Of a stretch of 64,000 nt of DNA, positions 1-64,000 are shown one piece after another. Source of the stretch: Raja brachyura (lineage: Eukaryota); assembly GCA_963514005.1 (NCBI GenBank), contig OY740812.1, positions 2,728,001-2,792,000 of the forward strand. Direction: 5' to 3'. The notes under the pieces are model-generated. The model was not told the DNA's origin and ran no database searches. It worked only from the letters and a program-made list of their open reading frames with translations. A program made the position numbers and the translations under genes. Position 1 is the stretch's first letter; each line of letters begins with the position of its first letter.

Positions 1-224
1 ACAGGGAATTACAGCTAATTACATTGCTTCAAAGAGTGGTTCCTCTGATACCGAGTAGAATTGCTACTGCAACATTACCATGAAGGTCAAACTCATCAGT
101 GGACTAATCAAGTTCTCTTATTGTGGGTAAATGCAAAACACTTTCACAACAATAGAAATACCACTCAGTTAATCAAAAAGCAATTTAATTAGTGAACAAA
201 ACTAATTGCTGGAGTAATTTAAAA

Positions 225-420
225 GGACACAAAGTGCTGGAGGAGGTCAGGCACCCTCTCTGGCAAACATGGATAGGTGACATTTTGGGTTGAGGATCTT
301 CTTCAGATACCCAACCCGAGCTGAAACGTCACCTATCCCTTGTTCTCCAGAGATGTTGACTGACCTGCTGAACACTTTTTGTCCTCTTGTGTATTAACCA
401 GGTTCCTTGTTTTGACTGCT
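225..420. mobile_element. Inverted pair of Penelope-derived terminal units
   Basis: GACACAAAGTGCTGG...CTTCTTCAG followed by GAAACGTCACC...AGAGATG. Confidence 0.65.
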
Positions 421-493
421 GCAGTAATTCAGCAGGTCAACACCTTGTGTTTTACTCAAGATTCCTGCATTTGCAGTGCCTTTAGTCACTAAT

Positions 494-800
494 GGTGGCA
501 CGGTGGGGCAGCAGTAGAGTTGCTACCTTACAACACCAGAGACTCGGGTTTGATACTGACTTTGGGTGCTGTCTGTATGGTGTTCATACATTCTCCCTGT
601 GAATGTGTGGGTTTTCTCTGAGCTTTCCCGTTTCCTCCCGCCCCAAAGATGTACAGGTGTGTACGTTGGTTGGCTTCTGTAAATTGGAAGCTGTCCCTAA
701 TGTGTAGGATTATGTTAGTAATCGTAATCCCAGGGTAATTGTTGGGAGGCGCGGGCTCGGTGAGCCAAAGGCCCCGTTTCCACGCTGTATCTCCAAAGTA
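494..800 (+). mobile_element. tRNA-derived V-SINE (HE1-like)
   Basis: A/B-box-like head GGTGGCACGGTGG...CGGGTTTGATAC, V-domain-like TTCTCCCTGTG...GTGGGTTTTCTC, LINE-derived tail. Confidence 0.8.
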
Positions 801-1764
801 TCAATGAACAGTTGATCCAACGTGCCAAGTAAATTATCCTATTAAACTTGGCAGCAATATCTACAAAATAAAGTTCAGTTGTTTACATCATAGGTCAAAA
901 TGGCCTACTCCTAGATCTATCGTCTAAAATCCAACAACACCAGTTTCAGACCATTTAGAAAAAAATTGCAATGGGGAAAGAGCTGGGGAATGGATCGGCC
1001 AGATTGTTCTTGCAGACGGCCAATATGGCCCAATGGGTCGTAGTCTCCATCTGTTATCATTAAAAAAATTATTAAAATCAATATGATCAAATTGATTTTG
1101 TTTATGAAGGTTTAAGCTTTTTATCAACTCGGCATGTGGTTCTACAGCACCTCCTATACACAACAGTTGCTTAGGATGGGCAAGCATCAAAGGCATTCTG
1201 ATACATTGATAGTGGGGCCTGGATCAGTTGGCAAAGACCCAATCGATGCACTCAGCAGTCGTTTAAAAAAAAAAGCTTTGGCATTATTCTTCACTTCTCT
1301 AAATGTCAAATATGCTAGGTAAATTTGTTCAATACACAGCCCAACTGGGTAATCAGAAAATGCTTTGCCAGCAAACACTGAGGCTTGGAATCAATTCAGA
1401 CATAATTAACTGTTTTCCAGAACTGTTTTCCAGCAAACAGGAAATTCTGGATGCTAACACAGCAAAATCTGCATTTCCTCCAATGGTCACTACCTGCCTG
1501 AACATAACGACCTACTCCTTCATTCCTCCTGTGCTCACAACTACCTTGCAAATGTCAACCAAAGAACATGAACTTTGGAGACACGACAGAACTCTGACTC
1601 GGGTGTCATCTGTGAGGAGTTTGCATGTTCCCTCCTATGGGAGCTGCGGTTTGTGGATTAATTCGCCTCTGTAAATTACAGGGTGTAAGAGGTGGATGTG
1701 AATGTGGAGTACCAAATAACTAGTATTAACAGGTGATTGATGGTCAGTGTGTCTGTATCTATCC

Positions 1765-2012
1765 TTCAATGGTCCCAATGATGGGGGAGTCCAGAACCAG
1801 GGGCCACAGTCTAAGAATAAAGGGGAGGCCATTTAAAACTGAGATGGGAAAACACTTTTTCACCCAGAGAGTTGTGAATCTGTGGAATTCCCTGCCACAG
1901 AAGGCAGTGGAGGCTAATTCACTGGATGAATTTAAAAGAGAGTTAGATAGAGATATAGGGGCTAGAGGAATCAAGGGATATGGGAGAAGGCAGCACGGGT
2001 TACTGATTGTGG
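1765..2012 (+). mobile_element. CR1/HER1-like LINE 3' fragment
   Basis: SRTRGHSLRIKG...FFTQRVVNLWNSLP, typical CR1 ORF2 C-terminus. Confidence 0.88.
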
Positions 2013-2339
2013 ATGACCCCCCCCCCCCCCAACAATCACTGAAGAAAGGCCCCAACCCAAAACATCACTATCAATGTTTTTCCAGAGAAACTTTTGAAAT
2101 ACTTGTAACAGGAACCCGCATTACCAGAAACTTAAATGGACCAACCACATAAATGCTCTGGCTGGAAGATGTAAGAGGCTGGATATTTTGTGCCAGATGA
2201 CTAATTTTCCATATCCGAAAAGCTTTACCACCGTCTACAAGGCTGGATTAATAAGACTCCCAATACATTTGCATCAAGACCACCACACAGCACCGCATAT
2301 TTCCTTAAACATGCATTCCCTTTATCATTAATGCATCAA

Positions 2340-2985
2340 GGCATCACAAGCAGATAGAGTGGTAAAGATGATGTATGGCAGTGCCTTCATCAGTCAGGGC
2401 ATTTGGTATTCGAGTCAGGAAATGACGTTGTTACTTCTAAAAATATGGTTGGGCCACATTTGGATTACTGTGTGTTGCCCCATTACAGGAAGGACATGGG
2501 GTCTCTGGAGAGTGCAGAGAAAGTTTACCAGCTTATTGTCTGGGTCAGGGAGTATTAGCTGCAAGAAGAGGTTGGCAAACCTGTTTGTTTCCGTTGGAGT
2601 GACGCAGGCTGAGGGACAACCTGACAGAAATACATACAATTATATAGAACAAATGGACAGTCAGCCTTTTTTCCCCCAAAGTGGAAATATCAAATACTAG
2701 AGGGCGTAGTTTATGTGTGGGAGGGGGAAGGTTTGAAGGAGATTTACAAGATTCTTTTTTTTTTTTTTTAAACAGAGAGAGTTGGAGTCTGGAACACGCA
2801 GTCAAAGAACGTGGTGGAAGCATATACGATAGCAGCATTTTAGAGGCATTTGGACAGATATGTGAACAGGGAAAAGCTGGAGGGATTTGGATCACATGTA
2901 GGCAGATGTGTGGTTTAAACCAACATAGTGGTTGGCACAGACTGTGGCTGGAAGGCCCGTTCATGTGCTGTGCTGCTCTATGTCT
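2340..2985 (+). mobile_element. Degenerate CR1 LINE 3' fragment
   Basis: AFISQGI..., ERVQRKFT-like remnants and CR1 3' UTR. Confidence 0.78.
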
Positions 2986-4085
2986 TAGGTTAAGGTGTTC
3001 TCTCCCTTCTCAACATTACTTATAGATGCAAAGAGTCCAAAGTCTGATAGACAAAGTCAACATAGTTCTGAGGGGGGAAATGTATGCAGCAGAATTACAG
3101 CACTCCTCACATTTAACTTCCTGCAGTCATTTGAAGACAAGCCAGCAGGAAGAATTACTACTTGTTTGAGCTCCCAGTCATCCAGCTAGCATCATCGTAT
3201 GCTTGCCAGCAGTTTAAAGCGTTTTTGCACGTGATATTATCATGAGATTCTGTAATGCTGAAGTGAATAGCTTAATGTCTCCACTTCAAATTGGACAGCA
3301 CTTCAAAGCCAAACAGCACAATTGTTTAGAATCGTTTTGGAATTAATTACACTGAAGGATCTGTGTTTAGATTAAAGAAAGTTTTCTAATTGTTCTTGGC
3401 CAGGAAGCAAGCATAGTTTAAAAACTGTAGTCTATGCAGTCAAGTCTGAGAGGGAGTGTACAGCCGAGCAAGGCATTTTACACTAGACTGGCTCAAAAGG
3501 CTGACTAAAATCAAAGCACTGCCGGGGAAGTTGTGTGATTGATTACATCTCTCATGAATGGAAGTGGATTTAAAATGAAGCAGAGTGAAATATGACAACT
3601 GCTACTCCATACATTAAATTGCTCAAAGTGCTTTAATGATTCAAAAGCAGAAATATTCAATCGACTGAAAGAATCAATAATTTTTTTTTGATGAGGGCGC
3701 AAAGTATACAGAGTTTAATTCTGATCACAAGGTGGATTAATTATTGAAGCATAACATAAAAGGTAGGATGGCACAGATCTCTAGGTAAAGTACTTGGTTT
3801 GAGGATAGCAGATATAACCAGTGCAGAATATCTACACTGAATATCACTCAAAAATGAGGTCAAAGGGATTGGAGAAGAAAATTCAAGAATGCAGAGTTTA
3901 CAAGAATAAAGAGGGAGGAAGAAAATCTAATGCACAGCAAAGGTTTGAGGTGAGGAGTGGAAGATACACCGAAGAGCAGGAATAATGCAGGGAGAGTCAG
4001 TGATAGCTTAAAAATTCAGATAAAGGACACAGGAACACTGACTGGATTCAATCTTAAGAATGATATTACATTTGAGGCAATATGA

Positions 4086-4530
4086 AACATAGAAAATAGG
4101 TGCAGGAGTAGGCCATTCGGCCCTTCGAGCCTGCACCACCGTTCAATATGATCATGGCTGATCATCCAAATCAGTATCCTGTACCTGCCTTCTCTCCATA
4201 CCCCCTGATCCCTTTAGCCACAAGGGCCACATCAACTCCCTCTTGAATATAGCCAATGAACTGGCCTCAACTACCTTCTGTGGCAGAGAATTCAACAGAC
4301 TCACCACTCTGTGTGTGAAAAATTATCTTCTCATCTCAGTCCTAAAAGACTTCCCCCTTATCCTTAAACTGTGACCCCTTGTTCTGGAGTTCACCAACAT
4401 CGGGAACAATCTCCCTGCATCTAGCCTGTCCAATCCCTTAAGAATTTTGTAAGTCTCTATAAGATCCCCCCTCAATCTCCTAAATTCCAGCGAGTACAAG
4501 CCGAGTCTATCCAGTCTTTCTTCATATGGA
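4086..4530 (-). mobile_element. CR1 LINE 3' fragment
   Basis: YEERLDRLGLYSLEFRRLRGDLIETYK; TTCTATG tail. Confidence 0.9.
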
Positions 4531-4939
4531 AAACCGGAGGCAATGTCGGGTTGCATGGATGGGGTGGGATGGGACAGAAAACAGGCTTCTGAATGATCCA
4601 TAACTTCTGGCCAGGGGAATCTTAGTGTAATTAAGTTCAAATGCAACAGTAACTTTCATTGAGAATTCCAGTAGTTCAGGTGAGATGGTGGGAAAAGTTA
4701 TGAAAATGGATATACGCGCTCATTGCGATGGGAGAGAACATTCAAAGATTTGGGATACTATGATGACAATCTACCTCAGACTGTGATAACATTCGAACAA
4801 GAAGCTACGATTGGCAATACAGGAATATGGAATTTGTGGTGTTTACGAAAGAACCGCAGAAGCTGGAAAAATCAAAGGGAGACAAAAATGCTGGAGGAAC
4901 TCAGCGGGTGAGGCAGCATCTATGGAGCGATGGAATAGG

Positions 4940-4969
4940 CAATGTTTCGGGTCGAGACCCTTCTTCAGA
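4940..4969 (-). ncRNA. Minimal hammerhead ribozyme motif with altered cleavage triplet
   Basis: Minus strand CTGAAGA-A-GGGTC-TC-GACCC-GAAAC-ATT. Confidence 0.6.
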
Positions 4970-5166
4970 TTGATGTCGGGGTAGGGGGGGGGGAAGAAAG
5001 GAAGAGGTGGAGACAGTAGGCCAGATTACACCCTAGCGGTATGAACATTGACCTCCAATTTCAGGTAGTCCTTGCTTTCTCCCTCCTTCCCAGCTCTCCC
5101 ACAAGCCTACTGTCTCCACTTCTTCCTTTCTTCCCCCCACCCCCCCCCCCCCCCCCCGACATCAGT

Positions 5167-5196
5167 CTGAAGAAGGGTCTCGACCCAAAACGTCGC
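5167..5196 (+). ncRNA. Minimal hammerhead ribozyme motif, degenerate (GAAA>AAAA)
   Basis: CTGAAGA-A-GGGTC-TC-GACCC-AAAAC-GTC. Confidence 0.6.
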
Positions 5197-6454
5197 CTAT
5201 CCCTCCGCTCCATAGATGCTGCCTCACCTGCTGAGTTTCTCCAGCATTTTTGTCTACTTTGGAATTTGTGACAGTAATTCCTTCCTTTTTTCCTGTTTAA
5301 GTGTATGGATCAGCAGCATATTCAGATTTTAGTTTATTGTCACGTGTACCGGGTACAGTGACAAGCTTTTGTTGCGTGCCAACCAGTCAGCTGAAATGCA
5401 AGACATGATTTAATCGAGCCATTCACAGTGTACGGATACATGATAAGGGAATAACGTTTAGTGCAAGGTAAAACCAGTAAAATCTGATCAATTAGAAGCG
5501 GAAGAGTCATCTAAAAACAGATGTGGAAATGAGTAGCAAAATATAAATGGAAGCCACATCTTCAGAAGACACTGCCAAGAAACAACATGCACATTAATTT
5601 TGGTAGAAGGCAGAAATCGATTCCGAAGATCTCCAATGGTGATGAGAAAAGCAGTATTTGTCAATAATTTCCTGGGCTATAACTGAATGAACAAGAATAT
5701 CATTAAATAAATGCGGTCTTATCAGATTGGATTACGCAAATATCAAAGGAGTATTAAAGAGCTGACCTTTGAAAAACAACCTTCACTGTACCAAGGGTAC
5801 ACTAATAACAAGAACTTTTACAGTGAAGGATTTATATATAAAGACATATCCTGAAATTAAATCCTTGTATATCTGGAGTTATATCTGGAGTATATGCCTC
5901 CTTAAAAATTGCTCAGAGTACCACAAATGTAATTGCTTTGTTATGAACAGCCATGCCAACAACCTAGAGCGCTACATTCCCACTCAAAATTCCTTTGCCT
6001 CTCCACTTCTTTACTCTTTTAGCTCTGTGAATCATCTTTGATGATTTGTTCTAATATTAATCCTTCTATAACATGGTGTCAACATTTTGTTTGATTACAC
6101 TGAAGCGAGATGTCCTGACTATGTCAACAATAGCATACAAATGATTCATTCATGAATATAGAATCTTGAGAAGCATTACTTCTTATGCAAGCACAACTTG
6201 TTAGATATATTGAAAGCCAAGAATTTTGATCAAGGAAGAATTTTGAAGTACAAAAATGTGATGAATGGGATTACTACTAACTCCTTATTTGAACCTCTCA
6301 CTTAGTTGTTACATTTGTGGATTATGGAAATGTGAAAATCTTAGAACTCTCAAATTTACTTACCTTGAAATTTAAACATTAACATTCTAATATGATATAC
6401 AGACATCAGTCCAGCCGTCCTCCACCACCCATAAAAAACGTTGCCAGTAGCTAG

Positions 6455-6710
6455 AGAACAACTCAGAAAACAGTGCTGGTTCACAACTAGAGAGCAGTCC
6501 TGAGCTACTATTTACCTGTTTGTAAACCCTCGGACTAGCTTTGATTGGACTTTACTGGACTCTATCTTGCACTAAACGTAATTCACTTTATTCCCTTTAT
6601 CATGTATCTGAACACTGCGGATGGTTTGATTGTAATCTTGTATTGTCTTTCCGCTCATTAGTTAGCACATACAAGCTTTTCACTGTACCTCGGAACATGT
6701 GAGAATAAAT
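6455..6710 (+). repeat. Dispersed LINE-3'-tail-like repeat; related copies near 5325-5490(-), 14480-14570(-), 25020-25080, 34230-34485, 51995-52160, 54300-54435
   Basis: Shared motif TTTTCACTGTACCTCGGTACAYRTGACAATAAA; family not identified (possibly Rex1/Babar). Confidence 0.6.
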
Positions 6711-7092
6711 TTAAAATATGATGGTTCATAAATTAATGTTGATTTATTTCAAGGGGAAATAAATCTCATTTAGAATTAACACACACCTTAGCCTTGCTCA
6801 TGCTACATCACCTGAACCTCAGATTCAATCCCATCTATTATTTCCAAGTGAAGAATAGTGCGAGTCAGAGTGATTTGCACCAATTTTAATGTACAATGAA
6901 TTTGGAAGTCAACTGGATTTTGGCCACAAAATAACTCATTTCAAATAAATTACATTTGGACTTCTGCAAGAACTGTGTTGATTTATCAATTGTCTGACAT
7001 ACAATACTTCAGAAGCTCTCTGTACTTAGAGTACAAATACAAGCTTTGAAAACAGGAGTAATTTATTTATCTGTCAAATCTCTCCGACTTAC

Positions 7093-7227
7093 CAGTGAAA
7101 ACAAGTCATTCTGAAGCCCCAGTCGGTCCACAGGAGGAAGTGCAAGGTTCTGGACGCTGGATAATAAACGTTCGAGCATTGTTGGATCGTACTGAATTCG
7201 ACAAAAGCCCACTGTTCCAGGGTTCAA
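7093..7227 (-). CDS. NPEPPS: NPEPPS-like exon 16 (LNPGTVGFCRIQYDPTMLERLLSSVQNLALPPVDRLGLQNDLFSL)
   Basis: 135 nt; ttcag/gtaagt; within ORF 7063..7311. Confidence 0.96.
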
Positions 7228-7348
7228 CTGAAGATTAAAAAGAAAACCACAAGATGAATGATTCACATTGTACAGAGTCCTTTCTGAGTGTAATTTAATT
7301 AATCCAAACATTCATTCTCCATTATTCTATGAAACAAGTAAACTGGAG

Positions 7349-7433
7349 GAAGGGTCTCGACCTGAAAGGTCAACCATTCCTTCTCTCCAGAGATGCTGCC
7401 TGACCCGCTGAGCTACTCCAGCATTTTGCGTCT
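7349..7433 (+). mobile_element. Truncated Penelope-derived unit with 8-bp TSD
   Basis: AACTGGAG at 7341-7348 and 7434-7441. Confidence 0.75.
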
Positions 7434-7974
7434 AACTGGAGCAATAGATGAGGTTTCCGGGAAATTACTTTAAATCCTGGAAATATGAGGTAAAAGCAGA
7501 AAATGCTAGAAATATTCAGGTCAGAAATGCTGGAAATGCTCAATTATTTTGCCATTTTTCTCCCTCTTCATGAATGTTGTGTAACAGTGTAATTCTAGCA
7601 TTTTCGGTTTTTATTTTAGGGAGGTTTACCTCAGCACCCAGTCACTGTAGTAGACACATAAAACACTGAGATTTTCTTTCAGCAGATTCTTGTTTTTGTC
7701 AGTGGGAGCGTGTCAAATCAGGGATATCACTAAAATATATGGACCCAACCATTAAAAATGGAAATAATTAGAAACCTTTTCTCAGAGGGTGGTGAATCTC
7801 TAAAATGTTCAACCCTATTGGGTGTTGGATCCTGGATCATTAGAAATATTTGTGGATGAATATTTATAGATCAATAGAGGGGTTAAGAAATGACAGGCAA
7901 GAGTTGATGCCAAGATAGATCAGCCATGATCATTAAATGGTGGGGCAGGCTTGAATGCCCATTTTGATGATAAA

Positions 7975-8648
7975 AGCTTCAAAGCAGGAGCCTAATCAAC
8001 AGCATGAAAGCTGTAATATTAACACAGCCACCCAAAGGCCATTCAGCCCAGCTTTCAGAAAGTCATCCATGAGGAAAAGGAGAGAATAACTTACTTTGTT
8101 AGGAATTCTTATTACACACAGCTGCCTCACTTTACTTGGGTGAGAATGAGAATGGGAAATGATGTCTCTATTGAAGGCTTGGTCCTGTTAATGTCCGTGT
8201 GCTTGAACCCATTCAACTCTTCGACACTGCATTTAGAACTGCCATGAAACTCTGGTGCCATGTAATAGTCACCACCCGTTGTGTTTGCCAGTTTACTTCC
8301 AAACTTAGAAATGCCTCAGGAAAAGAGTGGTTCTGCTGGATCTTGTTCGCAGCAACACTAATTAAAGAATTGATGAGTGCAATGGAGGCATTCCCCAGGA
8401 AGATTAGTTGACAACCCGCACTAGATCATTATCACGCATTGTCCAGTGATGGACTCAAGAGCTTATGTGTTAAAAGCTGGAGCCTGAAAACCAGCATTCT
8501 TGGTGTAATATGAACACGACTGCCCTAAGGCCATTCCACCCACCTTTCAAAAAGAAATTCATGAGAAAAAGGAGAAAATAACTTTCTTTGTTTGCAATTC
8601 TTACTCCGCACAGCTGCCTAACTTTACTTGGTGAGAATGGGGAATAAT
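7975..8648. repeat. Diverged local direct duplication of ~180 bp (about 7975-8160 and 8470-8648)
   Basis: Shared blocks GGAGCCT, TGTAATAT, AAGGCCATTC, AAAAGGAGA, AATTCTTA, CACAGCTGCCT, ACTTTACTTGG, TGAGAATG. Confidence 0.8.
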
Positions 8649-8761
8649 AAATTCTGCCGGAAATAATTAGCTCCAAATATTAGCCTACAACAAATTGCAT
8701 TTCAACAGAAGAACAAATTGATAGGCTCATCACAGTAATATTCCTACTCTGCACACAGTAA

Positions 8762-9090
8762 AGGGCCTGTCCCACTTACGCAATTTTGTTCGGCGACTGC
8801 CGGCACCCATCATAGTCGCAGCAGGTGGCCGAAATATTTCAACATGTTGAAAATCCAGCGGCGACCAGAAAAAGGTACGACTCTTTGAACGACTACTCAC
8901 GGCCATACAGGCATCACCCCGTGACATGTCGACGCGTGACGCCTGTATGGTCTTGAGTATTCGCCCAAAGAGTCGTACCTTTTTCTGGTCGCCGCTGGAT
9001 TTTCAACATGTTGACATTTTTCGGCCACCTGCTGCGACTATGACGGGTGCCGGCAGTCACCGAAAAAATTGCGTGCGTGGGACAGGCCCT
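8762..9090. mobile_element. Palindromic MITE (fold-back), termini AGGGCCTGTCCCAC...GTGGGACAGGCCCT; possibly PIF/Harbinger- or Kolobok-related
   Basis: Two ~155-bp arms are near reverse complements around a short spacer; CpG-rich; TSD not clean. Confidence 0.8.
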
Positions 9091-11904
9091 TTTGAATCGT
9101 AAGTCAAATCCAACATGATTATAGCAATGCCTTGAACATCTGCTTCCCTCATCCTCCCAATTTATTAACAGGAATATCATAAACTATCAGGTTTAACGGA
9201 TTATTTACATCTAGTTAAAGCAGCGACCTGTTCACAAATGACTCGGATCCATCTGCAAACCCAGATAAATCTAGCAGGTATTTTGGAAACTAAACAATGC
9301 AATAAAAAACACACCATTTTCCATTTGAGGGCTGGAGAGATTGGAGCAGAAATCCGCTGGGGATGACTAGCATTTGACTGGGCTTGGAGTCAGGGTTGTC
9401 TAACTATCTTGATCATTTTTGTTTACAGATTGGGCAAACGTCTGATCCCTACACAAATGATCATTATTTCTGAGTAAAAACAGGGATGAACACATCTGTG
9501 AACGTGGACAAGTTGCAGCAGTGAAAATAAATAAAAAGCTTGTCATTGCTTTTTTTAAAATTTATATTCACTACCGGAAGGTGAGCTACCTCTAGGAAGG
9601 GTAAGAGAGTCAGAACAAAGGCTGCTTTACTTCCCAACATTTTTCCTCCCTCCTTCAAATATAAAATCAACATGACTGTAAGTAGTAGACCAGGCGGCAA
9701 ATTGGCTAACTGAAACCGAGCACCAAACCTCTGAATAGGCAGCATTTTGGTGTTCCAAAATGTGCACTGCTTGGGTAGAAGCATCAGGAAAATGTATACA
9801 TGGTCAGATAAAGTCAGAATTATCAATGGAATCAATTGCTTCACACTCTCTGGTTTTGGTTCGAACCATGCCAAATGCGCCAGAAAGCGATGTTGTCCTG
9901 TCAGCAGGTTTTAAACCTTGTCACCACAACCATTTGGATGGTGTTTCAAGAGTTATATAACACAATTAAACTTAAATGTTAAGCTACCATGGGTATAAAG
10001 TGTTTAAAGAGTGATGATTGTATGTTACCAAACTACTGGAATGGGCTGTAAATGCTTGGTTTGCCAACAATCCACGTCCCATAAAGTGGATGAAACCAAC
10101 AGCCAAGTATTTAATGATCACATGTATAAAATGAACATATAGAAAAGCCCAAACTTATACTAAAATAACCAAAAACATCATACCAACTAACACCATGACC
10201 GCATACCTCCCTAAATGTGAGCGCTGGGAAATCTATTGAACATTTCACCAAATTTCATCCAAGGGAACTAGGTTACAATTGGTATCAAATAAGCGTGAAA
10301 TAAAGTACACCACAGACATAAATGAACAGACTTTGAGATTATAAACTGCACAGAGTTTATAAGAAAAATAAATCCATTTAGCAACAGTTGCATAGCCAAT
10401 CGATGAGGTTTGATGAGTACATCGTCTATGTTCTTACTTTTTGAAGGACAAATTAGCAGATGTGGCACAGATACATTGCAAAGATTAAAAAAGTTAAAGA
10501 ATGAGGCAGAGAAAAAGAAAAGAGTGAAAGAAAAAGCAAAAAGAGATGAACGAAACAGTGACAAGTATCATAGAGATGCATAAATACAGCATTATTTAAA
10601 TAAAATGAGAAAGATACAAGAATACAAGTCAAAACTATGGAGAAGGAATGTCCAGGTACAATAGCCAGAGAGAAAAATGCAGGCAAATAAACAAAAGCAG
10701 AACAATGGGTAAATACAAAGAGGTTTACATATGGTGGCAGATTATTTACTTTAATCAGGACAATTACAATTCAAAGGTTTGATATGAATAAAAATTATGC
10801 TTCCTTACTTTATAATTCTACAGATTAAGTTGAGCTGCCTTAGAGGAATCAATCTGCAAAGCTGCTGCATGAGGAATGTGTGTGTTTGGTGAAAGGAAGG
10901 TCAAAACCTGTCAGGTCTCATTCGAGTGGGATTCCAAGTTTGCACTTTATCATCTTAAAGTATGATAATGCAAGTTTAGTAAAATCCCTATACCTTTTTA
11001 CGTCATGGCTCCTTCCAAAAGTTTCAATTCATAGAACTAGACATTGACAATGGGACAGCATAAACAGAATGGAAGAGTTTAAAACTAAGTGTGTGAAGGA
11101 AAGTGTGCACCAAAATGTTCTTCCCCACTCCCCAGATAGTGACCGACCTGCTCTCCATTTACATCATTTCCTGTTATTTTTGTTCAAGTTTTTAATTACA
11201 CATTTAAAATATATTTATTGAATTATTATGTCCACCTTTTGGAAATACTTTAATAAAATATTGTGATCTCCATCAGGATTTTTTTTTTTTTTTGAACAAA
11301 GATCAAGATCCATCTTAAGTAGCCAGAATTCAAGCCCCAGTTGCTATAACTTGGACTTTTTTTTTGTTCAGCCATGTTACTCTGAACAAAATAAAATAAT
11401 TTTCCCTCGCCCTTTCTTGGGTAAAAATGGAACAGGATTTTTGTTCTGCCAAAGCTATTCTAACCAATGCTTGGTGAAATGCAATAACATCCTTGTGCCA
11501 GCACGTCTTGCAAACATTAAAGATAAGATCAAAGGGATAGTCTTGATTTTTTTTGCAGGGCAAATTCTATGAGACTCTCACTGAGACTCAAGTGCAATGT
11601 CCCACAGAATCTATACCTTTAAACAGAATCCTCAAACAGAGAATTCCTAATCTTGCGAAAAATGTCTTCGGTACAGACGCAAGAGAGGATGTTAGGCACA
11701 AAAAAAAAATTGGAGGCAAAGATTTCACGTATGCATAAAGCAGTTTGTTAAAGAGCAATGTTGGCAGACGCTGTGGACCCAGGTTGCCTGCCTGCCCACC
11801 CTCTTGCAAAAACCTGAAGTAGATAAGAGAAAAAGTCCATTTTAACTGAAAGATACAAAAGAATACGTACCCTAAACTACTTCGGGAGCTCTCTGGTGAC
11901 CTAC

Positions 11905-12044
11905 CTTTATCCATTGATGCGGTTTCACATTCTTCACAGTGATAGTCATCTCTGGCTGGTCCAGTAACACCTTCACATTATCACAGCTTACATCTTCACT
12001 GGTGCAGATACTAATAGGGACCATCCAGTGAGGACAGTCACTAC
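11905..12044 (-). CDS. NPEPPS: NPEPPS-like exon 15 (SDCPHWMVPISICTSEDVSCDNVKVLLDQPEMTITVKNVKPHQWIK)
   Basis: 140 nt; cccag/gtaggt; WMVPI motif. Confidence 0.94.
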
Positions 12045-13144
12045 CTGGGAAACACAGGAGAGGTGTACTTATACATGAATGGATTTACGTAGCAGAGCCC
12101 CTGAGAAGATTAAATTCAATTTCCCTCAAAGGGCAGAAATATCCTCAATGGGAGCAGAATATATCAAGTAAATGAAACAAAGCTTTCAAACAGCAAATCT
12201 AACAGCTGATGAGACTCTTAAATGCCTGGTAGATGTACTGCAATTTGGTCTCAAGTTGCATCTAAATGGATGGGGGGGAAAAAAAACTGGCCAGATCTTC
12301 ACTGCTCCTCAACACTATCTAATGGAAGCTACTTATCTACTGGGCAGCTTATCAGGTCTGCTGATTGGGAGAGATTTGGCTCTGAAGCAGCTCCCTGACT
12401 GGAGACACACACCAAGAATTATCATTTGGAAGAGGCAACACAGACTGGAGCACTGTTCTCAAAGAATCAGTGCCAGGAAAGAACGGGAGAAATTAAAAAA
12501 AAATTGTTTTGAAAAAACAAAAATAGAGTAAAGAGATATTGAGAGCTAATCTCACTGGCTTCCATGCTTCATGCAGTCAGATGCGAGAAACAACTGAATG
12601 ATAACATGTCCTATAGATCCATTAAAGTTTTTCAAAAAGAGAGATCAAGCATCTAAACCATTTATTGTCAATTGGAAGCCATTTCTTTTTTGCCTTCTAT
12701 TTAAAATACTTCCGACCAGACAAAATTTAATGGCAACAGTTCTCCAGTATTAACAAAATATTAATTTGATGTGTTTGAACTGGATCTTTTGTTAAAGAGT
12801 CACATCAATAAATTTGTATAATTAAAAGGCCCCGAGAACAAAATGTTACCTCATTCTCTAAAGCAATTACAGCTCAAGCTCCACATTAAAGAGGGAGATA
12901 ATGGCTATTTCTTAGGTTATGCAAAGCCCGCTTAATGAATTTGGAATGGAGTATCTTTTGGTTATGGTTTATTGTAAGTATAGTAATGATACTAAAGAGT
13001 GCAAAGTTTTTCTGAACAACGTTAAAGACAATAATATTTAAAAGCTGGAATTGTTACCAAGTCATTATTTAAGGAACACACCTACAAGTCAGACATTTAA
13101 GCTGAGATGCCACAGTGGTGCAGGTAGTACAATTACTGCTGTCT

Positions 13145-13510
13145 CAGGTGTATATAGTTTTATAGCTGTATAAAATCATGAAGGGAATAGATTGGGTAAA
13201 TGCATAGAGTCTTTTTTTCCCAGAATCAGAAAATCAGGCACAAGAAGGGACAGGTTTAAGATGAGTGGAGAACAATTTAGTAGGAAGCCAAGGGGCAAAT
13301 TGTTTAACTTGCCCCTTGGCTGAGGGTGGAATCAGCTACCAGATGAAATAGTTGAGGCGGGTTTAATAACACTATTTTAAAGACATTTGGACAGTACGTG
13401 GATAGGAAGGGATATGGGCCAAGCATGGTCAATTGGGACTAGCTTGAATGGGGGCATCTTGGTCAATATGGATGAGTTGAGCCAAGGGGCTGTTTCCATG
13501 CTGTATGCCT
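13145..13510 (+). mobile_element. CR1 LINE 3' fragment
   Basis: YKIMKGID remnant and 3' UTR. Confidence 0.72.
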
Positions 13511-14919
13511 CTATCCATCCAATTATGTCCTAAACACAGTCACATAGTGTTTGGCAGAAATGAAAATCGGTTAAGAAAAAATGTAAATGGTTCACAAAAT
13601 GCTTTGCACATTATTGTTGTAGTCAGATCAGCTAGCAGTCAAAATAACTCACCCACACAGGTGAAATTTGGTGAAATGCTTGCATTCTAAAAATCTCAGC
13701 AATTTAAAAACAAGAAAAACATAACCAATAGCATCCCTTTGAAAATGAAATCCACTGGCGACGACTGTCACCTGGCACCTCAAACAAATGGTGTTCATTA
13801 TCTGCCATCCAAATTAGTGAGAACAAAAATGCAATTTATCCAAAAATGGTAAAGCAACCCCTGACCTACGTCATGCCTCCCTCATTCTGACCTCTTGGGT
13901 CCACATCCTCTGACAACTCCTCAAAATCCAATCTAATTTTGTTCAAACCTTTGATCACATTTTCTAATGCTTCCTTCTTTGATTTGGTTATTATCAGGTT
14001 ATGTGTGTGAAACAACTTAGAATGTTTTATTACATCTAAGCCAGCTTTTTTTTAAAATACCCAATCCGTGTGGTTCAGTTGTTAGGTACTGATATCACAT
14101 TGAGATGCACTCAGTACCAATTGTCGCTTGTGCCAAATCTACTGATCCATCCGAGTTAAGGATATGGAATCTTTAAGAGTCAGGAGCATGTAGCTTCCCA
14201 ACATGGCGACATTTAAGAAAAAATGCTCCTATATCTGGATGTGGGGAAAAAAAGAAAAAAGGAAAATTTGACTGCTGGCTAGTTATAGGCAGACCCTATA
14301 TCAAACCCAAGTAAACTGACTGATACGACAAAGGCAGAAGTCATTTACTACTTGCTCAGTCGAGAGCAATAGTTAGGAAGACAAGTCTGGCATTCAATTT
14401 TCACTCTCAAAAGCATGGGCATACATATCAAACTGGAAATAAAAAGAGGCTCAAAAAAAGGTACCTAAAGAACCGGAATACTTTATTGTCACATGTGACA
14501 AGGCACGGTGGGAATGTTTGCTTTCATACCCCAGGTAAGCAAAAAGTCTCCACATACAGCGTAGACAAAATTACAAACTTTATTATTACAGCACAGAGAT
14601 ACATCATGCCAGTGGTTGGATATCAAGGGAACTTTCTTCCACTCTACCTCACCTCAAAAACACAATGACCCTTCCTACCTCATGCATGTACATAGTTTCA
14701 GATTAATTGCATTTGTTTATTTGGTTGAAGCAACTTGCCCTCTATCAAGAGTTCCCACTTTTTAAACCAGGCTCAACTGGTTTCACTGGAATTGCCCACT
14801 GGATCGTTGAGGTTGTATTCCCTCACATGGCCACCTCTCTACTTCATGTTATTTCCTGAAGCAAAACACCTATTTCCAGCTGCTCTGCCACAATTAAGGT
14901 CCTATCGTCATACGGATTA

Positions 14920-15260
14920 GGGGCAGAATTAGGCCATTCGGCCCATTAAGTGTACTCCGCTATTCAATCATGGCTGATCTATCTATCCCTCCTAACCCCA
15001 TTCTCCTGCCTTCTCCCCATAACCTCGGACACCCGTACTAATCAAGATTCTTACTATCTCTGCCTTAAAAAAATATCCACAGACTTGGCCTCCACCACCA
15101 TTTGTGGCAATGAAACCCAGATTCACCACCCTCTGCCTAAATATTTTGTTCCTCATCTCCTTCCTAAAAAAAGTCCTTTAATTCTGAGGCTACGACGACT
15201 AGTCCTAGACTCGCCCACCAGTGGAAACATCCTCTCAACATCAACTCCATCCGAGCCTTT
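14920..15260 (-). mobile_element. CR1 LINE 3' fragment
   Basis: Similar to 4086-4530 (GGCCATTCGGCCC...CATGGCTGATC). Confidence 0.78.
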
Positions 15261-17299
15261 TTCTAATTAACAAATAGTTCCCAAATCCTAGTTCCTGGTA
15301 ATATCCTTGGACCTCATTACCCCAAAGCCCCTTTCCACTTATAGAGTCAGAAATGCCCATCTGATTTGTCACAAAGGAGCAGTGGCACCTGGCCACAGGT
15401 CAAGTGTACATGAAGCTCCAGTCCAATCACCCTAGATGCATACAGCACAAAATCATACCTCCTTGTTCCTCCTTGGCCATGCTGACCACAATGTCATCTC
15501 TACTAACCCCATTTCACATCATTAGGCTTGTATTCTCCTTTTCCATCCTATCACTTTTCCAAATTCCTTTTAAACATTGTACTTGAATCTGCCTCTACTA
15601 CCCCCTTTAGGGATGATATGCAAAAGGATTTTCAGACCAACTTGAAATGTTGATCAAGTTGCTTGGTTGTAGATACTCTGAATCGGACCCAAATCAATCT
15701 GTTCACTATAGTTTGGAAAAGTTAACGCCTTGACTTCCCAGCATTTGAAAAGTGCAGAAATATCTGGAACAAAGTCCAAATTGCTACAGACCAAACAATT
15801 CTGATAAATGAGGTTGCCATTAACTTCCAAGGAGATAAATGTCATCAAATGCAAAACTAATTCAAGATGTTAATCTAAACTAAAAAAATGCAGCTTATGA
15901 GAAAATTTGGGTAACTTGTTAAAAGGCTGTTGGTTAGAACACTCCATTTGGCAACTTAGCTTGATCGATTGCAGATTGTCATTCAATTGCATGAATGAAC
16001 CACCAAATTTAGTTAGTATTTGGGCAAACAGCAAACCAAGCATATGGAAGATCTTGGGAAGAGAGATGAAAGAAAACGGGAGAGTGTCTCAGACTAAATA
16101 TGTAAATTATTATCCTGATTGAGAGCAATTGTGATATACTGCCAATTTATAGAACACAGAATGGTAAATCATGAGTGAAAATGTGATTCAAGTTTGGAAA
16201 TACTGAACACAAATTTATAAAAGTCAAATGAGTAAGCGAACAAGTTGCAAGCACATACTTTGGACACTTCTTAACTCAAATTTGTGAAGGGAAAACTGAA
16301 ACACAACAAATCCAATCCATCAGGTACTTTCTTCGCTACCCTCATTTCATTTTCTTTCCTCTTCAGCAGACCCTGAGATACAATTCCAAGAGCATGGAAG
16401 CCAACCATCTCATGAAAGCGGCCATTTTACATGACTGAGCCGATAGTACAAATGTCAGCCAGTGATCCATTCAGCCTCATTAAGTTCTGTCTTTACACAT
16501 GCACGTTCCTGTTCGGCTGCAGTATATTGATTATATGTGGAATTACTATACAATTTCCCACTGCTTCTTAGTGCTGGCGGTTATTCTTATTCCATCCATA
16601 GCCTTCTATGGTTCACCTGCCCTATCTTTTCCCTTTCAGAAATGCATCGATGACTCGCGTAGAAATCTGGCCCCCATAACTGCTGGCAATTGAAATTGTA
16701 AAGCATATGGTTTGGTCAGTACCATTTGATGTAAAATTTGCCTCTAATTTATATCCACATTCCAAATATGTCAATTCTTAGCAGTACCACCTTCTCCCCA
16801 GAAGAACTGCATTCTCTTATAGGAACATTTATCTAGACTGAAGGTTGGCCTCCCATGGCAAGGGTAGCAGGGATTCAATCCTCATTCCAAAACTCTTATT
16901 TTAATTTGGAGGTAATGGCATTTCCCTTTTAAAAAGCATTAGTCCAAAAATACTGCACTCGCATGCTTGGTTGAATATAATAAATTTATGGGAAAATAGG
17001 CTGGATAACACTAATTGAAAATCCCTTTTACCTTGGTCTCTGATAAAGATTTGTTGCAAAATGAAACAAAAATCAGTGTAAAATCTATGCTGTACTAGCA
17101 CATTATCAATAACTAGGAATCCCATTTGAACATCATAAGGATAACGATTATGTATGATGCAAACTCACACAAATGTAGGTCGTGAAGCTAAGCTTTCAGC
17201 TGGAGACAAGTAGAAAGGCACTAACATTTCAACGAAAAAAAATAACATCAGGCAAATTTGGGTTTTTTACATAAATTACTTGTTCGTAAATGTAGACGG

Positions 17300-18160
17300 G
17301 TTGGTTAGTAAGTTAGCAGATGACACCAAGATTGCTGGGGTTGTGGATTATGAGGAAGGCTATCAATGAATACAGCTGGAGATAGATCAGGTACAAAAAT
17401 GGGTGAAGAAATGGCAGATGGAGTTTAATCTGAAGAAGTGTGAGGTGTTGCACTTTGGGATGTCGAACAGAAGGGGAAAATGTACAATTAATGGCATTAG
17501 TACCACAACTCCCTAAAGATGGCAACAAAAGTAGCTAGAGTAATAAGAGTGGTATATTGTATGCCTGCCTTCATTGAGTACAGGAGTCAGGAACTAATGA
17601 CACAGCTTTACAGAACCCTTATTAGGCTGCATTTAGAATGTCTGAAGAAGGGTCTCGACCCAAAATGTCACCCATTCCTTCTCTCCGGAGATGACGCCTG
17701 TCCCGCTGAGTTACTCCAGCATTTTGTGTCTATCTTTGGAATGTTGTGTGCAGTTACAATAAGGATGTGGAGGTTTAGGAAAGGGTACAGAGGAGATTTA
17801 TCAGAACGCTGCCTGGATTAGGGGGCATTTGCTGCAGGTAGATTAGATAGAGTTTTTATCCCAAAATGGAAATATCAAGTACCAGAGGACAGTTTTAAAG
17901 TGAGAGGGGCAAAGCTTAAAGGAGATGTGCAGGCAAAGTTTTTCCTTTATAGAGAAGGTGTTGAGTGCCTGGAATGTGCTGCTGGGGATGGTAGTGGTGG
18001 CAGATACAACAGTGGCATTTAACAGTCATTTGGTTAAGCACATGCATATATAGGGAATGGATATGGATAATGGACAGGCTGATAGGAGTTGGTCATGGCA
18101 TCATGCTTGGCACTGACATTGTGGGCCGAAGGGCCTGTTCCGGTTCTGTACTGTTCTATG
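17300..18160 (+). mobile_element. CR1 LINE RT/3' fragment interrupted by a Penelope-derived unit
   Basis: SKLADDTK (FADD-like), WQMEFN..KCEVLHFG. Confidence 0.85.
17641..17735 (+). mobile_element. Penelope-derived unit inserted into CR1
   Basis: CTGAAGAAGGGTCTCGACCC...; TSD-like TTAGAATG/TTGGAATG. Confidence 0.8.
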
Positions 18161-18575
18161 TGCAGTTCTCAGTTTAACTAGCAACTTCCAAATTCTGTCA
18201 ATGAGGAAGGAAAAATTATGGATTTAGTTTGGACACAGTGGTAGAAAATTGAAACTATATCCAACACCTCTTGTTCCACGTTGTGAAGTTTTGTTGCCAA
18301 GGCGAAATTCAACTGTATCTATATCCCCGAGTCCTAATATATTAGTTTGGCGCAAAATGATGCGCACTCAAGCAAATTGAGATTTTTAGGGATTGAACAA
18401 GAATGTCATAATTGCAATCCTTTGAGAATCACAGCACCTGCATTGTGATATACATAGAAAATATGTTACGGGATTGTTTTAATGTTTTATGAAAAGGGAC
18501 TGGCCAATTCTGAAAGAGTAAAGAGGTTATTCAATGTTTAAGGGTAAATGACAATAAAGCTGCATGCGTTCTTAC

Positions 18576-18639
18576 CACCATATGGTCCACTGGCACAGAA
18601 TTTTTTCTGGGAAATCTTCAATATTCGGTCATCTCCTTC
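18576..18639 (-). CDS. NPEPPS: NPEPPS-like exon 14 (EGDDRILKISQKKFCASGPYGG)
   Basis: 64 nt; ttcag/gtaaga. Confidence 0.93.
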
Positions 18640-18682
18640 CTGAAAAAGATGTTACATTTATTTTAATTTACCATTGTACCCA

Positions 18683-18846
18683 ATCCCACACTCAAGATGT
18701 GCAGCTTTGTAGGTTAATTGGCTTCTGTAAGTTGTCGCTCCTGTGCAGAGCAGTGCTAGTGTGCAGGTGATCGCTGGTCGGCACGGGCTCAGTGGGCCGA
18801 TGGGCCTGTTTCCATGCTTCATCTCTGAAGTCTATGTCTAAAGTCT
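18683..18846 (+). mobile_element. 5'-truncated V-SINE
   Basis: 3' half matches the 55383-55550 copy; AAGTCT-type tail. Confidence 0.7.
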
Positions 18847-20258
18847 AAAACATGCTCAACTGCATTTACTTTAATGCAAGGAGCTTTGTCAGTGGGTGAG
18901 ATGCGAGTAGAGCATGGAACTGCATTTGAAATTATTAAATCCACAGAAAGATATTAGATGAAGGGTCAACCAGAAACGCTGACTGCCCATTTCCTTCCAC
19001 AGACACTGCTGACCCCTTGGGCAGATCTCCTTTTTCTTTGCAAAGGATATTGAAGGTTTGATCAAGAAAAATAGGAAGACTATGACAGGTATGGTCGATT
19101 GGAATCATGTGTCTAGAGAAATACGGAGGATGCAAGAGAGAATTTAAGAATAAATGAGGGGGGCTACGAAGGCCTTGAAATAGTCTGGACAAGATTCAGG
19201 AATACCCAAGATGTTCCATAACAGAAGTAAAATGGGAGCCAAGGAACGAATGGGTCCTCTTAGGAACAAGGAGATAATCTATTTGCGGAGCCGAGCTAGG
19301 AGGGCAAGGTCCTAAATGACAGCTCGGAGGCGTGTAGTGCATGTCTCTTGATAAAGTGACTTCCCCTTTTTGTAGCTAATGTCCACCCATAGCAGATTCA
19401 TTTGAAGAGCCTTCTAGAATATCTTCCCTGTTTACTGCCAAAATGTATTGTGATTAACTCTAATACCACCAAGTCTTCTATAACCCCCCACAAATATACT
19501 ATTCCCTGGAATGCTCACTCTCTGCCTATCTAGCTACCAAGTCTCCATCTTAGCAACTATATCATATTCCCATGTCAATCACCAGCCCCAGTTACAAACT
19601 TCCATAATCAGAGTATTTATGTTAAAATGGAAGCAAATCAGCCTTGCATTCCTCCAACAAGCTTGAAGGCTTATTCTTCTATACGTTAGTTCCTCACATC
19701 CTATTGTGTTCCAATATCCTGTTAAATTTCTTTAGACTTAACAGCTCTAGAAACCGCATCCCGACCAGGACGTTGGACCCAACTTGTCCAGACGCCACCT
19801 TCCCAGAAATGGCAAAGCAAGGAACTGCACATTGGACAACAAAAATGGATGCAAAGGGTCCCAACCTGAAACATCGCGTTTCCATGCTCTCCAGTGATGC
19901 TGCCTGATCCACTAAATTATTCCTGTACTTTTCATCCTTCCTCTTCCCCCTCCAAAAATGGTCCCAGTAAATCAGAAATATATATCCCTCCCTCCTGCAC
20001 CCACTTCAAACCATGCAATAATCTGACCTAGCCATTTATTCCTTTAGTCCTTAGCAACAGCACCAATTGAGAGATTACAACCTTGAGGTCCTGTTTTTTA
20101 ATTTTGTACCAAGCCCCCAATGTTCAGATTGCACGACCTCAACCACCACTGTCATACAAGTTTACCTTCGTCCAAGTTTCTATAATTCAATAACCCATTC
20201 CTGCTCTCAATATAGTTAAGGTGTATATATAAATACAACTTGTGATTGAGTAACTCAC

Positions 20259-20368
20259 CTGCTTTTCTTCAACATAAATGAGAGGAAACCCCATCTGTTT
20301 TGTCCATGAGCTCATTATAGCATTAATAGGCTTTCCACTGGCTTGTTCTAAAGAACTCCAAAGATCCT
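20259..20368 (-). CDS. NPEPPS: NPEPPS-like exon 13 (DLWSSLEQASGKPINAIMSSWTKQMGFPLIYVEEKQ)
   Basis: 110 nt; WTKQMGFP motif; tacag/gtgagt. Confidence 0.96.
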
Positions 20369-21397
20369 CTGTAAAAAATGAAAAAAAATCATTTCATAAA
20401 GTGTCGTGCATGAGCCCCTTTGAAAAATTCAAATCTACAACTAAATTCTAGATGCTAACAGAAATTTAAAATTCAGGCCAATATACCAATGAAGAATGAA
20501 AAGATGAGTTGCCTATTTTAATACCCAATTGGCAAATAAAAAGATAACTTACAGGGTCATACAGCATGGAAACCGGCCCTTTTACCCAACTCTACCTCAT
20601 GTACCTCCACTGGCACCTTTTCATATATTCACCACATTCAAAAAAAGTTGCCCAGGTTCCTATTGAATCTTTCTCCTAAATCTATGTCCTCTGGTTCTTG
20701 ATTCCCCTGCCCTAGGTAAAATACTGTACATTCACCCTTTCAATTCCTTTCATTATTTTATACACCTCCATGATTAGCCCCATAGCATCTTGCACTCCAA
20801 GAAATAAAAAGTCCTAACTTGCCCAATCTCTCCCTTCTGCCCATCAAGTCTACCCCATCATTCAATCATGGCTGATCTATCTTTCTTTCTCAACCACATT
20901 CGCTTGCCTTTGCCCGGTAACCCCTGACACCATTACCAATCAAAATGTGTCAATTTCCTCCTTAAAAATATCCATTGATGGCTTCCACAGCTATCTGTGG
21001 CAATGAATTCCACAGATTCACCACTCTCTGACTAAAGAAGCTTAATGACATCCTTCCTATAGCAGGGTAACTAAAACTCAACAACACTCCAAAATAACAC
21101 AACTAGGTGTAGGCCATTTGGGTCCAAGCCTGCTCTATCATTCAATAATATCAAGGCTGTACGAAAGCACCATTCTCTGCCCTCTCTCATTTTAAACAAT
21201 GGGCAAAATGAAATTAGTTTACTCAACAATGGAATATAACTTTTGTTTCTAGACAGTTTACTTTCCAAATTGGCACTGTGTATCGAGCTAAATAATCAAT
21301 GCTGGGAAATACAGCACCTTCTAATGTGGGCATAGTGGTCACATTCTCCTGGGTTAGTGGGACTATGTCAATGCGTGTTCCGTTGAATACTCCTTAC

Positions 21398-21458
21398 CTG
21401 TTGCTGCATTTCTATTTTGAAATGTCGTCAAGTATACGTGCATTCCTTTTCTGAAATC
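21398..21458 (-). CDS. NPEPPS: NPEPPS-like exon 12 (DFRKGMHVYLTTFQNRNAATE)
   Basis: 61 nt; tacag/gtaagg. Confidence 0.94.
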
Positions 21459-22458
21459 CTGTAAAGAGGCATATTTTTTAAATACAATTAGCTAATCAAT
21501 AAAGGCAATAAACACAAGCTCGCATCCTAACCCAAAAATGGAATAAAATAATAAATCATGACATGATCCCTTTAAAATCAATTTATTCTAACACGCACAA
21601 ACAAATTATAAATCAAGAGCAAACTGCAGTCTTGCTTGCCTCTTCCATGAACTATTTCATTATTTTTGTGTCAACATATTCTTACTAATCAAACTTGGAA
21701 TATACCCGATTCTCACTATAACCCATCAATAACTGTCCGTATGGTCTGGGGTTAAATCAACAGCATTGTACCAAAATAACTAAAAATCTACTCAGAAGAA
21801 CTTAGTTGTTGGCTAAATAGTTTAAAATTTGAGGATTTTTTGTTTTAATGATGGAAGAGAAAAGGAAGTCTAGTCAGTCATACATCTATCAGAATTATTA
21901 GATAGATCATCTATTTTTTTTAATGGAATTTGCATGACATGGTTCCTTGCCCATCTCATCCTTCCTGATTTCTGAAGGGATGTGGGGGAAACCCAGCCCC
22001 CTATCCCACCAAATGTCAAAAACAGCCTGATCATTCACAAGGTTTGATGCTGAAACAAATGCTTCTGCACCCACCATCAATGACCATAGCTACTGACTAC
22101 TTAGCTTTGATTAGCCTGAAAATATTGCTTGCAATTTTATTGTACAAACATGTTAAACATTTGCAACAATTCTCAGCGATTTTAAAAGGAGTTGTAACCC
22201 ATTTAATTCTAAATGGATTATTTCTTCCATTCCAAAATAGGTGATGGAGAACTGTTATGTAATTATGTCAAACATTTGCATTTTTATCTCTCAGGCACTT
22301 ATTTCTAGGCTAATGAAGAAAAAAAGAGGCAAGATAAAATCCAAAGTGTTTTAACGCAGCCTGTTATCTTAATTTTAAAGCGTGCCACTTTTATGGCAAT
22401 ATTATATATTTTTAACTAAAAAATAATAATATTTAATTGTGAAAGTTCTTAAATGTCA

Positions 22459-24042
22459 CAGTGCCTTCCATAATGTTTGGGACAAAGACCCATCATTTAT
22501 TTATTTGCGTCTGTACTCCTCAATTTGAAATTTGTAATAGGAAAGAAATCACGTGGTCAAAGTGCACATTGTCAGATTTTAAAAGGCCATTTTTATACAT
22601 TTTGGTTTCACCATATAAATACAGGTGTTTATACCTAGTCCCCCCATTTTAGAGCACCATGTTTGGGACACATGGCTTCACAGGTATTTGTAATTGCTCA
22701 GGTGTGTTTAATTGCCTCCTTCATGCAGGTATAAGAGCTCTCAGCACCAAGTCTTTCCTGCAGTCTTTCCATCACCTTTGGAAACTTTTATTGCTGTTTA
22801 TCAACATGAGGACCAAAGTTGTGCCAATGAAAGTCAAAGAAGCCATTATGAGACTGAGAAACAAGAATAAAACTGTTAGAGACATCAGCGAAACCTTAGG
22901 CTTACCAAAATCAACTGTTTGGAACATCATTAAAAAAGAGAGCACAGGTGAGCTTACTAATTGCAAAGGGACTAGCAGGCCAAGGAAGACCTCCACAGCT
23001 GATGACAGAATAATTCACTCTATAATAAAGAAAATTGCCCAAACACCTGTCCGACAGATCAGAAACACTCTTTAGGAGTCAGGTGTGGATTTGTCAATGA
23101 CCACTGTCCGTAGAAGCTTTATGAACAGAAATACAGAGGCTACACTGCAAGATGCAAACCACTGGTTAGCTGCAAAAATAGGATGGCCAGGTTACAGTTT
23201 GCCAAGAAGTACTTAAAAGAGCAACCACAGTTCTGGAAAAAGGTCTTGTGGACAGATGAGACAAAGATTAACTTATATCAGAGTGATGGCAAGAGCAAAG
23301 TATGGAGGAGAGAAGGAACTGCCCAAGATCCAAAACATACCACCTCATCTGTGAAACACGGTGGTGGGGGTGTTACGGCCTGGGCATCTATGGCTGCTGA
23401 AGGTTCTGGCTCACTTATCTTCATTGATGATACAACTGCTGATGGTGGTAGCATAATTAATTCTGAAGTGTATAGACACATCTGCTCAAGTTCAAACAAA
23501 TGCCTCAAAATTCATTGGCCGGCGGTTCATTCTACAGCAAGACAATGATCCCAAACATACTGCTAAAGCAACAAAGGATTTTTTCAAAGCTCAAAAATAG
23601 TCAATTCTTGAATGGCCAAGTCAATTACCCAATCTGAAACCTATTGAGCATGCCTTTTATATGCTGAAGAGAAAACTGAAGGGAACTAGCCCCCTAAACA
23701 AGCATAAGCTAAACATGGCTGCAACAACTGGTGATATCCATGAATTGCAGACTTCAAGCAGTCATCGTATGCAAAGGATATGCAACAAAATACTAAACAC
23801 AACTTCTTTCAATTACATGGCATTGCTGTGTCCCAAACATTGTGGTGCCCTGAAATGGGGGGGACTATGTATAAACACTGCTATAGTTTCTACAGGGTGA
23901 AACTAAAATGTATAAAAATGGCTTTTATTAAAATCTGACTTTAACCACATATGTTTTTTTCTATTACAAATCCAAAATTGTGGTGTACAGAGGTAGATAA
24001 ATAAATGATCGGTCTTTGTCCCAAACATTATGGAGGGCACTG
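22459..24042 (+). mobile_element. Tc1-like IR/DR DNA transposon, full length, transposase disrupted
   Basis: ~210-bp TIRs CAGTGCCYTCCATAATGTTTGGGAC with an inner direct repeat; TA on the right, CA on the left; HTH region plus WTDETK, QQDNDPKH and PIE catalytic segments; stops and frameshifts. Confidence 0.95.
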
Positions 24043-25539
24043 TATGGTTCAAAATGTTTTCTTGTTTAAAATTCTGTAAAAACAACAGCCAAGGAAAATG
24101 GAAAGAATTGTAACTTGACCTTGAAGGGTTTATTTTTTTCCTCAGCCCTCTGCCATGACTTGCAGATATACTCAGAGTTGTTATGAACTCCTGCACAAGG
24201 CCTGATGCAACTGGGCCCACCTACGTGAAGTAGGACATGAAGATCTTATTATGAAACTTTCAGGTTCAAGTATCTCATCATATATCCTGATGCCCACATG
24301 CCTGGACTATGTAAACATGTGATAAGGTCAAGGGGATGATTTGTGCTTTTTCTTTCATACAATTTTGCATTGTAATAGACTGCAAAATAGTTTCTGTAAC
24401 CTTGCCAGATCTAAAGAACACTGACATCAAGATTAATGATCCGGAAACATAATTTTCTTATGTACTCTGCAGAAATGCACATAATGATTACAAATTAATT
24501 CTACTCCCTTCTGCACCCCTCCTGCTTCCTTGTCCCAACTCTAGAATCACTCGCAAGATGCTGCATAACTTAAGGTAGTGGACAAAGGGGGTTTGTGAAT
24601 GAACACGGCTTGGAGCCTGCAGCCATGGTTTACATAAAAGCACGGCACCAGTCTAGCAATGCATGCAAAAGCTACCGTAATAGAATCGTGTTTTGAGTTG
24701 TTGATTCTTTCTCCTACAAACCCTATAAAACATTAAAGTTTTAAAACTGATAACAATACAAGACATTTCAATTCTGACCCAATATGGTGAAATTTAATTG
24801 TTTCATTAATATAATTAAATATTTTTAATTATTTTATAATTCCACTTCTATTAATAATGCTGCAGTTTGAGTATGATCATGAAATAACTGATGGCATTAA
24901 TGCTGCCTTGTAAAATGTGACAAGAATGCAGAAAAGCAGTCAGTGGTTGTTAGTATTAGAGGAGAGATTTCAATCTTCACGTTTTAATAAGGCTTCAAAT
25001 GTACCGTAAACATTTGTATTGCAACAATTTTGTATTGCAACAAAAGCTTTTCACTGTACCTCGGTACTAAACTAAACTGTATTTCTTTCATAATATCCAA
25101 GCACTTATTAAATTTCAGCGGGTGATCACCTCCTGGTATCCCTTGCTCACATCTTCCCTGTCCCCCCCCACCCCCCCCAAAAAAAAGACACACTTAATCA
25201 GAGCACAAAACTTGTGCTCTGATGTGGAGCAGCTGAATAGCTGGAATCTCGGTTCTTACAGGTGTAATAAATTTACACCTACTATCAAATTATGTAAAGA
25301 AATATACACTCAAAACTCTGGAAAAAAACAATAGGATTAAATGGAAAGAAAAAAGACAGGTTAATACTGCAGGGATAAGCCCTTCATCAGAATGCAGTCC
25401 TGGTGAACCACTTACACCCCATAGATTAAGTTGCTTTTTTTCCACTCTACAGTGAGAGATTGCCCCACACATGTAGTTCCAGAATTTTCTGTATTTGCAC
25501 TCTTTCATTTGACCTTTTATGTCGTAAGAATGAAAAAGA

Positions 25540-25935
25540 AAACATATTTATTTGGCATCTTTCAAGACGGTCGAATGTTCCGCAACACTTTATGACAAAC
25601 GAGTCACTTGTAAAGCCTTGTCATTGTTGTGATTTGGGGAAATATGTTTGCAGACAGTTTGCTTGCAGCAAGCTGCCAACAATAATAACATTGAGATAAG
25701 GACCAGCTCATCCATTTTAGGTACTGCACAGATAATAGAAAAAATATCCTGCTTTTATTCACTCATAGCAGAGTGTTTACTGACTACTGGAGCAGACATG
25801 CTTTGTTTAAAGGATGGCCCCTTCAGACCCTGCAACTCTGACCATTGGCAACACAGTGGGGTATTACCATGGGTTTGTATAGTCTCTGGAACTGGGTGTG
25901 AGGCCACAATGAGCCAACTCGGGCACGAATTCAGA
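25540..25935 (-). mobile_element. Ancient SINE relic (possibly Deu-domain/SacSINE-like with L2 tail)
   Basis: Degraded resemblance recalled from shark SINEs; not alignable by eye with certainty. Confidence 0.35.
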
Positions 25936-26216
25936 CATAACCAACATCTAAAAGTGTAGTGGGGAGGTAGAGAGATATGAAAATAGCTTGAACAAATGCA
26001 AACACTCCCAGGCCAGGATACTTTATATATTGATTATTTAAATAGTTATCCTTGCTGCAATATTAATATCTAATTGCCAACTTACGAACAAACATCAAAA
26101 CAAGCTGCATTTTTGAACTCTTGAGAAGCTCAATTGTGTACATTCACAATCTGTTTAAACATGGAATCACAAATCACTGTAACACTTATCACTAAGTTAT
26201 GCTTAAAGAATCTTAC

Positions 26217-26321
26217 CACATCACCAATGTAATTGTGCAGCATTCGAATTACTGATGCTCCTTTGCTATAAGAAATTGCATCAAATATTTCATCCACTTC
26301 TGCCGGATGCCCTACTGCGAC
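26217..26321 (-). CDS. NPEPPS: NPEPPS-like exon 11 (VAVGHPAEVDEIFDAISYSKGASVIRMLHNYIGDV), catalytic Tyr
   Basis: 105 nt; AAG acceptor, gtaaga donor; FDAISYSKG motif. Confidence 0.97.
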
Positions 26322-26657
26322 CTTTAAAATAAATACATCTCTTAAATTTGGTTAAAAGGAAGAATATCGTCAATAATGGAAGTAAATTCATTCTACATAT
26401 GAAAATATGAATACCAACTAAGTGGTATGCAATTTAAAAAATTGGGCGTATCAGGTTTACACTCCAATTCTAAGTCTTAAGCAGCTTGAATTTATATATT
26501 GCCTAGCAGGACCTCAAGACATTCGAGACCACATCCTAATAAACTGCTTCTGCACTCTCTCCAAAGTTTCCATTTGTGTCCTGAAATACAGAGACCACAA
26601 CTACACAACACTCCAAATGCAGCCTAACCAAAGTTTTATAGAGCTACAAGACTTCCT

Positions 26658-27530
26658 AGAGTCATAGAGTAATAGTGTGTGGAAACAGGCCCTTCGGCCC
26701 AACTCGCCCACTCCGGCCAACAATGTCCCTGCTACACTAGTCCCACCTGCTTGCACTTGATCCATGTACCTGTCCAACTGTTTCTTAAACAATGGGATAG
26801 TCCCAGTCTCAACTATCTCCTCTGGCAGCTTGTTCCACACACCCACCACCCTGTGTGCAAAAAAATTACCCCTCGGATTCCTATTGAATCTTTTCCCCTT
26901 TCACCTTGAACCTATGTCCTCTGGTCCTCGATTCCCCAATTCTGGGTAAAAGACTCTGCATTTACCTGATCTATTCCTCTCATGATTTTGTATACCTCTA
27001 TAAAATCTCCCCTCATCTGCTCCATGGAATGGAGACCCATCCTACTTAACCTCTCCCTATAGCTCACACCCTCTAGTCCTGGCAACATCCTTGCAAATCT
27101 TTTCTGAACCCTTTCAAGCTTGACAATATCTTTCCTATAACATGGTGCCCAGAACTGAACACAATATTCTAAATGCGGTTTCACCAACGTCTTATACAAC
27201 CGTAACATGACCTCCCAACTTCTATACTCAATACTCTGACTGATAAAGGCCAAAAGTCATTTTGACCACCTTATCCACCTGCGACTCGACCTTAAAAGAA
27301 CCATGCACCTGTACTCCTAGATCCCTCTGCTCAACAACATGACCCAGATGCCTAGCATTTACTGTGTAGGTCCTGCCCTTGTTCGACGTCCCAAAATGCA
27401 ATGCCTCACACTTCTCTGTATTATATTCCATCAACCATTCTTCCGCCCACCTAGCCAATCGCTCCAGATCCTGCTGCAATCGTTCACAACCTTCTTCACA
27501 ATCTGCAAAACCACTAACTTTTGTATCATC
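26658..27530 (-). mobile_element. CR1 LINE ORF2 3' fragment
   Basis: ORFs 26912..27253 (PHLEYCVQFW...LERVQ) and 27228..27479. Confidence 0.92.
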
Positions 27531-27599
27531 CTATTTTTATATTTATATTTTATTCCATGACCGATGAATGCAAGCATGGCATTGTGCCCTCTTTACCAA

Positions 27600-27850
27600 G
27601 GTGAGGAGGGAAAGATTTAATTGGAACCCGATGGATAACTTTTTTTACACAAAGGGTGGTGGGTGTATGGATAGCTGCCGGGGGAGGTAGTTGAGGCAGG
27701 TACTGTCGTAATGCACAAGAAGCATTCAGGCATGGATAGGATAGGTTTAGAGAGATATGGGCCAACGTAGGCAGATGAGACTGGTGTAGATGGGGTATGT
27801 TGATCGGCAAGGGCAGGTTGGGCCGAAAGGCCTGTTTCCACACTATATAA
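27600..27850 (+). mobile_element. CR1 LINE 3' end
   Basis: FFTQRVVG remnant and 3' UTR. Confidence 0.75.
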
Positions 27851-29287
27851 ATCTATGTCCTCCAGGTGCTGCTGTGACATGCTCCCTGTAGTGCATCTCC
27901 CCTAAATATGCTTACATCTCTCTATTGTGCTGAAACATTTATATTCTTCATTATAATGACGAACCAGGGATTTATTCCCATTTGAAAAAATATCTGCCAG
28001 AGATCCGAGTGTTTTATCTCATGTTAAAGGATTAATGGATGGAAGGGACATGAAGCAAAGCATTCAGGAAGAGTATAAACCCCACATTCCAAGTTTATAT
28101 TTTCATTCTAAATTCTTGTGTCTCCATTTACTTTTTATATATTATTTACATGCTTCCTCTTGTGATATTGCTACATGAACTCAATGCTGTTACAGGGCAT
28201 CTTTGGAATGCAGAATGAAAAAAAATTGACCGCAAGTAGACCAAGGTAGCTGGTATTTTATTAATTGTGTTTTTTTTTGGCTGTGCATTGTATCCCTGCA
28301 TAAAACAAACCCAACTTTTAGTTTGAACAGCAAAGATACTCTACTTAGTTAATGGTTCAGTCCAGTACCATGACTTGCTTGAGGGGCATCAACAGAATCA
28401 TGATACAGCAGCCAAGAAAAATATTCTTCAAAGCTTTCCATTCAGTTTAAGCAATATCACAGAAATGGGGGTGACTTTTAGTTCCACTGAGCAACAATAA
28501 TGTCGCTATTTAATCTCCCATATGTGGATCCATTTAACCCCATCCACAGAGATGATTTAACAGGCAAAGCTTAATAGTACCTCCAATGCAGCACTGACTC
28601 AATTAGTGATCATAGACTTCAAAAAACTCAGATATGTGTTGTCAGAATAGTTAAACCTATTATTAATTGGCTGCTTTTTGTCTTTAGCATCCTACTTTCC
28701 AGGCTGTGAGATAGCTAATTAATATTTCAGCAAGCGCACCAATTTGGCAGAGGAAATAATTGATGAGAAAAATGTAATAATGTCTGAAAAACTATCGTCC
28801 AAATTAAATTCCCCATCACAAGCTCCATATCTCAATTTAATTAATTACATGAATGTTACACAGTAGAATGCACTGTCAGATTGTTTCCAAAACGGTTGAA
28901 AGACGGCGGCTTGCACCATTTTGGGAGATTTGGCCTGAAGAATAGCTGAACAAAATAACTAATTAGTAGGATAAACCCACTAAATCTGCTGCATATCTAT
29001 CTGGGACATCAAAACATTGCACTGTATCCCTGGGCCAGGAATTTAATCAGGATTATTATATCCAATTGCTATTTAGGGAGTTTTACTGGGAAGTACATAA
29101 CAATGCTGACTGGAAGATCCTAATTTCCGGTACAATCCCAGTATCAATAATTTTGCAAGCAGACCAGATTGTCTTCATTACCTTGGCCAACAGAACAACC
29201 AGTTATGAACTGCTAGGGCTGTTGCTGCCCACTGAATTGAAGAGAGAAAACAAATTACATGGATAATTAGCTTAAAAATTAACTAAA

Positions 29288-29608
29288 GTTTAGTTTAGTT
29301 TTGAGATATAGCATGAAACAGGCCCTTCGGCCCACCAAGCCCACATTAACCATCAATCTCATATTCACACTAGTTCTACATTATCCCACTTTCCCAATCA
29401 TATCTTGCATACAAGATGAACATTTAACAGAGGCTGATTAATCTACTAACCCACACCTCTTTACAATGTGCCAAGAAATCTGAGCACCTAGAGGAAACCC
29501 ATGTGGTCGCAGGGAGAACATGCAAACTCCACACAGGCAGCATCCACAATCAGGATTGAACCTGGGCTGTCTAAACTGTGAGGCAGCAGCTCTATCGCTG
29601 TGCCGCCC
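29288..29608 (-). mobile_element. V-SINE (HE1-like)
   Basis: Reverse complement of the same head, V-domain and tail; (CTAAA)n tail. Confidence 0.82.
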
Positions 29609-29822
29609 AGGTAGAAAGTCATTAAAAAATATTAATGCAAGCACATTCATTCCACTGAACAAAGTTAAATTATACAAAGCGTAGAAAAACTTTCTGAATA
29701 AATATTGTTCATTTGAAAAACTTTAAACCGATGTTGCAAAACATATGCTCATGGTTTGGTGTGGATTGCAGCAACAGACCATTACTGGTATCTCCAGAGA
29801 ACTTGAAAGAACGGAGGCTTAC

Positions 29823-29987
29823 CTCAATTGGATGGCTGCTGTCAAGGGCATCAAGTTCTAGTGCTCGTGTGTAGTCAACCGATACAAACTGGGTCCAGAT
29901 GTCATATTCTGGGAAGCAGTGATCAACACACAGATACTCAATCCACGAAGCAAAGCCTTCATTTAACCACAGATGCGTCCACCACTC
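29823..29987 (-). CDS. NPEPPS: NPEPPS-like exon 10 (EWWTHLWLNEGFASWIEYLCVDHCFPEYDIWTQFVSVDYTRALELDALDSSHPIE), third zinc ligand
   Basis: 165 nt; tgcag/gtaagc; WLNEGFA motif; ORF 29709..29993. Confidence 0.98.
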
Positions 29988-30588
29988 CTGCAATCACAGA
30001 TATGGTATTTGAATACACTTGCTTACATTTAAAATACAGCTCAAGTTTTAAGTAACCTTTCCAAAGAAAATATGGCCACAAATTGCTTCCAATTTTGCAT
30101 CCAAGACATGACTTTTGCGGGGTTTGTTTTGCTCAAATTTGAGTTTGTGCCCAAGTCACATTTTCTTTAAAAACAAGACTTGGACTCTTGCAGAAAGTAT
30201 TTTAAAATTACTGAAAACTTTCCATGCTCTTAAAACATGGAAAACAAAGCTGCCAGCAACTATCTAAGCCTGCATGCTGTTCTCCCCTGCTGGGAAATTC
30301 ACAGCCCATAAAATAGCATGCATCTGGTTGGCTGTAATCTATGGATGAGTATTTCAGACCAACAGTGGTGGATGCCTTGTGCCACTCAGAACAAATCTGC
30401 TAAACCAATATTTACTGGCCTTGACATGCATATTCATTTTAGACCATAAGCAATACATTTGTGGATTTTCCAATGTTGTTCCGGGAACCTGCTGTTTAGC
30501 TTCTCTGCACAATTAATTGAGGCCATATTCCCTTTCATCCCAATCACACAATGCCCAGATTGGTAAAGGCCAATACTCATTGATTCAC

Positions 30589-30805
30589 CATTGTCCTTGC
30601 ATATTCTTGTTTTGAACACAATGTGATCATTATTTTCCAATTGCTGATGTACTCTAAATAATTCAACCATGAATTTGTCCACCACTGCTGCAGTCACAGA
30701 TATTGCACTTGGAACACATTTGCTTGCATTTAAAATGCAGCACACATTTTAAGTAATCTTTCCAAATATAATATTATGGCCACAAAACTCTTCCAATTTT
30801 CCATC
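30589..30805 (-). pseudogene. Degenerate duplicate of the intron-9 3' end and exon-10 start (candidate pseudo-exon 30589-30687)
   Basis: About 30660-30805 aligns by eye to about 29960-30100. Reads QWWTNSWLN versus EWWTHLWLN after an intact tgcAG. Confidence 0.75.
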
Positions 30806-32259
30806 TATCCACTCCAAATAATTTTTTTTTTCCACTATGACCATTTCCAGAACTGCACACATTCTAAAATGCCTTCCTCACCTCTGACAACATGCTCGAC
30901 CACTTATTTTTCTCTAAATAAAATTAGCCAAAATGACTGCCTTTGCATCCCTCTGAACTATTGACAGAAATGCAAGTTTATCTTAACTTCAATGTTTGAT
31001 GGGCTTCAAGATACTGAGAGCTGGACATTTTTCCTTCTGATACTTTCTGCCCAGGGTGCACATGCCCAGGGTGTCTTTTGGTTCTAAAGTTAGAAAGAAT
31101 ATTTCGCTAAAGTCACTAGTTCTCCTCAGCCATCTCCAATTCTGCAAAAATGTGATCGTTCTATGATAATTCTTCAATATATTTCCTTCTTTCCTTCCAC
31201 ATTTCAGCATCTACGCACTGAAGCGAAGGGAAAGTCAGTGGCTATGTGCGAGAAAATAAACCGAGGGGCTTCAGGGGAAGAGGATAAAAAAGGAAAGAGA
31301 CTAATGGGGGCAACTGTATTTCATAGCAACATAGAAAACAGGTACAGGAGTAGGCTATTCGACCCTTTGAGACAGCACCGCCAATGGCTGATCATCCAAA
31401 ATCTGTACCCTGTTCCTGCTTTCTTCCCATTTCCCTTGATTCCGTTAAAAGCCTTAAGAGCTATATCTAACTTGAATACATCAGACCGGATGGGTTTATA
31501 GCATCTTTCCAAGTCAGTTCTCAAAGGATTAAGAGATCGACAAAAGCAATGCTCCCCATCCATAATTAAGTGATCCAAAAATAATCCTATTTGGATTTCA
31601 GTCAATCTGTCAACATTGACAAATCTAATTGTTGATCTATACATGGTGCAACCTGGCAACTCTTAACATCTTGACTCTACAAACATTAAGAGACTAGATG
31701 AAATAAGATTAAAAAGGACTCGACTACAACTTGAATCCAATTTCTGGAACTGATAAATGAATTTGGAAAGTGAGCTGCAGCAGGTTTGAGAGAGGGGCAC
31801 TGCACCAAACTTGCTTCACCGCACCACCCTGCAGTGAGGAACAAAGCCTTGAAAACAAGTAGCACTCGTCAAGATTTAGAGGATCTCAGTTGTTCCTTGT
31901 AATGGCCAATTCATATAAGCAAGTGCAAACCAAAAAAAGGAGCATCTGTATGAACAGATGAAGACATACACAGAATATTTATATTTGCTTTTGCCCTCAA
32001 TGCCTTCTATCACGTCTAATAAAGACAATTGATTTTTTGGCAAACTGTAAAAAGTCTCAAAAATAAAACTATTTCTTCCCTCTTTGACTATAGTTATATG
32101 ATAGATGAAAGCATATAACAACTGTCATTTGATTAGCCATCAGGATATCAAATATGCCAGTAAAATAAATGACACCGGAAGTTAAAAAAATTCAAGTGGA
32201 AATCTCAGTCTTACAAAAGGAAAATGTAAAATCGAGAAAAACTATCCACAATTTAAAGT

Positions 32260-32745
32260 CAGTGCCATATAGTAGAGAAACAGGGTGTTGGCCCAACTAT
32301 ACCATGCCAACCAAGATGCCCCATCTACACTAGTCCCACCTTCCTGCGTTTGGCTCATATCCCTCTAAACCTTTCCTATCCATGTACCAGTCCAAATGTT
32401 TTACAAAGTTGTTACAGTACCTGCTTCAACTACTCCTCTGGAAACTTTTTCCAAGTACCCACCACTCCCTCTTTGTGGAAAACGCTGTCCCTCAGGTTCT
32501 TATTAAATCTTTCCATTCTCATCTGAAACTTTTGTCCTCCGGTTGTCCTACTATGGGTAAAAGACACCTCTATAAGATCCCTCAGCCTCCCTGGCTCCAA
32601 GAAATAAAGTCCTAGCTTGCCTAACCTCTCAATAGCTCAGGCCCACAAGTCTTGGCAACATCCTCGTAAGTCTTCCCAGCACTCTTTCCAACTTTGTGAA
32701 ATGCTTCGTATAGCAGGGTGACAAAAACTGAACACAATACTCCAA
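32260..32745 (-). mobile_element. CR1 LINE 3' fragment
   Basis: Same family as 26658-27530. Confidence 0.8.
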
Positions 32746-34974
32746 TTAACCCATTTTTGTTTGAAAGCAAAAAAGCTGAAAACATCAATGGTCTGACAGC
32801 ATCTGTGGAAGAAAAACTTTCAGGTCAAAGGCTCTTTATTCAGAACTGGGAAAAGTGATAAAATATAATACATTTCAGATTTTTTTTTGTTTCAGCTTGC
32901 TTTACTGAAAACAACACAATAACCCGAGAGTTAGTAAAGCCGAGGACTGCTTCCATTAATGGCTAGGCAATTTCATGATATTCCACATCAATAAACAAGT
33001 CAACTATTAAGCATCGAGTGGGAGATCAAATCCAATTGCAAATTCTGCATTAAGTATAAATCACATAAAAGTGAAATATTCGTTTTTGGTGGTGGAGCAG
33101 GAGTGCGAGGAGAATATGGAGGAGGACACACAAATTATTGAAAAATTATATCCCGACAGCACCACATTTTGGGATTTAATGGTAATGTACAAGGGCACGA
33201 AAAGGAAAAAAGCAGCCAAACAAAAGTCCATAAGCGAACAAAAAGAAAAGGACATGAAAATAATTCTGAAAGCTTAGTCTCACAAAGAGAAGTCTATCAA
33301 CAACAGCCATTGAGAGGCAGACAAATCTGCACTGCCAGCCAAGTTTAGTTTCTACTTGGCCTAAATTGTTTTTCCAAGTCATCACTCACATTTTTACTGC
33401 AGATGCACACAGCCAAGCATTCTAACACTGTCAGAGTGGCTACAGATAAAATAGCACTGCATAAATTCTGTAGTTATTAAAGTGTAAACCAAACCTAAAA
33501 ATGCTTCTGTTCAGCAGCTTAAAGTCTCAGACAGACACAAAGGCAGCTGGAATTTATAAAATCAGTTACATCATGCAGCATGTAACTTATCGCTGGAATT
33601 CAGACCAGACAATGGGATTTAAAGCAAGAAAAGACAGCGACTAGCATCACAGTTGACAAGAAGAATCAGACTTGTATTAAATAAATAAATGGATAACACA
33701 AGCACACCAGGTGGTAGTAGCCCATCATGCCTGCCCCACCATTTAATATGATCATGGCTTATCTAAGGAGGTCTCAACTACAATGTAATTTCTCTATTTC
33801 CTTATGTTCCTTGATCGATCAAATGTTAATCCACATCCACGCTAAATACTTCTATTGAGGCAGCTTCCACCAGGGCAAAGAATTCAAGAGATTCACCACT
33901 CGCTAGACGAAGAAATTTCTACCCATCTCAGTTTTAAATGACAGGCCTTTGTCATGGTTAGATTCAACATTCCAGACTATCCTACTGGGAAAACATCCCA
34001 ACACCTACTCTATTCAGTACTGTTCAGCTTATATATTTGATTAAGGTCACCCTCATTCTTCAAAACTCCAAGGAATATAGGCCTGAACTATTTGGTCTTT
34101 CTTTGGTGGACTACCCTCTCATACCAGGAATTAACCTGGTGAATTTCCTTTGGAGCATCACCAAAGGATCTTTTTTTTTTTAAAGATTATCTTCCCCCTA
34201 CTCCTACAGCACTGCAGCAACTCGCCCACTAGAGCCAAGCTAGGATACTGTCCGATTCACCACTACCTCATTATGGACATTGGACTTTGTCTCTGGAACT
34301 GGAACTATACAATGCTGAGAATTATATTTGGCACCTGTAATCTTTCTTTTTGTTCTACCTATTGTACTCGAATTTGGCTCTATTGTTTTCATGTATAGTA
34401 TTATCTGATTTGATTGGATAGCATGCATACCAAAGTTTCTCACTGTCCCTCGATACACACGACAATAATAAACCTAAACCTATCCATTCGGGCCACTGCT
34501 CTGAAGCCAATTATTTTTATTTCTCTCATTACCCTCTTAACTTTCAGCAAATGATGTTGCCTTTCCCTGTAACTCAGCCACTGCCCTTCTTGACTCTGTC
34601 ACGCCTCCCATTTTTCGATTCTGAAGGCACTTGCCCTGCCCGCCGTACTAAACTATGTACCACATCTCTAACTTAACCATCTCACTCCCCTGCTATCCAG
34701 CAAGGCTAGACTCCCTCGTGACTACCCCAGCTACACCATCTCCCTCTTTGCATTCTCTTAAAGATCATCAATTTTTGCTTCCTGACAACAATCAGAATTA
34801 TCCCATCTTGTACTTTCACTAACTCCCAGAAGAGGCTTTCCAAAACTCTTCAGACAATATTCTGCCCGATTTAAAAATAGAGTACATGATTATTTTTATT
34901 TGGTCAGGTATCATTTGAAATGTACATCCTATTATTAACCAAGGGAAAACAGATGGCATACAATTATGTCAAGA

Positions 34975-35420
34975 GGAAAGATTGAAAAGACTAGGCTTGT
35001 ATTCACTGGAGTTTAGAAGGACGAGGGGGGGGGGGGGGGGAACTTATAGAAACATATAAAATTGTAAAAGGACTGGACAAGCTAGATGCAGAAAAAATGT
35101 TCCCAATGTTGGGCGAGTCCAGAACCAGGGGCCACAGTCTTAGAATAAAGGGGAGGCCATTTAGGACGGTGAGAAAAAACTTTTTCACCCAGAGAGTTGT
35201 GAATTTATGGAATTCTCTGCCACAGAGGGCAGTGGAGGCCAAGTCACTGGATGGATTTAAGAGAGAGTTAGATAGAGCTCAAGTGGCTAGCGGCTATTGG
35301 AGTCAAAGGATATGGGGAGAAGGCAGGCACGGGTTATTGATAGGGGACGATCAGCTAAGATCACAATGAAGGGCCGAATGGCCTCCTCCTGCACCTATTT
35401 TCTGTTTCTAAGTTTCTATT
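34975..35420 (+). mobile_element. CR1 LINE 3' fragment, young-looking
   Basis: ORF 35097..35369 (FFTQRVVNLWNSLPQRAVEA). Confidence 0.9.
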
Positions 35421-35959
35421 TCAAAAATGAATACATCTGTAACTGATTCTCCAACTGCTGAATTTATTACAATTACACTATTGCAGGGAAATATCAAGAC
35501 TCCAGCTGCTGTTTTAATTTAATGGCTCAATACAAATTCATATCTTCAATAATGGGACATAACCCACAAAAATAGGCAGGAAAGCCATCAGACACAAATG
35601 GAGACACGGGCCAATATGGCAATCACCTGCTCGATGCTCCATAGGTACTTGGGGACTTGAACAGAGTGTAAATGAAACCTGCTCTTTGCAAGTAAAAGTC
35701 TCGCTATCAACAGCCATTACAAATATGGATAGACAACATAGTATTGTAGAAAAACCTGTCCTGCCAGCCAGCTAAAAATGAGATAAGGGTAACTTTACAG
35801 CTCTCAAAAAAGATAAAAATGAAGTTTTAAAAGCTATATTATTTTTTAAAGTTATATTTTGTACTTTGGACTTTCCTCCGTAATGTTGAAATACTTCACA
35901 TAACCAGCAAATGAGATTGGAGTTTGGAAAAACTGAAAGGTCAAATTTATCTTCAAATA

Positions 35960-36880
35960 AATCTGCAAAGTGTGAATTAAAGGTACAAATAATAGCAAAT
36001 GGATCTAATTTAATTGCTTTTATTAAAGAAACATGTTTGCATGGTGATCAAACTTGTGAACTAAATATCCTAGGGCATTTGACGTTTAGGTAGGTCAGGT
36101 CGGGGGAAGTTCCCCCCGCCACGGGTACCATGTAACCCCGTGCTACCCGCTCCATGGTCACCTGGTTTGCCAGGTGAGGAGGGGGCTGTGGACCCCCAGC
36201 AGGACCAAAAACAAGACCTGTCAAAGGGCAGATGAGCTTCTAGCGAGCCAACGGCCATCCACACTTCAGTAAAAGTTGCGATCACTGTCGTACATAGCCA
36301 TGTAAGGAATGATGATAAAGCACACACACCAAAATCCTACACTGCCAGCGGTGGAAGTCCGCAGGAACTGGAGGACAGAGATGTGTGGTGCGTCCGTCAA
36401 CGTTCCCGGTGGAAACCAGCACCACTGCGTCGCTAATATTTTCAACGATGATGATGATCTAGGTTAAAAGTAAAAAGATGTGGAGAATGCTGCTACAAAG
36501 GGACAGAAAGGACCTTGGCTTAGGAGGCTCTTCTTCAGAATTAGAATCACTTTTGATGTAGTTATAGAGTAGCAGGGGCAGAAAGCATTGACTAGAGTTG
36601 TTCATAGATCTCCAAATAGTAGTTGTGATGAAGGGTTTCATATACACGTGCAAATTAAATGCATGTGCAACACGGATAATACAGTAAATCACGGGGAACT
36701 TTAATTTACATGCAGATTGAACAAACCAAATTGTATTATGAAATAACTTCTGGAACATGTACAAAATTAATTTCTAGGTCGGTCTGTTGAGGAATTGATG
36801 AGGGAACAGCCGATTTTAGATCTTGTTCTGACCACCAAAAGGTAATTTAATACTTTTTGTAAAAGGGAACCCTAGGAAAG
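35960..36880 (+). mobile_element. Old CR1 endonuclease-domain remnant, split by the 36091-36458 insert
   Basis: DLIAxxET-like...ELNIxGxLTFR; later GDFN-like (GNFN) and ILDLVL remnants. Confidence 0.6.
36091..36458 (+). mobile_element. Short GC-rich structured retroposon, probably an RTE-derived non-autonomous element, (GAT)n tail
   Basis: Several hairpins in the 5' half; LEDRDVW-like 3' segment; GATGATGATGAT tail; interrupts a CR1 remnant. Confidence 0.6.
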
Positions 36881-37297
36881 AATGCAAAGTTCTAACAAAT
36901 TATTATGGTCACTAAGACCACAGCTCACTGTGAGTTGAGAATTCCAAAGATTCTCAGCCCTCAGTGAAGAAATTCCTCTTCAACTTATTCTGATTCTATG
37001 AATGCTGCCCCTTATTCTTAAAATATAAGCCTGAATAACAAACTTTTAGTCTGTCTTCGTGAAAAGCTCAAAAAACTTGCCAAAAACACAAAATATTGTA
37101 GCAGGAATTGGACATTTAGCATTTCAAACTTGCGCCACCAATCAATAATACCAACTGAACCTCTATTTCAATACTATATTCCTGCTTCCTCCCCATATTC
37201 TTCCATATCCTTTGTACACAGAAATTTAGCTACCTCAAATATATTTAGCAAATCGGCACTCACAGAAAACAGGGGAGTACAGTCCTGTTAGCCAACA

Positions 37298-37456
37298 GGG
37301 TAACGTTTTGGGTTGAAACCCTTCTCCAGACTGAAGGGTCTCGGCCAGAAACGTCACCCATTCCTTCTCTCCAAAGATGCTGCCTCACCCGCTGAGTTAC
37401 TCCAGCGTTTTGTCTACCTTCGATTTGAACCAGCATCTGCAGTTCTTTCTTACACA
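37298..37456. mobile_element. Penelope-derived unit with inverted 5' piece
   Basis: ...CCCTTCTCCAGA|CTGAAGGGTCTCGGCCAGAAACGTCACCC... Confidence 0.72.
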
Positions 37457-40282
37457 CCTGTATGCCTATTAGTGGCCAGCTCTCCATGATCCCATGTGAT
37501 CTAACTTCCAGGTTATCCTACCATACAAGACCTTGCCAGAGTCTAGGTAGCCAAGTCTATTGCCTACATTCGTCAATTCTCTTCATCACCACTTCAGAAT
37601 ATTCAAATTTGAGATAATTTTCAATGCATGAATATACTTAATCAGAATATCAGAATAATGCTGAATATCCCTAATCAATCCTTGCTTTTCCAAATGCAGG
37701 TAGTTTCAGTCTCAGAATCCCCTCCAGTGTCTCAGAATCCCCTCCCTTACCTGGAATTCCATAACATGAGCTTGCATCCCATCTTAAAGAAAGGCACTAC
37801 ATTAGCCACCATCTGGTCTTTTGCTCCCTCACCTATACTAAAGATGATGCAAATATTTCTGCCAGACCCCTGTAATTTCTTTCCTAGCTTCCCACAAAGT
37901 ACAAAGTTGATCAGGCCTTGTGATTGATCCATTTTAATTTACCTTAAGACCCATTGGGCCTCCTATTTTGTAATGTGGATATGTTCTAATCAAAGGAATA
38001 GAAGAGAAGCAAACATGTCTTTTCTTACTACAACTAAATGGGGCAATTTGGCTCCAGACCCAAGATCATTGCACACAATTTTGGTCTCCTTACCCAAATA
38101 GAGATATGTGCAATGAAGGCAAGAGTTCATCAGAATGCTTCTTGCCTGGTGGGGATGTTACATGTGGAGAGGTGAAATTGTCTGGGACTATTTTTCAGAG
38201 TATAGAAGATCTCACTGAAACTAACAAATTTGTACAGCGCTCAACTATGCAGACTCAGGGAGGATGATTCGCTGGCTGAAGTGACAAAACCAAGTTGTGT
38301 CATGTCACACACACTCTCCTCTCTTCCTCCGTTTCCCCCTCCCCCATTCAGTTCCATCTGCTCATCCCCTACATAAACACACACATCTTCTGGCAATCCT
38401 TTCATTCCCCCCAAACGGTTACTTAACAGATTCTGCATCTACAGCTACTTATTTCTATTTCTCACCTTCCAACCTCCCTTTTCTCATCCCGCCTGCCTCT
38501 TTTTTCGACTTCATTCTCCATCTATCACCCAGCATTTTATTGACTCCACCGCTCCTGCTCCTTGTCTATTACCTCTCCTCCCCTGGTTCCACTCATCACC
38601 TGCCTGCCCCTGCCTCTCATCTGTTTTCCCCCTCTACATGCTTGAACTGCTGAGCTCCTCCAGCAGTTTGATTTTCTTGTTCCAGATTCTAGCATCTGCA
38701 GTCTCTTGTGTCTCCAGCCTACATGTGTGAGCTTTGAAATAAATATACAAATAAGGAGAAGCTGTGTTTTGGATTGAAATTTTAATGAAGCTGAAATCCA
38801 AACCACAAGTATGTGGTGTGGGCACCGTGACCAGAGTTAAAAAGTCCTTCTACAATGGAATACATATGGACTTGATTAAACAGCATTCATATTTTCAGTT
38901 TCAAAGTAAATGCTACTTTGGAAAAGATGCAAATGAATGATCAGTTTCATCAACACCAATCAGGATGTTATCAAATCCATTTCATTAGGTTATAATCTCT
39001 CCTAATTTTACACATACATCATGTTTGCTCTTCTACACATTTTCAGAGGGGACCAACACAAGGGTAGCAATGGTATTTTCAGGCTGACCACTAGCTACTT
39101 GGCTATGAAGTGCATGCAAGATGACTAGTGGTGTCAGTAGAGTACTTAGCTACAGTAAACATGCCGGCAGGATTTCTTTCAAAGGAGAGTTCAACAGACT
39201 GCCGAAAACATCTATACCCGTATTTAGATAATAAAATGACACCACTATATAAACTGTACAAAAATCTGAACAGACTGCTGACTCAGCAGTAACTTAACCA
39301 GATAACCTTTGCTAGACCTTGCAAATATTGTGCTCTGGCAAGGTAATGAAAATTGACAGTACCTTCAACCTGAAAAATTTAACTTTGTTTCTCTTCACAC
39401 AGAAATGACCTGACCTGCTGAGTATTTTCACATTTACAGTTTTTGTTTCATTCTGACAGGGCAACTAACTCAACCATAACACATGCAGCCAGCAACTCTA
39501 TCAGTGGTGTTCACACAAATATCGGCAGAAATGGTGTTTCATGGGTCAACAGATAAGACACTGCTTCACATGTAGACAGCATGCAGGTGTGGGTGCAAGC
39601 ACGAGAGTTCTCTCATTGGATTCAGCTCACCGGCACATAAATTATGAATGTCTTCCATATTGAAGAATAGATCTAGAATTTCAGCAAAACAAGACATCAA
39701 AACACAGCTTCTCTTGCAAGATCCTGGCTGACATCACCATAGCAGCTTGGGAAATAGTTACACCCAGGAGCTTAGATACAGCTACAAATTGCAATATATA
39801 TCCTGAGAAAATAAGTCATAAATTACAATATATATATAATATGTAATATACACCTCAAGAAAATTAGGAGGGACAATAGTTGACCTACTCTCTTCCTTGC
39901 CTGGGTGGAGTAAATGGTTTCAATTAGGAGTTCCAGGATGAAATAAAGTTACATTTTTCATAAACATAGCAAAAGAAAGACAATTTTTTTGTCAGATACA
40001 AAGCATACAATTCAAATGGTGCTGAATATAAGTTAACAAACATCATTAGAATCAAGCATCAAATCTATTGAAAATTGCAGTGCTTTATTTAACCCACCTT
40101 CTCCAACTTCCATTACATTTCAAGTCTGAATGACTTTGATTTAAAATACAATGATTCACTGGTGCACGGAAATCCTGAGAAGCAAGCAAGCCTTTGCCTG
40201 GAGACAGGTCTCTTGTCTAAAGCAGAACAAGCTGAGTTTTCACAAATGCACTCTCTTTATTTTCCAAAGATTAGAATATTAC

Positions 40283-40397
40283 CATAGTGACGAGGTTTCC
40301 AAACCACTGATGAGCAAGCTCATGGCCGACTACCAAAGCAACCCACTGTTTTGATGATGAGCAGGAATTTTTTGGATCAATCAAGAGGGCTGTTTCT
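40283..40397 (-). CDS. NPEPPS: NPEPPS-like exon 9 ([38 protein letters not shown]), HEXXH zinc motif
   Basis: 115 nt; cccag/gtaata; [13 protein letters not shown]. Confidence 0.98.
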
Positions 40398-43014
40398 CTG
40401 GGGAAAAGAACAGTAAGTGATACATTTCAGTAAATAAGGATTGCATCTCAAAAGGTATATATTATTTTTACACATTTGTTTGTGGGATTTGAGGTATAAA
40501 GAGTAGGCTAATATTTAACGCCAATCATTGTGTCAAATGTTTGCTGGATTATTTCAGAGGGCAGTTAGGAGTATTTTCTTGTGGATATGGATCACATAAC
40601 ACGGTATTGGGAAGAAATAATGGAAACGTCAAAAAGGTATGATCCTATTCAAAGAGAATTTTAATATACATGGACCAGGAAAATTAGTTTGGCAGGGCTA
40701 ATTGAGACGAGACTCTTGGCACAGTACTCTTTCGACTCTTAGCTCTTGGTTATACTGAACCCAATATTGTAACCTCATTCTAACCCCAATATTGATCCAA
40801 TACCACACTATAGTCTCATGCCCATTAATTGTCCCTGGAGCAATTTTCTAATTGATGCTGTCTTCGCTGCAGAAAGATTTGATGAATAGTGAACACCATA
40901 ATACACATTTGCACTGAACATTAAGTTACACAAAGATCATATCCCACCAATTTAACCTTATCTATAACGAATATTATGCGGATCCAAGTTAGAGCAATAA
41001 AGGCAATTAGTTCAATTACTGATGAATAGATCAGATTCCAGCTTTGTGATCAATAAACTCAATTAGAGCTCAAGTACATATGCTACATCCAGCTTTGCAA
41101 ATGGGATGAAAATTCATGAAAGCTGCTCCCCACTAGACTGATGGGTTCATGGTCAGTTATTGGTATGACACGGCTCGTCAAGATTCATATCAGAATTGAA
41201 CACTAGCATGCCTTAGCTTGAATAAAAGTACATCTCTCACCAGGTGTCACTATCTCTCACCAGGTGTCACTGTCTTTGAAACTGATAACTACTTTGCTTG
41301 CCATTCAAGGTACAAATGATATATTAATCTAAAAAAAAAGTTGAAACCCAACCCACTAATAGCTTGCTAATGAAAATTGGTCAACACCAGAATTCATCCT
41401 GTTCTTTCTGCTCAGTTGCAGAACAGCAAAATAATTTCTTCCAACTTCAAATGACCTTTCACATTGTCCAAAAATGCCTCTGATATATATTAGAAGCTAG
41501 TTAACAGGTGCCCTACTTGAATGGCCATCTCTTCCTTACAAACATAAAGTTCATTCTCAAATTCAGACTTGCTAAAATAAATGTGATAATTCCAACACAG
41601 ATAGATTCACACCATGGTGCGCGGTTGTGCACCCGCACATCAAGCAAACGGGTGGCAGAAGCAAAACCTTATTTTCTTCACTGCATTATCAAACATCGAG
41701 GAGAGTATTTATAGGAAGACAATCAGGATAGTTGGGTGTTTTCTTCAGAGAGTGAGGTGGGGGTGGGGGAGGAAAACAAGAGAAAAGATGAAAAATACAT
41801 GTTAAAGTAAATATCTTTCAACATGAAGTGGTCAAATCAAAATGAAATTGAACTGAGAATGGCAAAAGCAACACATTTAAAAATAAGGAATCCAAGGAAA
41901 ACTAAACAAGAAATTAGTAGCAGTGGTAGTTCACCCGATCCTCGCCCTGCCAATCAACAATTGTAGTTATTTTACCCAAAGTCTCAACTCCACTTCTGTA
42001 CCAGTCCCCAATCTTTCAAAAAGGTATCTCCCACCTTTTTAAATACTTCCAATGATGTAGATTCCACAATCTTGCACAGTGGAGACATCCAGACATTCAC
42101 CATCTACAATAAATATTCTGATGCATCCATTTTAAATTATCTTATAACTATGTCCCTTTGATCGTAGCTCTCCCGTGAGTTGAATCATCGCGGAATCTAC
42201 TCTCAGGCCAGCTTAGGATTTTACATCTTTTAATACAATCATGCACAAATTGCTTCAACTCCAATGAGGTCAATTTATTTTTAGCTGTTTTTAATAGAGA
42301 AACCTCATTTGAGGAATTATCCTAGTGAATCTTTAGTGCCCTGCACCCAAAACGGGATCAAAACAGTACACCAACCCTCTGCACAATTTGCCTTCTCCAC
42401 TCCTAAACTGCAACCCCCTTACAATAAAGGACACTCTCTTCCAATGCACTGATCAAAAGATAGGAAAGGGGCATGGTAATTTTTCTCTGCAGCATGACAT
42501 GAAAGTCTTTTTGATGGACCATTCCCAGTTTACAGAACCCATGCCAGTAAGAGTGAAAGTATTTTTTTTTGCGCAAGGGAAATGGTGTTGCATCAGGTGA
42601 ATGATTGCAGGAGTTTACTGGTAAGCAAGCAAGATAAGACGATTAATTCTAAAAATAATAAGGGCTTATGAAATAAATAGTGCCAGATTTGTTTTTCCAA
42701 TTAATAATATGATAGTTAACAGAGCAGAATATTTCAGATCATAAAATTAAGTTGGAAAAAATTATTTAGAATCTGGAGGCTTTACTTATTCTTTACTTGT
42801 TCTTTACTTATATACTGAGGGACTCGGTGGTGGTATATGAAATAAGCTGCCAGAGGTGGTCGTTGAGGCAGGTACAATAACATTAAAAAGATACTTGGAC
42901 AGGTATATGGATTAGAGGGATAAATGCAGACAACTGGGACTAGCTTAGTTGGGGTATCCTGGTCGGCGTGGATGAATTGGGCCAAAGGGCCAGTTTTCAT
43001 GCTGTACAACTATG

Positions 43015-43775
43015 ATGTGTAAGAAGGTATTGCAGATGCCGGTTTAAACTGAAGATACACAAAAAGCTGGAATAACTCAGCGGGACAGGCAGCATCTCTG
43101 GAGAGAAGGAATGGGTGATGTTTCGGGTCGAGGCCCTTATTCAGACGGGGGGGGGGGGAGGGGGGGGAGAGAATTCCAGGGCTACCTGAAGAGTGAGAAA
43201 TCAATATTCATACCACTGGGCTGCAAGCTGCCCAAGCGAAATACGAGATGCTATTCCTCCAATTTGCATTTAGCCTCACTCTGACAATGGAGACAGAGGA
43301 CATAATGGTCTGTGTAGGAATGGGAAGGAGAATTAAAGTGTCCAGCAACCGGGAGATCAGGTTGGTTAGCGTGGGCTGAGCAAAGGTTTTCCGCGAAACG
43401 ATCGCTTCTCTGTGTTTGGTCTCGCCGATGTATATGAGTCCACATCTTGAACAATGATTACAGTAGATGAGGTTGGAGAAGGTGCAAGTGAACTTCTGCC
43501 TAACCTGAAAGGACTGTTGGCATCCCTGGACAGAGCCGAGGGAGGAGGAAAAGTGGACAGGTGTTGCATCTTCTGCGGGGCAGGGAAAGGTACCTGGGTA
43601 GGGGATGGTTTGGGTGGGAAGGGACGAGTTAACCAGGGAGTTACGGAGGGAACTGTCTCTGCGGAAGGCGGAAAGGGGTAGAGATGGGAAAATGTGGCTA
43701 GTGGTGGGATCCCGTTGGAGGTAGCGGAAATTTGAGGATTAGGTGTTGTACGCGATTGGCTGATGGGGTGGAGGA
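43015..43775 (-). mobile_element. Penelope-like element 3' fragment (GIY-YIG endonuclease C-terminus plus hammerhead-bearing terminal unit)
   Basis: YIGETK-like, DRFAE...PVAGHFNSPSHS...KLEE*HLVFRLGSLQPSGMNIDF. Confidence 0.85.
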
Positions 43776-43979
43776 TCCTGCAGTTCCTTCCTACACATCA
43801 TAGTCATAGAGTCATACTGCATGGAAACTGTAGAATAGATTATTGTTAGCGAGGGGAAGCTGCCAACAAGGCATACAAAGTAATATTTAATCAGCAGAGC
43901 AGTCAAACCAGACAGAGAACTAGGATAGGGGAAGGGATGGAGAGGGAAAACAAGGGTTACTTGAAATTAGAGAAGTCAA

Positions 43980-45762
43980 AATTTGAGATTTGTAATAGAA
44001 AAAAGCACATGTGGTTAAAGTGCACATTGTCAGATTTTAATCAAGGCAACTTTTATACATTTTGTTTTTACCATGCAGATATTACAGCAGTGTTTATACA
44101 TAGTCCCCCCATTTCAGGGCACCATAATGTTTGGGACACAGCAATGTCATGTAAATGAAAGTAGACATGTTTATTATTTTGTTGCATATTCTTTGCATGC
44201 AATGACTGCTTGAAGTCTGCGACTCATGGACATCACCAGTTGCTGGGTGTCTTCTCTGATGACAGGCCTGTTTTGCAGCAATCTTTAGCTTATGCTTGTT
44301 TTGAGGGCTAGTCCAGTTTTCTCTTCAGCATATAAAAGGCATGGTCTATTGGGTTCAGGTCGGGTGATTGACTTGGCCACTCACGAATTGACCGTTTTTT
44401 GCAGCTTTGATAAACTCCTTTGTTGCTTTAGCAGTATGGTTGGGATCATTGTCTTGCTGTAGAATGAACCGCAGGCCAATGAGTTTTGAGGCTTTTGTTC
44501 AAACTTGAGCAGATGTGTCTATACACTTCAGAATTCATTATGCTCCTACCATCAGCAGTTGTATCATCAATGAAGATAAGTGAGCCAGTACCTTCAGCAG
44601 CCATACATGCCCAGGCCATAACACCCCCACCACCGTGTTTCACAGATGAGGTGGTATGCTTTGGATCTTGGGCAGTTCCTTCACTCCTTTGCTCTTGCCA
44701 TCACTCTGATATAAGTTAATCTTTGTCTCATCTGACCACAAGCACTTTTTCCAGAACTGTGGTTGTTCTTTTAAGTACTTCTTGGCAAACTGTAACCCGG
44801 CCATCCTATTTTTGCGGTTAACCAGTGGTTTGCATCTTGCAGTGTAGCCTCTGTATTTCTGTTCATGAAGTCTTCTGCTGACAGTGGTCATTGACAAATC
44901 CACACCTGACTCCTGAAGAATGTTTCCGATCTGTCGGCCAGGTGTTTGGGGATTTTCCTTTATTATAGAGAGAATTCTTCTGTCATCAGCTGTGGAGGTC
45001 TTCCTTGGCCTGCTAGTCCCTTTGATATTAGTAAGCTCATCGGTGCTTTCTTTCTTCTTAATGATGTTCCAAACAGTTGATTTTGGTAACCCAAAGGTTT
45101 GGCTGATATCTCTAACAGTTTTATTCTTGTTTCTCAGTCTCATAATGGCTTCTTTGACTTTCATTGGAACGACTTTGGTCCTCATGTTGATAAACAGCAA
45201 TAAAAATTTCCAAAGGTGATGGAAAGACTAGATGCTGAGAGCTCTCTTATAGCTGCATTAAGGAGGCAATTAAACAATCCTGAGCAATTACAAACACCTG
45301 TGAAGCCATAGGTCCCAAACATTATGGTGCCTTGAAATGGGAGGACTATGTATAAACACAGCTGTAATTTCTACCTGGTGAAACCAAAATGTATTAAAAT
45401 AATGTAGATTGGCATGTAAACAGGAGTCATACACACTATGTGATCCAAAGTCATTTCTAATCAGCATATAGACTTTAACAGCATAGAGGATGGTTCGTTG
45501 TCAGAACATCCTAACTGCTGCTCGAACTGAGCAGTGCAGGAAGTAAGTGTTAGTATAAACGTTACAGTGGGGTGGGGTTAGTGATGCTAACTTATATATG
45601 ATTGGTTGACATGCATAACCAATCTACAAATACCCTTTAATATAATCTGACAATGTGTACTCTACCCACATGTGATTTTAATATTGCACATCTCAAATTG
45701 TGGAGTACAGAGGCAAATAAATAAATGATGGGTCTTTGTCCCAAACATTATGGAGGGCACTG
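43980..45762 (-). mobile_element. Second copy of the same Tc1 family, inverted; one TIR end truncated, the other carries a ~270-bp insert
   Basis: ORFs 44640..45200 and 44446..44643 closely match copy 1; terminal GGAGGGCACTG followed by TA at 45762. Confidence 0.93.
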
Positions 45763-45907
45763 TAGATTAAATGGAGTTCATTAACGTATTTGATAAGGTT
45801 TCACTTGTGAGATCAGTTTTCCCCATTCCTTCTCTCCAGTGATGCTGCCTGTTCCGCTGAGTACCTCCAGCTTTGTCTATCTCTGACTATGATAATGGGT
45901 GAATCAA

Positions 45908-46325
45908 TAGACAATAGGTGCAGGAGTAGGCCATTTGGCCCTTCGAGCCAGCACTGCCATTCAATGTGATCATGGCTGATCATCTCCAATCAGTACCCCG
46001 TTCCTGCCTTCTCCCCATATCCCCTGACTCCGCTATTTTTAAGAGCCCTATCTAGCTCTCTTTTAAAAGTATCCAGAGAACTGGCCTCCACCGCCCTCTG
46101 TGGCAGATAATTCCACAGACTCACCACTCTCTGTGAGAAAAAGTGTTTCCTCGTCTCCGTTCTAAATGGCTTACTCCTTATTCTTAAACTGTGGTCCCTG
46201 GATCTGGGCTCCCCCAACATCGGGAACATGTTTCCTGCCTCTAGTGTGTCCAAGTCTTTAACAATCTTATATGTTTCAATGAGATCCCCTCTCATTCTTC
46301 TAAACTCCAGAGTGCACAAGCTCAG
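45908..46325 (-). mobile_element. CR1 LINE 3' fragment, young-looking
   Basis: ORF 45990..46319. Confidence 0.9.
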
Positions 46326-46759
46326 CTGTAAGGACTGTTGATGTCACACAACTACAATCCATCATAACTAGAGTTTGAACAAGATTAATATTTCTGGATT
46401 AAATAGCTCCCACCCCACTGATGTATAGAGACAGTTTAGTCATATTCTGCTGATAATCTGCAAATCTGGCGAGATTTCTGAACACTGTCAATGCTTGAAA
46501 TGTGCTTAAATTGGCAGTGCAGTCCCAAGGTATCTCAACGAACTGCTTGATGTATTTAGACTTGTAAAACCATGCTTTTCAAACAATGTAATCGAAATAT
46601 CTCCCTTGATCACTGACAACATCCCTTCCCACCAGCAGGCAGAAGCATTGAAGATAGCAGGGAACAGAATATAGTCAGGAAGGAATGGCCCTTAGAATCA
46701 TCTGGATTCTGACTCTGTTAAATATTGCGCCATTGGACTAAACATAGGAAATAACCTAT

Positions 46760-47865
46760 ATGCTGATTCAGCAATGGATCATTATTCTTCAAAATTGAAC
46801 AACACTTAGGTGAAAGCACAAAATGTACTCTAGTGTGTGATTTTAATGCCAGACTTAACACCAGCACTGACCAATCGGGCTGAATCCTGAAGGACCTAGA
46901 TGTCAGAATGGGTCTCTGGCAGGCAAAAAGAGGGATACATTTATTTAACCTGACCTCACCAATCTACACCACGCAGATGCATCTGCCGACATCAGTTTCA
47001 CATAGGTCCTGTGGAGTTAAAGTTTCCCTTTCACTGAGGACACAACCAAGTTGTTTGGTGCTACCATGATGTCAAATAGGATAGATTTAGAACAGATTCG
47101 GAGAGAATTGCATTCCACCAAATTAAATATTCTTAGTACTATCCTTCTCCTACCCATATGCTGGGGACCAACTCTGATTTAATGAGTGGAGGGCAAGGCA
47201 GACGCAATGAGTAATTGAAAGAATAACATGCCAGTCTCCAAGGCTACAACACTGAACTAAATGCTAAATAGTGAAACTAACTTGAAAAGACAGTGCTAAG
47301 TAATCTTAAACCAACAGATCAGAGCAAAGTTCTGCAGCCATCACACTGCTAAGAATTCACAGCTGCTTTTGAATAAGCAGCCAACACGAGGAGGCTGCTA
47401 GATGCCGGCGACCATCTTCAATTAAAAATATCCAGTACTAATTTATTTATCCTCTCAGGAGGCAGCCATCACAAAAACTAGCTTTCAGTAAATATGATTC
47501 ATTCCAAAAGATAAATTAATCCCCAAAGCAAGGGCTATGAATCTGACAACACCCTTGCTGTAACACCCACAAGGAAAGCTTGGATGGAATTTCCTAAACT
47601 TGGGTCTCTACAGCCTAGAGTAACAAGGACATCCATGCCATCACCTTCAAACTCACACTATCTTGACTTCGAGACACAGCACCTTCAACTTGAAGTTATA
47701 TAACATCCTGAAAAATCTAAGCAGGAGCTTTGCAAGAGCACCTTCAACATGCAAGAATGCAGAGGTTCAATAATGTGGCTCACCATCTTCTCAGAGACAA
47801 TTACTGATGGTAAATAAATGCTGGCATGGCCAGCAATGCTCACATTCCATAAATGAACAAATCAA
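46760..47865 (+). mobile_element. Highly decayed old LINE (CR1-like)
   Basis: QNVL..DFN-like endonuclease remnant; 3' tail AATAAATGCTGGC...CACATTCCATAAATGAA. Confidence 0.45.
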
Positions 47866-48417
47866 AACCCTGAAATAAAAGGAAAACGGATAAAAGGATA
47901 AAAGTTATCCACAATAATTTCCATCATTTGACCAGAACCAATTTTCACATTGACCAATGTTATTTATTTTAATGAAACGTCAATCTAAAATGTCAATGCT
48001 ACTTCTTTCGAGGGAGATGCTGTCTGACCTGAAAATTTTAACTTTTACTTTATGGATCTGGAATAGGTTTAAAAGGTTAGCTGAGTAACTACTGAAGTTA
48101 GCCAAATTGAAATGGCGTGACAGTGCATTGGGCTCAGCAGCTACCTGCAGTCTCTTTCTCTGGACCTTAATCTAAATCTCAGCCACAGTTTGGATTAAGA
48201 TTCTACCAGATCCCAAGAACTTTCCTTTCTCAAAATAACGGCTCTGGTGCAAGTCAATTAGAATCAGGCTTTCTTTCTCATCTGAAGAAAGCTCTCCCTC
48301 ATCTAGATTTTTCCAGGTTTAACTTTAAGGACAGTTATAACCTTCTTGCATTGAAGCAAGCAGCAAATCATAGATATAGAAAATGTAACTTCAGGGAAAG
48401 TAAATAAACCTAAATAC

Positions 48418-48451
48418 CTGTATGTTACAAGACCCCAATTTTCCATGGCAC
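48418..48451 (-). CDS. NPEPPS: NPEPPS-like exon 8 (GAMENWGLVTYR), exopeptidase GAMEN motif
   Basis: 34 nt; cacag/gtattt; phases match both neighbours. Confidence 0.97.
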
Positions 48452-49215
48452 CTGTGAAAAAAATATTCACACTATAATTTTTAGTATATTTATACATGTG
48501 AAGGTTCAAGCATCAGGTAGATCACAGTCTCACTGAATTTTAAAGTTGTTTCTAAAGTCCTACCCTGCTTCCGTTTCTTGTAAACTGACATGAAATTTCT
48601 GGCATCAGACTGAGTGCAAATGGACCTCCCAAACTAAACAAGCTATCATAAAGGGAGTGAAGAGGACACAATATTTTCACTTTTACAAATGTGTGTGCAT
48701 TGTTTCAGGAGGGAGCAGACAGATATTACAAATTTTAAATGGTCAACTTATGGTTTTGACAATCATAGTGTCATAGAGTCACATGCTGTACAAGTTGCCC
48801 ACACCGACCAACAGTCCCATCTGCACTAGTCCCACTTGCCTGCATTTGGCCCATATCTCTCTAAATCTGTCTTATTCATGTAAATCATAGATCAATTATC
48901 AGTAACCAACAGTAGCACTAGCATAGTTGAAAGTTACGCAGCTGAGTAATGCTGTGGGAGGGGAAAAAGGATAACAAGCAGAGGAAATTGTCAAGACAGC
49001 GTTTGGATTATAAAAATAAGCAACATTTAAAAAATATACCGGATTATTGGAACTTTGCAGTTAAAATCACTTGGCAGTTATACAATCAGAATGATGAGGT
49101 GACCATCAGCTTGGTATAAAAATGCGGTATTACAAGTCTAGTAACATTACAAACAATTCTTCAAAATATTGATCCAGATTGCAACTGATGTATACAAATA
49201 ATTCAAGATACCAAC

Positions 49216-49312
49216 CTGCTGCAAAGTCTGCAATGGCTATTAAATCGATTTTTGGTAGAGGATACGGAACATTGAAGTATTCTCCATAAAAAGGTAGCGT
49301 CTTGGCAGCAAC
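49216..49312 (-). CDS. NPEPPS: NPEPPS-like exon 7 ([33 protein letters not shown])
   Basis: 97 nt; [10 protein letters not shown] motif; AG/GT flanks. Confidence 0.96.
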
Positions 49313-50781
49313 CTAGCAGGAGAGAAGAAAAAAAAATCAAAACTTTTATCACCATTGCACATGAAGCGGAATAACTAGAACATCAGCTAGTTTATTTCCA
49401 CAAAGAGAAAGCAAGGCCATAACTCTAAGGTTTCACAGTAATAAAAAAAAAATTAGGAATGCATTGAACTCAACCTACAAAGAGGGAAGCTATCCTCCTT
49501 TGAAAGAAATACAATAACTTATACGTGCAGTGATATTCATTCTTCCTGATGAGTCTGCAGGGAAATAATGCCTTCATGTACATATTTATAAAGTTATTAC
49601 AAAAAAAACTACATTTAAACCTAATGTGATGGTTGAATATATCCCACGATCTAAGTCATACGGTTATTTTGAGTCTAGAACTCTAGATATAGTTTTTCTC
49701 ATACAGCCTTTATCTTTTACATGGAAACCTAGCTCCTACGAATCAGCAGTTACAGGAGAATGAATGTCACTGCTAATATGGAGAAAGAGTAAGGTTACAA
49801 ATTGGATTATGCACAGCAGAGGAGCACACGATTCAAAATACAACAATGTGTTAAGCAAGTGTTATAATGTGTGTTATTTGGATAATAATCTGATATTCAA
49901 TTTCTTTCCCCCCTCACTTGATTCTGTCACACCATTACCTTCCTTTTCTTCCTAAACGGCTCACTATTTGTTAGAATATTAACACATGAAGACCAGAAAC
50001 CCATCCTTCAATATTGAATCCACATAACAAGTTTGTGAAAGGTTGAACAGCGAGTACCAGCGGGGACTACAGCAAACCTGTCTAATCAGGTTCTTGCTTG
50101 ATGCTGGTGCATGGATGCACATTCAGAAAGGTTTAGTGGAGACACCAAAATGAGGGCCAAGATAGTGAAGATAGTGCACCTTACACATTAATTTCACAAT
50201 ATCCTGTTCAATTTCAAGTGCTCTTGAATTTCCTTTAAAAATATATATTTTAAATCATGCAATTACAGGTTATTAGCAATCTCTCGCCATTCTTCCATTT
50301 GACCATTATTTTGTATTTTCCCATCTCCACCTCTGGCACTTCCAAACTAACTACCAAGTAAAAAGCAACTGACCACCGATTCCCAATCCTCTGTCCTAGT
50401 CATTACAATGGTGACCGCAGGTTAAGACGTGTTGTGCTTCTGCTTTGCTGCTCTGCATGAGGCGTTTGCGACATTTGGTCTGTCCTCATGCTACTGGAAA
50501 ATTCATAATCTGTAATTAAAGCCAGATATCGAGTTGGATATAGAGCAAGGTGTTGAAATGGAGAATCCAAACGACATTAGAGCGTTAAAATAATTGAAAG
50601 GCAGAGGCACACCGCCTCCACCTATTTATTCTAAACTGCCTTCCTTAGCCATAAAATATTTTGTGAGCTGGATTTAGGGAACTGGGGTGTATTTATGACA
50701 ACTTGAATTCAAGAAACTACAATTGCTCCCGCCCCCCCATTTAAGGGCTGGCATACAGGGGAATATAAAAACAAAAACAAC

Positions 50782-50982
50782 CTCAAGCGCAAATTTTCCT
50801 TGTTCCGCTTTGCCAATGGGTGTGTAGACACGAACGAGAATACCATCTGATGACTTGGCTTCCACAAAATCGTATTCACCAACCACAAATGCCACTAAAT
50901 ATGTGGACATTATGGGGGATTTGGCAAACTTGACTTCCACTAGGTCGTCATCGTCAGGATACGGGTTACGTTCAGTCACATT
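50782..50982 (-). CDS. NPEPPS: NPEPPS-like exon 6 (NVTERNPYPDDDDLVEVKF...MSTYLVAFVVGEYDFVE...GKFALE)
   Basis: 201 nt; overlaps ORF 50674..50979; MSTYLVAF motif; AG/GT flanks. Confidence 0.97.
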
Positions 50983-52729
50983 CTGTAACAGTGAAGGTTA
51001 AAAAAAAGTTACAAGTTGCAGAATGGAGACACAAAACGCTTCACGTGGAAGTGTTCAAAATTCAAAAGCATTGTGAAAAATAATTCTTTACCAAATCACT
51101 GATAATGTTTAAATTAAATTTGCAAAATCCCTGGTAGTGGTTGAAAAATATAAACCTTTCACTCAGCATATCCCACTAGAAACTAAATTAGGAATATTTG
51201 AATATAGCATCAGCATTTAAATTACTTACATTTCACATGAATACATTTTGACATAGTTGACATGGTACAGACTTTAGAATTGCATTTCCTTCAATCACGC
51301 TTTGATCAGTGTTAGCCATCTTGCTTACATCAGAAATCCATGGATTTGGAGTGAATATTGGACATGACGGGCGTTAGGTTAGATACGCAACCAAAGCTCC
51401 AACACCTACAGCATGATAGGACAAAGACCCCATTGCGCTATTGAAATATCATATCCTGGGGATGATGGTATTCTTAGTATTGTGGCATATTCATATCCTG
51501 CAAGCTTCATTACAAGAAATGAAGGTTGTTCATCTCATGCTGCTAATGAGATAAACAATCTACAAGCATCAGGCACCTGTGGTCAATCCTGATCTTTGAC
51601 TAATGACAGAGTTTTAACACTCTCCTCTACTGCATGGTGTCTAAAGAACACTGATATTGATGCAGTTATGATGCAACGAGCATGCGTTTCAGGCCGACAC
51701 GAGTGTCTTGGTTACTGACAGAAACATATACTTGATTTATAACAAATATTTGCACAGTATCACTGCAGTAACAGACTTAATGCAAAAAATTGCAGAATTT
51801 CTTTGATGATTTTACAGAGTTCCAGTTTTGATTGAAGCTAGAGTTAACAAAGTCTACCAGGTAAAGTCATATTTTTGTGGTGTTTGCGACAGAGTGTGGA
51901 GATTCTTTCCATGCCAGTCCCATTGGAGGATTTATTAAAAAGTGCCCTACTGTTAGATCTCTTTTTACCTGTAAATCTAGCATCATTTTTAGTTGTTCTG
52001 AGAACTATATTCTGAACTCTGTACCTTTCCCTTTGCTACATTCATTGTTCTTGAGTTTGGCTTGATTGTATTTATGTATAGTATTAACTGACTTGACTGG
52101 AATCATGCAAAACAACACTTTTCATTGTCCCTCGGTACACATGATAATAATAAACTTAAATCTACTTGCTGATAGGTATGCAATTTTTGGGTTAACCATC
52201 AACAGTCAACAATATAATGGTAGAGGCAAAGATTCAATTCAGAATGCAAATTCTATCATCCAGACCGTTTTCACAAAAGTAACATTCTCAACTTAGCATA
52301 ACACTTTCAACTTTTCTACACAACTATTTTCATTGACCATTCCGTCCAAGTTCACAAGGAATTCCATCCCTTGCAACTATTTAGCAACACATTAGGTACT
52401 GAGAATGATGAAGAAAAGTGAACTGCACTGTGAGGCGAGTGGCTCATATTTCAGAAATACAATTTAAATTTGCAAGAGCGATTATTAACCGAAAAAGGAA
52501 AGATATCCAAGATTGCCAATTTTAGACAAGGAATAGTGCAACTGATATTAAGCTTTCAAGCATGAAAAGCCTTTTCTGAAGATCTCAGATTATTTTGAAT
52601 AAGAGTTGAAATCTTATCAAGTAGATAATTTGGCCACTTAGGTATATTTTAAGTTGCACAAGCTATTTGACTGGAGCAAATCATAGACTTAACCTCTCAG
52701 GCATTGATTACATAAAACATTCAGAGACA

Positions 52730-54140
52730 CAGGAACATACAGCACAGGAACAGTTCTTCTGGTAGCTCATTCCATTTCCCCAGTACTCCGTGTGAAACAT
52801 TTGCCCCTCAGGTTCTCACCTTAAACTTATGCCAACTAGTTCTTGATTCCCCTCCTCTGGGAAAAAGACTGCATTCACTCTAAGCTCCTGTGATTTTATA
52901 CATCTGTAAGCCTTCATGTTCACTCTGCAGTTTGCTACGCTGCAGGGAATAAAGTCCTAGTCTATCCAACTTCTCCCTGTAGCTTGGTCCCTCCAATCTG
53001 GGCAACATCCTCGTAAATCTTTTCTGCACTCTTTCCAGTTTAATGGCATCTTTCCTATAGATGGGTGACCAAAACTGAATCTTCCAAGCGCTGCATCGCC
53101 AATGTCTTGTACAACCGCAACATAAATGTCCCAACTTCTATATGCAATACCTTGGAAGACTAGAATGCCAAAATACTTTTTCACCATTCTGTTTTCTGTG
53201 ATGCCATTTTCAAGGAAATATATACTTGTTCTAGGTTCCCATACTCTACAACACCCACCAGGACTTTACCATTCACTGTGGAAGTCCTACTTCGGTTACA
53301 CCTCGCAACACCTGCAAAATGCACCACCTCACACTTATCGGAATTAAACTCCATTTGCCATTTCTCAGCCCACTTGCTCAATTGTCAAGATCCCGTTGTA
53401 ATGCTGGATAATCTTCTTCGTTGTTTACTGTACTACCTATTTTAGTGTAATCTGCAAACTTACTAATCATGCATTGTACATCCACATCCAAATTGTTGAT
53501 ACAGATAATAACATTGGGCCCAAGGCACAGGCCTGCAGTCAGAAAAACCACACCCACCATCACCCCCTGCTTCATAACATAGTCAATTCTGTATCTAAAT
53601 ACCTAGCGCTCCCTGCAATTCAGGCGATCTTTGAATCACTTATCATGCAAAACTTTATGAAAGGCCTTGCGGAAGCCCTAAATAGATGATGTCTACTGCT
53701 CCACCCTCATTAACCTTCTTCATAAGTGAGAGGAGCAGAATTAGGCCATTCGGCCTATCAAGTCTACTCTGCCATTCAATCATGGCTGATCTATCTCTAC
53801 ATCCTAACCCCATTCTCCTGCCTTCTCCGCATAACCTCCGACACCCAATTCTTGATTACTTCTTCAAAAACTCAAGTTCATTTTCTGAGATACAACCTCC
53901 CACGCACAAAACCATGCTGACTAGCCCTAATCAACCTGTTTTTACAAATGCATGTATATCTTATCCCTCAGAATCTCTTCCAGTAACTTACCTACCACAG
54001 ATGTCAGGCTTACTGTTCTATAGCTCCCACGTTTTTCTTTGCAGCCCTTAAATAAAGGTACAACATTAGCCGCCCTCCAAGTCTTCTGGGACATCACCCA
54101 TGGCTGACAATGCACCACATATCTCAGCCAGGGTCCCCAC
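52730..54140 (-). mobile_element. CR1 LINE RT fragment with a nested second CR1 3' end (~53725-53845)
   Basis: SLTSVVGKLLE, ISKFADYTK, WQMEFNSDKCEV, LERVQKRFTRM. Confidence 0.88.
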
Positions 54141-55004
54141 ATTTTTTTTTCATATATGCTCATATATAATCATATGTTCAAAACCTACCCATGTACAAAA
54201 ACATATATAGGAAGTAATGCGTTTTTGTTGAATGCCAAAACGATCTAACGATTCCCTATTTTTTAAAATCCAACAACAGTCTTGTCTTTGACACAGACTT
54301 TTTCTCCTTGTCTTGTAGAATGTGTAATTTATGTATAATTTATGTTTTTGTGCGATGTCAGAGCCTGTGATGCTGCTGCACGCACGATTTTCATTGTACT
54401 GTATCTCATCATACTTGTGTATGACAATAAACTCTACTTAAGAATGGTTAACATAATCCCCAATTGACCTCCCCTGCTGACCAGCAGTAAACACATCAAA
54501 CTACAATGAAAACTAAAAACTGAATCTTTATCCTGTTTCTAATATAGACATCAGCTCGCCACTAAATTGATGAAAGTATTTATCCTCAAGACAAACAGCT
54601 TTCCCGTACAGGTAATGCTTTGAACAATAAAGCCAGATGGTAAAACAAATTTTGCAAGACATAATTAATAATTGTCTGCAATCAAAAGGCATCTCTGACA
54701 TCACATTATGTATAAAATAGCGACCAAAATGACGACTGCTTCAAAACCCTTTTCCAACAGCCTCTCCCCCCAATTGCTGCCATTGACAAGAATATCCACA
54801 TTTGACACTATGAGGGAATATAAATCTTGCTGCTGCCACTTACATTTTAGGAAAATATTTAAGCAAGATGAGGGATTACAGCAAGTCATTAATAGAGGCA
54901 ATTTTGCTTGAGATGTTTGTAGATTGACTAAACCTGAAGATGTGAAATTGAATTTATCTTGCATTTTAATGCAAGTTTGTTTATTAGGTAGAAGTGATTG
55001 ATAT

Positions 55005-55382
55005 ATGGAGAGGGTGAGCAGGTAGGATCTATACTCATTGGAGTTTAGAAAATGAGTGATCTTATTGAAACCTAAAAAGATTCTGAGGGAGACGGATAGG
55101 ATGCTGAAAAACATTTTCCTTTTATTGGGGTATCTGGAACTATGGGCCAATTTCAGGATAAGAGGTTGCCCATTTAAGATAAATATGAGGAGAATATTTA
55201 TCCTTCAATGAGCCGCAAGAGGAACACTTTACCTCGGAGAGAAAGTCATCGAACATATTTAAACTACAAGAATGAAGGTCTGGTGAAGACAAGTGAGTAG
55301 ATTGAGCCCAAAACTGGACCAGCCACAATCTTACTGAATGTGGATCTGGCCCAAGGTGCCAACGGACCTGCTCCTTCTCCCA
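55005..55382 (+). mobile_element. Degenerate CR1 3' fragment
   Basis: GLYSLEFR...DLIET remnant. Confidence 0.65.
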
Positions 55383-55693
55383 TTTAGACTTTTGCTTTAG
55401 ACTTGAGATACAGCGTGGACATAGGCCCCTTGGACCACCGAGCCCACACCGACCAGTGATCGCCCCATACACTTGCACTATCCTACACGCAGGGGACAAT
55501 TTACAAAAGCGAATTAACCGACAAACCTGTACGTCTTTGGAGTGTGGGAGGAAACCGGAGCAGCCGGAGAAGACCCATGTGGTCAGAGAGAGAACGTACA
55601 AACTCCATACAGATAGCGCCCATAGTCAGGATTGAACCTGGGTCTCCGGTGCTATAAGGCAGCAACGTTACCACTGCGCCACTGTGACGCCCC
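55383..55693 (-). mobile_element. V-SINE (HE1-like), young-looking copy
   Basis: GGGGCGTCACAGTGGCGCAGTGGTAAC...GGTTCAATCC pol III boxes on minus strand; CpGs retained. Confidence 0.85.
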
Positions 55694-55829
55694 ATTTCTT
55701 ATAATCCAATTGATTTCAATATTTTATTTCTAGATTTATTAATTAAAACCAGTTGGTCCTTTTTTCTTCTACTACTCGTCACTTGGCTCATGAGATAGAC
55801 ATACATGAAGCAAACAGTAGTATTTACCA

Positions 55830-56031
55830 CTGATAGACACAAGGTGCTGGAGTAACGCAGCAGCACAGGCAGCATCTCTGGAGGAAAAGGATAAGTGATA
55901 TTTCGGATCAGGACTGACAATTAACTAAAACCTGTCATTTTTCGACAGAAATGCTGCCTGACCCGCTGAGTTACTCCAGCACCGAGTCCATCTTTGGTAT
56001 ATACAAGCATCTGCAGTTCTTTGGCTCTACT
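55830..56031. mobile_element. Inverted pair of Penelope-derived units next to the exon-5 donor
   Basis: Flanked by a 14-bp near-direct repeat AGTAGT(AT/CC)TTACCA. Confidence 0.75.
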
Positions 56032-56043
56032 AGTAGTCCTTAC

Positions 56044-56151
56044 CATGTTTGATAAGGCAATTTTGTCCTTTGGAACAATGAGTGTGATGTCAAATGTTGC
56101 TTTAATGGAAGGTTCATCCCAACATGGAAATGCTCTCCTTGCATCTGTTGG
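56044..56151 (-). CDS. NPEPPS: NPEPPS-like exon 5 ([36 protein letters not shown])
   Basis: 108 nt; ccag/gtaagg; [11 protein letters not shown] motif. Confidence 0.97.
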
Positions 56152-56279
56152 CTGGAAATAAAAATAAAGGGAGGGTTAAGGATAAAGACCAGGAGTAGTA
56201 AGGAAACAAAAGGGTAAAGTGAGAATGGAGTTAGAGAGAAAGAAAGTTAAATTCAAAACATCACATTAATCTGTGTTTA

Positions 56280-56700
56280 CACATTGCATAAAATAAACTC
56301 CATCTGCCGTTTCTCTCTCCGTTTCTGTAGCTGATCTATAACCTGCTGTATAATGCAACATCCTTCCTCCACGTCCGCAGCAATCTTGGTGTCATCTGCA
56401 AACTTACTAACCAACCTGTCTACCGTCGAGTCCAAGTCATTTATATGTATCGCAAACAATAGAGATCTCACCAAGGACCCTGCGAAACTCCACTGGTCAC
56501 AGACCTTCCTGAACTTTGCCATTTCATCATATCTATCAGTAATCCAGATGAATCCACACGATCAAGTCACTGTTAATCCTGTGCACCCGATTCTTCTGGA
56601 TCGTCCTACCATGGGGGACTTTATCAAATGCCTAGGTGAAATCCATGATGACATCATCTATTGCCCTACACTTATTAATCACCTATGTTGTCTCCACAAA
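56280..56700 (-). mobile_element. CR1 LINE RT fragment
   Basis: INDLD...VSKFADDTK (ORF 56277..56522). Confidence 0.82.
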
Positions 56701-57231
56701 ACAATAAAAACAACAAAAATCTATCTGGTTAGTAAGGCACAACCTGCCGCTTATACAGCCATTTTCAAGTTATTTATTCATCTCCTAATTGAACCCGACA
56801 GTTGAAAGTGCCTTCAGCACCGTCCTTTGCATCCTGGACCCTAACCATTTGCTTTGATAATTTTGTTTTCTTCATGCCATTTTTAGTTCTTTTTGCCAAT
56901 CACCTTTATACCCCAAGTCTTGACTTTTTCCCCCAATGGGAACAGTTTCCTTCTATGTCCCTCTATCAAAAGATTAACCAGTCACAAACAGAACCGAGTA
57001 GGTTACAAAAAGATGTAATAGAGGGACATACAAGGAAACCCTTACAACATTTTTGAACGAAGATACAACATTTACCTTTTTCCAATTTAGTAGCAGCTAA
57101 CGTTTATTTCCTTGACTTTTGAACTACACATTAGACTTCCACAAGTAAATTTTTCTTTTTGGTTTTTGATAGATTCCATTTATCTAAACTCGTGCCCTGT
57201 TTATGTAATATTTCAGGGATTTTTCATGCGA

Positions 57232-57690
57232 CACTGCCCTTCACAATGTTTGGGATATAGACCTGTTATTTATTTATTTGCCTCTGTAGTCCACAATTTG
57301 AGATTTGAATTAGATCAAAAAAATCACATGTGGTTAAAGTGCACATTGTCAGATTTTATTAAAGGCCATTTTTATACATTTTGGTTTCACCATGTAGAAA
57401 TTATAGCTGTGTTTATATATAGTCCCCCCATTTCAGGGCACCATAATGTTTGGTACACATGGCTTCACAGGTGTGTGTAATTGCTCAGGTGTGTTTAATT
57501 GCCTCCTTAATGCAGGTATAAGAGAGCTCTCAGCACCTAGTCTTTCCTCCAGTCTTTCCATCATATTTGGAAACTTTTATTGCACTTTAACCACATGTGA
57601 TTTTTTTTCTATTGCAAATCTCAAATTTTGGAGCACATAGACAAATAAATAAATGATGGGTCTTTGTCCCAAACATTATGGAGGGCACTG
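57232..57690 (+). mobile_element. Internally deleted non-autonomous Tc1 derivative (~460 bp)
   Basis: Left TIR and 5' UTR joined directly to the outer part of the right TIR; no transposase ORF. Confidence 0.9.
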
Positions 57691-58522
57691 TGCGTCTTTT
57701 CTCATGTTCTCTTACCTCACTTTCCACTTCCTCTCTGATCTTTCTGTAATTAATCTGGTTTGCACTCGTGTTAACAACCTGACAATTGTCACGTTCTTTT
57801 TTTTTACTCTACTCTCTAATGGTCATCCATGGATCCCCATTTTTTATTTCCCTATATGTTTCCCTCATGGAAATATACCGAGACGATACTAAACCCTCTC
57901 AACTTTAAAGACTTCCCCTGGTTCAAATACACATTTGCCTGCCATGCTTTGGCTTCACGTCATAGAATCAGAGCATGGAACCTGGCCCTTCAGCCTAACT
58001 CATCCATTCTGTCCATGATGCCCACCTATTTTTCCCCATTTGACTTGCATCGCCCTCAACCTTTCCTGCATCTGACCATGTATCTGGGCTCATCTCATTG
58101 AAAGTCACTTCTCCATTATTGCTATGCAGTCTGCATTTAGACGTCACAAGTCCTCCATTATTAATAATTTCTTGATTTTTATACTGTGATGCAATTACAT
58201 TGATCAGTAAAAGGAAAAAATATTGCTTTACTAAGAAAGATATCTTTTTAAAATAAAATTCTGAAGTTAAGCAAATTTAAAGAAACATGTCCAAATAGTT
58301 AAAGATTGCATAAAGTCCAGACATTGATGAACATCTAACCAAAATAAACATTTAATATGGTTAGCAATTTCAAGCATGTGACAAAATGTAGACAATTTGA
58401 GCATTTCCTTCACACCAAAAATTAAGCAATTCATCATTTTCAAGCATGTTCCTGGATTGTCACACAATAATGATCAGAAAGGCAACAATTATTGTAAAGA
58501 CATTACAATTATGTTAACTAAC

Positions 58523-58644
58523 CTCAAATTGAGAAACAGCAGCAAAGTGGGTTTCTCCTGACAATGTTGTATATTTGCTTCTGTAAAATCCCTTCATTTT
58601 ATCGTTGAGTTCTCCAACAAAATCAATCTTCAAAGTGCCATTAC
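58523..58644 (-). CDS. NPEPPS: NPEPPS-like exon 4 (GNGTLKIDFVGELNDKMKGFYRSKYTTLSGETHFAAVSQFE)
   Basis: 122 nt; AG/GT flanks; M1 GFYRS motif. Confidence 0.96.
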
Positions 58645-60084
58645 CTAGTAAAATGTAATCTTATGATTAATACCATATAAACAGGAACACACTTCACCAA
58701 GAAGATTGTCATAGTTGCAGGATAAACCCATAACTGACTACGTTTATTACACCCAGGGGACATCTCTGGAAGTGCTCAGGTAGTAAACATTTTATTGGTT
58801 ATTATTTTTGTACTTATACATGGCAGTTGTGAAATTACACTCATCTTCCACAGGAGTATTTCCCTTGCAGGCTTCTTCTGCTACAAACCTGGATACTTGT
58901 GAAGCTACAATTACCATGCAGAAAATGACAACCAACGGCAGCCAAAAGGAAGGCACGTTCACACCATATTATTGATATGAGCCAAATTTAAAGCAGGATC
59001 AAAGTACTGATTATTAATACAGTGTACTATGCAATCTCTAATTAATAAGTTATTGTCTTGACATACATATTCAGAGGACAGTAGTATTCCACTAAATTGT
59101 TAATCAATATAACTTCCTATTCTTTCATCGGGATGCCTTCCCTTCTCATTTAGCATGTCCCTTTTTGGCCATTACTATCCAACCATGCACACTTATCTTT
59201 CAGAAGTATCTGACAAGATTCCAGCACAAACGGTTTTCCAAAACACAAGAAACACTTAAAATATATAAATCTAGAAGGTGATAGTCTTAAGCTATTTCAG
59301 ATAAGGGCGACATCAATGCAAGTACTCTATATGCTGGGCAGGAGGTATTACACAAGGTGCTGGACATTCAATATTGAGACAGGAATTTTTTTCACAATGT
59401 GTATAGTGAATCATTGGAATTCATTACCCAAGAGCTTTAGAAGCTCAGCTGCAGAGCAAATTCCAGATGGAGGTCAATAAATACAGTGCATAGACAGAGT
59501 GAGGGGATGTGGCACAAATAGAAGAGAGTTGTTCTGATGTGAAAGATCAGCCATGATCTTACTGAATGGTATAAGACACTGAATAGCCTATTCCTGTTAT
59601 TTCTAATGTTCTTATAAGCAACAATTGAATTTTAAAAAAAGTTAATAACTGAAATGTTCTTCTTATCCCTAATTTCCAAGTTATAATGGACACAACTAGC
59701 AGCCCCTCAAACACTGACCAGCTATACATTTGCAACATGAATCCAGCATTAAGGATTTTCATATTACAATTTTATCCTTTTTAACAAACTATCTTCTCCA
59801 AAGGCAGTCTTTTAGCTTTATGGAGTAGGCATTATTTTGCTTTTATTACACCTGCCACAGTACATATCTCACCCAGGCACATGGTTATGAAATTAGAAAA
59901 TCTTAAAAATTTACTTTAATCTCAGTTAGACAGTGAAAAACTGCCAGAGAGATCAAATCACATTGTGCGATTAATTCTCCCAAGTAACAAGGCTTACTGA
60001 ATTCTACACATTTACACATTTTGTTATGGCTGGAAGGCTCAGCTTCTCTCATTTCTGAATGAACGGCATGTCAAAGAAACGATT

Positions 60085-60172
60085 GTAGACACAAAATTCT
60101 GGAGTAACTCAGCGGAACAGGCAGCATCTCTGGAGAGAAGGAGTGGGTGATGTTTTGGGTCGAGACCTTTTG
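60085..60172 (-). mobile_element. Penelope-derived terminal unit
   Basis: GACACAAAATTCTGGAGTAACTCAGCGG...GGGTCGAGACC. Confidence 0.72.
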
Positions 60173-60561
60173 CAAATCTTCTCAAATAAACTATTCCTGC
60201 CTTTATTGATAAAATGATCAATATACAAGCAGTTAACTTCGATCAAGGTGGGCCTTGGGATGGTTGTCCTTTCCAATCCCACAGCCATCTTCACCATCTC
60301 CCTTCTTGATGCATCACCCAGGCTATTTAAGTTTTATAGATCTGTGCATGGGAATCATGGGCTGACTATGTACATTTGGGAAATATGCTACAGCCACATG
60401 ACAAACATTGGCAAGTCAGTGTTTCTGTCACTAAGCATAAACTAAACTGGCAGAGGCACAAGTGTAAAATTGAAACTTGAAAGGTCTTAAAAGCTAAACA
60501 ACAGCAATGAGCTGGAACAAAATATGAGAATATCCTTTTACTTTCCATGATCTAGAATTAC

Positions 60562-60639
60562 CTTTCTGTAGCGCGCTAGGAAATGAAAGCGTCACCTTCT
60601 CATCTTCATTCTGATAATTGAACCCTGTTGCATTTATCT
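60562..60639 (-). CDS. NPEPPS: NPEPPS-like exon 3 (EINATGFNYQNEDEKVTLSFPSALQKG)
   Basis: 78 nt; ttttag acceptor, gtaatt donor. Confidence 0.95.
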
Positions 60640-61172
60640 CTAAAATGAAATAGATACAAAAAGTTTTTATTCATGTTCAGCTGCAATACACAATCATAGC
60701 AAAACTTGGAACTAACCTTAGAGTACAAGCTACAAACACTGCTTGGTGTCCTTTATAGCATGGTTTTAAAGTTCTTGGGACATTGGTGGCATTCCCAGTA
60801 TTGCCCATCTCATGATTGTGTCAATTTGAACAGCTACAGTCCTTACTGTAAACCCTCTCATGCGGCAAGAGAATGTTAGCATTTAGACCCTGCAAAAGTC
60901 TTGATATCTTTCAGTGCAATAATTGGTGGGGGCAAGTGGTGGCATTCCAATATGCTAATGAACTTGTCCATCTTGGTTTGCAGCTCGAGGGATCAGTATA
61001 TACAGTAACATTAATTCGCGCAACTATGAGCCTTACAGAAACAAAAAATTGCGGATGGATGAGACGGCAAACGTCTAGCTTCAAATATTGTTGTTATGGG
61101 CAAATGAAAATTACTCTGTCAAACTCCCTTGCCTATCTGATGTGTTGTTGCAATCACAGAAGCAGACAGCTA

Positions 61173-61265
61173 TGGACACAATGTGCTGGAATGACTGAGC
61201 AGGTCAGACAGCATCTCTGGGGCACATGGATAGGTGGCATTTCAGATCGGGACCTTTTTTTAGAC
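61173..61265 (-). mobile_element. Penelope-derived terminal unit, degenerate
   Basis: Same consensus, more diverged. Confidence 0.6.
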
Positions 61266-61267
61266 AG

Positions 61268-61960
61268 ATTGACGATTTGTATATCTCAGCCAGGGCGCCT
61301 GCAATTTCTTCCCTAGCTTTCCACAGTGGCCTCGGATATATCTGATCAGGCCCAGAAGATTTATCTATCTTTATATGCCTCAGGACATCCAGCACCACTG
61401 TGACCATAATATGGACTGTCCTCAGAAATCTCCATTTTCTATCCAAGATCTCCGGTCCTCATGTCTTTTGCCATGGTAAAAATACTCACAGTACTCAGGC
61501 CGCCTTCCGCGTACGTGGATGACTGCTAGGGGCCCTATTCACTCTCTCTTTACCCTTTTTCCATTAATGTACATAAAATCTCCAGATGCTCCTTAATATT
61601 TTCAGCCAGAGCCATCTCCTGACCCCTTTTTGCCCTTCTTACTTCCTTCTTAAATATGCACCAGTTCCCAAAACTCCACCAGGGATACACTTGATCCCAG
61701 TTGCCTGTACCTGCCCCATGCCTCATACATTTTCCTGTCCAGAGCCTCAATTTCTCATCATCCAAGCTTCCTTCCTCCCACCTGCCTTACCTTTCACTCT
61801 AACAGGAACCTGCATACCCTGAACTTTTGCCATCACACTTTTAAAAACAACCCACTTTCCGGCTGTTCCTTTGCCTTCAAACCTACTCCAATCAACTTTA
61901 ACAAGTTCCTGTCTAATACCAAAATTGACCTTGCCCCAATTTAGAATTTTAACCTGTGGG
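61268..61960 (-). mobile_element. CR1 LINE ORF2 internal fragment
   Basis: IKIDKSSGPDQIYPR, KKEVRRAKRG. Confidence 0.78.
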
Positions 61961-64000
61961 CTAAATTTTTAGTCTTGGAGCCTCTTCCCCCCTGTTAACG
62001 AATTCATTTGTTCATAATTAAATGTAGCAGGATTGCAGCTATTTGATCTGATACATTACTGTGCTTAGCGCTTTCTACAACGTACTACTTTGCCTGTTCA
62101 GCACACATGTAATCCTGTGTTGCAGCATTTCCTGGTTATAATATCACTTTTAGTCTGATGATGCTCTTCCCATGCCCTCTTGCAATCATTGAACTAGTGC
62201 TGATGTCCTGGAATGATTACATGGTAAGGTGATAGAAAGTTATGTTTGGCGATTACAGATAACAGAAGTTACAGATTGTGAAATATGCAATTCTACCATT
62301 GCTGATGCCCACATCCGAGCTCCCCGGAGTGTCTGTTTGTGGAAATATCATCCAGGCCAGTTTTACAGGCAACAGGATAAATACACCAAATGCATTGTTT
62401 TCCCTAAATTTGCCTCCATATCATAGATCTTAATTACAAAACAAATGCATTGTCAAAAGGCTCAAGGGCAGGCACAATCAGATTGACCATAGTCAATTAT
62501 TGTTCGATTATGACATGGCTTATCATCATAGTTCAGGAACATTATACTTCAATGAGTTATTACCATTCATGGAATGGTCTAACAAGGAACACTGTCAAGC
62601 TATTTAAGTGAGAGGATCATTGCTACACAACAAACTACTTGCTCTCAACGAAATAACCCCACACACACATTTTGCTGAAGAGAATGAAGCAGAACCTTTC
62701 AACTTCCCCGACTGAACCTAGGAATACCAGGGTTTACTTGAATGGCACTCTTAGTGACTGAACTACGAGCACACCTTGGATTTCATTCTGACTCCTATTC
62801 TATAAATGAAAAGTTATTAACAGTCATTTAGCAACGATAATGTCGCTGCGACAGTAAATGTTCACAACTTATGTCATAGTCAACTATTAAAATTGTTCCC
62901 CTTAAATTTACAGCACTTAAAGCAGCCAAAAGTAGAGAGACAATTTGACTGTAACCATAACTAATAAAATTGAACTCAAAGCTATAGATAATATAGATTT
63001 AAAAATAGACACTCAAGATGACTTGTGAGGAATAGTCTCTAAAAGCTGAGGGTCTGATACCATTGGTATGTAGCCAATATAGTGTGATAAAATAATAGCC
63101 CGAACTGCAAAAATCTGGAGTGTGTCAGATACAAATGTACAGGTTAACCAATGAAAACAGAACACTATTGCAACTTCAACTATAACCACTTTTTTTTCCA
63201 CTTTAATCCATGTAAAATAACTCCCAACATTTGTGTGTGTGTCAGATTTGACCTTCTGGAATTAACTTTAATCGTTTTAATCTGCTTCATATATTCCTGT
63301 TACTCCCTATCATATACAAATGTGACAAAGATTACTGAAACAGAAGCACAAATGTATTTGATGCATACATTTTAAAACGTTTACAAAATATTTGTTCATC
63401 GAAAAATTAAATTCAAATCGTACTATCATAGTGTTGTTTTTAGAAAATGCACAAAACCAGAAATTAAATTAGCAATGTAAATTATCTGTCTGGTCCCAAA
63501 GGTTTAATAATTGTTTTTTATGTATTAATCCTTCAATTTGTTGACGGAAACATCACTGCCCAAGGCTGGGCTGAGAGCATAGCCACTAACAGCAGGTCAA
63601 AGGGAATGGTCAGAGGCCAGAGTTGGAAGACTTCAGTCTCGTGGATGGTAAGTTTTACAGAAAATGGGTCATATACAGCTATGGAAGGATTTACACGTAA
63701 ACCCGAGTATGTCAAGTATTAATGGACAAGAAGCCAATGCTAACGTGGATCAGGAAGTCTCCTAAACAATCACTGTGTGCAGTTTGTAAAACTGACACGA
63801 TGATTTCAGCAGGGATGAAAACAGACGTTGCAGAAGTGGAATTCTTTTGATTGCAACATAGTTAATTATTCACTTCAGGAGCCAAATGAATTCTAGACTT
63901 GAAGAGACTGAGTGATTGACAGGAGGAATGCACTTTTTTTTCCAGAAAGGGCTGGATACAGCTAGTGGGAAATTCCATAATCAGCTCCCAGAGATTCATT

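Follow-up and report, generated by a model that had tools for sequence, protein, structure and literature searches.

Intron 9 of the puromycin-sensitive aminopeptidase gene (NPEPPS) of Raja brachyura carries an insertion, marked by a target-site duplication and by junction microhomology, that duplicates the boundary between the intron and exon 10. The copied acceptor stands ahead of a donor-like site, and the two delimit a candidate exon within the region of the gene that encodes the zinc-binding motif. Judged from its sequence features, the arrangement is very probably a neutral relic of a templated insertion, which the spliceosome would skip. Positions below refer to the window, the whole 64,000-nt stretch of DNA that was analysed, and the features discussed are collected in Table 1.

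Table 1. Features of NPEPPS intron 9, its boundaries and the inserted copy, in window positions.
Feature	Position	Strand	Remarks
NPEPPS exon 9 (HELAH)	40283..40399	-	5' end approximate, 3' end 40283
NPEPPS exon 10 (WLNEGF, third zinc ligand Glu)	29823..29987	-	
Source of the copy (intron-9 3' end and exon 10 start)	29961..30105	-	
Inserted copy, 147 nt	30664..30810	-	~118 nt of intron-9 3' end, first 24 nt of exon 10, ~5 unmatched nt at 5' end
Target-site duplication, upstream copy (AATTATTTGGAGT)	30811..30823	-	
Target-site duplication, downstream copy (AATTATTTAGAGT)	30651..30663	-	its first 3 nt, AAT, extend the source match (microhomology)
Candidate phase 0-0 pseudo-exon, 99 nt	30589..30687	-	24 nt of copy and 75 nt of older intron sequence
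Copied acceptor AG, decayed	30688..30689	-	G>C at +1 gave a CAGCAG tandem acceptor
Donor-like GT (ATG/GTGAAT)	30587..30588	-	part of older host sequence; score 6.37
TGA met on read-through past the donor	30577..30579	-	
Host intron segment with insertion-free form at G000:C21:12561682-12562511	30443..31113	.	

The host gene was identified as NPEPPS, an M1 peptidase and single-copy among 11 scored candidates, and skate proteins are the nearest matches to the protein encoded in the window. This protein contains both GAMEN and HEXXH-x18-E, the motifs by which membership of the M1 family is recognized. Zinc is described as bound by both His of HEXXH and by a Glu lying 18 residues further on (10.1101/2023.05.30.542994), a spacing kept in all 87 homologues that had both motifs; 121 homologues were compared, and the 34 without the upstream HEXXH, mostly fragments or gene models, were left out of the count. 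Exons 9 and 10, which carry the two parts of this motif, are separated by 10,295 nt of intron 9. At the real exon-10 acceptor (29988-30057) the pyrimidine tract is weak and yTnAy is not matched within 70 nt; organism C, one of the relatives compared below, differs there at position -8. KPNB1 lies on the same strand downstream, ~23 kb past the last exon of NPEPPS (G000:C34), and the 150 kb flanking NPEPPS contain several minisatellite-like arrays.

An initial annotation had reported a diverged copy of the exon-10 acceptor 700 bp upstream of the exon, and had proposed an alignment of 30660-30805 with 29960-30105. Self-BLAST of the window returned this match (30661-30805 against 29961-30101, 80% identity over 145 columns, E 6e-29), with the copied and the real acceptor spaced exactly 700 nt apart (30687 and 29987), and all the coordinates in the annotation hold. 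Over the whole insert, 117 of 146 aligned columns are identical to the source (K2P 0.23), and the ~118 nt of copied acceptor context are 84% identical to the parent. The 13-mers on either side of the insert differ by one mismatch, and a 13-bp direct repeat of this kind was found around none of 20000 random intronic segments. These repeats, together with an empty-site paralogue on a second contig, C21, are additions to what had been noted before. An assembly artefact was rejected, as both copies sit on a single contig in all four relatives compared. Further copies of the insert or of 29988-30442 were not reported, in a search that was insensitive (the local 80% copy went unlisted too).

The empty site came from a genome search with the candidate exon, which returned one further match, on C21. 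That contig matches the window at 30443-30582, 30581-30663 and 30811-31113; it lacks the copied acceptor, and the 13-mer occurs on it once. Shorter paralogous contigs are also present in all four relatives. A SINE is interrupted by the C21 segment, with 5 bp duplicated, which identifies C21 as the recipient, and the sequence of the segment may be read most simply as a snapshot of intron 9 preceding the insertion. Recombination between the two 13-mers may alternatively have removed the insert from C21, which would alter the order of events and leave the insertion origin unchanged. Splicing-out of the insert from C21 was rejected because its ends are not GT..AG. So was the idea that the host segment is a multi-copy transposon, since its matches, counted as lower bounds, occur only at the window and C21, and terminal repeats were not seen. 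The material copied to C21, mid-SINE, amounts to ~520 nt of NPEPPS intron 9, and this copy later took a second SINE. The same intron-9 spot has thus figured in two templated insertions, having given sequence in one and taken it in the other.

The local source, the shared orientation, the short duplication and the microhomology indicate that the insertion probably arose in one event, by template switching in repair or replication. Synthesis at a staggered break or a stalled fork would have jumped to a template ~0.7 kb away on the same strand, copied the intron-9/exon-10 boundary, and come back via the AAT microhomology with 13 nt repeated; the copy would by chance have landed upstream of a cryptic in-frame donor. 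Locally templated insertions (TINS) of polymerase-theta end joining are described together with deletion (PMC13269935). The insert resembles them in copying nearby sequence (its source is 0.55-0.7 kb off and 80% identical today) and in the microhomology, AAT, at its 3' junction. Unlike TINS, it came with 13 bp duplicated and nothing lost relative to C21, it is long (147 nt), and its template is 0.55-0.7 kb distant.

A different origin, which would be compatible with the relic reading and which we regard as possible though doubtful, is that nascent NPEPPS pre-mRNA was copied into its own intron, at a nick, by the endonuclease and reverse transcriptase of a retrotransposon, with priming at the AAT microhomology. 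The clean 13-bp duplication, the sense orientation and the unspliced sequence suit this account, as does the description of class 1 TSIPs as having target-site duplications, along with poly(A) and a TTTT/A site (PMC5110952). The insert is like a class 1 TSIP in being non-transposon, partly intronic sequence with a target-site duplication of at least 5 bp (here 13 bp, with one mismatch). However, poly(A), the poly(A) signal AATAAA and the TTTT/A site are all missing at both junctions, the empty-site sequence on C21 fits TTTT/A in neither orientation, the donor sequence is local and adjacent rather than distant, and the insert is common to five organisms rather than polymorphic. The event resembles a repair-templated insertion, but it lacks a defining feature of TINS and of class 1 TSIPs alike, and it is assigned to neither. 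The 264 kb around the gene hold 16 local, non-dispersed direct matches. In 13 of these the copies overlap or nearly adjoin, within four tandem arrays; the copies of the other three, including the insert, are separated. Another local direct duplicate lies in the intron before exon 15 (7978-8148 and 8470-8639, 80% over 171 nt, 492 nt apart), and no target-site duplication of at least 10 nt was found around it.

The candidate exon is stop-free on the minus strand and reads QWWTNSWLNYLEYISNWKIMITLCSKQEYARTM, with CAG ahead of it and GTGAAT after it. Its 99-nt open frame, the donor-like ATG/GTGAAT and the TGA beyond it, all described in the initial annotation, were confirmed in the window sequence. 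With the candidate placed between exons 9 and 10, the claim that inclusion would be in frame and would replace the third zinc-ligand Glu with Tyr was likewise borne out: Tyr falls at x18+1 and the Glu is shifted to x51. Inclusion would bring no premature stop in the window genome, where the candidate is in frame and open. The same codons are open on C21 up to ATG/GTGAAC, and no acceptor stands there. Because the donor and the open frame are found on the acceptor-less C21, both predate the acceptor, and selection is not required for either. A 104-codon stop-free stretch in another frame (30434-30748, minus strand) spans the insertion and gave no Pfam match. As to a coding fossil, no Pfam match above the cut-off was found in seven frames; as to an RNA gene, there was no Rfam match in 29000-41000.

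The weight matrices used to score splice sites were built on a small set, 31 junctions out of the 33 resolved in NPEPPS and KPNB1 (two were dropped for poor protein match, and three others were unresolved). The donor scores 6.37, against 6.35 for the exon-9 donor and 9.23 for the exon-10 donor, which is mid-low in the real range and within the top 17 of the 616 GTs in intron 9. Its C21 homologue scores 3.66; the window donor is one base better. The copied acceptor scores 0.19 bits compared with 5.54 for its parent. It equals the weakest of the 31 real acceptors, and 238 of the 729 AGs in intron 9 score at least as high. Three of its four changes reduce the score, a drop that random changes produce 11% of the time (p 0.11). 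Scoring of the splice sites, a check put forward in the initial annotation, gives a respectable donor and an acceptor that has sunk to the lower limit of real sites. Intron 9 contains 76 AG-GT pairs that are no weaker at either end, nine of them in frame and open, and seven of these nine are unrelated to the candidate. A random insertion would be followed by an open in-frame donor this good at 2.3% of positions (5.1% with a laxer threshold), and by a donor in any frame at 26%.

Four related organisms, B to E, were compared using one run each of 21 listed, and all have the insertion. The substitution lists are complete for B (18/18) and C (32/32), and for D and E the comparison covers the substitutions listed, a minority of the total (98 lie outside the lists). 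The candidate is unchanged in B. In C, TCA has become TAA, an in-frame stop at codon 6 (on one contig, at depth 10, which may be an individual allele), and among the substitutions listed for the four relatives it is the only stop that inclusion would bring. Frame decay in relatives, which had been named in advance as counting against the exon, is therefore seen in one of the two organisms with complete lists, C, and not in B. The stop in C refutes a conserved protein isoform, and an unproductive-splicing exon remains compatible with it. D and E show one residue change in the candidate among the substitutions listed, and contig depth indicates three extra bases there, a repeat-unit difference at a position shared with C21. 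This 3-nt difference is the sole indel seen inside the candidate, and by depth no base is deleted in any of the four relatives. The window differs from D at 68 of ~1515 sites and from E at 76 of ~1503. Set against this 4.5-5% difference, the K2P of 0.23 between copy and source suggests an event several times older than the split from D and E.

In B and C together, where changes are few, real exon 10 has no changes where 4.4 were expected (p 0.012), the copied acceptor region has 3 against 3.15 expected, and the candidate exon has 1 against 2.6 (p 0.26). Compared with C21, the exon body differs at 7 of 83 sites and the flanks at 79 of 417 (Fisher p 0.025; fixed-window p 0.012; any-window p 0.32). 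All six coding differences from C21 are residue-changing, as are three of the five changed codons in the copy, and ~70% would be expected under neutrality. Neutral drift would retain the AG, the GT and the frame with rough odds of 0.2-0.3, and their survival is thus only mildly informative.

For the interpretation offered in the initial annotation, the arithmetic of inactivation stands, but it is that annotation's own fallback, a silent relic, that fits best: donor and frame predate the acceptor, and the acceptor has decayed. The real exon 10 would outcompete the copy by exon definition, and with donors of 9.2 and 6.4 bits for exon 10 and the candidate, the copy could be tolerated and drift. 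An intact AG and GT, a decent donor and a length that suits exon definition could nonetheless permit leaky, unselected inclusion in ~1-10% of transcripts, giving a little inactive protein, and decayed mRNA in C, to no function; the parent acceptor likewise does without a good pyrimidine tract or a yTnAy branch match within 70 nt. We consider such leakage unlikely, given an acceptor no stronger than the weakest real ones, the many equal decoys in intron 9, and the proteins in which exon 9 is joined directly to exon 10 (two isoforms from Amblyraja, one protein from Rhinoraja, and a Logan protein encoded on a 3.8-kb contig). An inclusion product was sought among proteins of 71-2000 aa, none of which shares three words with the candidate peptide, a weak result as rare isoforms are seldom annotated.

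That regulated inclusion reduces active NPEPPS, either by yielding a zinc-dead isoform or by way of decay, seems to us very unlikely, even though inclusion removes the third zinc ligand, the exon body has diverged less from C21 than the flanks, the geometry is only 2-5% likely by chance, and the stop in C would leave the outcome unproductive. Against it, the frame and donor are older than the acceptor, the acceptor has weakened rather than improved, its flank evolves at the intronic rate, synonymous bias is absent, organism C has a stop, and no product was found among proteins. We give the same slight credence to the idea that one repair insertion, by handing an acceptor to an existing cryptic donor, created a one-step, skate-lineage off-switch exon in the NPEPPS zinc motif. 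No better placed is its extension, in which the unproductive exon would have been kept, as a zinc-dead isoform in some species and a trigger of decay in others, with C21 as the pre-exon snapshot. Least probable of all is that the copied acceptor acts as a decoy, binding splicing factors without being ligated and delaying excision of the 10.3-kb intron 9, or serving by itself as an alternative 3' site, whereby exon 10 would gain 700 nt and run into a premature stop. The ~118 nt of acceptor context in the copy remain 84% identical to the parent, but the site, at 0.19, is no better than a third of intron-9 AGs, and changes in it build up at the intronic rate.

As a splicing object, and judged on its predicted sites, the candidate belongs to the pseudoexons. 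Silent intronic pseudoexons, with 50-200 nt from AG to GT, are described as roughly tenfold commoner than real exons (PMC1935003). The candidate is like them in its 99 nt between AG and GT and in having 76 equally strong pairs for company in intron 9, and unlike typical ones in that its acceptor derives from a duplicated real acceptor and its origin is traceable. Tandem exon duplication can yield alternative or mutually exclusive exons. As in such duplications, an acceptor and exon start have been duplicated upstream of the parent in the same phase, but only 27 of the 165 exon nt were copied, the donor was not, and there is no synonymous bias. A human skip of exons 10-17 (PMC2654914) is unrelated to the candidate. 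A literature search at the level of listings found no published report of the NPEPPS intron-9 insertion or of the candidate exon.

As a relic, the insertion matters little, being a tidy case of local templated insertion whose empty site survives. It could serve as a phylogenetic marker among skates, and would illustrate that an intact copy of a real acceptor is tolerable 700 nt upstream of a catalytic exon. Were regulated inclusion true, the origin of an inactivating exon would be dated, and would have come about in a single step, with the states before and after both recorded in one genome.

Other elements in the window include a 333-nt near-perfect palindrome (8760-9092), 90% self-complementary and MITE-like, and shorter palindromes at 4868-5267 and 55820-56004. 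Inverted termini mark an element at 22458-24043, 43977-45763 and 57231-57692, with a 1.4-kb inverted copy 87% identical and a shorter derivative; it resembles a non-autonomous DNA transposon.
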